From Desulfobacterales bacterium (GTDB taxonomy: Bacteria > Desulfobacterota > Desulfobacteria > Desulfobacterales > UBA5616), in assembly GCA_046483495.1 (NCBI GenBank), contig JAWODC010000001.1, forward strand, positions 96,001-160,000: DNA of 64,000 nucleotides. The letters run 5' to 3'. Below are positions 1 through 64,000 of the stretch, piece after piece (the first letter of the stretch is position 1; the number at the start of each line of letters is the position of its first letter). The notes under the pieces were generated by a model that was not told where the DNA came from, made no database searches, and saw only the letters and a program-made list of their open reading frames with translations. Position numbers and translations under genes: made by a program.

Positions 1-1446
1 GATGTCCAAATCAACCTTGAATTGTTTATAGTCCATTTCTTCATCGGTCGTATACATATTAACGCCAACCACCGGCCAATCTCCTCTTTTGACGGCTTGC
101 TTTCTTTTGTAAGACATATCGTCAATCGCTCTTTTAATCCAGCCGGCTTCCAGTCCCTTTAAATACCCGCCTTTGGATTCTAAATCGTCGTATATTTCCC
201 AGGCTTCTTTTTCCATTGCATCTGTCAAAGACTCAACATAATATGACCCACCTAGTGGGTCTGCTACATTTCTAAGGCCGCTTTCCCACATCATAATCTG
301 TTGCGTACGAATAGCCGTGCGATGTGAGATTTCGGTGGGGATGCTTATCGCCTCATCAAATGAGCAAGAATGGATGGACTGAACCCCCCCCATAATCGCC
401 GCCATAACCTGCATTGTAATTCGAGCAGTATTATTAAGCGGCTGCTGCGCAGTGAGTACATTCCCGCTGGTGTGTATATGAACCCTGGCAAATCTGCTTT
501 GCGGCTTTTCGCATCCTGCATTTTTTGTTATTTTTGCCCACATTCTTCTGTGAGCACGCAGTTTTGCAACTTCTTCGAAAAAGTCATTCTGAATACCTAC
601 CTGAAAGCCAAGGCGACCAATAAAGCTGTCAGGGGAAAGGCCCGCCTTTTTTCCCGCTTCAATGACCGATTTTCCCCAGGAAAGTCCATAAGCAAGTTCT
701 TGGAGCGGCGTAGCCCCTGCTTCCGACAGACCATACATGAATATGTTTGTCGTGTTCCAGGCAGGAATATTTTTTGTGCAAAATTTAATCAAATCTCCCA
801 TTAAGGCATACCCCCATCCGGGTTCCCAGGACGGAATATCCTGTACCGCGACGCGCGGATACCAATTCATTGAATTGCCATGCAAATTGCTGATCGGTTC
901 ACCTCGTCGTTCGGCGGCTGCACACGCAAGCGCCAGTGCAGGCAGGCAATTGTCTCCGGTTATGAAGGAAAAATTTGTTGTATTGAGATCCCAACCTCTC
1001 ATGATTTCATCGTAATCTTCTACAGAAGACAAAACACACCCACACTGTCCCACATTACCGCGAGCCTCAGGATGATCCGAATCGATGCCGTACATACAAG
1101 GGATGTCAAAAACTATGTTAAAAACCTTGTGACCGAAATATCCTTCCATGCCATCGGCCACCATTTTCTCCATTTTGGCCCTTGTTTCTTCACACGTTCC
1201 ATATCCGAAAACCATCTGCTGCATCCAGGGCGTCAATGCATATCCATCGGGGTAGAGCCCTCTCGTATATGGATATACCCCGGGCATTTCATATAAACTC
1301 AGGTTTTCAGTATCTTCCGGCGTGTAAACCGTTTTAATTTCTATTCCGGATAAATTCTTCCTTGGTTGTATTTTATCAACATACCTCGCCCTCAATTTTT
1401 CCCATGTTTCTTTTACTTCTTTATAACCCATATCGTCTTTATTCAT
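1..1446 (-). CDS. B12-dependent acyl-CoA mutase large (substrate-binding) subunit, methylmalonyl-CoA mutase family; runs off the left edge
   Basis: Not in the ORF track. Manual translation from ATG 1446 (GGAGG at 1454-1458) gives MNKDDMGYKE..SGIEIKTVYTPED..PGVYPYTRGLYP..EAGATPLQELAY..ADPLGGSYYVESLT..VVGVNMY, which are hallmark MCM large-subunit motifs. Confidence 0.92.
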   Translation of the reverse strand, partial: MNKDDMGYKEVKETWEKLRARYVDKIQPRKNLSGIEIKTVYTPEDTENLSLYEMPGVYPYTRGLYPDGYALTPWMQQMVFGYGTCEETRAKMEKMVADGMEGYFGHKVFNIVFDIPCMYGIDSDHPEARGNVGQCGCVLSSVEDYDEIMRGWDLNTTNFSFITGDNCLPALALACAAAERRGEPISNLHGNSMNWYPRVAVQDIPSWEPGWGYALMGDLIKFCTKNIPAWNTTNIFMYGLSEAGATPLQELAYGLSWGKSVIEAGKKAGLSPDSFIGRLGFQVGIQNDFFEEVAKLRAHRRMWAKITKNAGCEKPQSRFARVHIHTSGNVLTAQQPLNNTARITMQVMAAIMGGVQSIHSCSFDEAISIPTEISHRTAIRTQQIMMWESGLRNVADPLGGSYYVESLTDAMEKEAWEIYDDLESKGGYLKGLEAGWIKRAIDDMSYKRKQAVKRGDWPVVGVNMYTTDEEMDYKQFKVDLDI

Positions 1447-1668
1447 CAAATTACCTCCAGCTTTAAATAAGTTGCTGATGCTGAATTTATTTTTAAATGG
1501 GAAACACCCATGCTTCTTTCATTGCCTTGAAATGATACAATATAACTAATTTATCATGAGGGTTCTATATGTGTATTTTATTCAGGCCTTATTCCAAAGT
1601 TTTGCTTGAAAATAGTTTGGAACGAATATGAGGCCAAATTCAGCAGATTAACCTGGGATATTTGTGTG

Positions 1669-1682
1669 ACCGACCGGTTGGT
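1669..1682. promoter_or_regulatory. Putative TetR operator (ACCGA-ccgg-TTGGT)
   Basis: Near-perfect 14-bp palindrome directly downstream of a minus-strand TTGACA(1711-1706)-17 nt-AATTAT promoter candidate; a related site lies at 2016-2029. Confidence 0.55.
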
Positions 1683-2015
1683 ATAATTGCTGATATTTTC
1701 TAACTTGTCAACTCTAATTCGATTTTTTTTCATCATTTATATCGCAAAAAAATCATTACGCAAGATTTTGCATTTGAATGGTTTGGCAACAATGCGAACA
1801 AGGCCCAAACTTTGGATGGGATGATAACGGATAACATTCATAACGAAAATGAATCGGACACCGCTTTTTGAATATTTGGTATTCGCCGTTGTAATGGGTT
1901 GGGCCATTTTATGCTGGTTTTTGGGCCAATCATATTATATTTTAGATGAAATCAGGTCAAACTTTTTGATAATTTACCTATTTTATAGGTTCAATATCTC
2001 ATTTCGGGATTTTCA

Positions 2016-2029
2016 ATCGACTGGTCGAT
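2016..2029. promoter_or_regulatory. Second putative TetR operator (ATCGA-ctgg-TCGAT)
   Basis: Palindrome with the same 5-4-5 architecture as 1669-1682, in the divergent mutase/TetR intergenic region. Confidence 0.45.
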
Positions 2030-2364
2030 CAGCATGTTTGATTTTTTTTCATTTTATCCGTTGAATTTCTTTAAAAATTATACTAATAATTCTTTTTTTA
2101 AAATTCATTGATTTTGTTTTCTGCGGCAAACAGTTCGGTTGCCGCTATAACAAGGCAATTTGCAGGCAATTTCCCAGCAGATAGGGTGTAAGTTCTCAAA
2201 GAAATATATGGGTTTCGTCTACAAGCAGATTTTCTCCCAAAAAAATTTTGTATTGCAGGTGCCCTGTCTGATCTTGGTTAATAATAATCAAAATCCAAAA
2301 TCAATCATCCAACTGTATTGTGGCCGACCGGATAAACGATACGTTTACTTAAAAAGGAGGTGAA

Positions 2365-2931
2365 ATGGCTTCAAGTTATGATAGAATAATTAAAGCGACC
2401 ATTGAGCTTATGAATAAAAAAGGTTACCATGGAACCTCAATACAAATGATCGCAGATAAAGCGAAAATTTCTAAGAGCACAATTATTCATCATTTTAACA
2501 ACAAAGAGGGAATACTTCTTGCGATCTTGGGTAAACATGTGCCTGATGCCGGAAAGCGACTTAAGGAAATAGTGGATAATAATGGAATGAAAGGAAGAGA
2601 TAAGCTAAAATTGTTTATGCAAAGTCATCTCGGCCAAATTGATAATTATGGGGATATCATGAATTTAAATCTGAGAGAAACGAGGTATTTTTCTTCTAAA
2701 AATAAAAAAATTTATAAAGAAATTCAACATGAATACGAGGACTTACTTAGAAAAATTGTGCTTCAAATTCAAAAGGAAGAAAAGCATCTGCTGCATGGTT
2801 TGGATCCTAAAATCATTACACTGGCGCTGTTGGGCATGTTAAATTCTATTCCACAATGGTATAAAAAAAAGGGCAAATTAGGTATCGATGAAATTGCCGA
2901 TCAGATATATCGAATGGTGACGTTCACATAA
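2365..2931 (+). CDS. TetR/AcrR family transcriptional regulator (KstR2/PaaR-like C-terminus)
   Basis: N-terminal HTH KGYHGTSIQMIADKAKISKSTIIHHFNNKEGIL; C-terminal LGMLNSIPQWY; strong RBS AGGAGG. Confidence 0.92.
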   Translation: MASSYDRIIKATIELMNKKGYHGTSIQMIADKAKISKSTIIHHFNNKEGILLAILGKHVPDAGKRLKEIVDNNGMKGRDKLKLFMQSHLGQIDNYGDIMNLNLRETRYFSSKNKKIYKEIQHEYEDLLRKIVLQIQKEEKHLLHGLDPKIITLALLGMLNSIPQWYKKKGKLGIDEIADQIYRMVTFT

Positions 2932-3310
2932 GAGGGTATTGCCGCGAAATATGCGACCAGAGGTTCGCTTGATTTTCGCCGTTCATTCCGCCTGATGGGT
3001 TGTGCGGGGATGGACAAAACCTAAAAAAAAATGACCCTTGCCGAACTCGTTTTCCAAAAAAGATCCAAACCCTGGAAAAGAAAGAAAACCTGTCAAACCA
3101 CTAAACCAGGATTCAATTACCCCTCCAAACAAATGCAGGGCAGACACCTTATAAAACCCAGGTGAAATTTTGCATTCAAACCTAATGGATATCATGGATA
3201 GATCACATCATGAACCATTCAGGCAAATGCGCTATTTGACGCATTATTATTATTGACCTTTTCAGGTTTTTCTATAATCTCTATATAATTAATTCGACAA
3301 GGAGCGAATT

Positions 3311-4426
3311 TTGAAGAAAACATCTTTTCTTATTTGCATTTCTTTGAGCTTGCTGGTTCTCTCGGTTCTCTCGTGCCTGAAAAAAGATGCCGATGAAACA
3401 TCGGTTCACCTTCCGTCGGTAGAACCCCTTCCGCCTGAAGTGGTCGTCTCTTCGGTAAAGCGGGGACCGATATATAAGACGTATACATCCATTGGAACCG
3501 TTACGCCCAAAGATTCCTCACGTATTTTTCCAAAAGTGGGTGGTCGCATATCGAAGGTATGTGTCGAAGAGGGCCATATCGTAAACAAGGGGGATCTGCT
3601 CATGCAGATCGACGCCTTCGATTACACGCGGGCCGTCGAAAATGCAACCGCCCTCAAAAATCAGGCGGCATCCAATCTTGAAAAAGCGAAGCGGGATTTT
3701 TCCCGAATTGAAAAACTTTACGCCGACAAGGCCGTACCGAAAAAAAACCTGCAGGATATGAAAACCGCCTTGGATTTGGCGGTCTATGCCTACGATCAGG
3801 CGGCCGTTTCATTGAAAAAAGCCGTTGATGATTTCGGAGAATGCGGCGTCAGGGCCCCGATTTCAGGCATGGTGACAGCCAAGTTGGTGAACCCGGGAGA
3901 ATTGATCGGCCCCCAAACGATGGCATTTAAAATCATGCAGATGGAGACGGTCGAGGTTGAAGTCGATCTGCCCGAAGAAGCTTTTGGCAATCTGTCGCTC
4001 GGCAACAAAGGATTTATCTCGTTTGACGCCGTTCCGGATAAATCCGTGACGGGAACGATCACCAAGATTCATCCCACAATCGATCCCGTCAGTCGAACCG
4101 TTAAAATCACCCTTTCCATAGACAATCCAAACCTGCTTATCCGGTCCGGCATGACGGCCCGCACCCGAATCGTACAGACGGCCGAGCAGGATGCGCTGTA
4201 TGCGGCCAGGGCGGCATTGATCCCGGTTGAAGACCGTTACATCGCATATCGGGTGCAGTCCGGACGGGTGGAAAGAATACTTTTGGATGTGGGCATTATC
4301 GGAGATGATGTATTCGAAATCAAAAACGGCGCCGTCGAAAACGATCTTTTCGTAGTCAGGGGGGTTACCGGACTGCGCAACGGCATGAAAGTCAAAATCG
4401 TTCACCAGGATACGGTCGAAAGATAA
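3311..4426 (+). CDS. RND efflux periplasmic adaptor (membrane fusion protein)
   Basis: Lipoprotein-like signal; PKVGGRI..EEGHIVNKGDLL, RAPISG, IDPVSRT motifs; directly upstream of the RND permease. Confidence 0.92.
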   Translation: MKKTSFLICISLSLLVLSVLSCLKKDADETSVHLPSVEPLPPEVVVSSVKRGPIYKTYTSIGTVTPKDSSRIFPKVGGRISKVCVEEGHIVNKGDLLMQIDAFDYTRAVENATALKNQAASNLEKAKRDFSRIEKLYADKAVPKKNLQDMKTALDLAVYAYDQAAVSLKKAVDDFGECGVRAPISGMVTAKLVNPGELIGPQTMAFKIMQMETVEVEVDLPEEAFGNLSLGNKGFISFDAVPDKSVTGTITKIHPTIDPVSRTVKITLSIDNPNLLIRSGMTARTRIVQTAEQDALYAARAALIPVEDRYIAYRVQSGRVERILLDVGIIGDDVFEIKNGAVENDLFVVRGVTGLRNGMKVKIVHQDTVER

Positions 4427-4439
4427 CGAGAACACCATC

Positions 4440-7400
4440 ATGTCAATCGCCCAATTTTCAGTAAGCCGGCGCACCACTGTGACGATGTTCATTCTGATCA
4501 TCACGCTGTTCGGATTGCTCTCTTTTTCCAACCTCGGCCTGGATATGCTGCCGGAACTCGAGTTTCCTTTTGTCTCCGTCGTCACCGGATACGAGGGAGT
4601 GGCGTCCGAAGAAATCGAGACGCTGCTGACCAAACCCATCGAGGAATCCGTGGGAATGGTAAAAGGCATCAAAAATATCACCTCGAGATCCTCGGAAGGC
4701 ATATCCAGTGTCTATATCGAGTTCGAGTGGGGGACGGACCTGGATGTCGCGGCCCAGGACGTTCGGGATTCATTGAGCTGGGTTGTCGATTACCTTCCGG
4801 ATGACTCGGATACACCGATGGTGCTGAAGTTCAACTCGTCAAGTATGCCCATCATGGAATACGGCGTGACGGGCATCGACGATACCATTCGGCTTCGGGA
4901 GTACCTGGACAAAACGGTGAAGCCCAGACTGGAGCGTCTGGACGGAATCGCCGCTGCATTCATCTTCGGCGGCAAAGAGCGTGAAATCCAGGTCCTGGCC
5001 GATCCAAACAAATTGAAAGCCACCGGGCTTTCTTTAAATGATCTCTCCCTTGCCGTTCAGTCCGGAAACCTGAACGTCTCCGGCGGACATATCCAAACCT
5101 TTCAGAAAGAATACCTCGTTCGAACGCAGGGCTACTTTGAAAGCGCCCGCCAGATTGAAAACACCGTCGTTTCAATTACAGACCAAAACAAACCGGTTTA
5201 CATAAAGGATGTCGCCATTGTTCACGACACCTTCAAGGAGAAGAAAGGATTCGAGAACACCAATCGCAATCCCGCCGTGTTGATCGACGTTTTCAAGCAG
5301 AGCGGTTTCAATACACTGGAAGCGGTGAACAATGTAAAGGCGGAACTCAAAAAGATGGAAAAAGATATTCCGTCCGAGTTGGAGTTTCGCCTGACATTCG
5401 ACCAGGGTAATTTCATCGAGCGTTCGATATCTTCAACAGGGGAAACAGCCCTTTGGGGCGGGCTTATCGCCTTAATCGTCGTTTTTATTTTCCTTCGCGC
5501 CGTCCGGCCTACAATAGCCATTGCCATCGCCATACCGCTCTCGGTTATCGCTACATTTATCGGCATGGAGGCACTCGACTATACCTTCAATATCATGACG
5601 CTGGGAGGCATCGCTTTAGGCGTGGGGCTGCTAGTGGATAATGCGGTTGTGGTGATTGAAAACACATTTCGACACCTCGAAAGCGGCAAGCCTCGGAATG
5701 AAGCCGCCGTCATCGGGACACATGAAGTCGGGCTTGCCATTACCGCCAGCACGTTTACCACCATGGCCGTTTTCCTGCCGCTAAGCCTCTCCCAGAGCAT
5801 TGCCGGCAAACTGGCCAGACCACTGTCCTTAACCGTCTGCATTTCTCTTTTGGCATCTTTGCTTGTCGCCGTCACCATCATTCCGGCCATCGCAGCGACC
5901 ATTTTCAAGCAGGAGAAAACAGATTACGGAAAAGCACGGCGAAGCGGGTGGGTTGGCGCCATTCAAAAGGGGTATACGGCCGTATTGAGACGCGTGTTGA
6001 AATTAAGATGGCCGGTATTATTCTCGGCGCTGGCCGTCCTTGTCGTCAGTGTATTCATGACGCCGCTTTTGGGAACGGAATTTATGCCAAGGGAAGACGT
6101 TCCCATCGGCAGGCTCAACATTACCCTGCCCGAAGGCAGCGTGCTGGAAGAAACGAAGCATATCTCCGATCAAATAGCAAGGATGTTCATGTCGAAGGAG
6201 GAGATCGAAACCTGTCTGAGCTTCGGCGGCATTACGGCCGGCGCCAAATTCCAGGCGGCCATGGGGGACAGACTGGATGCGGTCAACAACGCCACCATCT
6301 TTGCCAGATTCAAGGAAAGAGAAGATCGAAATCGCTCCACGGACGACGTCCTGAACGAGATACGGGAACAACTCCCCGACCTGGAAGGTGTCGATTATAA
6401 CTTTGTCGACATGGCGGGGTTCTTCTTCGGAACCGGAGACTCCCCCATCGAGATCAATCTTTACGGCCCCGATCTGGAGATACTCGACGATCTCAGTGTT
6501 GAATTGATGGACAGGCTTTCGCCAATAGAGGGACTCGAAGACATTGAAAGGTCCCTTAAAAAACGCCAACCGGAGTTTCACGTAATCGTGGACAGAGAAA
6601 AAGCGTCGAAAATGGGATTGAGCGTTCATCAGATTGCCGTGACAGTGGAAACGGCGGTTTTGGGCCGGGTGATCAGCAGATACCATGACGGGGGTGATGA
6701 GTATGATATCCGCGTCCGCCTGCAGGCACCCTACCGAAAAAGTTTTGAAAACCTTTTTGGATTGACCATCCAGTCACCCCTGGGGTTTACCGTACCCCTT
6801 TACCAGGTCACATCTCTTCAGCAGGAATTCGGTCCGTCAGCCATCAACCGTAAAAACCAGGATCGCGTAGTGACCATCACCGGCACCAATTTCAACAGGG
6901 ACCTCGGCGGCATCGTAGGGGAGATTCAATCCGTTTTAGGCTCTCTGACACTACCCGAACGGTTCTCATACGAAATCGCCGGAACATTCGAAGACATGCA
7001 GACGTCGTTCGAAGAATTGACCAAAGCTTTCATTGTGGCGGTAATCCTGATTTATATGATCATGGCGGCGCAATTCGAGTCTCTGACCCAGCCTTTGATC
7101 GTCATGTTTACCATGCCGCTTGCATACAGCGGAGTGGTGTTCGGGCTCTTATTGACAGGCAAAACATTGTCCGTGCCGGCATTTATGGGGCTGATCATTT
7201 TGATGGGCATTGTGGTGAATAACGGCATTGTCATGATCGATTATATCAACCGGTTGCGAAAAAACGGCATGGAAAAGTTCGACGCCATCGTCGAGGGGGC
7301 GTCCGTCCGCATCCGTCCGATTTTGATCACTTCTGTAACCACGATCTGCGGTGTGTTGCCAATGGCGTTTTCCGGTGGAGACGGATCGGCCATGCGCTCG

Positions 7401-7532
7401 CCGCTGGCGGTTGCCGTCGCCTTCGGGCTTGCCGTCGCCATGCTGCTCACCCTGTTCGTCGTGCCCTCCGCCTATTATATCGTCGACTCGATGTCGGCCA
7501 AATTCAGGAGCAAAACCGCCGATACCCTATGA
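4440..7532 (+). CDS. RND efflux transporter permease (AcrB/AcrD/AcrF family)
   Basis: 1030 aa, multi-TM pattern, GLLVDNAVVVIEN, GIVVNNGIV, RIRPILITS. Confidence 0.95.
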   Translation: MSIAQFSVSRRTTVTMFILIITLFGLLSFSNLGLDMLPELEFPFVSVVTGYEGVASEEIETLLTKPIEESVGMVKGIKNITSRSSEGISSVYIEFEWGTDLDVAAQDVRDSLSWVVDYLPDDSDTPMVLKFNSSSMPIMEYGVTGIDDTIRLREYLDKTVKPRLERLDGIAAAFIFGGKEREIQVLADPNKLKATGLSLNDLSLAVQSGNLNVSGGHIQTFQKEYLVRTQGYFESARQIENTVVSITDQNKPVYIKDVAIVHDTFKEKKGFENTNRNPAVLIDVFKQSGFNTLEAVNNVKAELKKMEKDIPSELEFRLTFDQGNFIERSISSTGETALWGGLIALIVVFIFLRAVRPTIAIAIAIPLSVIATFIGMEALDYTFNIMTLGGIALGVGLLVDNAVVVIENTFRHLESGKPRNEAAVIGTHEVGLAITASTFTTMAVFLPLSLSQSIAGKLARPLSLTVCISLLASLLVAVTIIPAIAATIFKQEKTDYGKARRSGWVGAIQKGYTAVLRRVLKLRWPVLFSALAVLVVSVFMTPLLGTEFMPREDVPIGRLNITLPEGSVLEETKHISDQIARMFMSKEEIETCLSFGGITAGAKFQAAMGDRLDAVNNATIFARFKEREDRNRSTDDVLNEIREQLPDLEGVDYNFVDMAGFFFGTGDSPIEINLYGPDLEILDDLSVELMDRLSPIEGLEDIERSLKKRQPEFHVIVDREKASKMGLSVHQIAVTVETAVLGRVISRYHDGGDEYDIRVRLQAPYRKSFENLFGLTIQSPLGFTVPLYQVTSLQQEFGPSAINRKNQDRVVTITGTNFNRDLGGIVGEIQSVLGSLTLPERFSYEIAGTFEDMQTSFEELTKAFIVAVILIYMIMAAQFESLTQPLIVMFTMPLAYSGVVFGLLLTGKTLSVPAFMGLIILMGIVVNNGIVMIDYINRLRKNGMEKFDAIVEGASVRIRPILITSVTTICGVLPMAFSGGDGSAMRSPLAVAVAFGLAVAMLLTLFVVPSAYYIVDSMSAKFRSKTADTL

Positions 7533-7560
7533 AAGGGAATTTGACCGGGAAAATCCTGCG

Positions 7561-7648
7561 GTAAGGGCGGGTTTGAAACCAACCCCATTTAATCATTCCG
7601 TACGGGCGAAATATGTTTCTGTACAGGCGAAAAATTTTTCGCCCCTAC
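7561..7648. repeat. Cluster of degenerate REP-like GTAG-type palindromic units
   Basis: gtaagggcgggtttgaaaccaacccc (7561), gtacgggcgaaa (7600), gtacaggcgaaaaatttttcgcccctac (7621-7648) between convergent genes. Confidence 0.6.
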
Positions 7649-7693
7649 ACCACGGGGTGCATCCACCGCCTCTGCGGGTTAGGGACATGAACC

Positions 7694-7740
7694 AAAAAAA
7701 AGGGTCTCCTCAACCCGTTGCCCGGTCGAGAAAACCCTTA
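7694..7740 (-). terminator. Imperfect intrinsic terminator for the 7790-8227 gene
   Basis: agggtctcctcaacc / ggtcgagaaaaccct arms with an adjacent A8 run (U-tract on the minus strand). Confidence 0.4.
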
Positions 7741-7789
7741 TGCGGTTTTCGTCACGAATCTCACACTACATGTAAAGAGCAGCTTTTGT

Positions 7790-8227
7790 TTACTCCACGA
7801 CAAGTGTTCCGGTTGCCGAAACCTCGCCGTCCTTGCTGACAACCTTGTATTCATACCGGCCCGCATCGGTGAACTGAAGGCTTGAGGTGGAGGCAAACGG
7901 CACCCAGCTGGTCACGAAACACCAGCGTTCCTTGTCCAGATCAAAATCCACGTTATAGGCGGTGACACTCTTACAATGCTTGCCGTCGGCGAATTCGATC
8001 TTGACATCCTGTTTCTTGACGCCGCTTAACCACACGACGATCGTATCTTTCTTGATATAAGCGGTTTCAGGATCGATAAAGATGCCCGCCAGTTCATCCT
8101 GGCCCACCCCATGAAGCTTTATTAATTTTGCGTCTTGGGCCACGGCCACGCCATGGGTGCCCAGCACCATCCCAAATGCTATAACCAACGCGAATCCTAC
8201 GAGAAAAAATCTGCCTGACTTCATCAT
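7790..8227 (-). CDS. Exported hypothetical protein, cupredoxin-like beta pattern
   Basis: Signal peptide ending AVA-Q; DTIVVW..FTDAGRYEYKV..GTLVVE resembles cupredoxin strands; RBS AGGAGG. Confidence 0.6.
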   Translation of the reverse strand: MMKSGRFFLVGFALVIAFGMVLGTHGVAVAQDAKLIKLHGVGQDELAGIFIDPETAYIKKDTIVVWLSGVKKQDVKIEFADGKHCKSVTAYNVDFDLDKERWCFVTSWVPFASTSSLQFTDAGRYEYKVVSKDGEVSATGTLVVE

Positions 8228-8467
8228 GATTACCTCCTGTGGTTTTCAGGTTTTGTCGACGATGCCGCTACTACACCATTAAAACGCACTCATTCGAAGC
8301 TTCCAAATATTCATATGGAGAAAAGACCGCGTTCATTTCGCGCCAACCGCAGCATCTTTGCTCCAATTCCCTTAATGATAAACCCGAAATTGACGAAGTC
8401 AACAAATTTGAAGTGTTTTTTTCGATTCAGCCTCGGCTTAATACATGATTCTGTGCCGTTTCACATG

Positions 8468-9505
8468 TCATGATTCCGATTTGCCCACCGCTTTTCCATT
8501 GACAATCTGATCCAGATACTCGGACATGCCGTAACCGATTCGGTCGTCGCATCGGTATTCGGTCATTCCCTCGGTGATTCGAGTCAACAACCTTTCTCCA
8601 TCGGGTGACTTCCGCCGGTTGCGGAGGGGGATCAGGGACAAGACACGCCCCTCGACGTCGTATTCCCGTTCATCGGTTTTAGCCCAAACGGTGAAGTCGG
8701 TTTGGTAATCATTTTCGTCCCAGTTTGTCGATAATCGCGCATCGGTGATGTTGATATACGTGTCATTTTTCAGCACCATTCCGCCGACACGCCGGCTTCC
8801 GTCAGCCTGGGTGATAATCGACACCATCATGGCAAAATCTTCTCCGAAATTCATGGGCAACCACCGGTACCAATAAATATTCTGCCAGTATCGCGGCCCC
8901 CACGAGTGGTCCCGCAGTCCCAGTCCATCGATTTCATGCCGCTGATCCCCCACCTGGAAAAATCCCTTGCCGCGGATATGCTGCTCGTAATGTCCACGGG
9001 CAAAGGCTTCCTCCGCTTTTTGTTGGATCGGAGTGCCGTCTTCGTTGACCGGCTCTCCGCCGAACATGGGTGACACGCCTGTATAATCGATCTCCACTCG
9101 GCACGGAACCATGGGGTTTTGCGTGAACGCTTTTTTGGGATCCGCCATGTCAAAGGGGTTTTTCAAAAGGCAGACCTTCCCGTCATAAACCACTTTAAGC
9201 CTTTTAAACGGCTCGATTATCTCGAAGGTCATACCGCCGGCATTGAATGCCTTATTATCCGAGATTTCCGGTCGCGCATACATAAAACCGATACTTTTGT
9301 CGGGCAAATAGATGCAGCACGACATTTCGGCATACCCCTCATTGGGCCGGTTTCCCAGTCGGAACCATCCCCCAAGCGGCTTTTCAGAGGATGGATTAAA
9401 CACATTGAAGTACATGCTTTCGTTAAAATTCACCGACGCTTCAAGCGGGTGCATATATTCATCCTCGGGTTCCAATCGAATTTTTACGGCTTTACCAGAA
9501 GCCAT
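8468..9505 (-). CDS. Conserved hypothetical protein, tocopherol-cyclase/AttH-like double beta-barrel (RDHSWG motif)
   Basis: NESMYFN, GHYEQ, GLRDHSWGPRYW, terminal GYGMSEY; RBS AGGAGG. Confidence 0.7.
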   Translation of the reverse strand: MASGKAVKIRLEPEDEYMHPLEASVNFNESMYFNVFNPSSEKPLGGWFRLGNRPNEGYAEMSCCIYLPDKSIGFMYARPEISDNKAFNAGGMTFEIIEPFKRLKVVYDGKVCLLKNPFDMADPKKAFTQNPMVPCRVEIDYTGVSPMFGGEPVNEDGTPIQQKAEEAFARGHYEQHIRGKGFFQVGDQRHEIDGLGLRDHSWGPRYWQNIYWYRWLPMNFGEDFAMMVSIITQADGSRRVGGMVLKNDTYINITDARLSTNWDENDYQTDFTVWAKTDEREYDVEGRVLSLIPLRNRRKSPDGERLLTRITEGMTEYRCDDRIGYGMSEYLDQIVNGKAVGKSES

Positions 9506-9527
9506 GTTTCACCTCCTAAAGATGTGT

Positions 9528-10220
9528 CTACGCCGCCTCCGGACAGATCACCACCGATTCGATAAACCGGGTGACAAAATCCGCGTAGGCGTCAACCGAT
9601 ACATTTCTTCCGCGATATTTCCAGCGCTTCAAATACCAATCCTGAAGAACGGCCTTGATCAGGCTTGCCGTCAATACCGCATCATTTTCCAGAAACACGT
9701 TCTTGTGTTGTCCCTCGATAAGAATGTCGGAAAATATTTTTTCACTCGAAAGCTCCGATGCCATCGCCTTTTCCTGCTTGACGCGGGACATGTTTTTCGT
9801 TTCCATATAGGCAAAATAAAACCAGGGCTGCATGGATTCGCTTAAGTAAAGATGCAGCTTTATAGCGGTAACCAGTTTGCTTTTCGGATCCATATCCGAT
9901 TCCAATTCGGCTTCGAATATCCTTGCCATGATATTGCTGTGCTGGCGCTGGAGCATTTCGATCAATTCTTCTTTGCTTGAAAAGTAGGCATACAGGGCCC
10001 CCATACTCAAACCGCTTTCCCGGCTCAAATTGCGCATGCTCATCGCCTGGAAACCTTTTTTATTGCTGATCTTCAACGTCGCCTCAAAGATTTTTTCCAG
10101 GTTCTTTACAATCGTGTTTTCTTTCTTGACCCGAATGCGCTCGCGATTCTGTTCAAGAATTTCGAGGTACAGGTCGTCTTTGTAGCATGTGAATATTTTT
10201 CTGAATTCGGTGTAGTCCAT
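9528..10220 (-). CDS. TetR/AcrR family transcriptional regulator
   Basis: HTH KGFQAMSMRNLSRESGLSMGALYAYFSSKEEL. Confidence 0.92.
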   Translation of the reverse strand: MDYTEFRKIFTCYKDDLYLEILEQNRERIRVKKENTIVKNLEKIFEATLKISNKKGFQAMSMRNLSRESGLSMGALYAYFSSKEELIEMLQRQHSNIMARIFEAELESDMDPKSKLVTAIKLHLYLSESMQPWFYFAYMETKNMSRVKQEKAMASELSSEKIFSDILIEGQHKNVFLENDAVLTASLIKAVLQDWYLKRWKYRGRNVSVDAYADFVTRFIESVVICPEAA

Positions 10221-10383
10221 AGTGTTCCAGTCGGCGGCCGTTCTCGCAGGGCCCGGCCCACCTCACAGGCTTTATCGATGTGATCACCTTTCAAACATTC
10301 CGGATGGACACCGATCGATGCCCATACGGAATTGGGGTCGATTGCGGTATTTGCTCTTTACATACATAAAAGCCGGTTACCGC

Positions 10384-11574
10384 TTACCGGTAGTTCCTCA
10401 AAATCCTTCGTGCAACTGCGGCCTTATGCGCCTCATCGGGACCGTCATAAATTCGTGAGGCCCGCTCATGCCGATACCAGTGCGAGAGAATCGTATCATC
10501 CGTCACTCCTAAAGCCCCATGAACCTGTATGGCCCGATCCACCACTTTCATCATCATGTTGGCCACATAGTACTTGATGAAAGCGATTTCCTTCCGTGCG
10601 TCCTTTACACCGACATTTTGGATCATCCATGCTGCATGGAGCACCATCAGCTTTGCCGCATGCACGTCGGCGGCGCATTCGGCGATCCACCCCTGGATAA
10701 TCTGCTTGTCGGCAAGCACCTGTCCGGGAGCTATAGTACGTTCAACCGCACGTCTGCACATCATGTCCAAGGCGCGGCCGGAAATACCGATCCATCGCAT
10801 GCAATGATGGATTCGACCCGGACCCAACCGCTTCTGGGCCAGAATGAATCCGTGTCCTTCCGGCCCCAACAGATTTGCCTGAGGAACCCTGCAATTCTGG
10901 TAAAGGATTTCCGCATGAGTGCCGTATCCCCGGCCCACATGGCCCATGACCGAAACATTTCTCACGAGGTTAAATCCAGGGGTGTCCGTTGGAACGATGA
11001 TCATGCTTGCACATTTATGGGGCTCCGCATCGGGATTGGTTACCGCCATCACAATGGCGAATGCCGAACCGTCAGCCGCCGAAGTAAACCACTTGTGGCC
11101 GTTGATGACATAATCGTCGCCGTCCTTTACCGCGGTGGTGTCCATCATGACGGGGTTGGATCCGGGCAGATCCACTTCCGTCATTGAAAAACAGCTGCGG
11201 ATTTCCCCTGCTACCAGGGGAACCAGCCACTTTTCCTTCTGCTCCGGGGTGGCGAATTCATGAAGAATTTCGATATTGCCGGCATCCGGGGCCTGGCAGC
11301 CGAAGACATACAATCCAAGCGGCGTTTTGGCGATAATTTCGAATACCAGCGCGCTTTCCATCAGTTCGAGCCCCATGCCGCCGACATCCTTGGGATGGAG
11401 CGGCGCCCATAATTCCATGTCCTTCACCATTTGCTGCTTTTGCTTCAGGACCTCCTCCAAACTCTCCGTACCATCTTTGAGGTACTGAGGCTCCAAGGGA
11501 ATCAGTTCCTTTTGAACGAATTCCTCCATCATGTCCAGCATGGTTTGTGTCTTTTCCGATATTTTAAAATCCAT
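10384..11574 (-). CDS. Acyl-CoA dehydrogenase, ACAD10/11 (FadE2/LvaC)-type
   Basis: CQAPDAGNIEIL, SCFSMTE, INGHKWFTS, RLGPGRIHHCMR, RIYDGPDEAH. Confidence 0.93.
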   Translation of the reverse strand: MDFKISEKTQTMLDMMEEFVQKELIPLEPQYLKDGTESLEEVLKQKQQMVKDMELWAPLHPKDVGGMGLELMESALVFEIIAKTPLGLYVFGCQAPDAGNIEILHEFATPEQKEKWLVPLVAGEIRSCFSMTEVDLPGSNPVMMDTTAVKDGDDYVINGHKWFTSAADGSAFAIVMAVTNPDAEPHKCASMIIVPTDTPGFNLVRNVSVMGHVGRGYGTHAEILYQNCRVPQANLLGPEGHGFILAQKRLGPGRIHHCMRWIGISGRALDMMCRRAVERTIAPGQVLADKQIIQGWIAECAADVHAAKLMVLHAAWMIQNVGVKDARKEIAFIKYYVANMMMKVVDRAIQVHGALGVTDDTILSHWYRHERASRIYDGPDEAHKAAVARRILRNYR

Positions 11575-11618
11575 AAAACCCCCTTTTTACACGTTGCGTC
11601 CAGATAGCTGGACATGTG

Positions 11619-12326
11619 TTAAACCCATGTCAACAGCGTATGATCATGGGTTTGCCTTAAATGCACTACCGAATTTTCCAGTTTCATTTCCAACGTATTC
11701 CCATTGACGTGACAGACGGTGATGGAAGCATTGTAAGACTGCAGCGCCCATTGAACGGCGGCCTCATCCGTCAGTCCGTAAATGTGCTGCATGATGACCG
11801 CCAAAACCCCGCCTGAAGTGACCACGGCCGTTTTTTTGAATGTACGGCTTTCGTCGACGATTTTCCTGACCGTCGACAGTACCCGGGATCGAAATGGGCA
11901 AAACGTTTCAAACGCCTCACCGCCGCCGGTCTGTCGGGTGATCGCCAAAAGCGATTTCGCCAATAGGCTTTGAAACAGTTCCGGACGTGCGGCAAGCGAT
12001 TTCAGCTCACCGGCAAATTCAGGAACGCACCGGATGACGGCTTCCTTGTGTGTGTTCAAAAATCGGATCATATCGAACTCATCCAATCCGGAGTTCTTTG
12101 AATACGGCGTCTGAATGTCATCCGCATCGAACCGGTTCAGCATGATATCCACCGTTTCGACCTGCCGCCGGTTGGTTCCGCTGTAGATTTTGGCAAAGTA
12201 GGCCTCCATGTCGATAAGGTATTCGGCCAGAACATTCACCTGCCGTATGCCCAATTCGGAAAGCCTGTCGTAATCCGGAGTGCCGAAGGAGGCTTGCCCA
12301 TGCCGTATAAAGTAAATGTCCGTCAT
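11619..12326 (-). CDS. Histidine phosphatase family protein
   Basis: IYFIRHGQASFG..YDRLSELG, VTSGG; probable start MTDIY at 12326. Confidence 0.88.
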   Translation of the reverse strand: MTDIYFIRHGQASFGTPDYDRLSELGIRQVNVLAEYLIDMEAYFAKIYSGTNRRQVETVDIMLNRFDADDIQTPYSKNSGLDEFDMIRFLNTHKEAVIRCVPEFAGELKSLAARPELFQSLLAKSLLAITRQTGGGEAFETFCPFRSRVLSTVRKIVDESRTFKKTAVVTSGGVLAVIMQHIYGLTDEAAVQWALQSYNASITVCHVNGNTLEMKLENSVVHLRQTHDHTLLTWV

Positions 12327-12402
12327 TAAAAAAACAGTGAATGAGAAGCCCTGGATGAAGGTGAACGTGAATATGTGCGAATAGACACGAAAGACTAATA
12401 CT

Positions 12403-12488
12403 TTTTTACAGTCATTCAGTATCCTTGTCAATAGAAATAGAACGATCGCTCGTTTTTTCTTGACAACGCGACATCACTGAACTAGGAT
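12403..12488. promoter_or_regulatory. Back-to-back sigma70-like promoters with a central palindrome
   Basis: Plus strand: TTGACA(12460)-17-TAGGAT(12483). Minus strand: TTGACA(12431-12426)-17-TAAAAA. AACGA-tcgc-TCGTT at 12441-12454 lies between the two -35 boxes. Confidence 0.65.
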
Positions 12489-12568
12489 GTTTGCATGATT
12501 GTAAATTCGGTGCACCCCTTGCATTCAAACCTTCATCCAAAAACATTTTGCCGGGCTTACGGGAAACG

Positions 12569-13345
12569 ATGAACATTTTGGTTTGCGTCAAACAGGTTAT
12601 CAATCTCGAATCGGACATTCGAATCGATTCGAACGGCACATGGATTCAAATGGGACCGGCGACGGATTTTGCCTTTAACCGCTTCGATGAATTTGCCGTC
12701 GAAGAGGCCATAGAGATCAAGGAAGCGTTTCCCGGAACCACCATAGATATTCTGTCTGTCGGACCCGAGCGCGCAGCAACGGTTATTAAACGGCTTCAAG
12801 GCATGGGAGCGGATCACGGCATCCATATCCTCACCGGGCAAGAGGGGTATATCAGTCCCTTTGTCATCGCCGGTTGGATTGCTCAGGTATGCCGGAAAAA
12901 AGAATATGACCTGATTCTTGCCGGCGTCATGTCCGAAGATGAAATGCAAGGCCAGGTCGGACCGACGATTGCCGCCATTTTGGACCGACCGTGCGCCACC
13001 TCCGTGGTTCATCAGTCCATTTCTTCCGACGTGGCGTGTGTCGCTGTTGAACGGGAGATTGAAAACGGCTTAAAAGATACGCTCGAACTGACCCTTCCGG
13101 CCGTTTTGACCATTCAATCCGGAATAAACGAACCCCGCTATCCTACACTGACGCACATGCTCCGCGCAAAAAAAGAAAAAATCGAGGTAATTGACGCAGA
13201 GAGTCTGGAATCCGTGGAAACCAGGCAACGAGTCAAGGAACTTGCGTATCCAAAAAAATTGAGATCCGGAACGGTGCTCAAGGGGGACCCCAAAGAAAAA
13301 GCCGTGAAGCTCGTTTCGATTCTTCATCAACGATCCATTATCTAA
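12569..13345 (+). CDS. etfB: Electron transfer flavoprotein beta subunit
   Basis: MNILVCVKQV, NRFDEFAVEEA, MGAD, GQVGP, INEPRYP. Confidence 0.95.
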   Translation: MNILVCVKQVINLESDIRIDSNGTWIQMGPATDFAFNRFDEFAVEEAIEIKEAFPGTTIDILSVGPERAATVIKRLQGMGADHGIHILTGQEGYISPFVIAGWIAQVCRKKEYDLILAGVMSEDEMQGQVGPTIAAILDRPCATSVVHQSISSDVACVAVEREIENGLKDTLELTLPAVLTIQSGINEPRYPTLTHMLRAKKEKIEVIDAESLESVETRQRVKELAYPKKLRSGTVLKGDPKEKAVKLVSILHQRSII

Positions 13346-13359
13346 AACGTGATGCTTCC

Positions 13360-14352
13360 ATGATAAACAATGTCATATATGTATTAGCCGAACACATCGA
13401 GGGTGGAATCCGGCCGGTGACCTATGAAATCATCGCCTTCGCCAAAGCGCTTCAAGCCGGCATAGACGCCGACGTTACCGTCCTCCTTTTGGGAAACGGC
13501 ATAGACGGAATGGCTGCTGAAATCGCTGAAAATACGGGCATCGATGTACAGGGGTTTCAGCACGAATCACTTGCCGGGTATAATCAGGAATTGTATGCCT
13601 CGGTCCTCGCTTCGTTTTTCGCTGACAACCCGTTTGTCTATGTTTGCATGCCGCATTCCACACAAGGCATGGATCTAGCACCTGTTCTGGCCGTAAAAAC
13701 CGGGGCCGCCTGCATTACCGGTGTGGAAGGCATGGAGTTCTCAACCGGTGCAATGGGCTTTTACCGGTCGGTTTTCAACGGCAAGGCCTCGGCTTTCATG
13801 GTCGCCGAAACGACATCCACCGTCTTAACCGTTCAGGGCGGCATCGCAAAACCGGCTGTTCGACAATCGGAAGCGTCGGGAAACGTACACATCTCAACTG
13901 TTCACATTCCACCGCATCAAACCCGATCCACCGGAATTGTGAGGGCTCGAACGGACAGCCGATCGATTGCCGAGGCCGATATCATCATTTCAGCCGGCAG
14001 GGGCATCGGAAAACAGGAAAACCTGGATCTCGTTCGAATGCTGGCCGAACAGTTCTCGAAATCGGCGGTCGGGGGTTCACGCCCTCTTTGCGACCTCGGT
14101 TGGCTGGAATACCAGTGCCAGATCGGCATTACCGGACAAAGCGTTTCTCCGGAGCTTTATGTCGCCTGCGGTATATCCGGAGCAGTTCAGCACTTGTCCG
14201 GAATTCGTGGTGCGGGATTCATCGTCGCCATCAATACGGACCCAAAGGCGGCAATTTTCAATATGGCGGATGTCTGTATCGTGGAAGATGCAACCTCATT
14301 CATTCCCGTTCTCATCGAAGCACTGAAAAGCAGCGCCGCATTATCCGGATAA
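13360..14352 (+). CDS. etfA: Electron transfer flavoprotein alpha subunit
   Basis: SAGRGIG, GGSRP, QIGITGQSVSPELYVACGISGAVQHLSG, AINTD. Confidence 0.95.
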   Translation: MINNVIYVLAEHIEGGIRPVTYEIIAFAKALQAGIDADVTVLLLGNGIDGMAAEIAENTGIDVQGFQHESLAGYNQELYASVLASFFADNPFVYVCMPHSTQGMDLAPVLAVKTGAACITGVEGMEFSTGAMGFYRSVFNGKASAFMVAETTSTVLTVQGGIAKPAVRQSEASGNVHISTVHIPPHQTRSTGIVRARTDSRSIAEADIIISAGRGIGKQENLDLVRMLAEQFSKSAVGGSRPLCDLGWLEYQCQIGITGQSVSPELYVACGISGAVQHLSGIRGAGFIVAINTDPKAAIFNMADVCIVEDATSFIPVLIEALKSSAALSG

Positions 14353-14356
14353 ATGA

Positions 14357-15133
14357 TCAAGAAACCGCTTCCCGGGCATTCAATGCCGCTCCCAGGGCAT
14401 TGATGATCTGGGGATGTTCGGGCCTGACCAGTTCAATCCCCAAAACACGTTCGGTCCGTTTCACCAGCCCGATATCGAGTGCGCCTCCCCCCACCATGGC
14501 GCATGGGGGCTGAAGCGTTACCCGGTCCGTCAACGTGGAGAGCTTTCTCGCCAAAGCCTCATGGACACCGGCTAAAATATCTTCTTTCGAGGTGCCTTCC
14601 GCAACCCTCGATATGGCCTCGGACTCGCCGAAAACGGCGCAGCTCGTGGTAAAACTCACCGGGTTTTCGGAATCCAGGGATAAGCGTCCCGCATCCTCGA
14701 GCCGAATCTGGAGAACCCGTGCAATCACTTGCAGGAACCGTCCGCTGCCGGCGGCGCACTTTTCACTCACCACGAAGTTGATAATTTTTCCTTTATCATT
14801 GATCCGAAGAACCTTGCTCGCCTGTCCACCCACTTCAATGATGGTCCTGACACCATTGAACAGGTGATGAACACCGGCGGCGCAGCAGGTCAGGTCACCC
14901 AATCGTTGATGGGCGAACCCGGCCCGGGAAGCACCCGAGCCGGTCGCCGTTATGGATGTGATATCACCGGCCGATAAACCGCAGGCTGTCAGAATTTCGG
15001 AAAATATCGAATCGGCCGCCTCCTTGAAATTCGACCCGGATGAAATTTTTTTAAAAGCCGCCAATTCCCCATCTTTCAGGAGAACCATTTTTGTCGATAC
15101 GGAACCCACATCGATGCCGCCATACCACGTCAT
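14357..15133 (-). CDS. ASKHA-type CoA-substrate-specific enzyme activase (BcrD/BzdP/HgdC-like), partly degenerate
   Basis: GIDVGSVSTK, EVGGQ, EKCAAGSGRFL, CAVFGESE. Confidence 0.88.
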   Translation of the reverse strand: MTWYGGIDVGSVSTKMVLLKDGELAAFKKISSGSNFKEAADSIFSEILTACGLSAGDITSITATGSGASRAGFAHQRLGDLTCCAAGVHHLFNGVRTIIEVGGQASKVLRINDKGKIINFVVSEKCAAGSGRFLQVIARVLQIRLEDAGRLSLDSENPVSFTTSCAVFGESEAISRVAEGTSKEDILAGVHEALARKLSTLTDRVTLQPPCAMVGGGALDIGLVKRTERVLGIELVRPEHPQIINALGAALNAREAVS

Positions 15134-15154
15134 AAAACCTCCGAAATACAATGG

Positions 15155-16006
15155 CTACCGCTGGTCGAAAAAACTGGCGGTCTTCAGAATTCTTTCTTTC
15201 TTCTCAAGGTTTTTACCTTTTTTCAATGCCGCAAAGTACCGTTCCCTGCCAAGCAAAGCCGCCCCTAAAGCACCTGTAATCAAGGGTTCTTCGCAAACGA
15301 ACACCGGTTTTCCGAGATGATTTTCCAGAGCTTTGATCATTCCCTTGTTTTTGGCTACCCCGCCGGTGAACACCACGTCTCCTTCGATTTTGAGCTTGGA
15401 TGCCATTCGAAAAGCGCGCCCGGCAATGGCATCATGCAGTCCTGCGACGATGTCCTCCACCGGCACACCGTCGGAAAGATGAGAAATCACCTCCTGTTCG
15501 GCGAAAATCGTGCAGATGCTGCTGATTTTCACCTGGTTTTCGGCGCGAAGGGACAAATCTCCCATGTCTTCCAGGTTGACCCCTAACGTCTCGGCAATCA
15601 CTTCCAGAAAGCGTCCGGTGCCGGCGGCGCATTTATCATTCATGACGAAATCCGCCACCTTTCCATTCACGATTTTTATCCCTTTGGCATCCTGACCGCC
15701 GATGTCGATCACCGTGCCCACCGTCGGAAAAAGGTGAAAGACGCCGCGGGCATGACAAGAAATTTCGGTTATCTGTTTATCGGCAAACGGTACGTTGATT
15801 CTGCCGTATCCCGTGGCAACCACAAAAGAAACCCTTTCAAAGTCGATCCCGGCCTGATCCAGGGCCTCTTCCATCACGATATTGGCCAGATGTCGGTGTT
15901 CGGGTCCTGTAGGGCCGATAACCTGTGCTCGTATGTCATTGTTCAGAATAATGGCCTTGGTCATCGTAGAGCCGATATCGATGCCTGCAAAATACAAATC
16001 CTCCAA
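15155..16006 (-). CDS. ASKHA-type CoA-substrate-specific enzyme activase (BcrA/BzdQ/HgdC-like)
   Basis: GIDIGSTMTK, ATGYGR, EISCHARG, DIGGQD, MNDKCAAGTGRFLE, CTIFAEQE, TGGVAKN. Confidence 0.93.
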   Translation of the reverse strand: MEDLYFAGIDIGSTMTKAIILNNDIRAQVIGPTGPEHRHLANIVMEEALDQAGIDFERVSFVVATGYGRINVPFADKQITEISCHARGVFHLFPTVGTVIDIGGQDAKGIKIVNGKVADFVMNDKCAAGTGRFLEVIAETLGVNLEDMGDLSLRAENQVKISSICTIFAEQEVISHLSDGVPVEDIVAGLHDAIAGRAFRMASKLKIEGDVVFTGGVAKNKGMIKALENHLGKPVFVCEEPLITGALGAALLGRERYFAALKKGKNLEKKERILKTASFFDQR

Positions 16007-16081
16007 AGGACTACCCCCTGCTCCGATATATATTTGCCCGCTTCAGCGGCGGAACCAACATGCCGTCTGCCTGTCTTGCCC

Positions 16082-17239
16082 CTAGGTCAACAACTCTAAA
16101 AAGGCCTGCACCCTGTTTTTCAGCTGGGCTTCGGCAACCATGGAATATTCATGCTCCAAGTACATGGCGGGCAGATTCATTTTTTCAAAATATGTTTTCA
16201 AGCCGGGCACTTCATAGCCGTGGGTATCACAATATTTCACGGATTGAAGCAATACACCGTCCACCTTCCAATCCCGGGCAAAGGTTTTTAAATATCCAAA
16301 ACGCTGCTCCAGTTCCTCTTCGAAGGTATCGGCCGATTCCCTGAAGGTACGCGGGCAAGTGATGTCCTCCAGGTAACGCTTTACAAGACCGTCCAGCGGA
16401 TCGTCGGTAACCGGAACATCGGCCCAGTAATGGCGACTGCCCACACACATGTCGTCCATAACGATGTTCGCGTCCAGGCTTTCAATCATTTCGATAAGGT
16501 TTACTTCGGTCAACGGGCTTCCCCACAGCATCAGCCGTGCGTCTTTTGCCTCGGGGCCGTCTTCTCTCGTTTTGGCTTCCGCGATAATATCCTCGAGCAT
16601 CTGCGATCCCTCTTCGATCGGCAGACACATCAGGGCGATCATAATTTTCAACGTTTCCGAACCCGAAATCAACGGCGGGTCCTCTTTTCTCAAATCATAC
16701 AACGACCGCACCAGGGCCCGCTGGCGGTTGTGCACTTCGATTTCCTGCCGCAGACGATCCTCATCCAGTTTTCTACCCGTAAACTTTTCCAACGCCTGCT
16801 TGAAGGTGATCAGCTTGTCTTTGAATTGGGAGAATGAATTCGGGCGGATCACATGAGGCATATCGATATGGTGATGAAACGGCAGATCGATTTCATGCTC
16901 CCATATGCGGCAAAACTTTTCTTCACAGTCACAGGTATGGGCCGCCGTGAAGCCGTCCAAAAAATCATATAATCCTTTTTGCGCCAAATCCAGGCTCGAC
17001 CGGATAATGGGGCAGACAATCGTGGGAATATTGGCATCCGCCTTGGTGATGGGCTCATGCATGCTCCCCTGGACTCTGAAAGGCACGAAATCCATGGCGG
17101 TAATCATCTCGAGCGGGGGATAGGAACAATAATAGCCCATTATTTTTTTGCCTTCATTTTTCAGGGCTTTCACCCGCAATCCGCGGTCATCGTATATCTC
17201 TTCAGCTTTGTTCAAGCCTTTTGGTTGTGTATAGGTCAT
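16082..17239 (-). CDS. 2-hydroxyacyl-CoA dehydratase / benzoyl-CoA reductase subunit (HgdB/BcrC/BzdN-like)
   Basis: GYYCSYPPLEMI, VCPIIRS, HTCD, DDMCVGSR, VKYCD, RVQAFLE. Confidence 0.88.
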   Translation of the reverse strand: MTYTQPKGLNKAEEIYDDRGLRVKALKNEGKKIMGYYCSYPPLEMITAMDFVPFRVQGSMHEPITKADANIPTIVCPIIRSSLDLAQKGLYDFLDGFTAAHTCDCEEKFCRIWEHEIDLPFHHHIDMPHVIRPNSFSQFKDKLITFKQALEKFTGRKLDEDRLRQEIEVHNRQRALVRSLYDLRKEDPPLISGSETLKIMIALMCLPIEEGSQMLEDIIAEAKTREDGPEAKDARLMLWGSPLTEVNLIEMIESLDANIVMDDMCVGSRHYWADVPVTDDPLDGLVKRYLEDITCPRTFRESADTFEEELEQRFGYLKTFARDWKVDGVLLQSVKYCDTHGYEVPGLKTYFEKMNLPAMYLEHEYSMVAEAQLKNRVQAFLELLT

Positions 17240-17263
17240 GCGTCAACTCCTTTTCAATTTTCT

Positions 17264-18601
17264 CTACCAGTCCAACCCTTTTTGTTTTCTCTGCTCCCGA
17301 TAATGGTCCATCGAATCTTCGAAGGCCTGGGCGTTTTCAAGCACCTCGTCCGGATCGAAAACCGAAAAATCCACGATATCGCCTTCCATGTTCATGCTTG
17401 GAATGTCCAATTCCCTCTTCAGCACGTTTGAGGCATGGGTCAACCAAAACGTGGCGGTTCTGCAGGAAAGAAGTGAATGCGTGATAAATCCATCGATTCG
17501 GTATTCTCTCGCCCAATTATAATATGCCTGAACCGGAACGATAAGGGGATAATTCTTCTGTTGCGCCTTGTGCAAATGGCCAACGCCCACCCAATAGGTC
17601 CACCGGGTCAGCCGTTCCAAAACATTATCGGTGGGTTCCATCGCCATGGGTTCGGGAGGATGGTATCCCTGGCTTTCGATGACAAAGTTCCATCCTCTAT
17701 CGGCCAGTTCCTCGAAGAAACTCAAACTGTGCCAGGGCGGCAGTTCGGCAAACATCAGTCGGTATTTTTCAGGGGTGACCGCACCGATGCCCTTGTCCAC
17801 CCGCTCCTTTACTTCATCGTAAACTTGCCGGTACAAGTCCAGCGCTTCTTTTTCGGCCGTCATGTAGTAGCCGGGTACCATCAGCGTCCAGAAATCCCTG
17901 GAATGCATGGGACAGGGATCGGCTTTCCGCATTTCATTGATTTCCCACCAGATTTGGAAAACCTTCTCCTGATTGTCCACATAGGCTTCCAGAAGGTCCA
18001 TATCTATTTTTTTGCCCAGGAGATTTTCCAGAAATTCGATAAAGCGCTCGAGTTCTCTTACTTTGTGCTGAATATTCTCCTGATGAACACCGGGTTTTAC
18101 ATCTTCACTGGTATCATACACCGGCGTATCGATGGTCCAAACAGGCACGTCGTAATATTGCCTGACTGCCTGAAACCACTTAAAGCGGGTGTCGCAGCCG
18201 ATTCCGGAACCGAGCATGAAGGTCGGCGGCGCCATTCCCCCCAACGGTGCGTCGGATGGAATCTTCCCCAGTCGTTTCATTTCTGCAACATATCCGATAT
18301 GGTTTCGGGAGTATCCGCACAAATGGGTGGGAAAACCTTCGCCGTCGCATATGGCCTGATATTTTTGCGCCATTCCGGTGGATGCGCATACTGTGCCGTA
18401 ATTTTCAGGATAAACGGGGGTCACCCCCATGGCCCGCATGACCATATCGCCTTCCCACCAATTCACCATGCTCCATGCCAAGGGACGTCCTTCAGCAGCC
18501 GCGGTAACCCCTTCACTGTACATTTTATTCACCATCGGGCGAACGATATTTCTGGAGTTTAACCGGTTAATCACCTTCTTTTTCTTCTTTTCATCCCCCA
18601 T
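17264..18601 (-). CDS. 2-hydroxyacyl-CoA dehydratase / benzoyl-CoA reductase subunit (HgdA/BcrB/BzdO-like)
   Basis: YPENY, LCGYSR, GCDTRFKWF, EVKERVDKGIGAV..EKYRL..PPW, LSCR, EGD. Confidence 0.88.
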   Translation of the reverse strand: MGDEKKKKKVINRLNSRNIVRPMVNKMYSEGVTAAAEGRPLAWSMVNWWEGDMVMRAMGVTPVYPENYGTVCASTGMAQKYQAICDGEGFPTHLCGYSRNHIGYVAEMKRLGKIPSDAPLGGMAPPTFMLGSGIGCDTRFKWFQAVRQYYDVPVWTIDTPVYDTSEDVKPGVHQENIQHKVRELERFIEFLENLLGKKIDMDLLEAYVDNQEKVFQIWWEINEMRKADPCPMHSRDFWTLMVPGYYMTAEKEALDLYRQVYDEVKERVDKGIGAVTPEKYRLMFAELPPWHSLSFFEELADRGWNFVIESQGYHPPEPMAMEPTDNVLERLTRWTYWVGVGHLHKAQQKNYPLIVPVQAYYNWAREYRIDGFITHSLLSCRTATFWLTHASNVLKRELDIPSMNMEGDIVDFSVFDPDEVLENAQAFEDSMDHYREQRKQKGLDW

Positions 18602-19031
18602 TTTACGCTTCCTTTCTTCGGAAAAATATAATTTTGCCAATAATTTCTTGCGCTCATGCAAATTTATTTAGATCAATTTATTCCTGGCCTGTCAAGCATC
18701 TTCTCATGGGAACCCACGCCGGAAGTGTACCCTGCGCCGTGATGCGGGCAATTTTTTAAACCCGATCATAACCGCTTATTGCTGCATTATTTTCTATTTA
18801 CTAATGCTGTTCGATATGCTTTAATTTTGCAAAATTTCCAAGCGGCTCATATGCCCTCTGATCTTCTCACGAAAACGGCCGCGTTCGGCTTCCGGGTCTC
18901 CGTAATCCACCGCCGTGGGGTTGTATGAAGGTGAGGGGGTCGCGTCTACGTTTATGTCTTCGTGCGATCCTTATTCATCGCTCGTCTAACATTTTAATTC
19001 GTTATCGTCTTATATCAGCGGGAGGTCTTTC

Positions 19032-20360
19032 ATGAAGAAGTCTCTAGTATCCATTGTAAGGTACGAAAAACCGTATGAATCCGTTCGAAAAGCCGTGGAT
19101 TTGGCAAAAGGTCTGGATCATCTGCCAAACAAGGCAAAAGTTTTCATTAAACCAAATATCGTCTTTTGGACCATGGCGACAAAATTCCCTAAGTGGGGCG
19201 TCATCACCACGTCGAGAGTGATCGAAGATGTCGTTGTGCTGTTAAAAGAGCGCGGCATCGACGACATCACTATCGGTGAAGGAATGGTTCTTGGAAAAGC
19301 CAAAGACAAGGAAACCCCGGCCCATGCCTTTGAAACGCTCGGATACAATGTCTTGAAGAAAAAGTACGGCGTTAAAGCCATGAATGTATTCGAGGGGGAA
19401 ATGGAAAAAGTGGATCTCGGCGGCGGCGTGGAACTCACGTTTGCAGCGGAAATCCTCCACAGCGATTTCGTTGTCGACATCCCGGCCATGAAAACCCACA
19501 ACCAGACGGTTGTCAGCCTGGGCATCAAAAATCTTAAAGGCATGATCGACCTGGAATCACGAAAAATATGCCACAATGCCGACCCCAACAAGGATTTGAA
19601 TTACCACGTTGCCCGACTCGCGGATAAGATGCCGCCCATGCTGACCATTTTGGACGGCATTTACACGCTCGAAAAGGGTCCGTCCTTTGACGGCCGAATG
19701 CATCGCAGCAACTTACTGGTGGCCTCATCGGACGTGCTGTCGGCGGACATGGTCGGTGCGAAAATCCTGGGTTACGACCCCTCGGAAGTTCCCCACCTGG
19801 TCTTTGCCGCCGAAAACCGCAACCGTCCCCATGATTTATCGGATGTCGACACCGTCGGCGAAAACATCGAAGCGGTTCAGTCATTTCACAAAAGCGATTT
19901 TGAGTATGTCGATGATGAAAAAGGCTGCATGCCGTCAGCACTGACCAAAAACGGCATCGAAGGACTGTTTTACCGAAAATTCGACCTGTCCATGTGCACC
20001 TATTGCTCCGGCTTCAACGGAATGCTGCTGACCGCCATTCGAAGCGCATGGAAAGGAGAACCCTGGGACAAAGTCGAGGTCCTCACCGGCAAGCAGATGA
20101 AGCCGACTCCCGGCATGAACAAAACCATTCTGGTGGGAAAATGCATGTATGATGCCAACAAAAACAACCCCGATATCAAAGAAATGATCGCGATCAAAGG
20201 CTGTCCGCCGCAGCCCAAAAGCGCCATAAAGGCCCTTCATGAGGCCGGCATCGACGTCGATCCGACCTTCTTCGATAATTTGGATCTGGGTCCGGGCCTC
20301 TTTTTAAGCCGTTACGAGGGAAAAGCCGAATTCGATGAATCGTTTTTTCAAATCCAATAA
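19032..20360 (+). CDS. DUF362-domain iron-sulfur protein
   Basis: VFIKPNIV, PAMKTH..VSLGIKNLKG, DVLSADMV; C-terminal CTYC..GKC..KGCPP. Confidence 0.8.
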   Translation: MKKSLVSIVRYEKPYESVRKAVDLAKGLDHLPNKAKVFIKPNIVFWTMATKFPKWGVITTSRVIEDVVVLLKERGIDDITIGEGMVLGKAKDKETPAHAFETLGYNVLKKKYGVKAMNVFEGEMEKVDLGGGVELTFAAEILHSDFVVDIPAMKTHNQTVVSLGIKNLKGMIDLESRKICHNADPNKDLNYHVARLADKMPPMLTILDGIYTLEKGPSFDGRMHRSNLLVASSDVLSADMVGAKILGYDPSEVPHLVFAAENRNRPHDLSDVDTVGENIEAVQSFHKSDFEYVDDEKGCMPSALTKNGIEGLFYRKFDLSMCTYCSGFNGMLLTAIRSAWKGEPWDKVEVLTGKQMKPTPGMNKTILVGKCMYDANKNNPDIKEMIAIKGCPPQPKSAIKALHEAGIDVDPTFFDNLDLGPGLFLSRYEGKAEFDESFFQIQ

Positions 20361-20391
20361 ACAGACCGGATGCCGAGAAAATTCCGTTTAT

Positions 20392-20423
20392 GTGAAGCCC
20401 CGGAAGGGGCTTTACGTTTTTTT
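20392..20423 (+). terminator. Rho-independent terminator
   Basis: gtgaagcccc-ggaa-ggggctttac stem followed by a T run. Confidence 0.75.
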
Positions 20424-20473
20424 GGCACCCTTCGCCCTGCTGTTCAACGGCGATGAATCCAGGGGATACCATC

Positions 20474-21892
20474 GTGTCCAAATCCATCACTGAAGAACTG
20501 AAGCCGCTTTTCCAACCGGAGTCGATTGCGATCATCGGCGCTTCCCAGACAGAAGGCAAATGGGGAAACATGATGGTTACCCGTCCGGTTCAATCCGGTT
20601 ATCGTGGCCGCATCTATCCGATCAACCCGAATGCAAAAACCATTTACGGTCTGAAGGCGTTTCCCGGCATCCTTGAAGTTCCGGAGACTGTCGATTTGGC
20701 GATCTTCACGATTCCGGCGCCGATGGTGCCGAACGCGATGAAAGAGTGCGTCAAAAAAGGCGTCAAGGCGGGGGTCGTGATCTCCGCCGGATTCGCAGAA
20801 ACCGGGAAAACGGGTGAATCGCTTCAGCTGGAAACCGCCGACATCGCAAAATCAGGCGGCATTCGATTTATCGGTCCGAATTGCATGGGATTCTACAGCT
20901 CTTCAGTCCGGTTAAACACGGCTTTTGCCTTTATGCCCGAACCCGGAGGCATCTCATTCGTATCGCAAAGCGGAACGATGGGCGGGTATTTGCTGGAAAA
21001 CGCCAATAATAAAGGCTACGGGTTTCATTCCTTTTTGAGCGTGGGGAACCAGGCGGATCTTTCCATGGCCGATTACATCGACTATTTTGGCGACGATGAA
21101 GCCACTAAAGTCATCGTTTTGTACATCGAGGGACTGAAAGATGCACGGCGTTTCATCGAAAAGGCACGAAAAACGATCAAGAAAAAGCCGATCATCGTAT
21201 ACAAAGCAGGCCGAACCGAGAGCGGTTCCAGGGCCACCATGAGCCACACCGCCTCTATCGCCGGTTCCGATGCGGTTTTCGAATCCGCCTGCCGCCAGGT
21301 CGGCATCATCCGAACATATGATGTTATTCATGCATTCGACCTGGCGGAAGCGCTTTCAAAGCAGCCCCTCCCCCGGGGAAATCGGGTGGCCGTCGTTTCG
21401 GGCGGGGGAGGCCACTGCGTCGTGTCCACCGATGCATGCGGTGTTTACGGGCTCGACGTGCCGGAACTCGATGCGGGAACGAGCCGGCGCATCTCCAAAT
21501 TGCTGCTGCCACACGCCCCGGTGCCCAAAAATCCCATTGACATGGCGGCGGATCCGAGACCGTCCACCCTGGCCAAGATTCTGACCATCCTGGCAGAACA
21601 TCCGGGAATCGATATCATAATGGCATCTGCGCCGTTTTTTCGAAATGTATTTGAACCCAAAGTCCTGCAAAAATTCATGGACACGGTCATCACTTTGTCC
21701 GAAATTCCGCAAAAATACGGCAAACCGCTGCTCGCCATGACGCATCGCAGCCGAATGCAGGGGATTTTCTATGAGATCATGAAGAACAGGGATATCCCCT
21801 TTTATGAATTTCCCGAAGAAGCCGCTCGGGCGGCATACGGCTTGCATCGGTATTCACAAATTCGGTCCGGTTGGCTGAAAGCTGAAAGGTAA
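20474..21892 (+). CDS. ADP-forming acyl-CoA synthetase alpha subunit (AcdA-like, no ATP-grasp domain)
   Basis: LFQPESIAIIGAS, ISAGFAE, GPNCMG, SQSG, SHTASIAG (phospho-His), NPIDM; alternative start 20453. Confidence 0.88.
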   Translation: MSKSITEELKPLFQPESIAIIGASQTEGKWGNMMVTRPVQSGYRGRIYPINPNAKTIYGLKAFPGILEVPETVDLAIFTIPAPMVPNAMKECVKKGVKAGVVISAGFAETGKTGESLQLETADIAKSGGIRFIGPNCMGFYSSSVRLNTAFAFMPEPGGISFVSQSGTMGGYLLENANNKGYGFHSFLSVGNQADLSMADYIDYFGDDEATKVIVLYIEGLKDARRFIEKARKTIKKKPIIVYKAGRTESGSRATMSHTASIAGSDAVFESACRQVGIIRTYDVIHAFDLAEALSKQPLPRGNRVAVVSGGGGHCVVSTDACGVYGLDVPELDAGTSRRISKLLLPHAPVPKNPIDMAADPRPSTLAKILTILAEHPGIDIIMASAPFFRNVFEPKVLQKFMDTVITLSEIPQKYGKPLLAMTHRSRMQGIFYEIMKNRDIPFYEFPEEAARAAYGLHRYSQIRSGWLKAER

Positions 21893-21901
21893 AAGCTGAA
21901 A
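21874..21901. repeat. 7-nt tandem repeat (GCTGAAA x4, one degenerate)
   Basis: gctgaaa gctgaaa ggtaaaa gctgaaa spanning the stop codon. Confidence 0.55.
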
Positions 21902-21966
21902 ACCGGGTGGATGGTACCGGTTTATTCCGATGATTATACGACAGATTATGCTGCACTCCACCTATT

Positions 21967-23472
21967 CTATATGCCGGCCTTGTCATTGCCGTGTCGTGCG
22001 TAATAATCGGCCACCCTTCGGAGAACGGAGAATGCCTGAAGCCCGCTTTCAAATACCGGTATACCGTGGTCCGTGTAATATTTTCGGGCCGTCAGTTTCC
22101 CTTTTTCCAGCTCCAGGTGATCAGGATCGGAAGCAATATCAGGGATAATGACAACGAGCGGCTTGCCGGTGGTATTGTAAATTTCCTTTGCCGCCGGAAC
22201 AATTTTTCTGTGATACTCGAACATACTTGCATCGATTCCTTGCGTCTTTGCCTGACTGAGAAACGTGCTCAACAGATAAAACAGCAGCTGATACAGGAGC
22301 AGGAAATGAATATTTTCTTTTTCCGCCATCGATCTCATGATCGGAATGATCACTTCGGGCGGCATACCCGGATTTGCCAGATCAGCCGGATTGCCCGCAG
22401 CGCCTCCGGATGGTGGAAGCAGTGACTTCATCATAGTGACGGTTTTTGCGTCCAGCACGGGAATTTCGAACCCGAAAGCCGATGCCGCATCCAGGGCTTC
22501 TACGCACCGTAGTCCGCCGCCTGCCAAAACGCCGGCTCCTTTTCCGAAAAAAGGCCCCAGCAATTGGAAAGCCATCAAACAATCACTTACATCTTTTATG
22601 TCCGCGGCACATACCGCACCTGCCGATTGAATCGCCGCCATCCAGGTGTTTCGGGTTCCGGCCATCGATCCGGTATGCCCCACCGTGCCGCGCCGGCCCT
22701 GTTCGGAAAGCCCCCCCTTATGAATGATCACCGGTTTTTTGGCCGCGCATGACTTCAAGGCGGCAAAGAAGGCGGCGCCGTCTTTTACGCCTTCCAGGTA
22801 GGCGCCCACCACATGAGTATCCTCATCCTGTTCATAATAGCGGAGCAGATCAACCGCATCCACGTCGCACCCATTGCCGTAGCTGACCAGAACAGAAAAC
22901 CGGACGCCTCTGCCCCGGCCTATGTTGACGATGTCGCAGGCGCCGCCGCCGCTCTGTGAGATAAATCCAACCCTTCCGGCTGTCTGTGAAAAATGGACTC
23001 CGGGCAAAAGGGTCAACCCGCCGCCGGGACTGTAAATGCCGAAGCAGTTGGGTCCGATGATCCGCATACCGCTCATTTTGGCGATCCGAATCAATTCGCC
23101 CTCGAGATTCGCCCCTTCTGCGCCTGCTTCCTTAAATCCCGCAGACAGGATTTCGACGCCGCTTACCCCCATCTCCGCACATGCCGCGACTGCCGGAACG
23201 ACAAACCGGTTGGGGGTTGCGATGATCGCCAGATCGAGAGCCTCCCCCACAGAACGGATATCCGGTAATGCTTCCAGGCCCTGAACCCTTTGCTCTTTGG
23301 GGTGGATGGGATAGAGTTTTCCGGCAAAGCCGAATTCCATCAAATTCTTCAGAATTCTGCCGCCGAATTTTGTCGAATCATTTGAAGCGCCGATAACGGC
23401 GACACGACGCGGCTTGAAAATGCGGTCAAGATGATGAATGTCCATATTCAGCTCCGGGTTGGTGTTTGTCAA
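21967..23472 (-). CDS. ADP-forming acyl-CoA synthetase alpha subunit-like CoA-binding protein
   Basis: IFKPRRVAVIGAS, SAGFKE, GPNCFG, SQSGG, GHTGSMAG, NPADL; start could be 23445. Confidence 0.85.
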   Translation of the reverse strand: MTNTNPELNMDIHHLDRIFKPRRVAVIGASNDSTKFGGRILKNLMEFGFAGKLYPIHPKEQRVQGLEALPDIRSVGEALDLAIIATPNRFVVPAVAACAEMGVSGVEILSAGFKEAGAEGANLEGELIRIAKMSGMRIIGPNCFGIYSPGGGLTLLPGVHFSQTAGRVGFISQSGGGACDIVNIGRGRGVRFSVLVSYGNGCDVDAVDLLRYYEQDEDTHVVGAYLEGVKDGAAFFAALKSCAAKKPVIIHKGGLSEQGRRGTVGHTGSMAGTRNTWMAAIQSAGAVCAADIKDVSDCLMAFQLLGPFFGKGAGVLAGGGLRCVEALDAASAFGFEIPVLDAKTVTMMKSLLPPSGGAAGNPADLANPGMPPEVIIPIMRSMAEKENIHFLLLYQLLFYLLSTFLSQAKTQGIDASMFEYHRKIVPAAKEIYNTTGKPLVVIIPDIASDPDHLELEKGKLTARKYYTDHGIPVFESGLQAFSVLRRVADYYARHGNDKAGI

Positions 23473-23478
23473 TGACGA

Positions 23479-24537
23479 TCACCGGTTTTCTGCGCACGCT
23501 TGTGTAGTTAGCCATTGAATCTGGTGTTTGATGTTCCGGATATCCGTTTCACCGGGGGCAAATGGAAAATTGCGGATGTTCGGGCCCGGCCTGGAATTGG
23601 CATAGGGCCTGTTGCAAGCGACACTGCCGTCTTTTCCGCTGCAGCCGCTGGTTCTAAAAGGTTCGCCGGATTCGATCATCCGATTCAGCCGGTTACCGTT
23701 TATGCCGAAATCACATATTCGGCCTTCCGGGTCGAACGCGAATCCATCCACGCGGGATGCCGCTTCATCGATTATAAACCTGGCCAATTGAATCCGCCGG
23801 TATTGGTCCATGGATGGCGGGCGGTGATCTGCCATGGCCGAGTCGGCTTCCGGGTAGAATGAAAACAGGTGCGTCCTGCCGCCCATATCACGGGAGCGCT
23901 GTATGGCCCTGCACATTTCCTGTTCCGTCTCCCCCATTCCTACGATAAAATGGGGACCGGCATTGCCGTCGCCGACCAGCGATACGGCCTGTGCAAGACA
24001 ATCCCAGTATCGCTCCCACCGATGGGGTCCGCCGACTCCACTGCCCCGGTAGCGATCGAAAAGATCTTTTGTGGCGAGGTCCACGGCTACTCCGATCTTG
24101 TCGGCGCCGGCCGCCCTGAACGCTTTTACGTCTGATTCGCTGAGGACCGTCGGTGAAACAAGAATGCTGATGGGAATCTTCGTGCGGCTTAATTGCTTGC
24201 AGATGTCGGTGGTATGGGCCACGGCACGCTTCCGGGTCACCATGGAAATGCAGATCCGCTTTACCTGGTTCTTGCGGGCTTCGATCCGGGAGATAATCTC
24301 ATCGAGCGGATAGTTCGGCCAGTCGACACGGATGAAGCTTTTGTCGACATATTCTCCCGACCGGCTTTTGGATAACCCGCAGTAGGCGCATTTTGCGATG
24401 CATCCGTCTTCGTATGTCAACAAGAGATTAATGCAGTATAGTTTTGCATTGCGATAAAACATGCCGGATTTGAATCCAAGTGTCATGGCGGCCGCCAAAC
24501 TCATCCGTGCATATTCAGGACTTTGCTTTTTCGGCAT
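23479..24537 (-). CDS. lipS2: Radical SAM lipoyl synthase subunit LipS2
   Basis: CIAKCAYC SAM motif plus C-terminal TSGC..ACNRP matching the LipS2 TxGC..C(N/D)RP signature; adjacent to lipS1 and a lipoate ligase. Confidence 0.82.
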   Translation of the reverse strand: MPKKQSPEYARMSLAAAMTLGFKSGMFYRNAKLYCINLLLTYEDGCIAKCAYCGLSKSRSGEYVDKSFIRVDWPNYPLDEIISRIEARKNQVKRICISMVTRKRAVAHTTDICKQLSRTKIPISILVSPTVLSESDVKAFRAAGADKIGVAVDLATKDLFDRYRGSGVGGPHRWERYWDCLAQAVSLVGDGNAGPHFIVGMGETEQEMCRAIQRSRDMGGRTHLFSFYPEADSAMADHRPPSMDQYRRIQLARFIIDEAASRVDGFAFDPEGRICDFGINGNRLNRMIESGEPFRTSGCSGKDGSVACNRPYANSRPGPNIRNFPFAPGETDIRNIKHQIQWLTTQACAENR

Positions 24538-24555
24538 CGATTTTCCTTTGCAGTA

Positions 24556-25473
24556 TTACAGGTCATCCGGAACGGAACAGCAGGTCGGCTGAAATCCAAT
24601 CCGACAGCCGGCATTCCCGGCATAAGCAACAGCCTCGTCGGACGGCAGCGCCATTCTGTCTACCCCGGCCTCGATGGCCAGAATCTCCATTTTCCGGTTG
24701 CCGCGCTCCCGGGCGCATCCCAGGCTGATTACGCTTTTGGGCAGAGCCGATCGTGTATAGGCGATAACATCGCCGACCTCCTCGGCGGTTGGCTTTCTGA
24801 ACCGCATGGAAGGTGTTCCCGGAAGTCTCATCAAGGATACGATAATGATCCGGCGAACAGCAAACCGCGAAAGGAGATCGACGGCCTTCTTCTCACCTTT
24901 CAACTTGCCGAAGTGAAGCCCGCATACGATATGAGGCGCCACCTCCAACCCCGCCCGATTAAGGGATTCCAGTGTTTTCACAATTCGTGATACGCCGTAT
25001 GGCGCATGGCAGACCTGTTTTAGTGTGTCATCTTCTCCAACCACGTCGATCAAGACCTGATCGACCCCTGCCGTCTTGAGTTCATGCGCCGTCCGATCAT
25101 CCATCATGCCCCCGTGAATGGAAATATGCAGCCGGGTTTTTTGTTTGATTTCGCGGATAGCGGGCAAAAACCTGCTCCACGGAAGCTCTCCACGGCTATT
25201 GCATCCGCCTGTCAGCAGAACCCCGGGATTTCCCTTCTCATAGAGAGTGGCGCAGCGCCGAATCAACGCTTCATTCGTTGCCGCCGGGAACATGGACTGC
25301 AGCAGTTTGCCGCGGCAATGGTCGCATTGAAGTTCACAACGATTTCCAGTAATGGAAACAGCATCGTATGCCCCGGTCATCCCGGCGTACCGGAACATGC
25401 CCGGAACATAAAATGTGATTTTTTTCAAGGCTTCCATAACCCTTTCGACCGTTGTCGAAGCATCACCGCACAT
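24556..25473 (-). CDS. lipS1: Radical SAM lipoyl synthase subunit LipS1
   Basis: AVSITG..CELQCDHC, LGCARE and terminal TCCS match the LipS1 GC(M/A)R and CC signatures; start may be 25437. Confidence 0.82.
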   Translation of the reverse strand: MCGDASTTVERVMEALKKITFYVPGMFRYAGMTGAYDAVSITGNRCELQCDHCRGKLLQSMFPAATNEALIRRCATLYEKGNPGVLLTGGCNSRGELPWSRFLPAIREIKQKTRLHISIHGGMMDDRTAHELKTAGVDQVLIDVVGEDDTLKQVCHAPYGVSRIVKTLESLNRAGLEVAPHIVCGLHFGKLKGEKKAVDLLSRFAVRRIIIVSLMRLPGTPSMRFRKPTAEEVGDVIAYTRSALPKSVISLGCARERGNRKMEILAIEAGVDRMALPSDEAVAYAGNAGCRIGFQPTCCSVPDDL

Positions 25474-25544
25474 CGATGATTCGTTTGGACCGATGGATCA
25501 GTCATGCAGACGCAATGTCAAGCGTTTGTTATAAGGATTTCGCC

Positions 25545-26630
25545 TCATGCAGGGCATATTCCACCCAATGCTTCGAAAATCGAATCCAGGGGTTGAATAA
25601 ATTCGCTGCACGTCATGCCGGGTATATGGATCAACCCGTTCTCAAAGTATTTTTCGATCGTACCCCGAATACGATGATGATCCAGGGGGGCCCCTTTGAT
25701 TTCGGCCATGAGGTCGTAAACCCCCCGTGAGGGAAATGACAACATGTCCCCGGTAATCAGGAAATCCTTTACCTGAACATTATTCCTGTGGATCGTCAGT
25801 GTAAATCGTACCATCCCTGAATCGAATTTTTTGAGGGCGCTTAGCGTTTTCGGCGCTCGAGATGTTGACTTTATCAGGTGAATCCATGCTTCCGATTGAA
25901 AAAACGGCAGCCTTGTACCCATCATCGCTTCTTCTTTTTCCGTCAGCGGCATGGATTCGAGATGGATATCGAATGTTTTTTCAAATGCCTTGACAAGTTC
26001 TGCTTTCACAAGGGAAATCGGGGGAATGCTACCAAGCTCGGCGGTCATGCTGGTAACCCGTTGTCGAATGGAGTCGATTTCCCGTACACTGAGTTTTTCG
26101 ACGGGAATATTCAGGCAGCCGAGCATTTCACTGATATCGCCGTCCATTAAAATCGTTCCATGGAACAGCAGTGCACCATACAGCTCGGTACCGCCGGTGC
26201 CGGATATCTTCCGCCCGTTGACTTCAATGTCGTTCCTGGGCCTGAATTCAGCCCTTACCCCAAGCTTGGCCAATGCCCGAATGACAGGTTCGCACAGGCG
26301 TTGAAAAAGCTTTTCCGTTATGAAATCGACATTCAGGAAGGTCTTGTCGCAGATGATTTCCCATCCAAGCTGGCGTTCATCGAGAAAAACAGCCCCCCCG
26401 CCGGTGATGCGTCGATTGACCTGAATGCCCATTTTCCGGCAATAATCCGAACGGATTTCTTCTTCCGCAGCCTGATGATGCCCCAACAGTACAGCGGGAG
26501 GAGAGAACTGTAAAAATCGGACGGTATTCAGGGTTTTGCCGTCGCCTTTAAGCGCCAGTAAAACATCGTCCAATGCCATGTGCTCAGCCGCTGTCATGGG
26601 CGGCAGGTCGAGAAGTCGGAACGTGTCCAT
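25545..26630 (-). CDS. Lipoate/octanoate:protein ligase with fused LplB-like C-terminal domain (sLpl(AB)-type)
   Basis: HMALD, RRITGGGAV, RPRNDIEVNGRKISGTG, HGT; C-terminal ITGD domain. Confidence 0.88.
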   Translation of the reverse strand: MDTFRLLDLPPMTAAEHMALDDVLLALKGDGKTLNTVRFLQFSPPAVLLGHHQAAEEEIRSDYCRKMGIQVNRRITGGGAVFLDERQLGWEIICDKTFLNVDFITEKLFQRLCEPVIRALAKLGVRAEFRPRNDIEVNGRKISGTGGTELYGALLFHGTILMDGDISEMLGCLNIPVEKLSVREIDSIRQRVTSMTAELGSIPPISLVKAELVKAFEKTFDIHLESMPLTEKEEAMMGTRLPFFQSEAWIHLIKSTSRAPKTLSALKKFDSGMVRFTLTIHRNNVQVKDFLITGDMLSFPSRGVYDLMAEIKGAPLDHHRIRGTIEKYFENGLIHIPGMTCSEFIQPLDSIFEALGGICPA

Positions 26631-26674
26631 ATTAATAATTGCCGGTTTGCGTAATCTTAACGATGATGAAACAC

Positions 26675-26703
26675 ACCATATTATGAAGTTTAAAAACTGT
26701 CAA
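26675..26703 (-). promoter_or_regulatory. Sigma70-like promoter for the ligase-lipS1-lipS2-acdA unit
   Basis: TTGACA(26703-26698)-17 nt-TATGGT(26680-26675). Confidence 0.6.
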
Positions 26704-26753
26704 ATAGAGGCTTTTTGTTTGAGCCTGGTGCCTCACGCCCGGCCGGCTGTTGA

Positions 26754-28682
26754 TCAGGGCAATGCCGCGGACAAAACGGATGCGACGGTTCTCGACAACC
26801 GGGACGGGTTCTCCACTTTGCCGCCTTCACCGATAACCGCCATATCATACAGCAGCCCGGCATAATCTTTCAAAACCGGATCTTTTCGATTTGCGTCATA
26901 AAGGGCCCTGATTTTTTCCATCACCGGATGTTTGACGTTCAGTTCAAGAATCCGCTTGGACTCCGGCGGCTTCTGGCCGGTGGCCGATAACACTTTTTCC
27001 ATATAGGCGCTCAAATCGTATTGATCACCTGAAAGGCAGGACAAGGAATCCGTAAGGCGTGCGGAAGGACGAACGTCTTTAACCTTTTCTTCCAACTGGG
27101 ATTTGACGAAGGCAAAGAACGGTTTGTACGCTTCTGCATCCATTTCCTCTTTCTCATCGAGGTCCAGTTCTCCCCTTTCCGCACTTTTGAATTTCTTTTT
27201 CTCATACTCGGCCAACGATTCCACAACCCATTCATCCACCGGATCCGTCATCAGAAGGATCTCGTATCCTTTATCCTTCAGCCTTTCGAGCAGCGGGCTG
27301 TTGTTGAGCAGGGAAATGTTTTCTCCGGTAAGATAGAATATTTCCTTCTGGTCCGGCTTCATCCGGGAGACATACTCCGAAAGCGATACCCATTTTCCTT
27401 CAGAGGCCGTGGTCTTGTAGCGCAACAGATCGGCGATTCTCGTCTTGTTTTCCGGGTCCGTATGAATGCCGATTTTGAGAATGGGTCCGAATTCTTCGAA
27501 GAACGCGGTAAATTTTTCTTCCTCGAAATCTTTAATGAGATCGAGTACTTTTTTTACCAGGTTTCGGCGTATATTTCGAATAAGACGGTCCTGTTGGAGA
27601 ATTTCACGGCTGACATTGAGGTTTAAATCCGGAGCGTCCACCACGCCTTTTACGAATCCCAGATACTCCGGAATCAGCTCCCGGCAGTCCTCCATGACAA
27701 AAATACGCTTGCAATAGAGATGGACGCCGTGCCGCTTTTCGGTGCGAAACAGGTCAAACGGCGCTTTAGCGGGTATGTAAAGCAGAGCGTTGTATTCGGT
27801 GGTTCCTTCGAACTTCATGTGCAGCCTGGCGAGCGGCGGATTCCAGTCATGGCTGATGTGGGAATAGAACTCGTTGTACTCGTCGTCCGTAACCTCATGC
27901 TTATCCCGCGCCCAGATCGCTTTCATGGAGTTCAGGGTTTCTTCACGGATAACGGTGCGGGTGGTCTTTCCGATGGCTTTTCCATCCTTATCCTTGATTT
28001 GCTCCTCTTCCGGAATGGGCTCTTCTTTCTCGACGTCCATGACAATAGGATAGGTGACGAAATCCGAATGCTTCTTGATAATCCGCCGAATCACCCACTC
28101 ATCGGTAAAATCGATTCCGTCTTTTTCGGGTTTTTTCAGTTTCAGAATAATGGTCGTTCCCCTTCCGTCCTTTTCGACGGGTTCAATGGAAAAAGTACCG
28201 TCCCCCGAAGACTCCCACTTCACCGCATTGTCCGATCCTGCAGCCCTTGTAATCAGTGTCACCTTTTCCGAAACGATGAACGCACTATAAAACCCTACGC
28301 CGAACTGACCGATCAATTCGGGCGTTACGATGGTTTCGTGGTCCAGCCGCTGCAGCGCTTCAGCGAACTCGGCGGTTCCGCTTTTGGCGATCGTGCCGAT
28401 GTTTTCCAGGACCTCATCGTAGGTCATTCCGATGCCGTTGTCGGAAATTTCCAGAATCCGACCGATGCCGTCCCTTTTGATTTTGATTTTCAGTTCGGTG
28501 TCCTCTTTCATCACTTCCGGATCGGTCTGTGATTTGAACCGGAGACGATCCAGTGCATCGGAAGCGTTGGATATCAACTCTCTCAAAAAGATTTCCTGGT
28601 TCGAATAAAGAGAGTTGATAATCAGGTGCAGCAGCTGCTGCACTTCTGTCTTGAACTCATGGGTTTCTTTACGCGGCGTCAT
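26754..28682 (-). CDS. htpG: Chaperone HtpG (Hsp90)
   Basis: [56 protein letters not shown]. Confidence 0.98.
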
Positions 28683-29078
28683 AGGTACTCCTCGAATCTG
28701 TTTTGGTGTATGTCTTTAAATTACCAGCCCGATTTGTTGAACCGCCGGTTCGATGCTCACGGAAATACTCCTGCGGTTCAAGACGGGCGCTCGCCCTGAT
28801 TTTATATGTGTCATGCGGATTCGTTTTTTTGGCTTTAAAGATATGCTGCGAATGCAGCCCTGACCGTCCGAAAAACGACTGCAACTGAGACCGGCCTATC
28901 CATGCGCCGACGCACCAGGCTGGTTTTCGGCAATATAATGGTGATTAATCTCAATTTGTCAAGTCCTGGAGGGAACGTTGGGGGTCGGTGCCCTGCTTTT
29001 CGCCTTATAAGTGTCAATACAGACCGATTTTAAAACGCATGACAACGAATCAAACGTGAGGCGTCCCAAAACCGCCGG

Positions 29079-30263
29079 CTACGGCATCGATTCCTTTATC
29101 AATTCCGTAATGTCCATCACCTTGAGATCGATTTTGTTGCGTCGCACATAGGTGGTCATCGTCCGAACGCATTGCTGGCAGGATGTCACCACAGCTTCGG
29201 CACCGGTTTTTAAAATTTCTTCGATCTTTTTTCCGGCGATTTCAGCCGCCAATTCGGCATCGATCATTTCCAGGTTCCCGCCGCCGCCGCAGCATCGGCA
29301 GTTCTCCCTGTTATGTTCCATTTCCACCAATTTGACCCCGGGAATGCGACGGATCACCTCCCTGGGTGCATCGAATTCGCGGGCCCCCCTGCCCAAATCA
29401 CAGGGGTCGTGGTATGTGACGGTGATGTCGTTCTTTTTCAGCGGAATCCGGTTTTCTTCGATCAGGTTGTGCAAAAACCGGGTGACATGATAGAGGTTGA
29501 AGTCATTCGGGTAGTATTCGCGCCACATCTGATAGCAGGAGGGGCAGGCGAACACGACGGTTTCAGCCTTTTTGCGCCGAATCGCCGCAACATTGTGTTC
29601 GATGATCCGACTCACTTTGTCTTTCAATCCGGCTCCCAATAGCGGGAAGCCGCAACACCACTCGTCTTCTCCAAGAAGCGTAAAGTCCACACCCGCCGCT
29701 GTAAAAATTTCTGCAAGCGCCATGGGAATTTTCTGGACCATGGGAAAATATGCCGCTACACAGCCGGTAAAGTAGACCACCTCGGCCTCATCCTGAATGT
29801 ATCCATTCTCCGGCGGGTTTTTGGCATCCTCCACCCATTCGGCCCGTTCTTCGTTGTCCTCGTCGAACACGTTATGGCTTTCGAACAGATTGTTCCGTAT
29901 CCGGTCGATTTGACCCGGATAAGCCTTTGAATGGACAAGATCCTGTCGAAGATTCAGCCAGATGTCTTTCAGATGAATGCCGACCGGACAGACCTCCTGG
30001 CAGCTACCGCACAGCGTACATCGGAAAACCGTTTCGCTGTATGGCTTCATTGCATCCGCATCCGGAGTGCTTTTGCCCGCCAGCCGCCGCATCAGTCCGT
30101 AACGTTTCCGATTGATTTTCTTCAATTCATCCAGGCGATAAATGCCGGACAGACGACCGTCCTTTGTCGCCAGCACCGCCGGGCAGACTTCGGCACACAA
30201 GCGACAGTTGGTGCAGGCGCTCATGGCCAGCAAGTCCTTTTTGCTGTATGATGAATTTTTCAT
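29079..30263 (-). CDS. HdrD-like Fe-S oxidoreductase (two ferredoxin-type [4Fe-4S] motifs plus two CCG domains)
   Basis: CTNCRLCAEVCP and CTLCGSCQEVCP; FTGC..WCCG..CPSC and HDPC..RCCG..CQQC; start MKNSS at 30263. Confidence 0.9.
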   Translation of the reverse strand: MKNSSYSKKDLLAMSACTNCRLCAEVCPAVLATKDGRLSGIYRLDELKKINRKRYGLMRRLAGKSTPDADAMKPYSETVFRCTLCGSCQEVCPVGIHLKDIWLNLRQDLVHSKAYPGQIDRIRNNLFESHNVFDEDNEERAEWVEDAKNPPENGYIQDEAEVVYFTGCVAAYFPMVQKIPMALAEIFTAAGVDFTLLGEDEWCCGFPLLGAGLKDKVSRIIEHNVAAIRRKKAETVVFACPSCYQMWREYYPNDFNLYHVTRFLHNLIEENRIPLKKNDITVTYHDPCDLGRGAREFDAPREVIRRIPGVKLVEMEHNRENCRCCGGGGNLEMIDAELAAEIAGKKIEEILKTGAEAVVTSCQQCVRTMTTYVRRNKIDLKVMDITELIKESMP

Positions 30264-30264
30264 T

Positions 30265-30687
30265 TTAATCCTGTTGATACTTCTCGATATCGGCAAGCAT
30301 CCAATGCTCGATATCTGCAGGCGTATGAATCAGATCCTGCACTTCGGACATGTCGTCGGGTTTTATTTTGTACATCCAGCCCTCACCATAGCAGTCCCGA
30401 TTAATCAGTCCCGGATCGGTTTCCAGCTTTTCATTGGATGCCATAAGCTCCCCGTTTACCGGGGCATACACCTTGCCCAACCATTTTCCCGACTCCACCT
30501 GGGCGAACTTTTTTCCTTTTTTCAGGGACTTTCCTTCAGGGGGCAGTTTCACAAATACAATGTCACCGGCCATCTGCTGGGCGAAATCATCCATTCCCAT
30601 GATCAACAGATCCCCTTCGACCTTTACCCAGTAATGATTCTCCTCGTAATAGAGGTCTTCCGGCATCCGATACCCCTGTATTTCCAT
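30265..30687 (-). CDS. GcvH/LbpA-like lipoyl carrier protein
   Basis: LYY..HYWVK, GMDDFAQ..GDIVFV, VESGKW (lipoyl Lys), APVNG, INRDCYGEGW. Confidence 0.9.
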   Translation of the reverse strand: MEIQGYRMPEDLYYEENHYWVKVEGDLLIMGMDDFAQQMAGDIVFVKLPPEGKSLKKGKKFAQVESGKWLGKVYAPVNGELMASNEKLETDPGLINRDCYGEGWMYKIKPDDMSEVQDLIHTPADIEHWMLADIEKYQQD

Positions 30688-30691
30688 CGTT

Positions 30692-32446
30692 TCACTCCTT
30701 TTCTTTTTTAAAGCCGTTTATTATCATCAGTACCGGCGCCGTAATCATGTGCAGCATCCGGCCAAACGGCAGATATGCGATAAAGAGTCCGGTGAACACG
30801 GCATGAACGTACCACATATATCCGTAAATGTCAGCAATTCCCGTCATTCCGGTAAACAGCAGGGCCGTTGCATAGCCCAGAAACGACCATTCGGCGCCGG
30901 CTGGAAATCCGGTCATAGCGATTCGCATCCCCTCGATGATGAATCCGACGATTACTATGGCCGAGAGGATCGAAATGCCGATCCAGTCCTGTCCGGGCAT
31001 ATGTTTGAACCCGGCGGCCGGTCGGCGGCTTTTCGAGACAGCGGCCGAAAAGGCACCGAAAATCACCATAAGGCCGGTAATATCGAACAAAAAAGCGCCG
31101 AACGGATGGTTTTTATCCAGCATGGCCCGCGTTAAATCGGTATTCGGCAGGGTTTTCGACATCACCAGTGCCGCAATTCCCCAGCTGAATCGAATGATAA
31201 AGGGGTAGAAAATCAGCGCGTGAACAGCCCACCGTCCGGGTGATTTGTAAAATAGTTTTCGCTGGCAGAGCACATCCCAGAATAATGCGCCGCAACCGGA
31301 AGCGATCCTGCGGAAAAAAATCGCGGGTATCGCCTTCCGGGTCCTTTCACCGGATTTTCGAGTGCTGTCTTCTTCGTGCCGATGGTACGTCAATCCAGCC
31401 GAAAACACGTAAAAAAAGGAAATCAAACCAAGGGCAAAAACAGCCAGCGAGGCAAGCGTCACCCAATCACCGATCGAAAGTGTTGCGGTATGACAGGGCA
31501 TGCAGATAATGCTTTTGGCGGGCAGCACCATGGCCGAAGCCCCCAGTTCATTGCCCGTATAATGGCATCGCCTGCATGAACCCTCATCAGCGAGCCTCAT
31601 CTCGTGGATGCTGCTTCCAACTCCGGAAGTGTAAGCCTTACGGTAGTGTACGATTCCCGAAACCGGGGCTTTAACGGGCATGACACCGGATAAATGGCAT
31701 GCCCGGCACGATACCCGGACATGGGCGTCATGGAGGGTCTTTTCATCATGATAATCGTGGCACCGCCGGCAATCGGTCAACGGCTGTTCGCCATGACCGT
31801 ATTCAGCGGATTCCGGGTGGCATGCCATACAGGAAAGGTCGGCATGGGCCGTGTCCGTGTACCTCTCTGCATCGATCATCGGAAAGGCCGGATCGAATCG
31901 ATCCCGGTTTGTTTCTGCATGACAGTAAAAACAGAATGCGGCGATGCTTTCGTTGCGTCCCGTCCCGGCGGGCGGCAGTTCATGACAAACCACACAGGAT
32001 TGGTCGGAAGAATAGGGAGAAGGCAGCCGGCTTTCGCTTTCATGGCAGACACCGCATTGCTTGTCCACCGGCGCCTCGGGATCGAATTCGTCCGGTATGC
32101 CGAAACCCAATTGGTAATGCGGATCGTGGCAGGCCAGGCAGTTTTCAATGTCCTGCTCACGTTGAACGGTCTTTCCACCGTGTTCACCGAGCGCAATGAA
32201 ATCCGCCACCGCATCATGACAGGATGCACAGCTTTCCGGGCTGAAAAGATCCGCCGGGGATTTCGTGACATTTGCCGGATCCGGATGGGACCCCGGATCG
32301 ATATCGACATGGCAATCCGTACATGCCGTTTGGCCGTGCACAGAGACATGATAACGCTGCAAATCCACCAGCCAGGATCCGGAGGCATCCGGGCAGAAAA
32401 ATATCGGCAATACGACAAACCAGCTGAGAACAACGCAAATTTTCAT
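30692..32446 (-). CDS. Multiheme cytochrome c (11 CxxCH) fused to a NarI/HdrE/DsrM-like cytochrome b membrane domain
   Basis: Signal peptide; CTDCH, CASCH, CLACH, CGVCH, CVVCH, CFYCH, CMACH, CRRCH, CRACH, CRRCH, CMPCH; then TM helices with RWAVHALIF, GFIIEGMR and H-AVFTGLFIAYLPFGRML-H. Confidence 0.88.
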   Translation of the reverse strand: MKICVVLSWFVVLPIFFCPDASGSWLVDLQRYHVSVHGQTACTDCHVDIDPGSHPDPANVTKSPADLFSPESCASCHDAVADFIALGEHGGKTVQREQDIENCLACHDPHYQLGFGIPDEFDPEAPVDKQCGVCHESESRLPSPYSSDQSCVVCHELPPAGTGRNESIAAFCFYCHAETNRDRFDPAFPMIDAERYTDTAHADLSCMACHPESAEYGHGEQPLTDCRRCHDYHDEKTLHDAHVRVSCRACHLSGVMPVKAPVSGIVHYRKAYTSGVGSSIHEMRLADEGSCRRCHYTGNELGASAMVLPAKSIICMPCHTATLSIGDWVTLASLAVFALGLISFFYVFSAGLTYHRHEEDSTRKSGERTRKAIPAIFFRRIASGCGALFWDVLCQRKLFYKSPGRWAVHALIFYPFIIRFSWGIAALVMSKTLPNTDLTRAMLDKNHPFGAFLFDITGLMVIFGAFSAAVSKSRRPAAGFKHMPGQDWIGISILSAIVIVGFIIEGMRIAMTGFPAGAEWSFLGYATALLFTGMTGIADIYGYMWYVHAVFTGLFIAYLPFGRMLHMITAPVLMIINGFKKEKE

Positions 32447-33288
32447 TTGGACAAAAGCTCTTCCGCTCGATATGAACTCCTCACAAATGGACCGGCAAAC
32501 ACGTGTTCAAATCCCGTTTTACGCGCAACTGACGCCAGCATATCGAATTCTTCCGGTGGAATATACCGCCTGACCGGTGCATGATCCCTTGACGGCGCCA
32601 GGTACTGACCCATTGTCAAAATCCGGCAGCCCGATGCGACCAGATCTTGAAAAACGTTCTCCAGTTCCGATGCGGTTTCTCCCAATCCGAGCATCAGTCC
32701 CGATTTCGTCCTTAGTCCGGCTTCGGCCGCCTGGGAAAGAACCGTCAGTGACCTGGCATAATCCGCCTGTGGCCTGATCTCCCGGTAAAGGCGAGGGACC
32801 GTTTCCACGTTGTGGTTGAAGACATCCGGCCATACACGGCATATGGCTTCCACCGACGATTGTTCACCTTTAAAATCCGGAATGAGCAACTCTACCGTCG
32901 ATTCGGGCGACCGTTTTCTGACCGCTTCGACGGTCGACACAAAATGGCCTGCACCGCCGTCCGGCAGGTCATCACGGGTAACCGAAGTGATGACCACATG
33001 GGAAAGGCCCGCTGCTTTTACGGCCTGCGCCACATGCATCGGCTCCTTATCATCCGGCATCAGCGGGGCCGTGGTATGCGGCACCGCACAAAACCGGCAG
33101 TTCCGCGTACAGCGGTCGCCCAGTATCATGAATGTGGCCGTTCCACGATGAAAGCATTCACCGATATTCGGGCATTGTGCGCTCTGGCATACGGTGGCTA
33201 ATTTCAGTCGGCTGAGCATGCTCTCCATGCGCGAAAGCGACGCGGCTGATGGGGCCGGCCGCTTCAGCCAAACAGGATGGCCCTTCAT
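32443..33288 (-). CDS. lipA: Lipoyl synthase
   Basis: VCQSAQCPNIGEC, CTRNCRFC, VTRDDL, NHNVETV, KSGLMLGLGE, RSSY; start MKGHP at 33288. Confidence 0.96.
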   Translation of the reverse strand: MKGHPVWLKRPAPSAASLSRMESMLSRLKLATVCQSAQCPNIGECFHRGTATFMILGDRCTRNCRFCAVPHTTAPLMPDDKEPMHVAQAVKAAGLSHVVITSVTRDDLPDGGAGHFVSTVEAVRKRSPESTVELLIPDFKGEQSSVEAICRVWPDVFNHNVETVPRLYREIRPQADYARSLTVLSQAAEAGLRTKSGLMLGLGETASELENVFQDLVASGCRILTMGQYLAPSRDHAPVRRYIPPEEFDMLASVARKTGFEHVFAGPFVRSSYRAEELLSK

Positions 33289-33319
33289 GTCACCTTCCCT
33301 CGCGCCACGGTAAACGGAC

Positions 33320-34696
33320 TCATTTTCGACGCCTCGGCAGATACAGTGCCCAGCCCTGAGCGTCCTGGCCCGCCATTGGGATCGTCTCCGAAAATGTGGG
33401 ATGAACGGCCATGCAGTAGGCAAGGTCTTCGACCGTCGCCTCCATCTGCATGGCCAGCGAGGCTCCCCAGATCAGTTCTACGGCATTGCTGCCCACAATG
33501 TGAACACCCAGGATTTCGCCGTATTCGGCATCGGAAATCACCTTCACCATCCCTTCCGTCTCGCCGTAAGCCATGGCAACGCCGTTAACGGAAACCGGGC
33601 ATTCTCCGATTTCGACTTCCAGGTCCTGATCATCGGCCTCTTCTTCCGTAATGCCGACGGAGGCGGCTTCCGGAATCGACCACAATCCGCGCGGCGCCAG
33701 GGAAGCATTGTATGTCCGGGACCCGCCCATGGCGTTTTCAGCAGCGGCGACCCCCATGCAGGTCGCCGCGTAACTGAGCTGCCATGAACCGGTGATATCG
33801 CCGATGGCATATATATGATCCGAACTCGTCTTCAGCGTATCATCCACCGCGATAAAACCGTTGTCATTCAATTCGACACCGGCCCTGTCCAGACCGATAT
33901 CCACATTGGGCTTTCGGGATGAGACGAGCACCTTTTCCACTTCCACCGTTTTCGCTTCGGACCCGGCCAGTTCGGCAGTGTATCCGGCCTTGCCCTTTTT
34001 TACGGCGCCGAGCGTGTATCGCGGCAAAAATTCGATGCCCTGCTCCCGAATCGCCATCGTCACACGTTGACTGACGGTGCCGTCCTCAGCCGGAAGGGCT
34101 CTGGGAGATTCGGATATCATGGTTACCTTGGCGCCGAAAGCATTTAAGATCAAAGCCATTTCCACTTCGATGGGTCCGGCGCCGATAACGAGAACCGACG
34201 ACGGTACGGCCGTCATTTCCAGGACGTGGTCCGTAGTCATTGCCGCAGCATCGTCAAGCCCGGGAATGTCCGGCATATGAATGGCGGTCCCGGTTGCAAT
34301 GATAATGGATTTTGTATTCAAAACCGTTTCACCGGCCTGGACCTCACCGGGACCTTTCAATCGGCCGTATTCGGCTATGACATCAATTTTGTTGTTCTTG
34401 CATAATCCTTTCATGCCCATTTGAATATCTTCGGGCACGCCCTTTCGGCGCTTGACGATCGTTTCTAAATCCACACCGTTGACAGCCGCCTGTATGCCGA
34501 AATCACCGGCATGCTCGATGGTGCGCTTCATCCGCGCCGCCCTGTTCCATATCTTGGCCGGTATGCATCCCCGGTTTACGCATGTTCCCCCCATTTGTGC
34601 CGGTTCGAGTATGGCCGTTTTTCCGCCCAACTGCGAAGCCCGTATTCCCGCGGCATATCCTCCCGGTCCGCCGCCGATCACAATCACATCATACAT
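33320..34696 (-). CDS. lpdA: Dihydrolipoyl dehydrogenase (E3)
   Basis: GGGPGGY, GGTCVNRGCIP redox disulfide, AIGD, HPTFSE. Confidence 0.95.
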   Translation of the reverse strand: MYDVIVIGGGPGGYAAGIRASQLGGKTAILEPAQMGGTCVNRGCIPAKIWNRAARMKRTIEHAGDFGIQAAVNGVDLETIVKRRKGVPEDIQMGMKGLCKNNKIDVIAEYGRLKGPGEVQAGETVLNTKSIIIATGTAIHMPDIPGLDDAAAMTTDHVLEMTAVPSSVLVIGAGPIEVEMALILNAFGAKVTMISESPRALPAEDGTVSQRVTMAIREQGIEFLPRYTLGAVKKGKAGYTAELAGSEAKTVEVEKVLVSSRKPNVDIGLDRAGVELNDNGFIAVDDTLKTSSDHIYAIGDITGSWQLSYAATCMGVAAAENAMGGSRTYNASLAPRGLWSIPEAASVGITEEEADDQDLEVEIGECPVSVNGVAMAYGETEGMVKVISDAEYGEILGVHIVGSNAVELIWGASLAMQMEATVEDLAYCMAVHPTFSETIPMAGQDAQGWALYLPRRRK

Positions 34697-34855
34697 AACT
34701 CACCTCGATCCCGTTAATTTCGACATATCCGTAAAGCCGCTTTCGTTCCTTGCGGGCCGGTCATGTCGATGGTGTTTTTTCATCATGCGTTTCGAAAACG
34801 CCCTACACCAAAACAGCCGGCTCCGAACTGAAATGCAGTTTCCGGACACCCGCCG

Positions 34856-35878
34856 TTACATTCTCACCACAACTTTCACCGAACTGTCAACGCTGCACTG
34901 AATATCGAATGCTTCTTTTGCCTGTTCAATGGGAAATTCATGGCTTACAATTTTCATCCGGTCCACCTTCTTGTCCCGCATCAGTTCAAGCGCCCTTACC
35001 GCGTCGTCCGGGACGAACCCGTAGGAGCCGAATACCTTTACGTGTTTTGCCACCATCGGCATCATCTCCAGTGTTACCGGGGCTTCAAACGCGCCATGAA
35101 CCACGACGGTGCCGTATTCACGGGCAACCAGCAGCGCCTGTTGAAGCACCGGCGGTTCGGGCCTCTCCTGGATATACCCGACGCAGTCATATACAATATC
35201 CACCGCAGGGGATGTCATTGCGCCGCCGAGAATCGTAACCGGCACCTCGCCGGTAAGATCGACGGCCCGCTGATACACATCCTCTTTGGCGGCATTGACA
35301 ACCTCATCCACCCCCAGGTCCCCGGCCATCGCCAGCCGTTTGTCCGAAACATCCACCATGATTATCTTGCTCAATGCCGTTTCCATCACTGCGAGGGTCT
35401 GAACGATCCCCAGACCGATAATCCCGGCCCCGAATATCATGACGTTTTGTCCGTCGGCCGGGCTTCCCAACCATGCGGCATGAAGCGAATTGCCGAGGGG
35501 TTCCGTAGTCGCCGCTTCGACCCAGTTCACGGCATCGGGGATTTTATAGACGTTCAACCCTAAAAAAGCGGGGCTGACGGGCACATATTCCGCCATTCCG
35601 CCGAATGTCAGGGCGGTGACCCGATCCCCGACATCGATCCCGGAAACATCCTTCCCGACGCTCACCACTTCACCGGAAAATTCATGGCCGGGTATCATTC
35701 CACCGTCCGAAGGCCGGCAAAGCGCTTCGGCAAAAACGCCCAATCGATACATGTGCAAATCCGATCCGCAAATGCCGCATGCATGGACCTTGACCAGGAT
35801 GTCCGCATCGCCGATTTCCGGCATGGCCACCTCTTCGGTGGTGATTTTCTTCGGTTCATGATAGATGACTGCCTTCAT
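34856..35878 (-). CDS. Zn-dependent medium-chain alcohol dehydrogenase (2,3-butanediol/sorbitol DH-like; structural-Zn loop absent)
   Basis: CGICGSDLH, PGHEFSG, TTEPL, GAGIIG. Confidence 0.88.
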   Translation of the reverse strand: MKAVIYHEPKKITTEEVAMPEIGDADILVKVHACGICGSDLHMYRLGVFAEALCRPSDGGMIPGHEFSGEVVSVGKDVSGIDVGDRVTALTFGGMAEYVPVSPAFLGLNVYKIPDAVNWVEAATTEPLGNSLHAAWLGSPADGQNVMIFGAGIIGLGIVQTLAVMETALSKIIMVDVSDKRLAMAGDLGVDEVVNAAKEDVYQRAVDLTGEVPVTILGGAMTSPAVDIVYDCVGYIQERPEPPVLQQALLVAREYGTVVVHGAFEAPVTLEMMPMVAKHVKVFGSYGFVPDDAVRALELMRDKKVDRMKIVSHEFPIEQAKEAFDIQCSVDSSVKVVVRM

Positions 35879-35916
35879 CGTATCGTCCTTTCATTTATGG
35901 GTTCCGGTAGGCTGTT

Positions 35917-36600
35917 TTACAGGCGGCGCAAATCGTGCGTTTCGGCTTCCGGCATGAGGTGTGCCTGCACCTCGAAAACGGATGAAAATTCCCGGATGAC
36001 AACACCGGCCACCTCATCCATATTCAGGTGCCGGTTCAGCTTTTTTTTCATGGATGTTACGCCCTTGTCTGAAATGCCGCATGGGTGGATCAGATCGAAG
36101 TAGGACAAATCCGTATTCACGTTCAAAGCGAATCCATGTTTGGTCACCCATTTCTTCACTTTGACGCCGATCGCCGCGATTTTTTCATTTTCGATCCAGA
36201 CGCCCACGTGTTCATCATCACGGCGCCCTTCAAGCGTGTAAGCACCAAGTGACCGAATCACCACCTGTTCAAGATTTCGAATATACCGATGAATGTCATT
36301 TCCCCATCGGTTCAGATGCAAAATGGGATATCCCACGATCTGCCCCGGACCGTGAAGCGTAATGCTGCCGCCCCGATCCGTCGGAAAGACGGCAACGCCT
36401 TTTTGCTCCAGTACGGCCGTCGAAACAAGAATGTTTTGCCGGTCCGTACCCTTGGCCAGCGTCAGCGTCGGGGGATGTTCCAGAAGCAGCAGTGTATCGG
36501 GGAAATCCCCCTTTATCCGCATGGATTGGAGTTTATTCTGGAGTGAAAATGCAGCATCGTAAGCCATAACTCCGAGCCTGTAGACGTCCAGCATTTTCAT
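35917..36600 (-). CDS. lipB: Lipoyl(octanoyl) transferase
   Basis: LLEHPP, DRGGSITLHGPGQIVGYP, KIAAIG, HGFALN, PCG. Confidence 0.96.
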   Translation of the reverse strand: MKMLDVYRLGVMAYDAAFSLQNKLQSMRIKGDFPDTLLLLEHPPTLTLAKGTDRQNILVSTAVLEQKGVAVFPTDRGGSITLHGPGQIVGYPILHLNRWGNDIHRYIRNLEQVVIRSLGAYTLEGRRDDEHVGVWIENEKIAAIGVKVKKWVTKHGFALNVNTDLSYFDLIHPCGISDKGVTSMKKKLNRHLNMDEVAGVVIREFSSVFEVQAHLMPEAETHDLRRL

Positions 36601-36622
36601 GCGTTACCCCCCATCCGGTTTT

Positions 36623-37903
36623 CTACACCAGCAGGATGGGGTTCTGAAGGATTTGTCCAAACCGCCCCAGGAACATGCCGGCCGGCACACCGTCGAGCAC
36701 GCGGTGGTCAAACGTAAATGAAACCGGCATCATGGGCCGAATGACAATTTCGCCGTCTTTTACCACCGGACGGTCCATTATTCCGCCCGGCTGCAGAATC
36801 GCCGATTGGGGTTGATTGATAATCGGCGTTCCGAACCCCCATCCACCGCCCATGCCGCCCATGCTGGTAATGGTGAACGTGCCGCCGAACACATCATCCG
36901 GCATGAGGTTGCCATCCCTGGCTTTCTGAACCGTCGCTTTCAGCTCCTGACTGATTTCGGACAGGGACTTCTTGTCGGCATTCCTGATCACCGGTACGAT
37001 CAAACCGCCGCCCAGCACATCCGCTCCCTGGAGCGCGACCGCTACACCGATATTGATGTCTTCCCAGACAACGACTTCGTTGTCGATGACGCTGGCATTC
37101 ACCATGGGCAGCTCTTTCAAGACCTTGGCAGCCGCCTTGACGTAAATGTCGGTATAAGAAATCCTCACCCCGAGGTTTTCTTCATTGGCGATCAATTCTT
37201 CCCTGAATTTTTTTAGTCCGGTCACCTCGAGTTCGGACATCGCGGTCAGCTGGGCCGCCACCGTGAGACTCTGCACCATATGGTCGGCGATGGCCTTTCT
37301 CATTCCCCTGAGCTTCATTTTTTCTTTTACTCTGATGCCGCCGAGGGTGTCGGCAGCTTCCGCCACTGCTGAAGGGGCGGGTTCCGGTGCCGCGGCGGCC
37401 GGTTGAGACGGAGCGGCTGCCTGTTCGGCGATCGCCTTTTCCACGTCCTGCCGGGTTATCCTCCCGCCGGGTCCGGTGCCTTCAACCGTCGAAAGATCGA
37501 CGCCTTTTTCTTCAGCCATTTTCCTGGCAACCGGAGATGCCTTTACTTTTCCGCCCTTTGCCGCGGGTTTTTTCGCCGCTGCTTCGTCGGCAGGCGCCGG
37601 CGCAGCCGCTTGCGGCGCGGCTGCGGCGGGCGCTCCCGACGCCTTCTGCAGTTCGGAAAGCTCTTCCGGTGACTGGGCGAGTTTGCCGACTACTGCACCG
37701 ACCTTTTCCGTTTGATCGACGGGAACCATGATGTGCAGGTATCCTGCATCCGGCGATTCCACTTCCCATGATGTCTTGTCGGTTTCAATCACAAGAATGA
37801 CATCGCCTTCATTGACCTGATCGCCTTCATTGAATTTCCATTCCGTCAGTGTCGCTTCCTTCATACTCATGCCTAGTTTCGGAATATGAATTTCTACAGC
37901 CAT
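36623..37903 (-). CDS. Dihydrolipoamide acyltransferase E2 (one lipoyl domain)
   Basis: PKLGMSM..IETDKT lipoyl domain, Ala/Pro linkers, [23 protein letters not shown]. Confidence 0.95.
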
Positions 37904-38093
37904 TTGTAACGTTCCTTTCACGTAATCAGTGCCATATTGAAATGGCGTCTTTCAGCCTTATGCGGCGTTTTTCCTGTTTGGTCCTCAGATAAAACGCATG
38001 TCGTTTACCGCAGTTTCAAATAAAGAACAGAGCCCTGCCCGGAATAAACGCCTGCCGTTTTAGACCGCTGTCGGCCGGCGTCCGTCTTTGCCG

Positions 38094-39056
38094 CTACCCG
38101 GTGACGGCCTTTACCGCCGCAGCGATCTGGTCCTGCTGCGGAAGCACAAACTGCTCCATGGCGCCGGGCGGAATGGGGTAGTTTTTGGCAGCCACACGCT
38201 GAACCGGCGCATCCAGGTAGTCAAATGCCTTCTCCACGATCTGCATGGCGATTTCTCCTGCGGCACCGCACCTCGAGGTGTCTTCATCGACAACAATCGC
38301 CCGTCCTGTTTTTATGACGGACGCGATGATCGTGTCGATATCCAGCGGCTCAAGAGAGCGTGGATCGATGACTTCGATGCTGACATCGTCCTTCATCTTT
38401 TCGGCGACCGAGAGGGCGAAATGCACTTGCATGCCTGTTGCCACCATGGTGACATCCGTGCCTTCCCGCTTGATATCGGCTTTGCCAAGCGGGACGACAT
38501 ATTCTTCTTCCGGAATTTCACCGGAAGTCCCCAACAGGGCCTTGTGATACAGGTATACCACGGCATTATTGTCCCGAATGGCGGATTTCATCAGTCCCTT
38601 GGCATCGTAAGGCGTGGACGGCACCGCGATTTTAATCCCGGGCGTATGCATGTAATAAGAAACCGGCGCCTGTGAATGCTCGGCACCGAGCCCGAGGTAT
38701 CCACCCATAGCCGCCATGAAAACCACCGGTATTTTCTGGGTTCCTTCATGCATGAACCGCCATTTTGCCGCCTTGCAAAGAATTTCGTCAAAGGCGATAT
38801 ACATAAAATCGGCGAACATAAAATCGGCCACCGGCCGATATCCGGTCATGGCCGAACCTACCGCAGCGCCGGCAATGGCTGTTTCCGAGATGGGCGTATC
38901 CATGATCCGGTCCGCCCCGAACCGCTGCACCAGTCCGGCGGTGGTCCCGAACGCTCCCTGTTGAATACTTTCACCCAAGATAAATACCTTCTCATCACGC
39001 TCCAGTTCTTCGGCCAAAGCTTCGTTGACGGCCTGAACATATGTAATCTGTTTCAT
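38094..39056 (-). CDS. TPP-dependent dehydrogenase E1 beta subunit (AcoB/PdhB-like), copy 1
   Basis: DTPISE, MFADF, GAEHSQ, PSTPYDAKGL, VIDPRSLEPLD, FDYLDAP. Confidence 0.93.
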   Translation of the reverse strand: MKQITYVQAVNEALAEELERDEKVFILGESIQQGAFGTTAGLVQRFGADRIMDTPISETAIAGAAVGSAMTGYRPVADFMFADFMYIAFDEILCKAAKWRFMHEGTQKIPVVFMAAMGGYLGLGAEHSQAPVSYYMHTPGIKIAVPSTPYDAKGLMKSAIRDNNAVVYLYHKALLGTSGEIPEEEYVVPLGKADIKREGTDVTMVATGMQVHFALSVAEKMKDDVSIEVIDPRSLEPLDIDTIIASVIKTGRAIVVDEDTSRCGAAGEIAMQIVEKAFDYLDAPVQRVAAKNYPIPPGAMEQFVLPQQDQIAAAVKAVTG

Positions 39057-39070
39057 CGTTATTCCCCCTG

Positions 39071-40045
39071 TTATTCGGCATAGAGAAAATCATCCAGTAT
39101 CGATGCATCTTTTGGAAGCATTTGCGGACATTGGGACTGGAATGCATCCAGCCGGGCGACTTCGTCGTCGGCTTCCCGGTCGATCTCGTCAATCGCTTCT
39201 TCCGTCATGATCCCCTGTTTTATCAGCTTTTCTTTGAAGATGATGATCGGATCTCGTTTGCGCCAATCGGATTTATCTTCATCGGTTCTGGGTTTTGTGT
39301 GATCGACGTCCGGAACGCCCTCGGCATGGGCCCGCATGCGATAGGTTTTGCATTCGATCAAAGACGGGCCGTCCCCCGCTCTGGCACGGTCCACCGCAGC
39401 TTCGACGGCTTCATGAACGGCAAGCACATCCTGGCCGTCGACCACAATACTCGGCATGCTGTAGGCGGCGGCCAGGTCCGCAATATCCTCGCGGGCGAAT
39501 GCATCGCGGATGGGCACAAACTGGCCGAACTGGTTGTTTTCGCAAATCCACACGATGGGGAGTTTCCAAACTGCCGCCAGATTCATGGACTCGTGAAGAG
39601 TCCCCCTTCCGGAGGCACCATCACCGAAAAAGCTGAGCACGGCCTGGCCTTTCTTGTTTTTCTGCGCCGTCAACCCCCATCCCAGGGAGAGAACGAAACC
39701 GCCGCCGATGGTTCCGCTGATTCCGAAAATGCCGCGTTCTTCAGCTGTCGGCCCCTCGATTTCTCCTGGATCCTTATCGAAGTGCCGGCACACCCATCCT
39801 TTCGGCGAAATGCCCCTGGCGAGATAAAAACTGATCGCATGCCCCCGATGATGGGGGTAAAGGTAGTCATCCTCTCTCATATTGAAGGTGCAGGCACCTA
39901 CGCCGACAGCCTCTTCGCCGACGCCCGCGTGATAAAATCCGGCCATTCGGCCGGAGTTGAGCGCCTCGACGAGGAGGGCATCCAATTTACGGGCACGGAC
40001 CATCAGGGAATAAAATGTAACCAATTGCTCTTTTTCCAATTTCAT
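39071..40045 (-). CDS. TPP-dependent dehydrogenase E1 alpha subunit (AcoA/PdhA-like), copy 1
   Basis: GEEA, HHRGH, GDG..ENN TPP motif, VDGQD, TYRMRAH, RDPI. Confidence 0.92.
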   Translation of the reverse strand: MKLEKEQLVTFYSLMVRARKLDALLVEALNSGRMAGFYHAGVGEEAVGVGACTFNMREDDYLYPHHRGHAISFYLARGISPKGWVCRHFDKDPGEIEGPTAEERGIFGISGTIGGGFVLSLGWGLTAQKNKKGQAVLSFFGDGASGRGTLHESMNLAAVWKLPIVWICENNQFGQFVPIRDAFAREDIADLAAAYSMPSIVVDGQDVLAVHEAVEAAVDRARAGDGPSLIECKTYRMRAHAEGVPDVDHTKPRTDEDKSDWRKRDPIIIFKEKLIKQGIMTEEAIDEIDREADDEVARLDAFQSQCPQMLPKDASILDDFLYAE

Positions 40046-40113
40046 GCTTCCCTCCTTTTTCGTGGGGTCTATCCAGGAGTGATCGATGCTTAAGCTTACA
40101 GCAGGAACAGGCC

Positions 40114-41076
40114 CTACTTCATAACACTCTCGATGGCTTCTTGAATATCTTTGGGTTGAGGCAGAACATAATCTTCGAGGAAACCGGCCGCAATCGGCAT
40201 ATCGGCTGCGGCTACCCGCACAATGGGTGCGTCCAGGTAGTCAAACGCATTTTCGAGGATCTGAGCGCTGATTTCCGAAGTAACGCCGCAACGCTTGTTG
40301 TCCTCGTCGACGATCACGCACCTGCCGGTTTTCTTGACCGATTCGATTATGGTGTCGATATCGAGAGGCTCCAGGGTTCTGGGATCCACCACTTCCACAC
40401 TGATCGTGTCTTTGATTTTCTCGGCCGTTTCAAGGGCTAAGTGGACCATCCTGGAAATCGCCACCACGGTGACGTCGGTTCCTTCACGTTTGATATCCGC
40501 CTGCCCGAATGGAATCAGATATTCCTCCTCCGGTATTTCGCCGGGCAACCCGAGCAATCCCTTGTTGTAGAAAAAAATCACGGGATTGTTGTCGCGAATG
40601 GCGGTTTTCAGAAGCCCCTTGGCATCATACGGCGTGGACGGAACGGCGAGCTTAAGTCCCGGTGTATGCATGACCAGGGCTTCCGGGCACATGGAGTGTT
40701 CGGCACCGATTTTCATGCCCCCGCCCATGGCCGCCATGATCACTACCGGGACCTTTACTTTTCCGCCGTGCATGAAATGCCATTTCGCGGCTTTGAGCAG
40801 TATTTCATCTCCTGCGATATACATAAAATCGGCGAACATCATATCCGCTACCGGTCTATATCCCGCCATTGCGGACCCGATTGCGGCTCCGGCGACCGCC
40901 GTTTCAGCCAGCGGCGTATCCATGACGCGCTCCGCGCCGAACTCCTGTACAAGTCCGCTGGTGGTTCCAAATGTCCCCTGCTGAACATTTTCCCCGATGA
41001 TGAACACCGTTTCATCCCGACGCATTTCTTCACGCAGCGCCTCGTTTATCGCCATAAGGTATATTGTCTGTTTCAT
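40114..41076 (-). CDS. TPP-dependent dehydrogenase E1 beta subunit, copy 2
   Basis: DTPLAE, MFADF, GAEHSM, PSTPYDAKGL, FDYLDAP; start MKQTI at 41076. Confidence 0.93.
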   Translation of the reverse strand: MKQTIYLMAINEALREEMRRDETVFIIGENVQQGTFGTTSGLVQEFGAERVMDTPLAETAVAGAAIGSAMAGYRPVADMMFADFMYIAGDEILLKAAKWHFMHGGKVKVPVVIMAAMGGGMKIGAEHSMCPEALVMHTPGLKLAVPSTPYDAKGLLKTAIRDNNPVIFFYNKGLLGLPGEIPEEEYLIPFGQADIKREGTDVTVVAISRMVHLALETAEKIKDTISVEVVDPRTLEPLDIDTIIESVKKTGRCVIVDEDNKRCGVTSEISAQILENAFDYLDAPIVRVAAADMPIAAGFLEDYVLPQPKDIQEAIESVMK

Positions 41077-41279
41077 ATGTCGGAGACCTCCTAAGTTGGC
41101 GCCCACCCGAAAAACGGACGGCTCATCCCGTTGTTCGGCCGGACATAAGTTGTTTTACCCGGCAACCGTTGGGGGCATCGATCCCTGCAGGTGAAAATTC
41201 AATTCGCCTTGAATCGGATCGATCTGCTTCCGGTTAATCTCGTTTCGTGGACGTATGACTTTCATCGAATGGCACGCGC

Positions 41280-42257
41280 CTATTCGGCATATACCAGTTT
41301 TTTGAGAATATCGGCGTCCGGAATGGGGCTGTCAATGCAGAATTTCTCCGTCAGGTCCGCCTCTTCGGCCGCTTCTTTATCGATTTTATTCACCATCTCC
41401 TTCTTCAGCACGCCCTGTTTCAGCAGTTTAGCCTTGAACGACTCGATGGGGTCCCGTTTTTTCAATTCAGCGATCTCCTCCTCGGAACGAGCTTCGGTAT
41501 GAGATACATCCGGGCTTCCTTCGGAATGGGAGCGGTAGCGCGCGGTTTTTGCCTCGATCAAGGATGGGCCGTCTCCTTTTCTGGCCCGCTCCACGGCCGC
41601 TTCAACGGCTTCATAAACGGCGATCACATCCATGCCGTCCACGACGATTCCGGGCATATTGTATCCGCCCGCCAAATCGGCGATATCCTCCTTGGGGAAG
41701 GTGTCCTTGATGGGCGTAAACTGGGCCATGCCGTTGTTGTCGCACAACCAAACGATGGGCAGTTTCCAGACGGCGGCCAGATTGAACGCCTCATGAAGGG
41801 TGCCTCGATTGGACCCGCCGTCACCAAAGCAGGCAAGCACCACCTGCTGTTTTCCAGCCTTTTTGGCGGCCAATCCCCACCCCAGAGACATGGGAAATTG
41901 TGAACCGATCGTACCCGCGGCGCCTAGAGCGCCGTATTCCGGCTCAGCAAAATGGAATCCTGAAATTCCAAAACAGGTACCGGTTGCCTTTCCCCAGTGC
42001 TCGGCCAAAAAACCTTTCCCATCCAGACCCTTGCCGATGAGATAGCCGATGCCGTGCCCCCGATGATGGCCCCAGAGGTAATCATCTTTTCGAAGCGGTG
42101 CCGTAGCCCCCACGGCCAAGGCTTCCGATCCCTGCCCGCTGTGGTAAAACGAGAGAACCTTCCCCTCCTGAAGACCCCTGATGGTCAGCTCATCGAGTTT
42201 GCGGGTCCGAACCATGTTCCGATATAACCGGATCAAATCGTCCTTTCCAAGTTTCAT
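41280..42257 (-). CDS. TPP-dependent dehydrogenase E1 alpha subunit, copy 2
   Basis: HHRGH, GDG..DNN, VDGMD, RYRSHSE, RDPI; start MKLGK at 42257 with RBS AGGAGG. Confidence 0.92.
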   Translation of the reverse strand: MKLGKDDLIRLYRNMVRTRKLDELTIRGLQEGKVLSFYHSGQGSEALAVGATAPLRKDDYLWGHHRGHGIGYLIGKGLDGKGFLAEHWGKATGTCFGISGFHFAEPEYGALGAAGTIGSQFPMSLGWGLAAKKAGKQQVVLACFGDGGSNRGTLHEAFNLAAVWKLPIVWLCDNNGMAQFTPIKDTFPKEDIADLAGGYNMPGIVVDGMDVIAVYEAVEAAVERARKGDGPSLIEAKTARYRSHSEGSPDVSHTEARSEEEIAELKKRDPIESFKAKLLKQGVLKKEMVNKIDKEAAEEADLTEKFCIDSPIPDADILKKLVYAE

Positions 42258-42442
42258 TACCTCGCCTCCTCTAAATGTATGAATGTTCTTATTTTCATGT
42301 TCATATAACGTACCCGTAAAACGGCACATTCACGCTTTTTTTTAATACGGCGGCAACGCCGATTCAAGGGATGACATGATTTACAACACCTTTCAATCCA
42401 ATCGATCTTATTAATTTGATACATATGATTCATTCAGTGTGT

Positions 42443-42483
42443 AAAAAGAACCCGCACGCGGCGTTTCGAAAGTGACGGGTTTT
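42443..42483 (-). terminator. Possible terminator downstream of lon-tsaB
   Basis: aacccg(cac)..(gtga)cgggtt inverted repeat flanked by A/T runs. Confidence 0.4.
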
Positions 42484-42689
42484 GCAAATGTCGTTTGGGC
42501 CCTTTACGGACGGCTACGAAAATGGCAGCAGGCACCTGAAGGGGTATCGGGCGGCGCACCGAATGAAAACCCGCATCGAAAAGATATTCCGGCACAGCGA
42601 CACTCCAGATGATGTATGCTGGGTTACTAGAAGTGCCGGATTAAGTCAACCAAGATAAATTGCGCCAATCCCCTAAAATCCAAAAGCCT

Positions 42690-42719
42690 ATAAGGAGCAC
42701 CCCTTGCGGGGCGCACCCC
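42690..42719. repeat. Degenerate REP-like unit
   Basis: taaggagcaccccttgcggggcgcacccc resembles the GTAGGGGC-type palindromes at 7561-7648. Confidence 0.35.
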
Positions 42720-42730
42720 GTCGGCATGGC

Positions 42731-43420
42731 CTACCCCCGACGGACGATCTTTAACACTGCGTCAGGCGGTCGCAAATACGTCGGACGTATTTCCGAAGCG
42801 CCAAGCGCGGTCGTGCTGCAAAATTTCATGTATCCTATCCTGCCGACCATTGACGACCGGACGGCATGATCATGCAGCGGAGGAAATACCGCCAGGCTCC
42901 CCGTGTGCCGAACAATTTCCGGTTCGTACAGTTTTGCACCGGAGCCGATGAACAGGCAGGGTTCGTCAATGACGTCAAGGACCTTTTTGATGGGGCCCAC
43001 CGTCTCATTCTCCATGCGGCACGGCCTATTATCCAGCCACCGGAAAAAACCGGAAAAAACTTCATTTTTCCGCGCGTCCAGCATCGCACAAACAGGCCCG
43101 GAAAACCCGCCCGCCTGGTATGCGAGCACCTCGAGGGTGGAAATGCCCACCACCGGCTTGCCGACGGCGGATGCCAATCCTTTGACAGCGGCGATTCCGA
43201 TACGAATCCCGGTAAAGGACCCGGGACCCTGCGTCACGGCAAACCCATCGATCGTCGACAGGTCCCATTTCACTGCTCTTAACAACGAGTCAATCGCCGG
43301 CATAATCGTTTTCGAATGGGTTTCATTCGTATCGCAGGATATCTCCGCCCGCACGGTTTCCCCTTCCGATATGCAGACATTCAACCGCTTTGTCGAGGTG
43401 TCCACCGCCAGTATTTTCAC
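42731..43420 (-). CDS. tsaB: tRNA threonylcarbamoyladenosine biosynthesis protein TsaB
   Basis: ILAVDTST, HS, GPGSFTGIRIG, DARKNEV, PTYLR. Confidence 0.96.
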   Translation of the reverse strand: MKILAVDTSTKRLNVCISEGETVRAEISCDTNETHSKTIMPAIDSLLRAVKWDLSTIDGFAVTQGPGSFTGIRIGIAAVKGLASAVGKPVVGISTLEVLAYQAGGFSGPVCAMLDARKNEVFSGFFRWLDNRPCRMENETVGPIKKVLDVIDEPCLFIGSGAKLYEPEIVRHTGSLAVFPPLHDHAVRSSMVGRIGYMKFCSTTALGASEIRPTYLRPPDAVLKIVRRG

Positions 43421-43425
43421 GTTGC

Positions 43426-45840
43426 CTAACCCGCCGCCACGGCAGATTTCGCCGTTTTCTTGAGTGGTGATTTGATGAGGGAAGCGTTGAGCACTTCATC
43501 CATGTTCGACACACGTATATAGGTGATCTTCCGCTTTATGATCGGAGGAATTTCATCGAGATCCCGCTTGTTCCGCTCCGGGATGATGATCTTGCGTATT
43601 CCCGCCCGGAGTGCGCCGAGTGATTTTTCCTTGAGTCCGCCGACAGGCAGAACCCGTCCTCTCAATGAAATTTCGCCGGTCATGGCCACATTCCGATCCA
43701 CCGCCTGGTTCGTCAAAGCGGATACGAGTGCCGTGGCCATCGCCACGCCGGCGGAAGGGCCGTCCTTTGGAATGGCACCGGCCGGTACATGAATGTGAAT
43801 GTCAAAATTATCCAATTTCTTAGGTTTCTTACTGTTTCGCTTTATCCATGATCGGGAATAGCTGACCGCGGCACGGGCGGATTCCTGCATTACCTCACCG
43901 AGTTGACCGGTGATGATCAAATCGCCCTTGCCGTCCAGAAGGGATACCTCAACGTAAAGCACTTCGCCGCCGGCCTGCGTCCAAGCCAGGCCTGTCGAAA
44001 TCCCGACCTGGCTTGTTTCCAAATCCATCTCCGGGATATACCGCGGAACGCCCAGGTACTGGTGCAGGTTTTGTCTGGAAACCTGGAAAGGAGGCTTTTC
44101 CTTCTCGGCCAGTTTCCGCGCCGCCTTCCGGCAAATCTTTCCGATTTCCCGTTCAAGGTTTCTCAACCCGGCCTCTGATGTATATTCCGTTATAATTTGA
44201 CGCATGGCGCCACGGCTGATGGATACCTGTTTCGGCTTCAATCCATTTTCCCGCACCTGACGCGGCAAAAGATGAGTATAGGCGATCGCCTCTTTTTCCT
44301 CTTCCGTGTAGCCTGAAAGGTTGATCACTTCCATGCGGTCGAGAAGAGCCGACGGTATGGTATCCGTGTAGTTGGCAGTCAGAATGAACATCACACTGGA
44401 CAGGTTGAAAGGGATGTTGAGGTAATGGTCACTGAAACTCGAATTCTGTTCCGGATCGAGAGCTTCCAGCAGGGCGGCCGATGGATCCCCTCTGAAATCG
44501 CTGCCGAGCTTGTCAATCTCATCCATCATGAATACCGGGTTATTGTATCCGCATTGTTTCAACCCCTGCAGAATCCGGCCCGGCATCGATCCGATGTAAG
44601 TTCGCCGGTGGCCTCTGATTTCACCTTCATCATGAATCCCGCCCAGTGAAATGCGTACGAATTTTCGTTTCGTTGCCTTGGCTATGGCATGCCCCAGCGA
44701 TGTCTTGCCGACACCCGGCGGACCCACAAAGCACAGAATGGGACCTTTCATTTTCGGGTTCAACTTTCGAACGCTCAAGTATTCCAGAATCCGCTCTTTT
44801 ATGGCATCGAGGCCGTAATGATTTTTGTCCAACACCTCTTTGGCCTTGTTGATATCGATGACATCCTTGGTTGATTTGCTCCAGGGAAGCTCGACGAGCC
44901 AGTCCAGGTAGCCGCGCACGACGGAAGCTTCAGCGGAATCAGGGTGCATGAGATCGAGCCGCTTCAACTGACGATGGGCTTCCTGAACGGCTTCTTCGGT
45001 CATTTTCGCACGCTTGATTTTCTTTCTGTATTCCTCGATTTCCAACAGCCGGTCATCACTCTCACCCAGTTCCTTGTGTATGGCCCGAACCTGCTCTCTT
45101 AAAAAATAGTCCCGCTGGTTTTTCGAAATTTCATCCCGCACATTCGACTGAATCCGAGCCTGCATGGATGAAAGCTCAACTTCCCGCGTCAACAGGTCGT
45201 TTACGATCTTCAGCCGCTCCACCGGATCGACAATTTCAAGCAGCTGCTGGGATTGGTCGATTTTGATTTTCAGATTCGAGGCCACCAGGTCGGCCAGTTT
45301 GCCGGGGCTGTCGATGCTGTCCAGAATACTGCCCACTTCTCCGGTCAATTCACCGCGGTATGCCAGAACTTTCTCCGAATTTTCACGGAGATTGCGCATC
45401 AGCGCTTCCATTTCCACGGTGATATCGTTCACGGACTGCTCTTCGAGGATTTCGACGTTTACCCGAAAATAGGGTCTTTTCCTCACATATTTCATGATCC
45501 TCGCCTTTACGACACCCTGCACCAGGGCCTTTACCCGGCCGTCCGGCAGCTTCAGCATCCGCAACAATCTGCCGATGGTTCCTACCGTATAGATCTCGGA
45601 TGACTTGGGATTCTCGATGTCCTGGTCTTTCTGGGTCGCCAGCATTAAATAGCTGTCTTTGGCCACCGCCTCCTCAACCGCCATTACGGATTTTTCGCGT
45701 CCTACAAAAAGCGGCAGGAGCATATCCGTAAAAATCACCACATCTCTCACCGGCATAAGCGGCAGCGTCGTGGGAAGCTTTTCGAGCATGTCGTTGTCTT
45801 CAATAATGCTGATCAGATCGTCTTTATCCGTTTCGGCCAT
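43426..45840 (-). CDS. lon: ATP-dependent protease La
   Basis: GPPGVGKTS, RGHRRTYIG, DEIDK, HIHVP..PKDGPSAG, GGLKEK. Confidence 0.98.
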   Translation of the reverse strand: MAETDKDDLISIIEDNDMLEKLPTTLPLMPVRDVVIFTDMLLPLFVGREKSVMAVEEAVAKDSYLMLATQKDQDIENPKSSEIYTVGTIGRLLRMLKLPDGRVKALVQGVVKARIMKYVRKRPYFRVNVEILEEQSVNDITVEMEALMRNLRENSEKVLAYRGELTGEVGSILDSIDSPGKLADLVASNLKIKIDQSQQLLEIVDPVERLKIVNDLLTREVELSSMQARIQSNVRDEISKNQRDYFLREQVRAIHKELGESDDRLLEIEEYRKKIKRAKMTEEAVQEAHRQLKRLDLMHPDSAEASVVRGYLDWLVELPWSKSTKDVIDINKAKEVLDKNHYGLDAIKERILEYLSVRKLNPKMKGPILCFVGPPGVGKTSLGHAIAKATKRKFVRISLGGIHDEGEIRGHRRTYIGSMPGRILQGLKQCGYNNPVFMMDEIDKLGSDFRGDPSAALLEALDPEQNSSFSDHYLNIPFNLSSVMFILTANYTDTIPSALLDRMEVINLSGYTEEEKEAIAYTHLLPRQVRENGLKPKQVSISRGAMRQIITEYTSEAGLRNLEREIGKICRKAARKLAEKEKPPFQVSRQNLHQYLGVPRYIPEMDLETSQVGISTGLAWTQAGGEVLYVEVSLLDGKGDLIITGQLGEVMQESARAAVSYSRSWIKRNSKKPKKLDNFDIHIHVPAGAIPKDGPSAGVAMATALVSALTNQAVDRNVAMTGEISLRGRVLPVGGLKEKSLGALRAGIRKIIIPERNKRDLDEIPPIIKRKITYIRVSNMDEVLNASLIKSPLKKTAKSAVAAG

Positions 45841-46282
45841 ATTAACTCCCTGAATGTAACTTTATCGAAAAAGCCGTGCGGCCTTTCGTTCTCATTAATG
45901 GTTTTGATTGCTTATTGCTTTAAATGTTCAGAGCCGATCATAAGGGCAAGAATCAATGCCGGATTCCGGTCAAGAGGTTTATCTTTCGGATTTTCAGACA
46001 TACTTGCGGAATTGTAATCGCTTGCAAATTTCAGGTCATTCTTATCCTTTCGACATTGCTGCAACCGGCTTTCAGGGTTCATGCCGCAGGTTTAATGTGC
46101 CGACGCTCTGACGTGCGACCGGAAACGAAAGCCGATATTAAAACCAAATAATAGAATTTATCATCCCTTTTGGCAACATCAATGTTGATTTTTGATATCA
46201 ATATTGATTTTTGTACAAAAACCTCATAAGTTTGCACCGGCTGATCGCCGAGTGCACATCACACAATCCATAAAATCAGGTA

Positions 46283-47062
46283 ATGTTGATGATGACAGAT
46301 CCTCTTTACATTCTTGCCGTATTCGTGTTCGGACTAATGATCGGAAGCTTCTTGAATGTCTGCATACACCGGCTTCCGGAATCGCTTTCCATCGTCTACC
46401 CGGGATCTCGATGCCTACGGTGCGGGCATTCAATCAAATTTTACGACAATATCCCCGTGCTGAGTTACCTTATCCTCAGGGGGAAATGCCGGAACTGCGC
46501 CAGCCCTATATCCATACGTTATCCCCTGGTCGAATTGATGAGCGCTCTGATCGCCGTGGCCGTTTTCCTGAAATACGGCCTTACGCTGGAAAGCCTGATA
46601 TACTATATCTGGATGGCCGCTCTGCTCGTGGTCACGTTTATCGATATCGACCATCAGATCATCCCCGATGTCATTACGCTTCCCGGTGTCGTCTTTTTCT
46701 TTTCGGCCTCATTTTTTCTTTCAGGTGTTACCTGGAAAGAATCGATACTGGGCATCCTTCTGGGGGGATGCAGTTTGTATGCCGTTGCATGGCTATACGA
46801 GCTCCTGATGAAAAAAGAAGGAATGGGTGGTGGTGACATCAAACTTTTGGCGATGATGGGAGCGGCCATCGGGTGGAAGGGAGTGCTGTTTACTATTTTT
46901 GCGTCGTCGCTGATCGGCTCCATTGTCGGCGTCATTATCATGGCGTTTTCGGAAAAAGACCTCAAGCTCGCCATTCCGTTCGGTCCGTTTTTATCCATCG
47001 GCGGGATCTTATTTGTATTTTTCGGTCATGAATTGGCGGCATGGTACTTGAACATGCTGTAA
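46283..47062 (+). CDS. pilD: Prepilin peptidase / N-methyltransferase
   Basis: GSFLNVCIHRLP, two CxxC pairs, RYPLVE, FIDID, GMGGGDIKL, IPFGPFL. Confidence 0.95.
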   Translation: MLMMTDPLYILAVFVFGLMIGSFLNVCIHRLPESLSIVYPGSRCLRCGHSIKFYDNIPVLSYLILRGKCRNCASPISIRYPLVELMSALIAVAVFLKYGLTLESLIYYIWMAALLVVTFIDIDHQIIPDVITLPGVVFFFSASFFLSGVTWKESILGILLGGCSLYAVAWLYELLMKKEGMGGGDIKLLAMMGAAIGWKGVLFTIFASSLIGSIVGVIIMAFSEKDLKLAIPFGPFLSIGGILFVFFGHELAAWYLNML

Positions 47063-47084
47063 GCGGCGATTGACGGCAAGGCAA

Positions 47085-48227
47085 ATGGAAAAAACGTACC
47101 ACACCATCGTCATCGGGGCCGGGCCGGCCGGTTTGAACGCGGCCCGTTTCTTGAAGCAAAAAACACTGGTATTGGACAAAAAATCCTCGGTCGGACATCC
47201 GGTTCAGTGCGGTGAAGGGGTATCGATTTCGGCATTGTCCCGGGAGGGCCTTGAACCGAATGACCGATGGAAGGCTTGCTGCATACGCCGGATCAAACGG
47301 ATCATGCCGAACGGAAAATATATCGGAGAGCGCCACGCGGATCCCTACGCGGTCGTTCTGCGAAGAGAGCGTTTCGAAGCGCATCTTGCCGGAATGGTTC
47401 CCTGGGAAATTCGAATGAACGCCCATGTTACGAATATCCAGCAGCGGGACGGGCTCTTTGTTGTTGAAACAGCAACAGGTGACCGCCTTTATGCCGAGCG
47501 GCTCATCGGTGCGGACGGCCCGAATTCGATCGTAGCCAAAAAGGTGTTTCAGTATCGTCCCGCGTGCGCGCCTGCCGTGAATTACGGGGTGAATTTCGCA
47601 TCTTCGATCCTATCGGATGAACTGCACATGTATTTTGGAAGCCATATCGCACCCTCCGGCTACGGCTGGCTTTTTCCCACCTCGTCTCACAGCGCCAACG
47701 TGGGTTTATTGATGAAGGAAAAAGGAAACCTCGGCAACCGTTTCACTTATTTCACGGATACCGTCATAAAACCCCTATTCGGGGATTTTCAACGGGTGAA
47801 AAACAAATCCGGGGTACTGCCGGTAAGCGGCTTCTACCAAAGCATTTCCAAGGGCGATGCGTTTCTTGCCGGCGACGCCGGTGCCTTTACGGATCCGATC
47901 TTCGAAGGCGGCATCAATATGGCCCTCTTGACCGGCCGACTGTGCGCGGAAGGCATCAACATGGATGATCCCGGTTACTACCAAAAATGCATCGACGACC
48001 TGCCGTTCTCCGGAAGCGATCTGGTGGACGCCCGGCGCATATTTTACGGATTTCCCGATGCGGTACTGAACGATCTCGGAGATGTCATCGACGGAAACAG
48101 CACCGCTTACCTCGAAACGGAGGCGGGCCGAAGGGCATTCTCGGCAAAGCCGAACCTGGTTTCCCGACAGGCGGAAATCGCTTCATTCGCACGCACCTGG
48201 CGGATGGCTAAACCTTATATCTGGTAG
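47085..48227 (+). CDS. Geranylgeranyl-reductase-family FAD-dependent oxidoreductase
   Basis: GAGPAG, PVQCGEG, GADG, GYGWLFP, GDAG..DP..EGGI. Confidence 0.85.
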   Translation: MEKTYHTIVIGAGPAGLNAARFLKQKTLVLDKKSSVGHPVQCGEGVSISALSREGLEPNDRWKACCIRRIKRIMPNGKYIGERHADPYAVVLRRERFEAHLAGMVPWEIRMNAHVTNIQQRDGLFVVETATGDRLYAERLIGADGPNSIVAKKVFQYRPACAPAVNYGVNFASSILSDELHMYFGSHIAPSGYGWLFPTSSHSANVGLLMKEKGNLGNRFTYFTDTVIKPLFGDFQRVKNKSGVLPVSGFYQSISKGDAFLAGDAGAFTDPIFEGGINMALLTGRLCAEGINMDDPGYYQKCIDDLPFSGSDLVDARRIFYGFPDAVLNDLGDVIDGNSTAYLETEAGRRAFSAKPNLVSRQAEIASFARTWRMAKPYIW

Positions 48228-48230
48228 GAT

Positions 48231-48312
48231 TGTTTGGATCGTTCGATCGTTGGGGTCGTTTGGATCGTTCGTGTGGAATGTTTACAACGGTCTTAACGCT
48301 CTAAACGGCTTG
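48231..48312. repeat. Short 8-9-nt repeat array with inverted halves between convergent genes
   Basis: tgtttggat cgttcgat cgttggggt cgtttggat cgttcg followed by aacggtctt aacgctcta aacggcttg. Confidence 0.5.
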
Positions 48313-48966
48313 CAGGATAACCAGTGCCCGCTCCATTCCGAAGTGAGAGAAACGATACGTTTTTACGTCCATGCCGTTTGAAGACCGGTCTAAAAAATGT
48401 TGAATTTCTTCCCGTACGCACCCCCCCTTATAAGCGATCATCATCCCTCCTTCCTTCACGAATGCTCCGGCTTTGCCGTAAAATTCCCAGAGGGATGAAA
48501 ACGCCCGGGAGATTACCACATCGAACCCGGCGATCCATTCGCCGGCCCTTTCCAATTCTTCCGTCCTTGCATGGCGCGCTTCGATATGCTGCAGTGAAAG
48601 CAGCCGTATAATATGCTTCAAGAAACTGACTTTTTTTCGTGAGGCATCAACGAGAACCATGGTGAGATCGGGCCGCACGATTTTCAACACCATTCCGGGA
48701 AAACCCCCGCCGGAGCCCACATCCATGACGCGGGCACACCGGGGGATGAAAGGTGCGGCCTGCATGGAATCCAAAACATGCTTGACGGCGAAATCCACGG
48801 GATCGGTAATGGCGGTCAGGTTGATCTTTTTATTCCACAAGACCGTTTCAGCGGCATGGCGTGCAAGACCTTGGGCCGCTGCCGCATTCAAACGGATGCC
48901 CATTCGGGCCGCACCCGAAACGACACAATCGATCCATTGGTCCGAACCTACGGCAAAGGCGTCCAC
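48301..48966 (-). CDS. rsmG: 16S rRNA m7G527 methyltransferase
   Basis: WNKKINLTAI, KHVLDS, DVGSGGGFPG, SRAF, YKG. Confidence 0.95.
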   Translation of the reverse strand: MDAFAVGSDQWIDCVVSGAARMGIRLNAAAAQGLARHAAETVLWNKKINLTAITDPVDFAVKHVLDSMQAAPFIPRCARVMDVGSGGGFPGMVLKIVRPDLTMVLVDASRKKVSFLKHIIRLLSLQHIEARHARTEELERAGEWIAGFDVVISRAFSSLWEFYGKAGAFVKEGGMMIAYKGGCVREEIQHFLDRSSNGMDVKTYRFSHFGMERALVILQAV

Positions 48967-49661
48967 TAAGCATCCCTCTTTTTTGTTTTAAATGCTTGGA
49001 TCACCCCGTGGCACCGGCAGGCCGTCGCCAACAGAATTCCCGTATCCAACCGCCCGACCGATTCCAATGCATCAAACAGCGCCCCCGGTGTATATCCGCC
49101 CACACCGGGACCCAACTGCCGGCTCTGGATAACCACAGGCGTCAATTCAGGTGTTTTCAGCATCTCGATCCGGCTGTATACATCGAAGGGTCTCGGCTTT
49201 CGGGTTATCGTGCAAACATTTTCCGGAGCCGGACAGTTGTCCGGACAAATGAAATCGGCAATGCTGACATAAAGTTCTCCGGGATTTCCATCGATGGGGT
49301 TCGGAAGTCGTGAACGAATAATCTCCGGAACGGCAACCGGAACGATATCATACACTTCGCTGAGCTTGCACCGAATCCATTGAAAGGCGACATGAACCGG
49401 AACAGCCGGTATGATCCAATCGGGTCTGTAATCCTTTGTCATTTTGGCGGCCAAAAAAGCTATGCCGTCGGTGCATACCGCGCGGATTCCACGGTTTTCC
49501 AATGTCCGGATCTTTTCCGGGTTCGTTTCAAAAACGGTGATCGAGGGCCCGGCATTTTTCCTATGGAAAGCATCTGCTGCCCTGCGGCCGAATTTTCCGC
49601 CGCCGATAATCCATACATTCGGACGTGTTGAAGGACCCTTCATTTCTAATTCCTCGAGCAT
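48966..49661 (-). CDS. Conserved hypothetical protein: N-terminal Rossmann (TrkA-N-like) plus Cys-rich C-terminus
   Basis: IIGGGKFG, PAVPVH, CPDNCP..C, GVGG, TACRCHG; start uncertain (49643-49685). Confidence 0.7.
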   Translation of the reverse strand: MLEELEMKGPSTRPNVWIIGGGKFGRRAADAFHRKNAGPSITVFETNPEKIRTLENRGIRAVCTDGIAFLAAKMTKDYRPDWIIPAVPVHVAFQWIRCKLSEVYDIVPVAVPEIIRSRLPNPIDGNPGELYVSIADFICPDNCPAPENVCTITRKPRPFDVYSRIEMLKTPELTPVVIQSRQLGPGVGGYTPGALFDALESVGRLDTGILLATACRCHGVIQAFKTKKRDA

Positions 49662-49726
49662 TCCGTCTGTACCTCCATTCGTCACATCTGCTTGTCAAAA
49701 TCGGCCGGTTCTGATATTTCTTTTCA

Positions 49727-50335
49727 ATGGTACGTGAAATGCGTCATCACATCATATTGGCTTCGAAATCACCGCGGCGCCGGTACCTGCTGGAACAGGC
49801 CGGACTTTCAATCGAGGTGATTCCAGGCTCGTTTGACGAATCGTCAGTCAAATTCTCGATACCTGAAGAATATGTTAAAACACTGGCCGAAGCAAAAGCA
49901 ACGGATATTGCAAAAAAATATCCTAAAAGCTGGGTGATCGGCGCGGATACGATTGTGATGATCAAAAACCGCATGCTGGGAAAGCCGAGGAACATAAAAG
50001 AAGCGCGATGTATGCTCCGGGGTTTGAGCGGTCAGGTTCACCAGGTGTTCACGGGATTTTGTATACGCCGGGAGAGCGATCGACGAATCGTTTCGGATGC
50101 CGTCGTCACTGATGTGCTGTTCAAGCACCTGACGGAAGAGGAAATCGAGTGGTACGTTCACACCAAAGAACCCTTCGACAAAGCAGGGGCATACGCCATT
50201 CAAGGACTGGGATCATTTTTAGTAAAGCGCATCAACGGTTCTTATACCAATGTGGTGGGACTGCCTGTGTGCGAAGTCATTGAATGTCTCATTAAACATC
50301 ATGCAATCGGGATGCGGCAACGGTCAGATGAATAA
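49727..50335 (+). CDS. maf: Maf nucleoside triphosphate pyrophosphatase
   Basis: ILASKSPRR, GADT, GKP, DKAGAYAIQG, GSYTNVVGLP. Confidence 0.95.
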   Translation: MVREMRHHIILASKSPRRRYLLEQAGLSIEVIPGSFDESSVKFSIPEEYVKTLAEAKATDIAKKYPKSWVIGADTIVMIKNRMLGKPRNIKEARCMLRGLSGQVHQVFTGFCIRRESDRRIVSDAVVTDVLFKHLTEEEIEWYVHTKEPFDKAGAYAIQGLGSFLVKRINGSYTNVVGLPVCEVIECLIKHHAIGMRQRSDE

Positions 50336-51032
50336 AACCTCTTGCGACATTGCTGAAAACGTCCGGGCAATTTTGAATACGATGGCCGAGACGGCCTCGA
50401 GGTGCGGGCGGGATCCCCGTACGGTTCAGTTGTTGGCGGTTTCAAAGACGGTTTCACCGGATAAAATCAGGTCTGCTGCTTCGTCCGGCATCGAGGCCTT
50501 CGGGGAGAACTATATTCAGGAAGCCATGAAAAAAATCGAAGCAATCGGCAACTGCGGCATTCGGTGGCATTTTATCGGCCGTCTGCAAACGAACAAGGCT
50601 AAATACGCAGTGAAATTTTTTGATTTGATCCATTCGGTGGACTCCTTCAAACTGGCATACGAACTGGATCGCCAGGCCGGCAAAATCAACAAAATTCAAC
50701 CGATCCTCATCCAGGTGAACCTTTCGAGCGAAGCCTCGAAGGGCGGAGTGAAAAAAAGCGACACCTTGGATCTGGTCCGGCGCACGGCAGAACTGAACCA
50801 CCTTTCCGTCAAAGGACTGATGACCATACCGCCCTTTTTCAACAACCCCGAAAAGGCGCGCCCGTTTTTCAAAGCCCTTAGAGCATTGCGTGACGATATA
50901 CGCCGTCATGCGATTTACGGCGCAGAAATGGGTGTGCTGTCCATGGGAATGAGCGGCGATTATACAGCGGCAATCGAAGAAGGCGCCACTCTGGTGCGAA
51001 TTGGAACATCGATTTTCGGCAAGAGGGCATGA
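50328..51032 (+). CDS. yggS: PLP homeostasis protein
   Basis: AVSKT, FGENYIQE, WHFIGRLQTNK, GLMT, SMGMSGD, RIGT. Confidence 0.95.
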   Translation: MNKTSCDIAENVRAILNTMAETASRCGRDPRTVQLLAVSKTVSPDKIRSAASSGIEAFGENYIQEAMKKIEAIGNCGIRWHFIGRLQTNKAKYAVKFFDLIHSVDSFKLAYELDRQAGKINKIQPILIQVNLSSEASKGGVKKSDTLDLVRRTAELNHLSVKGLMTIPPFFNNPEKARPFFKALRALRDDIRRHAIYGAEMGVLSMGMSGDYTAAIEEGATLVRIGTSIFGKRA

Positions 51033-51559
51033 AACTATTGCTTCATACCTGCTGCGCTCCGTGCAGCATCTATCCCGTGGATGTTCTTCGATCGGACGGT
51101 TTCGACGTTATGGGTTTCTTTTACCGGCATAACATCCACCCGTTTTCGGAGTGCCTGAGGCGGGAAAACGAATTAAGAGCCTATTCGGATCGCATCGGGC
51201 TAAAGGTCATCTATGAAAAGCATTATGATCTGGAAGGTTTTCTTAGACGGGCGGCCTTCAGGGAAGCCCACCGATGCGGGATCTGTTATCATCATCGGCT
51301 TGAAACGACAGCCGGACTGGCCAAGCGGGGGAAATTCGACTATTTCTCCTCGACCCTTTTATACAGCAAATTCCAGAAGCACGATGCGATCGCCGAAATC
51401 GGCGAAACCGTCGGAAAAGCGGTGGGAATTCGGTTTTATTACCGGGATTTCCGTGAGGGTTGGAAAACAGGCATCGAAGCATCCAAAGCACTGAACATGT
51501 ACCGACAGCAATACTGCGGGTGCATTTACAGTGAAAAAGAAAGATTCTACCGGCCGTAG
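51029..51559 (+). CDS. queH: Epoxyqueuosine reductase QueH (DUF208)
   Basis: LLLHTCCAPCS, NIHP, RCGICY, YRQQYCGC. Confidence 0.92.
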   Translation: MKLLLHTCCAPCSIYPVDVLRSDGFDVMGFFYRHNIHPFSECLRRENELRAYSDRIGLKVIYEKHYDLEGFLRRAAFREAHRCGICYHHRLETTAGLAKRGKFDYFSSTLLYSKFQKHDAIAEIGETVGKAVGIRFYYRDFREGWKTGIEASKALNMYRQQYCGCIYSEKERFYRP

Positions 51560-51571
51560 AAGCACCCTTTT

Positions 51572-53383
51572 ATGTATAAACAATTTATTACGTATATCGT
51601 CGTTCTTTTTATTTGTGCGACATACCAGCCCCGGGAACAAACCGTCGTTTCAGTTTCAGAATCCTTTCTGCTGATCATACTCCTTATCGCCTTTTTTGCG
51701 GTATTGAATCGTTTGACGTTCAACGGCGTGAAACGCCGCGTCAACGAACTGCCCTTCGCCGGACGGGACCGCCTGTTTGAGAATGCCGTCATGCGCCAGA
51801 CCATCGCTGCGATTGCGCTGTTCACGGCGGCCTTGTATCTGCTGCGCATTCCGGATGCCCTGTTCCGGGCGCCGCTTTTCAGGATAATACCCACGCTGGG
51901 CACCGTTGTCTGTCTTGCCGTTTTTCTTGCTTTTTTAGCCGTTATGTACGGCACCGCCCATAAAGTATATCAAGACATCTACCACCATCGCATTTCCTCC
52001 GGAGCTTACATACGGTCCAACCTGGCTTTCTGCATTCCCGTCGTCTTGCCGTGGTTGGCCTTGTCTTTTTCTTCGGATCTCCTGCGATTGCTTCCTTTCA
52101 GGCCCCTCAATGCGTTCTTGGCATCACCGCCCGGCGAGCTGACGTTTTTTATCCTCTTTATTTTTTTTATCGCTGCCGTAGGCCCTTTTTTCATTCAGAA
52201 AATGTGGCGATGCAAGCCATTGGAGCCCGGAGATCGACGGGAACGCATCCGCGCTCTTTGCTTATCCGCAGCCGTGGGATACAGGGATGTCGTTTACTGG
52301 ACACTGTTCGGAGGAAAAATGATCACCGCAGGCGTCATGGGGCTGGTGAAACGATTCCGTTATATTCTCGTCACCCCGGCGTTGATGTCGCTGCTCGACG
52401 ATTCGGAATTCGATGCGGTGATGGCTCATGAAATCGGGCATGTAAAGCAAAAACATATGCTTTTCTATATCCTTCTTTTCGTGGGCTACATCGTATTGTC
52501 TTATGTCATCTTTCATGCCGTCTATTACGGCTACGTGTTTGCAAAGGTGTCATTTTTCCCGGGCGTGAGTGCCGCATCCAAAATATCTCTTCTGTTTAAT
52601 TCCATATTTATCGTCAGCTTCATCCTGTACTTTCGTTTCATTTTCGGTTTTTTCATGAGAAATTTCGAGCGGCAGGCCGATACATTCGTATACCGCTTTT
52701 TCAACAGCGCCAAACCCCTGATAACATCTCTCGAAAAAATCGCTATAGTCAGCGGCATCCCAAAAGATAAGCCCAACTGGCATCATTTCAGCCTCAAAGA
52801 GCGTATTGATTTTTTGAACCGGTGTGAACAGGATAAGATGCAAATCGTTCGCCACGATAAAAAAGTGAAGGCCGGTATAGCGATTTATGTCACGGGACTG
52901 GCCTTTTTCGGAATGGTGGAACTCGGTTTGAACTTCACCGAAATAGGATTCGCAATAAATGACGCGATTCTTCAAAAAGCGATTGTGTCCAAGCTGGAAA
53001 CATCTCCGAACGATCCGCTCCTCTACGGCGGCTTAGGGGACCTATACCAGTCTCGAGGAGAAAATGAAAAGGCCGTGCGCGCCTACGAAAAAGCCCTGTC
53101 CCTGGACCCGGAATCGCCCCATGTGCTCAATAACCTGGCCTGGCTGCTGGCGACGAGCGAAGATCCATCGATCAAAAATCCCCAAAAGGCCCTGGTACTG
53201 GCCAAAAGGGCAGCATCCCTGGACGCCTCACCCTATATCCTGGACACACTTGCGGAGAGCTATTTTGCGGTGGGAAAAACGCGGCAGGCCGTCGAAACCA
53301 TTGAAGCGGCCATCAAACTGGCAACGGAAAACAAATCCCATTACCAAAACCAGCTGCACCGATTCAAAACGGCAGTGAAGTAA
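51572..53383 (+). CDS. M48-family membrane zinc metalloprotease with C-terminal TPRs
   Basis: Multiple TM helices, AHEIGH, FERQAD; TPR with LNNLAW and ILDTLAE. Confidence 0.88.
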   Translation: MYKQFITYIVVLFICATYQPREQTVVSVSESFLLIILLIAFFAVLNRLTFNGVKRRVNELPFAGRDRLFENAVMRQTIAAIALFTAALYLLRIPDALFRAPLFRIIPTLGTVVCLAVFLAFLAVMYGTAHKVYQDIYHHRISSGAYIRSNLAFCIPVVLPWLALSFSSDLLRLLPFRPLNAFLASPPGELTFFILFIFFIAAVGPFFIQKMWRCKPLEPGDRRERIRALCLSAAVGYRDVVYWTLFGGKMITAGVMGLVKRFRYILVTPALMSLLDDSEFDAVMAHEIGHVKQKHMLFYILLFVGYIVLSYVIFHAVYYGYVFAKVSFFPGVSAASKISLLFNSIFIVSFILYFRFIFGFFMRNFERQADTFVYRFFNSAKPLITSLEKIAIVSGIPKDKPNWHHFSLKERIDFLNRCEQDKMQIVRHDKKVKAGIAIYVTGLAFFGMVELGLNFTEIGFAINDAILQKAIVSKLETSPNDPLLYGGLGDLYQSRGENEKAVRAYEKALSLDPESPHVLNNLAWLLATSEDPSIKNPQKALVLAKRAASLDASPYILDTLAESYFAVGKTRQAVETIEAAIKLATENKSHYQNQLHRFKTAVK

Positions 53384-53446
53384 TGGACAATTTGCAACGG
53401 ATGAAAACACGGCCGGACTAAACGATGAAGTCAGAGCCGGCGAATA

Positions 53447-55753
53447 CTACTTTATCGTGACCTTCCTCACCTGAATCAAATCGCAAAAGCCGCCGAAAAC
53501 CTTTGCAATACCGTCCTGCTTCAGGGTCGTCATGCCGTCCTCCACGGCCTGGGCTCGTATATCATCCATTCGTGCTTTTACCTGAATCAGTTTTTTCATA
53601 TCGTCGGTCCCCATCAGCAGTTCATGCAGTGCCATGCGACCGCGGTAACCGGTATTATTGCAGGTGTCGCATCCTTTTGGCTTGTAAAGGGTCAGAGAAT
53701 CATCATATGGGATGTTCAGGTTCCGCTCGAAAGATTCCTTGCCGTACTCCCGAACCAGTTCATCGTATTCTTCTTTTGTCGGGTGATAGGCCTTCTTGCA
53801 GTCCTTGCAGAGTGTCAGCACCAACCGCTGTGCAAGAATGCACAGGATGGCATCGGCGAAATTGAACGGATCCATTCCCATATCCAGCAGGCGGGTAATG
53901 CTTTCCGGTGCGCTGTTGGTGTGAAGCGTTGAAAAAACCAGATGCCCCGTTAATGACGCTTCGATGCCGATATGCGTGGTTTCCTTGTCACGCATCTCAC
54001 CCACCATAATAACATCCGGATCCGCCCTCAAAAAAGCCCGCATCGCAGCTGCGAAATCGAAACCGATCTTCGGCTTCACCTGGACCTGGCGAAGCCCTTT
54101 CTGGGTGATTTCAACAGGGTCTTCCGCCGTCCAGATCTTCCTTTCTGTTTTATTGATATTCCTCAAGGCGGAATGCAGGGTCGTTGTCTTTCCCGAACCG
54201 GTGGGTCCGCACACGAAAATAATGCCGTAGGGTTTTGTGATGACGCTTAAAAAATTTTTGAAATTCTGCTCTGAAAAAGCCATTTCTTCCAGCGGGATGG
54301 GTTCCCCCGAATGAAGGATTCGCATGACCACATCCTCCATCCCCCCCTGGGTGGGCACGGTTGCAACGCGGAGTTCGACGTCCCTGCCGCTGAATTTTTT
54401 AAATTTTATTTTGCCGTCCTGCGGTTTTCGCCGCTCGGCAATGTCCAGATCGGACATGATCTTGATTCGGGATACAACGGCGTTTTTATAACTGTACGGT
54501 ATGGTCTGATAGACGTGGCAGTTCCCGTCGACCCGAATTCGAACCTGGGTCGGCTCCTTCCCCGGATAGGGCTCGATATGGATATCGGATGCACCGCGTT
54601 CGTAGGCATCGAGAATAATTTTGTTCACCAGCTGAACAACGGCGCTGTCCTCCTCGCCGACCGTATGCTCAGCCTCTTCGATCTCCTCGGCTTCCTGTCT
54701 CAACTGGGAAATAATGTCATCGATGGCCGCCATTTCTTTTTCATCCTGAGAAAACATGTTGATGTAATCCAGGATGTCATGCTTGGTGGCAACACAGAAT
54801 TTCAGGGGCCTTCCGGGAAACATGGCCTTGACGTCGTCGACTTTTCTTATGTCATAGGGGTTGTCAATCGCAATGACGACCTTGTCCTCCTCCATGCAAA
54901 TCGGCACCCAGTAATTTTTGCGCATGAAGGGAACCTTCAGACCGATGAGCAGCTCGCCCGGAATCGGCACGTTGGCATTGAAGCTGACAAAGGGAATTCG
55001 ATAGTATTTGCTTAAGGAACGCCCGATGTCTTTCTTGGATATTTTCAGTTCATCGATCAGGATATCTTCAACCTCGATTCTTCGCTGGCGGGCATCCGCT
55101 ATGGCCTTATCCAGTTCCTTTTGGGTGATGATATGATTTTCGAGCAGGTAACTGAACTTGTGCACGCGCGTCTTTTCCAATCTCTGCTGGTTGAACAGCG
55201 CGATTCCCAGGATATCAGCGAGCTCTTTTGCCGCAAATTCATCATCTTCGGTAAAAACGCTCCCATCCGGACGATTCAAGAACTGAATGGCTCCCATCAG
55301 TTTATTTTTGAATACAATCGGGCAGGCGAGCACCTGCTTCGTGGTAAACCCCGTTTTTTGGTCCCATCGTTTGTCAAAAGTCAAGAGGGGATCGATCGCA
55401 TAGAGTTCCCGATCATCATATACGTCTTGGACATTCAATATTTTCTGGTTAAAGGCGGAATACCCGGCAATGCTGTTTGCTGACACGCGTATATGTCCCA
55501 TCAGCATATCATCCCCGGATTTCACCTTCGATACCAACTCTTCTTTTTCAGGATCACAAATATAGATGGTTACGCGTTCGGCATTGAAGAAGGAAGTGAG
55601 GTCCCCTTGTAAACCGATGAGTATCTCGTCTAAGTTGGAGGCCCCGTTTATCTTGTTTCCAATTTCCTGAAGCCTTGTTCGGTAAATGACCTCGGATTCC
55701 AAATCCTGAAAGCGATGAGGTGCCGTTTTGGTATGAATCATGTCAGCTACCAC
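53447..55753 (-). CDS. GspE/PilB-family secretion ATPase with N-terminal GAF domain
   Basis: GAF (FDKRWDQKTGFTTK), ASDIHIEP, GPTGSGKTTT, EDPVE, RADPDVIMVGE, GHLVFSTLH, two CxxC. Confidence 0.93.
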   Translation of the reverse strand: MVADMIHTKTAPHRFQDLESEVIYRTRLQEIGNKINGASNLDEILIGLQGDLTSFFNAERVTIYICDPEKEELVSKVKSGDDMLMGHIRVSANSIAGYSAFNQKILNVQDVYDDRELYAIDPLLTFDKRWDQKTGFTTKQVLACPIVFKNKLMGAIQFLNRPDGSVFTEDDEFAAKELADILGIALFNQQRLEKTRVHKFSYLLENHIITQKELDKAIADARQRRIEVEDILIDELKISKKDIGRSLSKYYRIPFVSFNANVPIPGELLIGLKVPFMRKNYWVPICMEEDKVVIAIDNPYDIRKVDDVKAMFPGRPLKFCVATKHDILDYINMFSQDEKEMAAIDDIISQLRQEAEEIEEAEHTVGEEDSAVVQLVNKIILDAYERGASDIHIEPYPGKEPTQVRIRVDGNCHVYQTIPYSYKNAVVSRIKIMSDLDIAERRKPQDGKIKFKKFSGRDVELRVATVPTQGGMEDVVMRILHSGEPIPLEEMAFSEQNFKNFLSVITKPYGIIFVCGPTGSGKTTTLHSALRNINKTERKIWTAEDPVEITQKGLRQVQVKPKIGFDFAAAMRAFLRADPDVIMVGEMRDKETTHIGIEASLTGHLVFSTLHTNSAPESITRLLDMGMDPFNFADAILCILAQRLVLTLCKDCKKAYHPTKEEYDELVREYGKESFERNLNIPYDDSLTLYKPKGCDTCNNTGYRGRMALHELLMGTDDMKKLIQVKARMDDIRAQAVEDGMTTLKQDGIAKVFGGFCDLIQVRKVTIK

Positions 55754-55772
55754 TTGGATATTATTTTCGGAT

Positions 55773-56018
55773 TCAATTTTCGTCTTTCGGCGGTCGCCCT
55801 TCCGGCCTGTAATAGGCGATTATTTTCATTCCACCACCGACAACAAGAAAAACACCCATCATGTACAGAGAAAACTTAATGTATGGCAGGATCCTGGAAT
55901 AATGCCGGATCTGTTCTATCTTAGGCATTACTTCGGGAATCCTGAAAAACACCATAATGCCGACGATAACCAGAGCCCACCCCCATATCAGTTGAACTGT
56001 CGATTTTTGGCGTCCCAT
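55773..56018 (-). CDS. Small two-TM membrane protein
   Basis: MGRQKSTVQLIWGWALVIVGIMVFFRIP..FSLYMMGVFLVVGG; co-oriented just upstream of the ATPase. Confidence 0.6.
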   Translation of the reverse strand: MGRQKSTVQLIWGWALVIVGIMVFFRIPEVMPKIEQIRHYSRILPYIKFSLYMMGVFLVVGGGMKIIAYYRPEGRPPKDEN

Positions 56019-56275
56019 AGAGGTGTTGTTTATATGTTGCCCTATCGAAAAGACTCGGGTTGAAGGCGACTCCCGGCACTCTGCTTTAAACCGGAGCCGA
56101 ACGGCCATGCAGCTTATTTGCGCACCGCACCGGAACCGGCCGAACGTTTTAATTTTTTGAATTATACCAAAATCTTCTTAATTGTCAATTGCTTAAAGTT
56201 TCATCCTTATTGCCCGGTCACCCCCGGCTCATTTTCCCTTTTTATCTGCGGTACGGCTATCCCTTTTCGAGGTTT

Positions 56276-56989
56276 TTATCCTCCCAGATAAATCTCTTTT
56301 ATTCTGGGATTGTCCAACATCTCTTTTGGGAGGCCTTCCATCACCACACTGCCCCCCTCCAGCACATAAGCGTAATCGGCCGCCTTTAAAGCGGCTTTTG
56401 CATTTTGCTCCACCAGCAAAATCGTAACACCGTCCTTGTTGAGACCGGTAATTACGTTGAATAATTCGCGGACGATCAGAGGAGCGATTCCCATGGAGGG
56501 CTCGTCCAGCAGCATCATCCGGGGGTGTGCCATTAGAGCCCTTGCGATGGCCAGCATTTGCTGCTCCCCTCCGGAGAGCGTGCCCGCAATCTGCCCGGAC
56601 CGTTTTTCCAATATCGGAAACAGCCGGTATGCGTGGTTCATCCGTTCCGCAATCAGACGGCGGTTTTTGCGCGTGTAGCAGTGATATGCTCCCAGCCGTA
56701 AATTATCTTCGACACTGAGATGGGCAAAAAGCTGTCGGCCTTCAGGCACATGGGAAAGGCCCCGTTTTACGATACGATCCGCCTGCAGTTGTGAAATGTG
56801 AGCACCGTTGAACGTAATATTGCCTGTTTTATGCCGCATCAGTCCGGATATGGATTTTAACAGCGTGGTTTTACCGGCCCCGTTTGCACCGATAATCGAT
56901 ACCACCTTTCCCCGGGGCACACGAATCGATATGTCGGATAATGCCCGAATACCGCCGTAATACGCATTCAGCCCCTCGATGCTAAGCAT
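56276..56989 (-). CDS. livF: Liv-type ABC transporter ATP-binding protein
   Basis: GANGAGKT, VPEGR, LSGGEQQMLA, LDEPSMG, VEQN. Confidence 0.93.
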   Translation of the reverse strand: MLSIEGLNAYYGGIRALSDISIRVPRGKVVSIIGANGAGKTTLLKSISGLMRHKTGNITFNGAHISQLQADRIVKRGLSHVPEGRQLFAHLSVEDNLRLGAYHCYTRKNRRLIAERMNHAYRLFPILEKRSGQIAGTLSGGEQQMLAIARALMAHPRMMLLDEPSMGIAPLIVRELFNVITGLNKDGVTILLVEQNAKAALKAADYAYVLEGGSVVMEGLPKEMLDNPRIKEIYLGG

Positions 56990-57770
56990 ATGGCGCCTCA
57001 TCCCCAAGATAGGCCTCGATCACGCTCGGATCGGACCTGATTTCATCGGGTGTGCCCTGTGCGATCTTCCGGCCGTAATTCAATACCATGATTTCGTCCG
57101 ATATATCCATAATGACCTTCATGTCATGCTCGACCAAAAGGATGGTCACACCGGTTTCCTTGATAGCTTTGATAAGAGAAGACGCCAAATGCGATTCGGT
57201 TTCATTCAGGCCGGCTGCAGGTTCGTCCAAACAGATCAATTCGGGATTCCCCGCCAGGGCCCTGCCGATTTCCAGGACTTTTTGCTCCCCCAAGGGCAGG
57301 TTTTCAGCCTTTATGTTGTGTTTGGCCGACAATCCGATAAACCGGAGTATCTCTTCCGCCCTTTTGGAATAGGCGTTTTCCTTTTTTTGAGACCATGGTG
57401 TTTTCAGCCCGGATATCAAAATCGGCGGCCTGTTTTTTGCGTGAAATCCGACCATGATATTCTCGAGCGCCGTCATGCCGCTGAAGATCTCGACGGTTTG
57501 AAACGTCCTGGATATGCCCATCCGTGCTATTTCATGGGTCTTGAGACGGCTTATGGGGCTGCCGTTGAACAAAACGGATCCCTCCGAAGGTTTCAAAAAG
57601 CCGGTAATGACATTGAACAAGGTGGTCTTGCCCGCGCCGTTAGGCCCGATGATTGCGGTTATCGTTCCCCGTTTGACATTAAAGTCAGGCTTGTATAGTG
57701 CCATAAGACCGCCGAATGCCATCACCAGCCCATTCAGCTCCAAAACATGATCTTCCATGGTGCGATCCAT
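56982..57770 (-). CDS. livG: Liv-type ABC transporter ATP-binding protein
   Basis: FGGL, GPNGAGKT, RTFQ, LDEPAAG, VEHDM, AYLG. Confidence 0.93.
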   Translation of the reverse strand: MDRTMEDHVLELNGLVMAFGGLMALYKPDFNVKRGTITAIIGPNGAGKTTLFNVITGFLKPSEGSVLFNGSPISRLKTHEIARMGISRTFQTVEIFSGMTALENIMVGFHAKNRPPILISGLKTPWSQKKENAYSKRAEEILRFIGLSAKHNIKAENLPLGEQKVLEIGRALAGNPELICLDEPAAGLNETESHLASSLIKAIKETGVTILLVEHDMKVIMDISDEIMVLNYGRKIAQGTPDEIRSDPSVIEAYLGDEAPYA

Positions 57771-57771
57771 T

Positions 57772-58731
57772 CTACGAAGAAGCTTTAATCCGGCTTCTGA
57801 TTAGATCCGGAATGCCTGCCAGCCCTTGCGGCAAAAAGATGGTCGTCAACAAAAGAATGACACCGTACGCGAGCACCTCCAGCTCTTCAAAATAATGAAG
57901 CCACTCGTAACTTAAAAAGGTTATGATCAAAGCCCCGATAACGGCTCCCCAAATATAATACATGCCGCCCAACGAAATCATGATCACGAGTTTGATGCCG
58001 AAAAAAATATCGAATGAAGAAGGATTGACGAAGTTTAAGTAATGGGCGTAAAGACTGCCCGCCAAAGACGCCAGAACGGCGCTGTAAGCGAATACGGCGA
58101 TTTTGCAGCCGGAAACGTTTACTCCCATTGCCATTGCAGCGGCCTCACTGCTGTGGATCGCCCTGAGGGCGCGTCCCGTATCGGATTCGATTATGTTTAC
58201 GGTCACGACAAACAGGATCAGAACCGTTGCCCATACAAAATAATAATACCGCTCCACCGTATCCAGAGGAAATCCGAATATGGATATGCCGGGAATGCCC
58301 GTCATGCCGTCCGGTCCGCCGGTCCATTCGGCCTCCTCATTGAAGATGATGAAAACGATAATGCCGAAAGCCAATGTGGCCATTGCCAGATAATGCCCCT
58401 TGAGCCGCAATGACGGTGCACCCACGAAAAAGGCGACGGCCGCGGTCAGGATGCACCCGATCATCATACACAACCATGGATTGAGCCCAAAACGCACCGT
58501 CAGAATGGCCGAAGCATAGGCACCCATTCCGAAAAATGCCGCATGCCCCAGAGAAATTTGACCCGCGTACCCCATAAGAAGGCTGAGACCGATGGTAATC
58601 ACGCAGTAAATCCCCCCGAACACCATGATGTCCGGATAATGGTCGATCGCCGGAATATATTCGGCGACAACGGGAAATAGGGCGATTGCGGCGAAAAACG
58701 CCAGGATGGGAAATTTTCCGATTCTCAACAT
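57772..58731 (-). CDS. livM: Liv-type ABC transporter permease
   Basis: GYAGQISLGHAAFFG, LRLKGHYLAMAT, TGGPDG. Confidence 0.92.
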   Translation of the reverse strand: MLRIGKFPILAFFAAIALFPVVAEYIPAIDHYPDIMVFGGIYCVITIGLSLLMGYAGQISLGHAAFFGMGAYASAILTVRFGLNPWLCMMIGCILTAAVAFFVGAPSLRLKGHYLAMATLAFGIIVFIIFNEEAEWTGGPDGMTGIPGISIFGFPLDTVERYYYFVWATVLILFVVTVNIIESDTGRALRAIHSSEAAAMAMGVNVSGCKIAVFAYSAVLASLAGSLYAHYLNFVNPSSFDIFFGIKLVIMISLGGMYYIWGAVIGALIITFLSYEWLHYFEELEVLAYGVILLLTTIFLPQGLAGIPDLIRSRIKASS

Positions 58732-58734
58732 CGA

Positions 58735-59637
58735 TCAAAACCTTTTAATTTTACTGACTTCAATGTTCCCCAACAATCCGCTCGGCCTGAAAAACAGCAC
58801 CCCCAAAAGTACGATGAGTGCAAAGGCATCCTTGTATCCCGAAGACAGCAGGCCCGCACCGAACGATTCGATGATTCCCAAAATCAATCCGCCGATAATC
58901 GCACCGGGGAAACTGCCTAATCCCCCCAGAATCACGGCACCGAATCCCTTGACGGCGAGCATGGCGCCGCGGTCGTATTCCATAAACGATATCGGCGTGA
59001 TAATGATGCCGGCAACGGCACCGATGGCAGCGGACAACGCAAATGACAACAGCACCATTTTATTGACGTTGATGCCGACAAGCCTTGCGGCCCCGGCATT
59101 GTCCGAACATGCTCTCATGGCCTTTCCGGTTATGGATCGTTCGAAAAAAAGGCTCAGTCCGAGTACGATCAGGAGCAAGAAACCGACAACCCACAGGTAT
59201 TGGGGTTGAATGACGGCACCAAAAAACTGAATCGGGGTTCGGCCGGAAAAGGCGGGGAGATCATACGGGTCCTTTCCCCAAAAGTACATGGCAAGGCCTC
59301 TGATGATAAACGACGCCGCAAGCGTGGTAATGATCAGCGTCAACACGGAAGGCTGCCGGATGGGGCGAATCGCCAGGCGATCCACTAGAATTCCCACCAT
59401 CGTTACGATACATACCGTCCCGATAAAAGCGATAATTAATGGCAGGTGCAACGCAACATGGAGGCCGACCATTGTCAGGCCGCCCAATACGACGAATTCA
59501 CCCTGAGCGAAATTGATGATTTCGGTCACATCATAAATAATATTGAAGCCGATGGCGACCATGGCATAAATGCTGCCGACGGTGATGCCGGTAATGAGAT
59601 ACTGAAACAGCTGTCCTGCAATTGTAATCTGATCCAT
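58735..59637 (-). CDS. livH: Liv-type ABC transporter permease
   Basis: GSIYAMVAIG, INFAQG, GKAMRA, ILGGLGS. Confidence 0.92.
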   Translation of the reverse strand: MDQITIAGQLFQYLITGITVGSIYAMVAIGFNIIYDVTEIINFAQGEFVVLGGLTMVGLHVALHLPLIIAFIGTVCIVTMVGILVDRLAIRPIRQPSVLTLIITTLAASFIIRGLAMYFWGKDPYDLPAFSGRTPIQFFGAVIQPQYLWVVGFLLLIVLGLSLFFERSITGKAMRACSDNAGAARLVGINVNKMVLLSFALSAAIGAVAGIIITPISFMEYDRGAMLAVKGFGAVILGGLGSFPGAIIGGLILGIIESFGAGLLSSGYKDAFALIVLLGVLFFRPSGLLGNIEVSKIKRF

Positions 59638-59888
59638 TTTCGGCGTTGCCCGATTTTTGTGTTCCGGCCGGTATACCGGAGACCTCGATGGTAAACAACG
59701 ATTAAAAAAATGAGGGCGGTGCCCGGCACTCACCCTCGAGGATCGGCGTATCGACAAATCCGGACAATTTTTCCACAGCCGCCAAGCTGTGCGCCGGTTA
59801 AGCGCCGCAAGATCCGTTTATCGCAGCCGTTATTTTCGGCGAACGTCGCTTTTTTGCAAGCACCTGGATGTGATGAACCGCTGCCGTG

Positions 59889-61061
59889 TCAGTCCGCAAG
59901 CGCCCAGTCACCGTCTTTAACGACCACCATATTAAAAGAGGTCTCCGTGGTCAGTCCGTTGTGGTCATCCGGGCTGAAATTAAAAATGCCGTGCTGACCG
60001 ACAAACCCTTTCGTATCTTCGATATGCTCCCGAATAGCCGCCTTATCGCACCCCGCTTCGGCAAGGACATCCGCAACCAGTTTGAGCGCATCCCAGGCAT
60101 GACCTCCAAAAGAACTCAACGGTTCGTCATAAGTGGACTGGTATTGCTTCAGGTAGGTCATGGTAACCTCTTTTTGCGGATGGTCTTCGGGCAGAATCTC
60201 GGCAATATTGCATGCACCCAGCGGGCAATAGACGCCTTCGGCGGCACCGGCTGCCAATTCGATGTTTTCACGGCTGCCGAACCCATGGCTTTGGTAGAAT
60301 TCGATGTCCGTCATGCCCAGATCCCGACAATTTCGAAGAACGGTCACTTGTGTGGGGCCGATGGACCAATTTACGATGGCCTGGGGCGCTTTGCCTTTTA
60401 TTTTTGTCAATTGGGCCGTCATATCGGTGTCTTTGGGACCGTATTTTTCATCCGCGACGATCTCCATGCCGAAATCCGGGGCCATCCGGAGCAGCTCTTC
60501 TCTGCCGCTGGCCCCATAGCCGGTGGTCCCGGAAAGGATGGCGATACTGCTGATCCCCTTCTTTTTCATATGATTATAGATGGCCTCTACCGCCATGCTG
60601 TCGGACTGCGGCGTCTTGAACACCCATTTATACGGCTTTCCGGTTTTCTCGTTGTGAACGATCTTATAGCTGGCAGCGCACGAAACCAGCGGAATTTCAT
60701 GCTGCTGCACAACCGGAATCACGGCAAAAGAAAGGCCGCTGATGGAAGGGCCGATCACCGCACAGACCTTATCTTTCGTGATCAGCTTCTTTACAGCAAG
60801 GTTACATTTGGTGGCATCGCCCTCGTCATCATAGACAATCAAATCCAGCGGATGTCCGTTGATGCCGCCGGACTTGTTTATCTCTTCTGCAAGCATGACG
60901 GCTGTCTTCTTTTCAGGATCTCCCAAAAAAGAAGCCCGACCGGTAACCGAAAAAACGGCACCCACTTTGTAGGGCTCTTTTTCGGCAATCGCCGGACCCT
61001 CAGCCCACGCCAGCCCCATCAGGCAGACTGAAACAACTGCGACAACTTTCGTGAATTTCAT
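59889..61061 (-). CDS. Liv-type ABC transporter substrate-binding protein
   Basis: Signal peptide, SVTG..LG, INKSGGING, YDDEGD, FNFSPDDHNG. Confidence 0.9.
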   Translation of the reverse strand: MKFTKVVAVVSVCLMGLAWAEGPAIAEKEPYKVGAVFSVTGRASFLGDPEKKTAVMLAEEINKSGGINGHPLDLIVYDDEGDATKCNLAVKKLITKDKVCAVIGPSISGLSFAVIPVVQQHEIPLVSCAASYKIVHNEKTGKPYKWVFKTPQSDSMAVEAIYNHMKKKGISSIAILSGTTGYGASGREELLRMAPDFGMEIVADEKYGPKDTDMTAQLTKIKGKAPQAIVNWSIGPTQVTVLRNCRDLGMTDIEFYQSHGFGSRENIELAAGAAEGVYCPLGACNIAEILPEDHPQKEVTMTYLKQYQSTYDEPLSSFGGHAWDALKLVADVLAEAGCDKAAIREHIEDTKGFVGQHGIFNFSPDDHNGLTTETSFNMVVVKDGDWALAD

Positions 61062-61124
61062 CGCCCCTCCTTTTGATCTGGTGTCCACCCGTTTCCGAAT
61101 GGCCACAAATTTGATGATATGGGG

Positions 61125-61556
61125 TTACATGCGATGCACTTTATCACCGCTGATGATGGTGACCCCATGGTCGGTCAATACCTTTATCGCCTCATCGGTG
61201 TTGTCGAATCGAAAAACCATTACCGCATGGCCGTTTCTCTGGGTCACTAAAGAGTACATGTATTCAACGTTCAGTTTGGCCCTGTTGAGTATCTCCAAAA
61301 TCGTGTTCAAGCCGCCCGGCTTGTCTTCCACCTCGACCACGACCACATTGGTTTTGCCGACGCTGAAACCACTGTCCTTAAGTGCTTTTTCAGCCTTTTC
61401 ATTGCTGTCGACGATCAGGCGCAGAACCCCGAATTCGGATGTATCGGCGACCGACAGCGCCCTGATATTCACCCCCGCCTCACTAAGGATGGCCGTCACT
61501 TCGGCGAGGCGCCCCGCCTTGTTTTCCAGAAAAATTGAAATCTGTTCTACTTTCAT
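61125..61556 (-). CDS. Tandem ACT domain protein
   Basis: QISIFLENKAGRL..NIRALSVADT, DKPGGL..NVEYMY; typical neighbour of paaK. Confidence 0.9.
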   Translation of the reverse strand: MKVEQISIFLENKAGRLAEVTAILSEAGVNIRALSVADTSEFGVLRLIVDSNEKAEKALKDSGFSVGKTNVVVVEVEDKPGGLNTILEILNRAKLNVEYMYSLVTQRNGHAVMVFRFDNTDEAIKVLTDHGVTIISGDKVHRM

Positions 61557-61617
61557 GATTTCCTCCTTTAAAGGAAGATACGCATCCGGAGATAATTTCC
61601 ACCGAGGAGAATCGACA

Positions 61618-62919
61618 CTAAATGGTGCGGTGATCGATGACCCTTACCGCTTTTCCTTCACTCCGGGCGATGGTTTTGGGTTCCACCAGTTTAACCTTGG
61701 CCGAAACCCCGAGATAATCCTTGATGTTCTTGGATATTTTCTTTTCTTCATCCTGAAGAACCTTTACCTCGTCTGAAAACAGGCGCTCCCCCACCTCGAC
61801 CAGGATCGTCAATACATCCAGATTGTCCTCGCGGTCGACAATCAGCTGGTAATGCGGCTCGATGCCCTCCGTTTCCATCAAAACGCTCTCGATCTGGGAT
61901 GGAAACACATTCACCCCTCGGATAATGATCATATCATCGGTCCTGCCGCTGACTTTATGCATTCGGATATGCGTGCGGCCGCACGCGCACGGTTCCGGAT
62001 TCAGCGACGTGATATCGCGGGTTCGGTATCGGATGACCGGAAAAGCCTCCTTGGTAATCGACGTAAATACGAGTTCTCCCGTTTCACCGTAGGGCAGCAC
62101 CTCTCCGGTAGCGGGATCGATGATTTCAGGAATGAAATGATCTTCGAAAATATGAAGCCCCTGCTTCATCTCGTGGCATTCCATGGAAACTCCGGGGCCC
62201 ATCACTTCGCTCAAGCCGTAAATATCCACGGCCGTCAACCCCAATTTTTCTTCGAGTTCCATCCGCATGTGTTCAGACCACGGCTCGGCACCGAATATAC
62301 CGAATTTGAATTTAAAATCCCTGAACGATACGCCCAAATCTTCCGCAACCTCGGCCAGGTGCAGTGCATATGATGGGGTCGACGTCAGAATCGTGGGCCC
62401 GAAGTCTTTCATCAACGTGATCTGCCTTTTCGTATTCCCGCCGCTGACCGGGATGACGGATGCCCCGAGCTTTTCAGCACCATAGTGTATGCCGAGCCCA
62501 CCGGTAAACAGACCGTAGCCGTATGCGTTGTGGATGATATCCCCTCGATTTGCACCTCCCGCCGAAAGTGAACGGGCCATTAGTTCCGCCCATGTCTTGA
62601 TGTCCCGGGCCGTGTATCCGACAACCGTGGGTTTTCCGGTGGTCCCGGATGAGGCATGGATGCGTACGATGTTGTCCATGGGGACGGCGAACATGCCGAA
62701 TGGATAATTGTCGCGCAAATCCAACTTCGTGGTAAACGGAAGCCGGCTTAAATCCCGGAGGTTTTCGATATCTTGGGGTTTAACTCCATGCTTGTCGAAA
62801 CTTTTTCGGTAAAACGGTACATTGTAATATGCTCTTTCAACTGTCGCTTTAAGCCTCCTGAGTTGAATGATTTCAAGATCTTCCCTGGGCATGGTTTCAA
62901 ACCCGATGTCGAGAATCAT
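61618..62919 (-). CDS. paaK: Phenylacetate-CoA ligase family protein
   Basis: [53 protein letters not shown]. Confidence 0.92.
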
Positions 62920-63014
62920 TTTCCTAAGCCTCCTCATCTATTTCGGATACGATCCGGGATCCTCAAACCCGCTTTCCCTGATGGCGGCACAATGCCTTAG
63001 AAAAAGCGGGGTGT

Positions 63015-63803
63015 TTATTTCAATTTGCCCTTGAATTCAGCCTTTCGCTTTTCCAGAAACGCCGCTGTTCCCTCTTTCGCATCCTCGCTGGAAAAACATA
63101 GAGCGAATTCGTTGATTTCCATCTCACATCCCGAGGCTATGTCCACATTCATTCCGGTATTGATTGCATGCTTTGCCGCACGCAACGACACCCGGCCTTT
63201 CGAGCATATCTCACGGGCTGTTTTATAGACTTCTTCCATGAGCAGTTCCGGCGTGCAGACCCGGTTTACCATTCCAATCCGAAGGGCTTCATCAGCGGAA
63301 ATGAGCTTTCCGGTAAAGATCATCTCCTTTGCGGTATTCGTCCCGATCAGGCGGGACATTCTCTGGGTGCCGCCGAACCCGGGGATCAGTCCCAGGTTAA
63401 TTTCGGGAAATCCGAATTTGGCATTCGAAGAGGCATAAATGAAGTCGGAGGCCAATGCAATTTCGCTCCCGCCTCCGAGTGCAAAACCGTTTGCCGCAGT
63501 GATTACCGGGATAGGAAGTTCCTGAAGCTTGCTGATGATCATGTGGCCCTTTTTGGAAAAAAGCCTGCTTGCCAGCGAATCGAAAACGGCCAGTTCCGAG
63601 ATGTCGGCGCCGGCGACGAATGCCTTTTCACCGGCCCCCGTAAGGATCAGCACACGAATGCCGTCATCGGATTTTACAGCATCCAAAACATGGGATAATT
63701 CGTCCAGCAGGGCAGAATTGATGGCATTCAAGGCCTTGGGACGATTAAAAGTGATTATGCCGATACCTTCGTCAACAGAAAATAAGATCGTTTCATACGT
63801 CAT
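63015..63803 (-). CDS. Enoyl-CoA hydratase (crotonase)
   Basis: NRPKALNA, AFVAGADI, GGGSE and FPE (both catalytic Glu), PGFGGTQR. Confidence 0.93.
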   Translation of the reverse strand: MTYETILFSVDEGIGIITFNRPKALNAINSALLDELSHVLDAVKSDDGIRVLILTGAGEKAFVAGADISELAVFDSLASRLFSKKGHMIISKLQELPIPVITAANGFALGGGSEIALASDFIYASSNAKFGFPEINLGLIPGFGGTQRMSRLIGTNTAKEMIFTGKLISADEALRIGMVNRVCTPELLMEEVYKTAREICSKGRVSLRAAKHAINTGMNVDIASGCEMEINEFALCFSSEDAKEGTAAFLEKRKAEFKGKLK

Positions 63804-64000
63804 GATGCTCTCCTGATCCACAATCCATACAGGTTTGCTGCGTTAAGGCCGATGCCGGATGGAAATTCGGTTAATTTTTCAATCACTATCCGGCACGTTG
63901 GGCATTTACCATTTCTATGTCCCCGGCGTCAACCGGTTGTTCCACTTTTTTGATTGATATTCGATAGCTTGTTGGGATTCGTTTCCGTAATATAGGCTTT

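Follow-up and report, generated by a model that had tools for sequence, protein, structure and literature searches.

A lipoyl protein that appears to carry electrons from a dehydrogenase complex to a membrane cytochrome in sulfate-reducer-type bacteria

Why does a gene for a small lipoyl protein lie between the two halves of an HdrDE-like membrane oxidoreductase, and which electrons would it carry? The question was raised by a window of 64,000 nucleotides (the whole stretch of DNA that was analysed). An initial annotation had named five genes in it (lpd, lipA, a cytochrome-membrane fusion, a lipoyl carrier and an HdrD-like gene) and had proposed an NADH:quinone or NADH:cytochrome route. All five are real open reading frames, tightly packed on the minus strand, and the coordinates agree with the spacing claimed for them: 31 nt between lpd and lipA, an ATGA overlap with the cytochrome gene, and gaps of 4 nt and 1 nt. 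They are the end of a longer same-strand run. Its upstream part (E1 alpha-E1 beta-E1 alpha-E1 beta-E2-LipB-Zn-ADH) had not been seen before, and neither had three lipoylation genes 2.4 kb downstream, past htpG:

41280..42257, minus: E1 alpha, copy 1 (acetoin/2-oxoacid dehydrogenase type); PF00676, below PDH cut-offs
40114..41076, minus: E1 beta, copy 1; PF02779/PF02780, NF006667 above cut-off
39071..40045, minus: E1 alpha, copy 2; TPP motif intact, 53% identity to copy 1
38094..39056, minus: E1 beta, copy 2; 67% identity to copy 1
36623..37903, minus: E2 acyltransferase; one lipoyl domain, E3-binding domain, catalytic DHRxxDG intact
35917..36600, minus: LipB octanoyltransferase; NF010925 above cut-off
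34856..35878, minus: Zn-dependent alcohol dehydrogenase (Zn-ADH), non-core gene
33320..34696, minus: Lpd-like flavoprotein (below, variant Lpd), 458 aa; TIGR01350 411, cut-off 408.8
32443..33288, minus: LipA lipoyl synthase, 281 aa; TIGR00510 above cut-off, both Cys motifs intact
30692..32446, minus: 11-heme c cytochrome fused to a NarI/HdrE/EMO-type membrane domain, 584 aa
30265..30687, minus: GcvH/LbpA-like lipoyl carrier, 140 aa; K68 in ESGKW
29079..30263, minus: HdrD-like protein, 394 aa; two cubane motifs, two complete non-cubane (CCG) domains
25545..26630, minus: lipoate-protein ligase (Lpl), beyond htpG; PF21948
24556..25473, minus: LipS1-like radical SAM protein; NF053742 215.5, cut-off 230
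23479..24537, minus: LipS2-like radical SAM protein; NF053743 224.8, cut-off 270

Scans for promoters and terminators came out near chance (13 vs 10.3±3.4 and 22 vs 16.6±4.7) and are uninformative on operon limits. Contigs from RNA libraries of three studies match all five genes, mostly at at least 99% identity, and two bridge Zn-ADH and lpd; with their low depth and possible DNA carry-over, they are not evidence of co-transcription.

On balance we lean towards a reading in which an NAD-independent acetoin/2-oxoacid dehydrogenase would pass its electrons by thiol exchange to the carrier, and from there to the HdrD-like protein, heme b and periplasmic hemes or quinone.

Conserved core and exchangeable blocks

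The surroundings of the carrier gene were compared in 51 related loci, 47 of them evaluable for the downstream gene. An HdrD-like gene followed within 400 nt in 45 of these 47, versus none of eight loci with canonical GcvH, so the adjacency is not due to chance. A membrane domain lay upstream of the carrier in 42 of 51 loci, and the fused membrane part of relatives carries 9–11 c hemes. In a 400-genome sample of the phylum, 23 genomes had the core HdrD lineage (E≤1e-180), and a close carrier was present in 22 of them; the genomes are related, so the counts are not independent.

The conserved core is the multiheme-NarI protein, the GcvH/LbpA-like carrier and the HdrD-like protein, often with a lipoate ligase (28/51 loci, in relatives usually straight after HdrD). 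The earlier link of the carrier to an HdrDE-like pair, for which a synteny search had been suggested, therefore stands, while the five-gene set is not a conserved unit: all five genes occurred together in only 6 of 51 loci. Lpd was found in 18 loci and LipA in 10, and 11 other loci had a GlcF block. The input block is exchangeable: it is either E1/E2/Lpd, with which Lpd and LipA belong, or GlcD/GlcF. LipS genes were seen in eight loci. Zn-ADH was on the operon strand only in L004 and is hence not core.

Where HdrD is not adjacent (L021, L143), E1 or variant lpd genes still adjoin the carrier gene. Against the preferred reading, there are cytochrome-HdrD pairs (L172, L183) and HdrD-lineage genes (L174, L176, L178, L179) with no carrier adjacent. 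AcoX-like neighbours occurred in 10 related loci. The module was not found in plasmid searches.

The carrier, the HdrD-like protein and the cytochrome

The lipoyl Lys K68 was kept in all 42 carriers compared, and C99 in 41. The site, ESGKW, is of the LbpA type. A basic patch (K53/K59/K60/K72) is conserved, and the pI is 4.3–5.4. The LbpA-type terminal Cys pair was absent from the 120 carrier sequences checked: one had a Cys within the first 15 residues and none within the last 15.

An ESM Atlas search with the carrier gave only GcvH-family clusters. Databases name the proteins of this module GcvH and Lpd, and the carrier passes the TIGR00527 and NF002270 cut-offs. It could thus be an ordinary glycine-cleavage H protein in an incidental neighbourhood. 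However, neither GcvP nor GcvT was found in the host genome (96.7% complete). GcvP was present in 1/51 and GcvT in 2/51 carrier loci, compared with 7/8 and 8/8 control GcvH loci, and 8 of 23 close-carrier genomes had no GcvP match. In a quick tree, the carriers separated from canonical GcvH with a support of 100. Given the absence of GcvP/T from the genome, the separate clade of the carriers and the ESGKW site, the carrier is, judged by sequence, not a glycine-cleavage H protein; service to GcvP/GcvT, named at the outset as an outcome that would overturn the proposal, is extremely improbable.

As first described, the HdrD-like protein keeps both complete CCG motifs, next to two CxxCxxCxxxC motifs. 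It also carries an HDPCDLGR signature. The ten Cys of two non-cubane clusters were present in 41 of 42 HdrD rows, the remaining row being truncated. Both CCG motifs were complete in 25/25 proteins selected from carrier/HdrD loci versus 2/14 other CCG proteins of the genome. In EMO, according to passages on this site in the EMO/EtfD literature, a His blocks the substrate site and a distal Cys is missing. All 42 HdrD rows have S/T242 at the position of the EtfD CPHC His (alignment to 9OJN), Ser in the window protein. By this alignment, the HdrD-like protein has the Hdr-type ten-Cys set without the blocking His of EMO, and its predicted substrate site is not blocked by His. Two points count against the preferred reading: a GlcF-like paralogue that is not linked to the carrier has the ten Cys as well, and EMO-type clusters, as described in that literature, only relay electrons.

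Among solved structures, EtfD (9OJN, E 2.2e-50) comes closest to the HdrD profile, and the best NCBIfam match, below its cut-off, is TfrB, a thiol-driven reductase subunit. The scores were far below the cut-offs for DsrK (103.8 vs 400), TmcB (96.2 vs 735) and HmcF (64.9 vs 750). A quick CCG tree grouped 20 HdrD-lineage rows (support 92) and does not settle a shared origin with GlcF-type or fused CCG partners.

Besides its membrane domain, the fusion protein has 11 CxxCH motifs and a hydrophobic segment at the N terminus. H409, H548 and H566 are invariant in 30 rows, in keeping with a NarI-type heme b partner that has a proximal His pair and one distal His. The NarI counterparts of H548 and H566 in the alignment are H187 and H205, H409 lies near H56 in an uncertain register, and Arg419 stands where NarI has a further His. 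The NarI likeness claimed earlier is real but weak: the profile matched E. coli NarI (probability 80.5, E 1.3e-5) and two homologues matched PF02665 at about 5e-5, but the window protein had no Pfam NarI match at 1e-4. The idea that heme 11, through H548, takes the place of the distal heme b was considered and set aside, as EMO/HdrE likewise have one distal His. Among menaquinone markers of the genome, MenB was above its cut-off, and MenD, MqnC and MqnA/D were below theirs; these scores do not establish menaquinone synthesis, a point against the preferred reading.

The three-His membrane pattern matches EMO-like domains. Together with the EtfD relationship and with same-fold flavoproteins that can lose NADPH use and change partner (FFTR), this would suit a wiring in which a flavin (the FAD of the variant Lpd or of GlcD) reduces the HdrD clusters directly, the carrier only serving the variant Lpd or relaying lipoate to E2. 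Nevertheless, both the distal-Cys loss and the blocking His, in so far as the EMO sources cover them, are absent from this HdrD lineage. Moreover, the operon encodes LipB, which needs no relay in E. coli, and the carrier occurs in 11 GlcF loci without a visible Lpd and, in some relatives, between HdrBC and GlcD-CCG fusions. We regard this wiring as quite unlikely.

The NAD site of the Lpd-like flavoprotein

The variant Lpd retains the FAD motifs, the disulfide C39/C44 and the His-Glu pair H432/E437, and ends in WALYLP. Its NAD motif is broken, with E177 for Gly, S195 for Glu and a one-residue deletion before R261. As NAD fingerprint we took GxGxxG, an acid at the end of the second strand and the GxxP motif. 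In all 119 close homologues, the third Gly and the acid at the E. coli E205 position were absent and the deletion was present, while C39, C44, D300, H432 and E437 were kept. The fingerprint was intact in 19/19 control Lpds (19 of 20 controls; L153 was left out). The second Gly was also lost in 18/119 homologues and the first in some loci; the Gly before Arg in the GxxP region was retained in 8/119. The glutathione-reductase (GR)-type NADP fingerprint (GxGxxA plus Arg at GR 198 and 204) was not found either: Arg stood at the 198 equivalent in 1/119, and the 204 equivalent was Pro in 102/119. The variant Lpd seems to have lost its NAD site, which is a new observation here, made from sequence. 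With neither fingerprint in the lineage, entry of NADH is unlikely, and the NADH:quinone/cytochrome label of the initial annotation is not supported.

Some features argue against NAD loss. E179, whose position binds the nicotinamide carboxamide, is kept in 119/119, and an Asp/Glu stands one position past the canonical acid in 95/119. Altered binding of NAD or NMN may therefore occur. A second variant clade mostly retains the acid; a quick tree gave two variant groups (support 99 and 96) and does not settle whether they form one. Mean identity does not single out the NAD domain relative to controls (36.8 vs 38.7%), only the motif positions differ.

A carrier hit was found in 22/23 genomes with this type of Lpd versus 1/19 control genomes; in G142 (85% complete), the variant Lpd and HdrD were present and a carrier was not found. 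E1 or E2 was in the same locus for 16 of 18 variant Lpd loci. The genome also encodes a canonical PDH in an operon of its own, and the Lpd there is intact (on C78).

Alternatively, Lpd could still use NAD(H), either at a rearranged site or with the canonical Lpd acting in trans, and lipoate would then link NADH and cytochrome/quinone in either direction. The TIGR01350 score just above cut-off, the retention of E179, K48 and R261, the displaced acid, the adjoining gene for an NAD-type Zn-ADH and the canonical Lpd on C78 fit this. Links from a lipoyl carrier to NAD have also been proposed, in the relevant parts of the sources, for LarG of P. carbinolicus (PMC3543383) and comparably for LbpA. On the other side stand the alteration of all three NAD-site features in 119/119, with the second Gly lost too in some, the E1 or E2 genes in 16/18 loci, fitting a role on E2, and the 33/51 loci in which Lpd was not seen (many loci are truncated). 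We consider continued NAD(H) use rather unlikely.

Proposed electron route and comparison with known systems

In the NAD-independent reading, the core would be a membrane oxidoreductase similar to HdrDE, with the lipoyl group of a dedicated LbpA-like protein as its dithiol/disulfide substrate. In this genome, electrons would enter from a TPP-dependent E1/E2 complex related to acetoin/2-oxoacid dehydrogenases. From family knowledge and the intact motifs, E1/E2 would oxidise the substrate and leave dihydrolipoyl-E2. The E2-docked variant Lpd would take the electrons on its C39-C44 disulfide, passing none to NAD given the motif loss, and hand them to the carrier, probably by thiol-disulfide exchange. 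The two non-cubane HdrD clusters, whose ligand set is seen, would oxidise the dihydrolipoyl carrier, a substrate suggested by gene order. Through the cubanes, the electrons would then reach heme b and, from there, the periplasmic c hemes and/or quinone; the architecture is seen, and acceptor and direction are predicted. LipB/LipA would lipoylate E2, and Lpl with LipS1/S2 probably the carrier. In relatives, a GlcD/GlcF-type 2-hydroxyacid dehydrogenase takes the place of the input, or soluble HdrABC that of the output.

Methanosarcina HdrDE, which acts on CoM-S-S-CoB with methanophenazine, is similar in that a two-cubane, two-non-cubane protein stands beside a three-His NarI-type heme b domain. 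The present module, however, is bacterial (the host bears dsrA), its membrane part is fused to 9–11 c hemes, CoM/CoB are not implicated, and it encodes a lipoyl protein between the subunits and the ligase after them. sHdr-LbpA systems (PMC6067878, PMC10332631, bioRxiv 10.64898/2026.10.01.755906) share a GcvH-like carrier by Hdr-like genes and may share Lpl with LipS1/S2. The carrier shares ESGKW and a long C-terminus with a two-Cys LbpA-type protein on an A. ferrooxidans plasmid, and has basic residues where GcvH is acidic, perhaps as in LbpA. In contrast to LbpA it has no terminal Cys pair, a membrane-bound HdrD replaces the soluble sHdr subunits, and the module is linked to carbon dehydrogenases in dsrA-bearing anaerobes. 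No shdr genes were found among 53 scanned window ORFs, a set not including all short ORFs, or among recurring locus gene clusters.

EMO/EtfD (PMC13083937, bioRxiv 10.64898/2026.08.18.745454) has the same three-His NarI-type domain with cubane and CCG domains. It differs as a fused membrane-FeS chain (separate subunits here) and, where these sources describe the site, by the missing distal Cys and blocking His in place of ten Cys and Ser/Thr. No ETF family was among the recurring gene clusters. DsrMK(JOP)-DsrC and Tmc/Hmc bring a protein-borne sulfur substrate to a non-cubane site of a membrane complex, as the present module would; DsrK has a single such cluster, and the HdrD-like protein is below the DsrK, TmcB and HmcF cut-offs. 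AcoABCL/PDH shares E1 alpha, E1 beta, E2, an E3-like protein, LipA/LipB and, in related loci, AcoX-like neighbours, but the E3 here lacks the NAD fingerprint, and a free carrier and a membrane module are linked to it. The LarG hypothesis for Pelobacter carbinolicus (PMC3543383) also joins a membrane complex to the cytoplasm by a lipoyl carrier and Lpd; as outlined there, it uses an Act complex instead of HdrDE, ends in NAD and is a hypothesis only.

The same carrier-HdrD chemistry could serve a reverse or sulfur role: periplasmic low-potential electrons would reduce the carrier for use in reductions, the carrier would bear sulfane sulfur as in sHdr-LbpA, or HdrD would act on DsrC. Methanogen HdrDE is described as working as a reductase; TfrB is the best NCBIfam match, dsrA, dsrC and class III cytochromes are present in the genome, and C99 is widely kept. 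Yet E1/E2 decarboxylation is normally one-way, the carrier lacks the LbpA Cys pair, the 53 ORFs (short ones not all included) contain no sHdr, TusA or DsrE family, and DsrK has one non-cubane site versus two in the HdrD-like protein. Such a role is very unlikely.

Returning to the NAD-independent reading, the literature consulted places lipoate in the dehydrogenases of 2-oxoacids and acetoin, in glycine cleavage, in sHdr-LbpA and in peroxide defence. The module would add a respiratory use in anaerobes and an NAD-bypassing dehydrogenase complex; no published description of it was found in a literature search. It provides a specific candidate for the substrate of one group among the many orphan HdrD-like proteins of sulfate reducers, and a simpler way to test whether a lipoyl protein reacts with Hdr-type clusters, as has been proposed. 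The GcvH and Lpd labels would mislead metabolic models. More tentatively, and with somewhat less than even confidence, a lipoylated protein could be a general dithiol "coenzyme" in anaerobic bacteria, comparable to CoM/CoB in methanogens, linking HdrDE-cytochrome, soluble HdrABC, GlcD-CCG dehydrogenases and a non-NAD E3. If so, an NAD-independent acetoin/2-oxoacid dehydrogenase complex would be wired directly to periplasmic cytochromes.

Separately, a GGR-family gene at 47070–48227 resembles the relatives' LipT-like gene only in part (35% over 167 aa).

Conservation of the carrier-HdrD pair

The combination of a multiheme-NarI membrane cytochrome, a GcvH/LbpA-like lipoyl carrier and an HdrD-like protein is a real, conserved module of known parts. 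The five open reading frames of the operon, their spacing, the 11 CxxCH motifs and the two complete CCG motifs were all reproduced by ORF and motif checks as initially annotated.

Used as query, the carrier retrieved 60 loci, of which 51 were close matches (full or near-full), one was partial (L056, not counted) and eight were canonical GcvH loci that served as controls. An HdrD-like gene lay ≤400 nt downstream of the carrier in 45 of the 47 evaluable loci (≥600 nt downstream present); in the exceptions L021 and L050, no HdrD follows the carrier. A membrane domain was encoded upstream in 42 of the 51 loci. A ligase was present in 28, Lpd and E1 in 18 each, E2 in 13, GlcF in 11, LipA in 10 and LipS in 8, and no locus had both Lpd and GlcF. 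As many loci were truncated, upstream gene counts are minima, and as the genomes are related by kinship, locus counts are not independent tests. From the five-gene set proposed in the initial annotation, the carrier-HdrD pairing is conserved, but the complete set occurred in 6 of the 51 loci. GcvP was found in 1 and GcvT in 2 of the 51 loci, compared with 7 and 8 of the eight controls, and neither had a match in the host genome (completeness 96.7%). The carrier is tied to HdrD and not to GcvP/GcvT.

The named carrier loci belonged mainly to Thermodesulfobacteriota. In a sample of 400 genomes from the phylum, 44 matched the carrier at E≤1e-40 and 23 had the core HdrD lineage (E≤1e-180); a close carrier was present in 22 of these 23. 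Two loci (L172, L183) have a cytochrome-HdrD pair with no adjacent carrier, and four (L174, L176, L178, L179) have HdrD-lineage genes lacking one. At L178:5571-11353 and in L179, the carrier is absent, and a NarI-type gene and the HdrD-lineage gene are followed by QueG, with a Pup-ligase-like gene near.

Carrier K68 aligned to the lipoyl-bearing Lys in H proteins of solved structure. ESGKW was present in all 120 best homologues, and 113 had the Cys located after it. Within the first 15 residues, one of the 120 had a Cys, and within the last 15, none; the published hallmark of LbpA is two Cys (PMC6067878). Judged by sequence, the carrier is LbpA-like rather than an LbpA. A quick tree, built from carriers and canonical GcvH without LbpA, separated the two groups with a support of 100. 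Classed as LbpA-type by the above hallmark, a two-Cys protein encoded on a plasmid of A. ferrooxidans shares ESGKW and a long C-terminus with the carrier. Its gene lies amid hemerythrin, globin and thioredoxin genes, with an Hdr-related FeS gene nearby (L199:8995-12698).

Loss of the NAD fingerprint in the Lpd-like flavoprotein

The main correction concerns Lpd as the NADH link, which the initial annotation had proposed: the NAD fingerprint of the operon's flavoprotein (Lpd*) is broken. Compared with E. coli Lpd and glutathione reductase, Lpd* has Glu at G187, Ser at E205 and a one-residue deletion preceding R273. NAD binding is defined by GxGxxG/A and an acidic strand end, and E205 is among the coenzyme-specificity residues (PMC5817062); GxxP is a family motif, and losing such motifs has been tied to lost dinucleotide binding (PMC1924876). 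The third Gly was found in none of the 119 closest homologues (Glu in 113, Asp in 3, Ala in 2, Thr in 1), and neither was an acid at the E205 position. The deletion was present in all 119, and the second Gly was lost in 18. The catalytic Cys pair, GD and His-Glu were retained throughout, and every NAD feature was intact in 19 of 19 control Lpds from the phylum. The NADP-type Arg pair was absent from Lpd* in the sequence comparison.

The pattern is not uniform: four genomes kept the third Gly and lost the first two, and a second variant clade kept the acid in most rows. Moreover, E179 is invariant in the homologues and an acid follows one residue later in 95 of the 119, so Lpd* may still use nicotinamide in an unusual way. 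FFTR, a related flavoenzyme that lost NADPH use (PMC12796991), is a precedent for the proposed coenzyme loss.

The best 30 Lpd loci of the phylum sample comprised 24 variants, 23 of them outside the host genome. A carrier match (E≤1e-40) was found in 21 of these 23 genomes (with the lipoyl-site motif read in all but three of the 21); a profile search added a further genome, leaving G142 with none. Of the control-Lpd genomes, 1 of 19 had a match.

HdrD, membrane domain and proposed electron route

All ten non-cubane Cys of HdrD were kept in the alignment, residue 242 was Ser or Thr, and HDPCDLGR was invariant. In Hdr, the cavity is open and ten Cys are present; EMO, a related electron-relay enzyme, has lost a distal Cys, carries His in the substrate site and acts as a relay only (10.64898/2026.08.18.745454, PMC13083937). 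HdrD differs from EMO and EtfD in its complete Cys set and in Ser/Thr at the site of the EtfD His, which aligned to S242. Both features favour thiol chemistry. They fall short of proof, because both CCG motifs also occur in 2 of the 14 other CCG proteins of the host and no clear role is assigned to CCG-type domains in GlcF (10.64898/2026.08.18.745454). The three invariant His of the membrane domain follow the same pattern that was reported in EMO and that a model shows in HdrE (10.64898/2026.08.18.745454). Eleven hemes were counted in 26 of 30 aligned full-length cytochromes and 9–10 in the remainder.

The route we consider most likely, with moderate confidence, runs from a substrate via E1/E2, Lpd*, carrier and HdrD to heme b and then c hemes or quinone. 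E1/E2 would act on the substrate, leaving dihydrolipoyl-E2, which would reduce the carrier through the Lpd* disulfide. Electrons would then pass to the non-cubane and cubane clusters of HdrD, and from there to heme b and to c hemes or quinone. Around the observed gene content, synteny and motifs, we infer lipoylation of the carrier, all contacts, the substrate and the direction.

Energies were calculated from a lipoamide potential of −0.29 V (PMC6067878) and general background values for the partner potentials. Transfer from lipoyl amounted to approximately −42 kJ/mol to menaquinone, −8 kJ/mol to a cytochrome at −250 mV and +6 kJ/mol to NAD. Lactate to lipoyl was approximately +19 kJ/mol, meaning that GlcD-type versions may act as sinks or require coupling.

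The five genes are preceded, on their own strand, by two E1 alpha/beta pairs, E2, LipB and Zn-ADH. The tandem E1 pairs (window 38094-42257; 53% and 67% identical) share a single E2, perhaps serving two substrates. Acetoin is suggested solely by AcoX-like and related neighbours in related loci; in the host, an AcoX-like gene lies at a distance from the operon (C68:27263-28279). On contig C78 of the host lies another operon, of the PDH type, whose Lpd is canonical. A further E1 pair (C86:32676-35252) has no E2 match nearby. The host genome also matched dsrA, dsrC, cytochrome c maturation and class III cytochromes, and had 48 MenB/crotonase-family matches. Of the menaquinone-synthesis enzymes searched for, MenB passed its cut-off, and MenD, MqnC and MqnA/D fell short of theirs.

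The module would resemble HdrDE in its working, but with an LbpA-like protein as the proposed substrate, and it belongs to neither the HdrDE nor the LbpA system. It is apparently undescribed so far: no description was found in a search mostly outside subscription journals. It returned papers on sHdr-LbpA and lipoate (PMC6067878, PMC10332631, 10.64898/2026.10.01.755906) and on the P. carbinolicus genome (PMC3543383). DsrK has one non-cubane site (10.64898/2026.08.25.746951), and this HdrD has two. These proteins could figure in the CCG-domain phylogeny of the EMO preprint (10.64898/2026.08.18.745454) or among the genomes tabulated in PMC10332631.

Distant variants and neighbouring genes

More distant carriers had ESGKW or ETGKW as lipoyl site, and some adjoined HdrD and a NarI-type protein without c hemes. 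In a soluble version, HdrA-HdrC-HdrB-like genes are followed by the carrier and a GlcD-CCG fusion (L188:5306-11951, L189, L191, L108, L099, L110), possibly a bifurcating Hdr using a lipoyl-protein disulfide. In L097, L102 and L190, the carrier accompanies lactate racemase and a GlcD-CCG fusion, with E1/E2/Lpd* elsewhere in those genomes; lactate formation could be an electron sink there. At L180:5807-10832, an HdrD fusion of 643 aa precedes a divergent carrier (EAGKY site) and LipS1-Lpl-LipS2. Two GcvH relatives that lack the ESxK lipoyl site are encoded in tandem at C20:14245-16257 of the host.

Downstream of the operon, htpG stands between HdrD and a lipoate ligase followed by LipS1-like and LipS2-like genes (window 23479-28682), and no LipT-like gene adjoins this cluster. 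The ligase has 361 aa and no DUF116 extension; those of relatives have about 530 aa, with the extension. A geranylgeranyl-reductase-family flavoprotein (window 47070-48227) is only partially similar to the relatives' LipT-like gene. Window 10384-23472 encodes an acyl-CoA dehydrogenase, EtfAB, two BcrAD/BadFG ATPases and two HGD-D subunits (the latter two a BcrABCD or HgdABC-like set), a DUF362 protein and two convergent acyl-CoA ligase-like genes.
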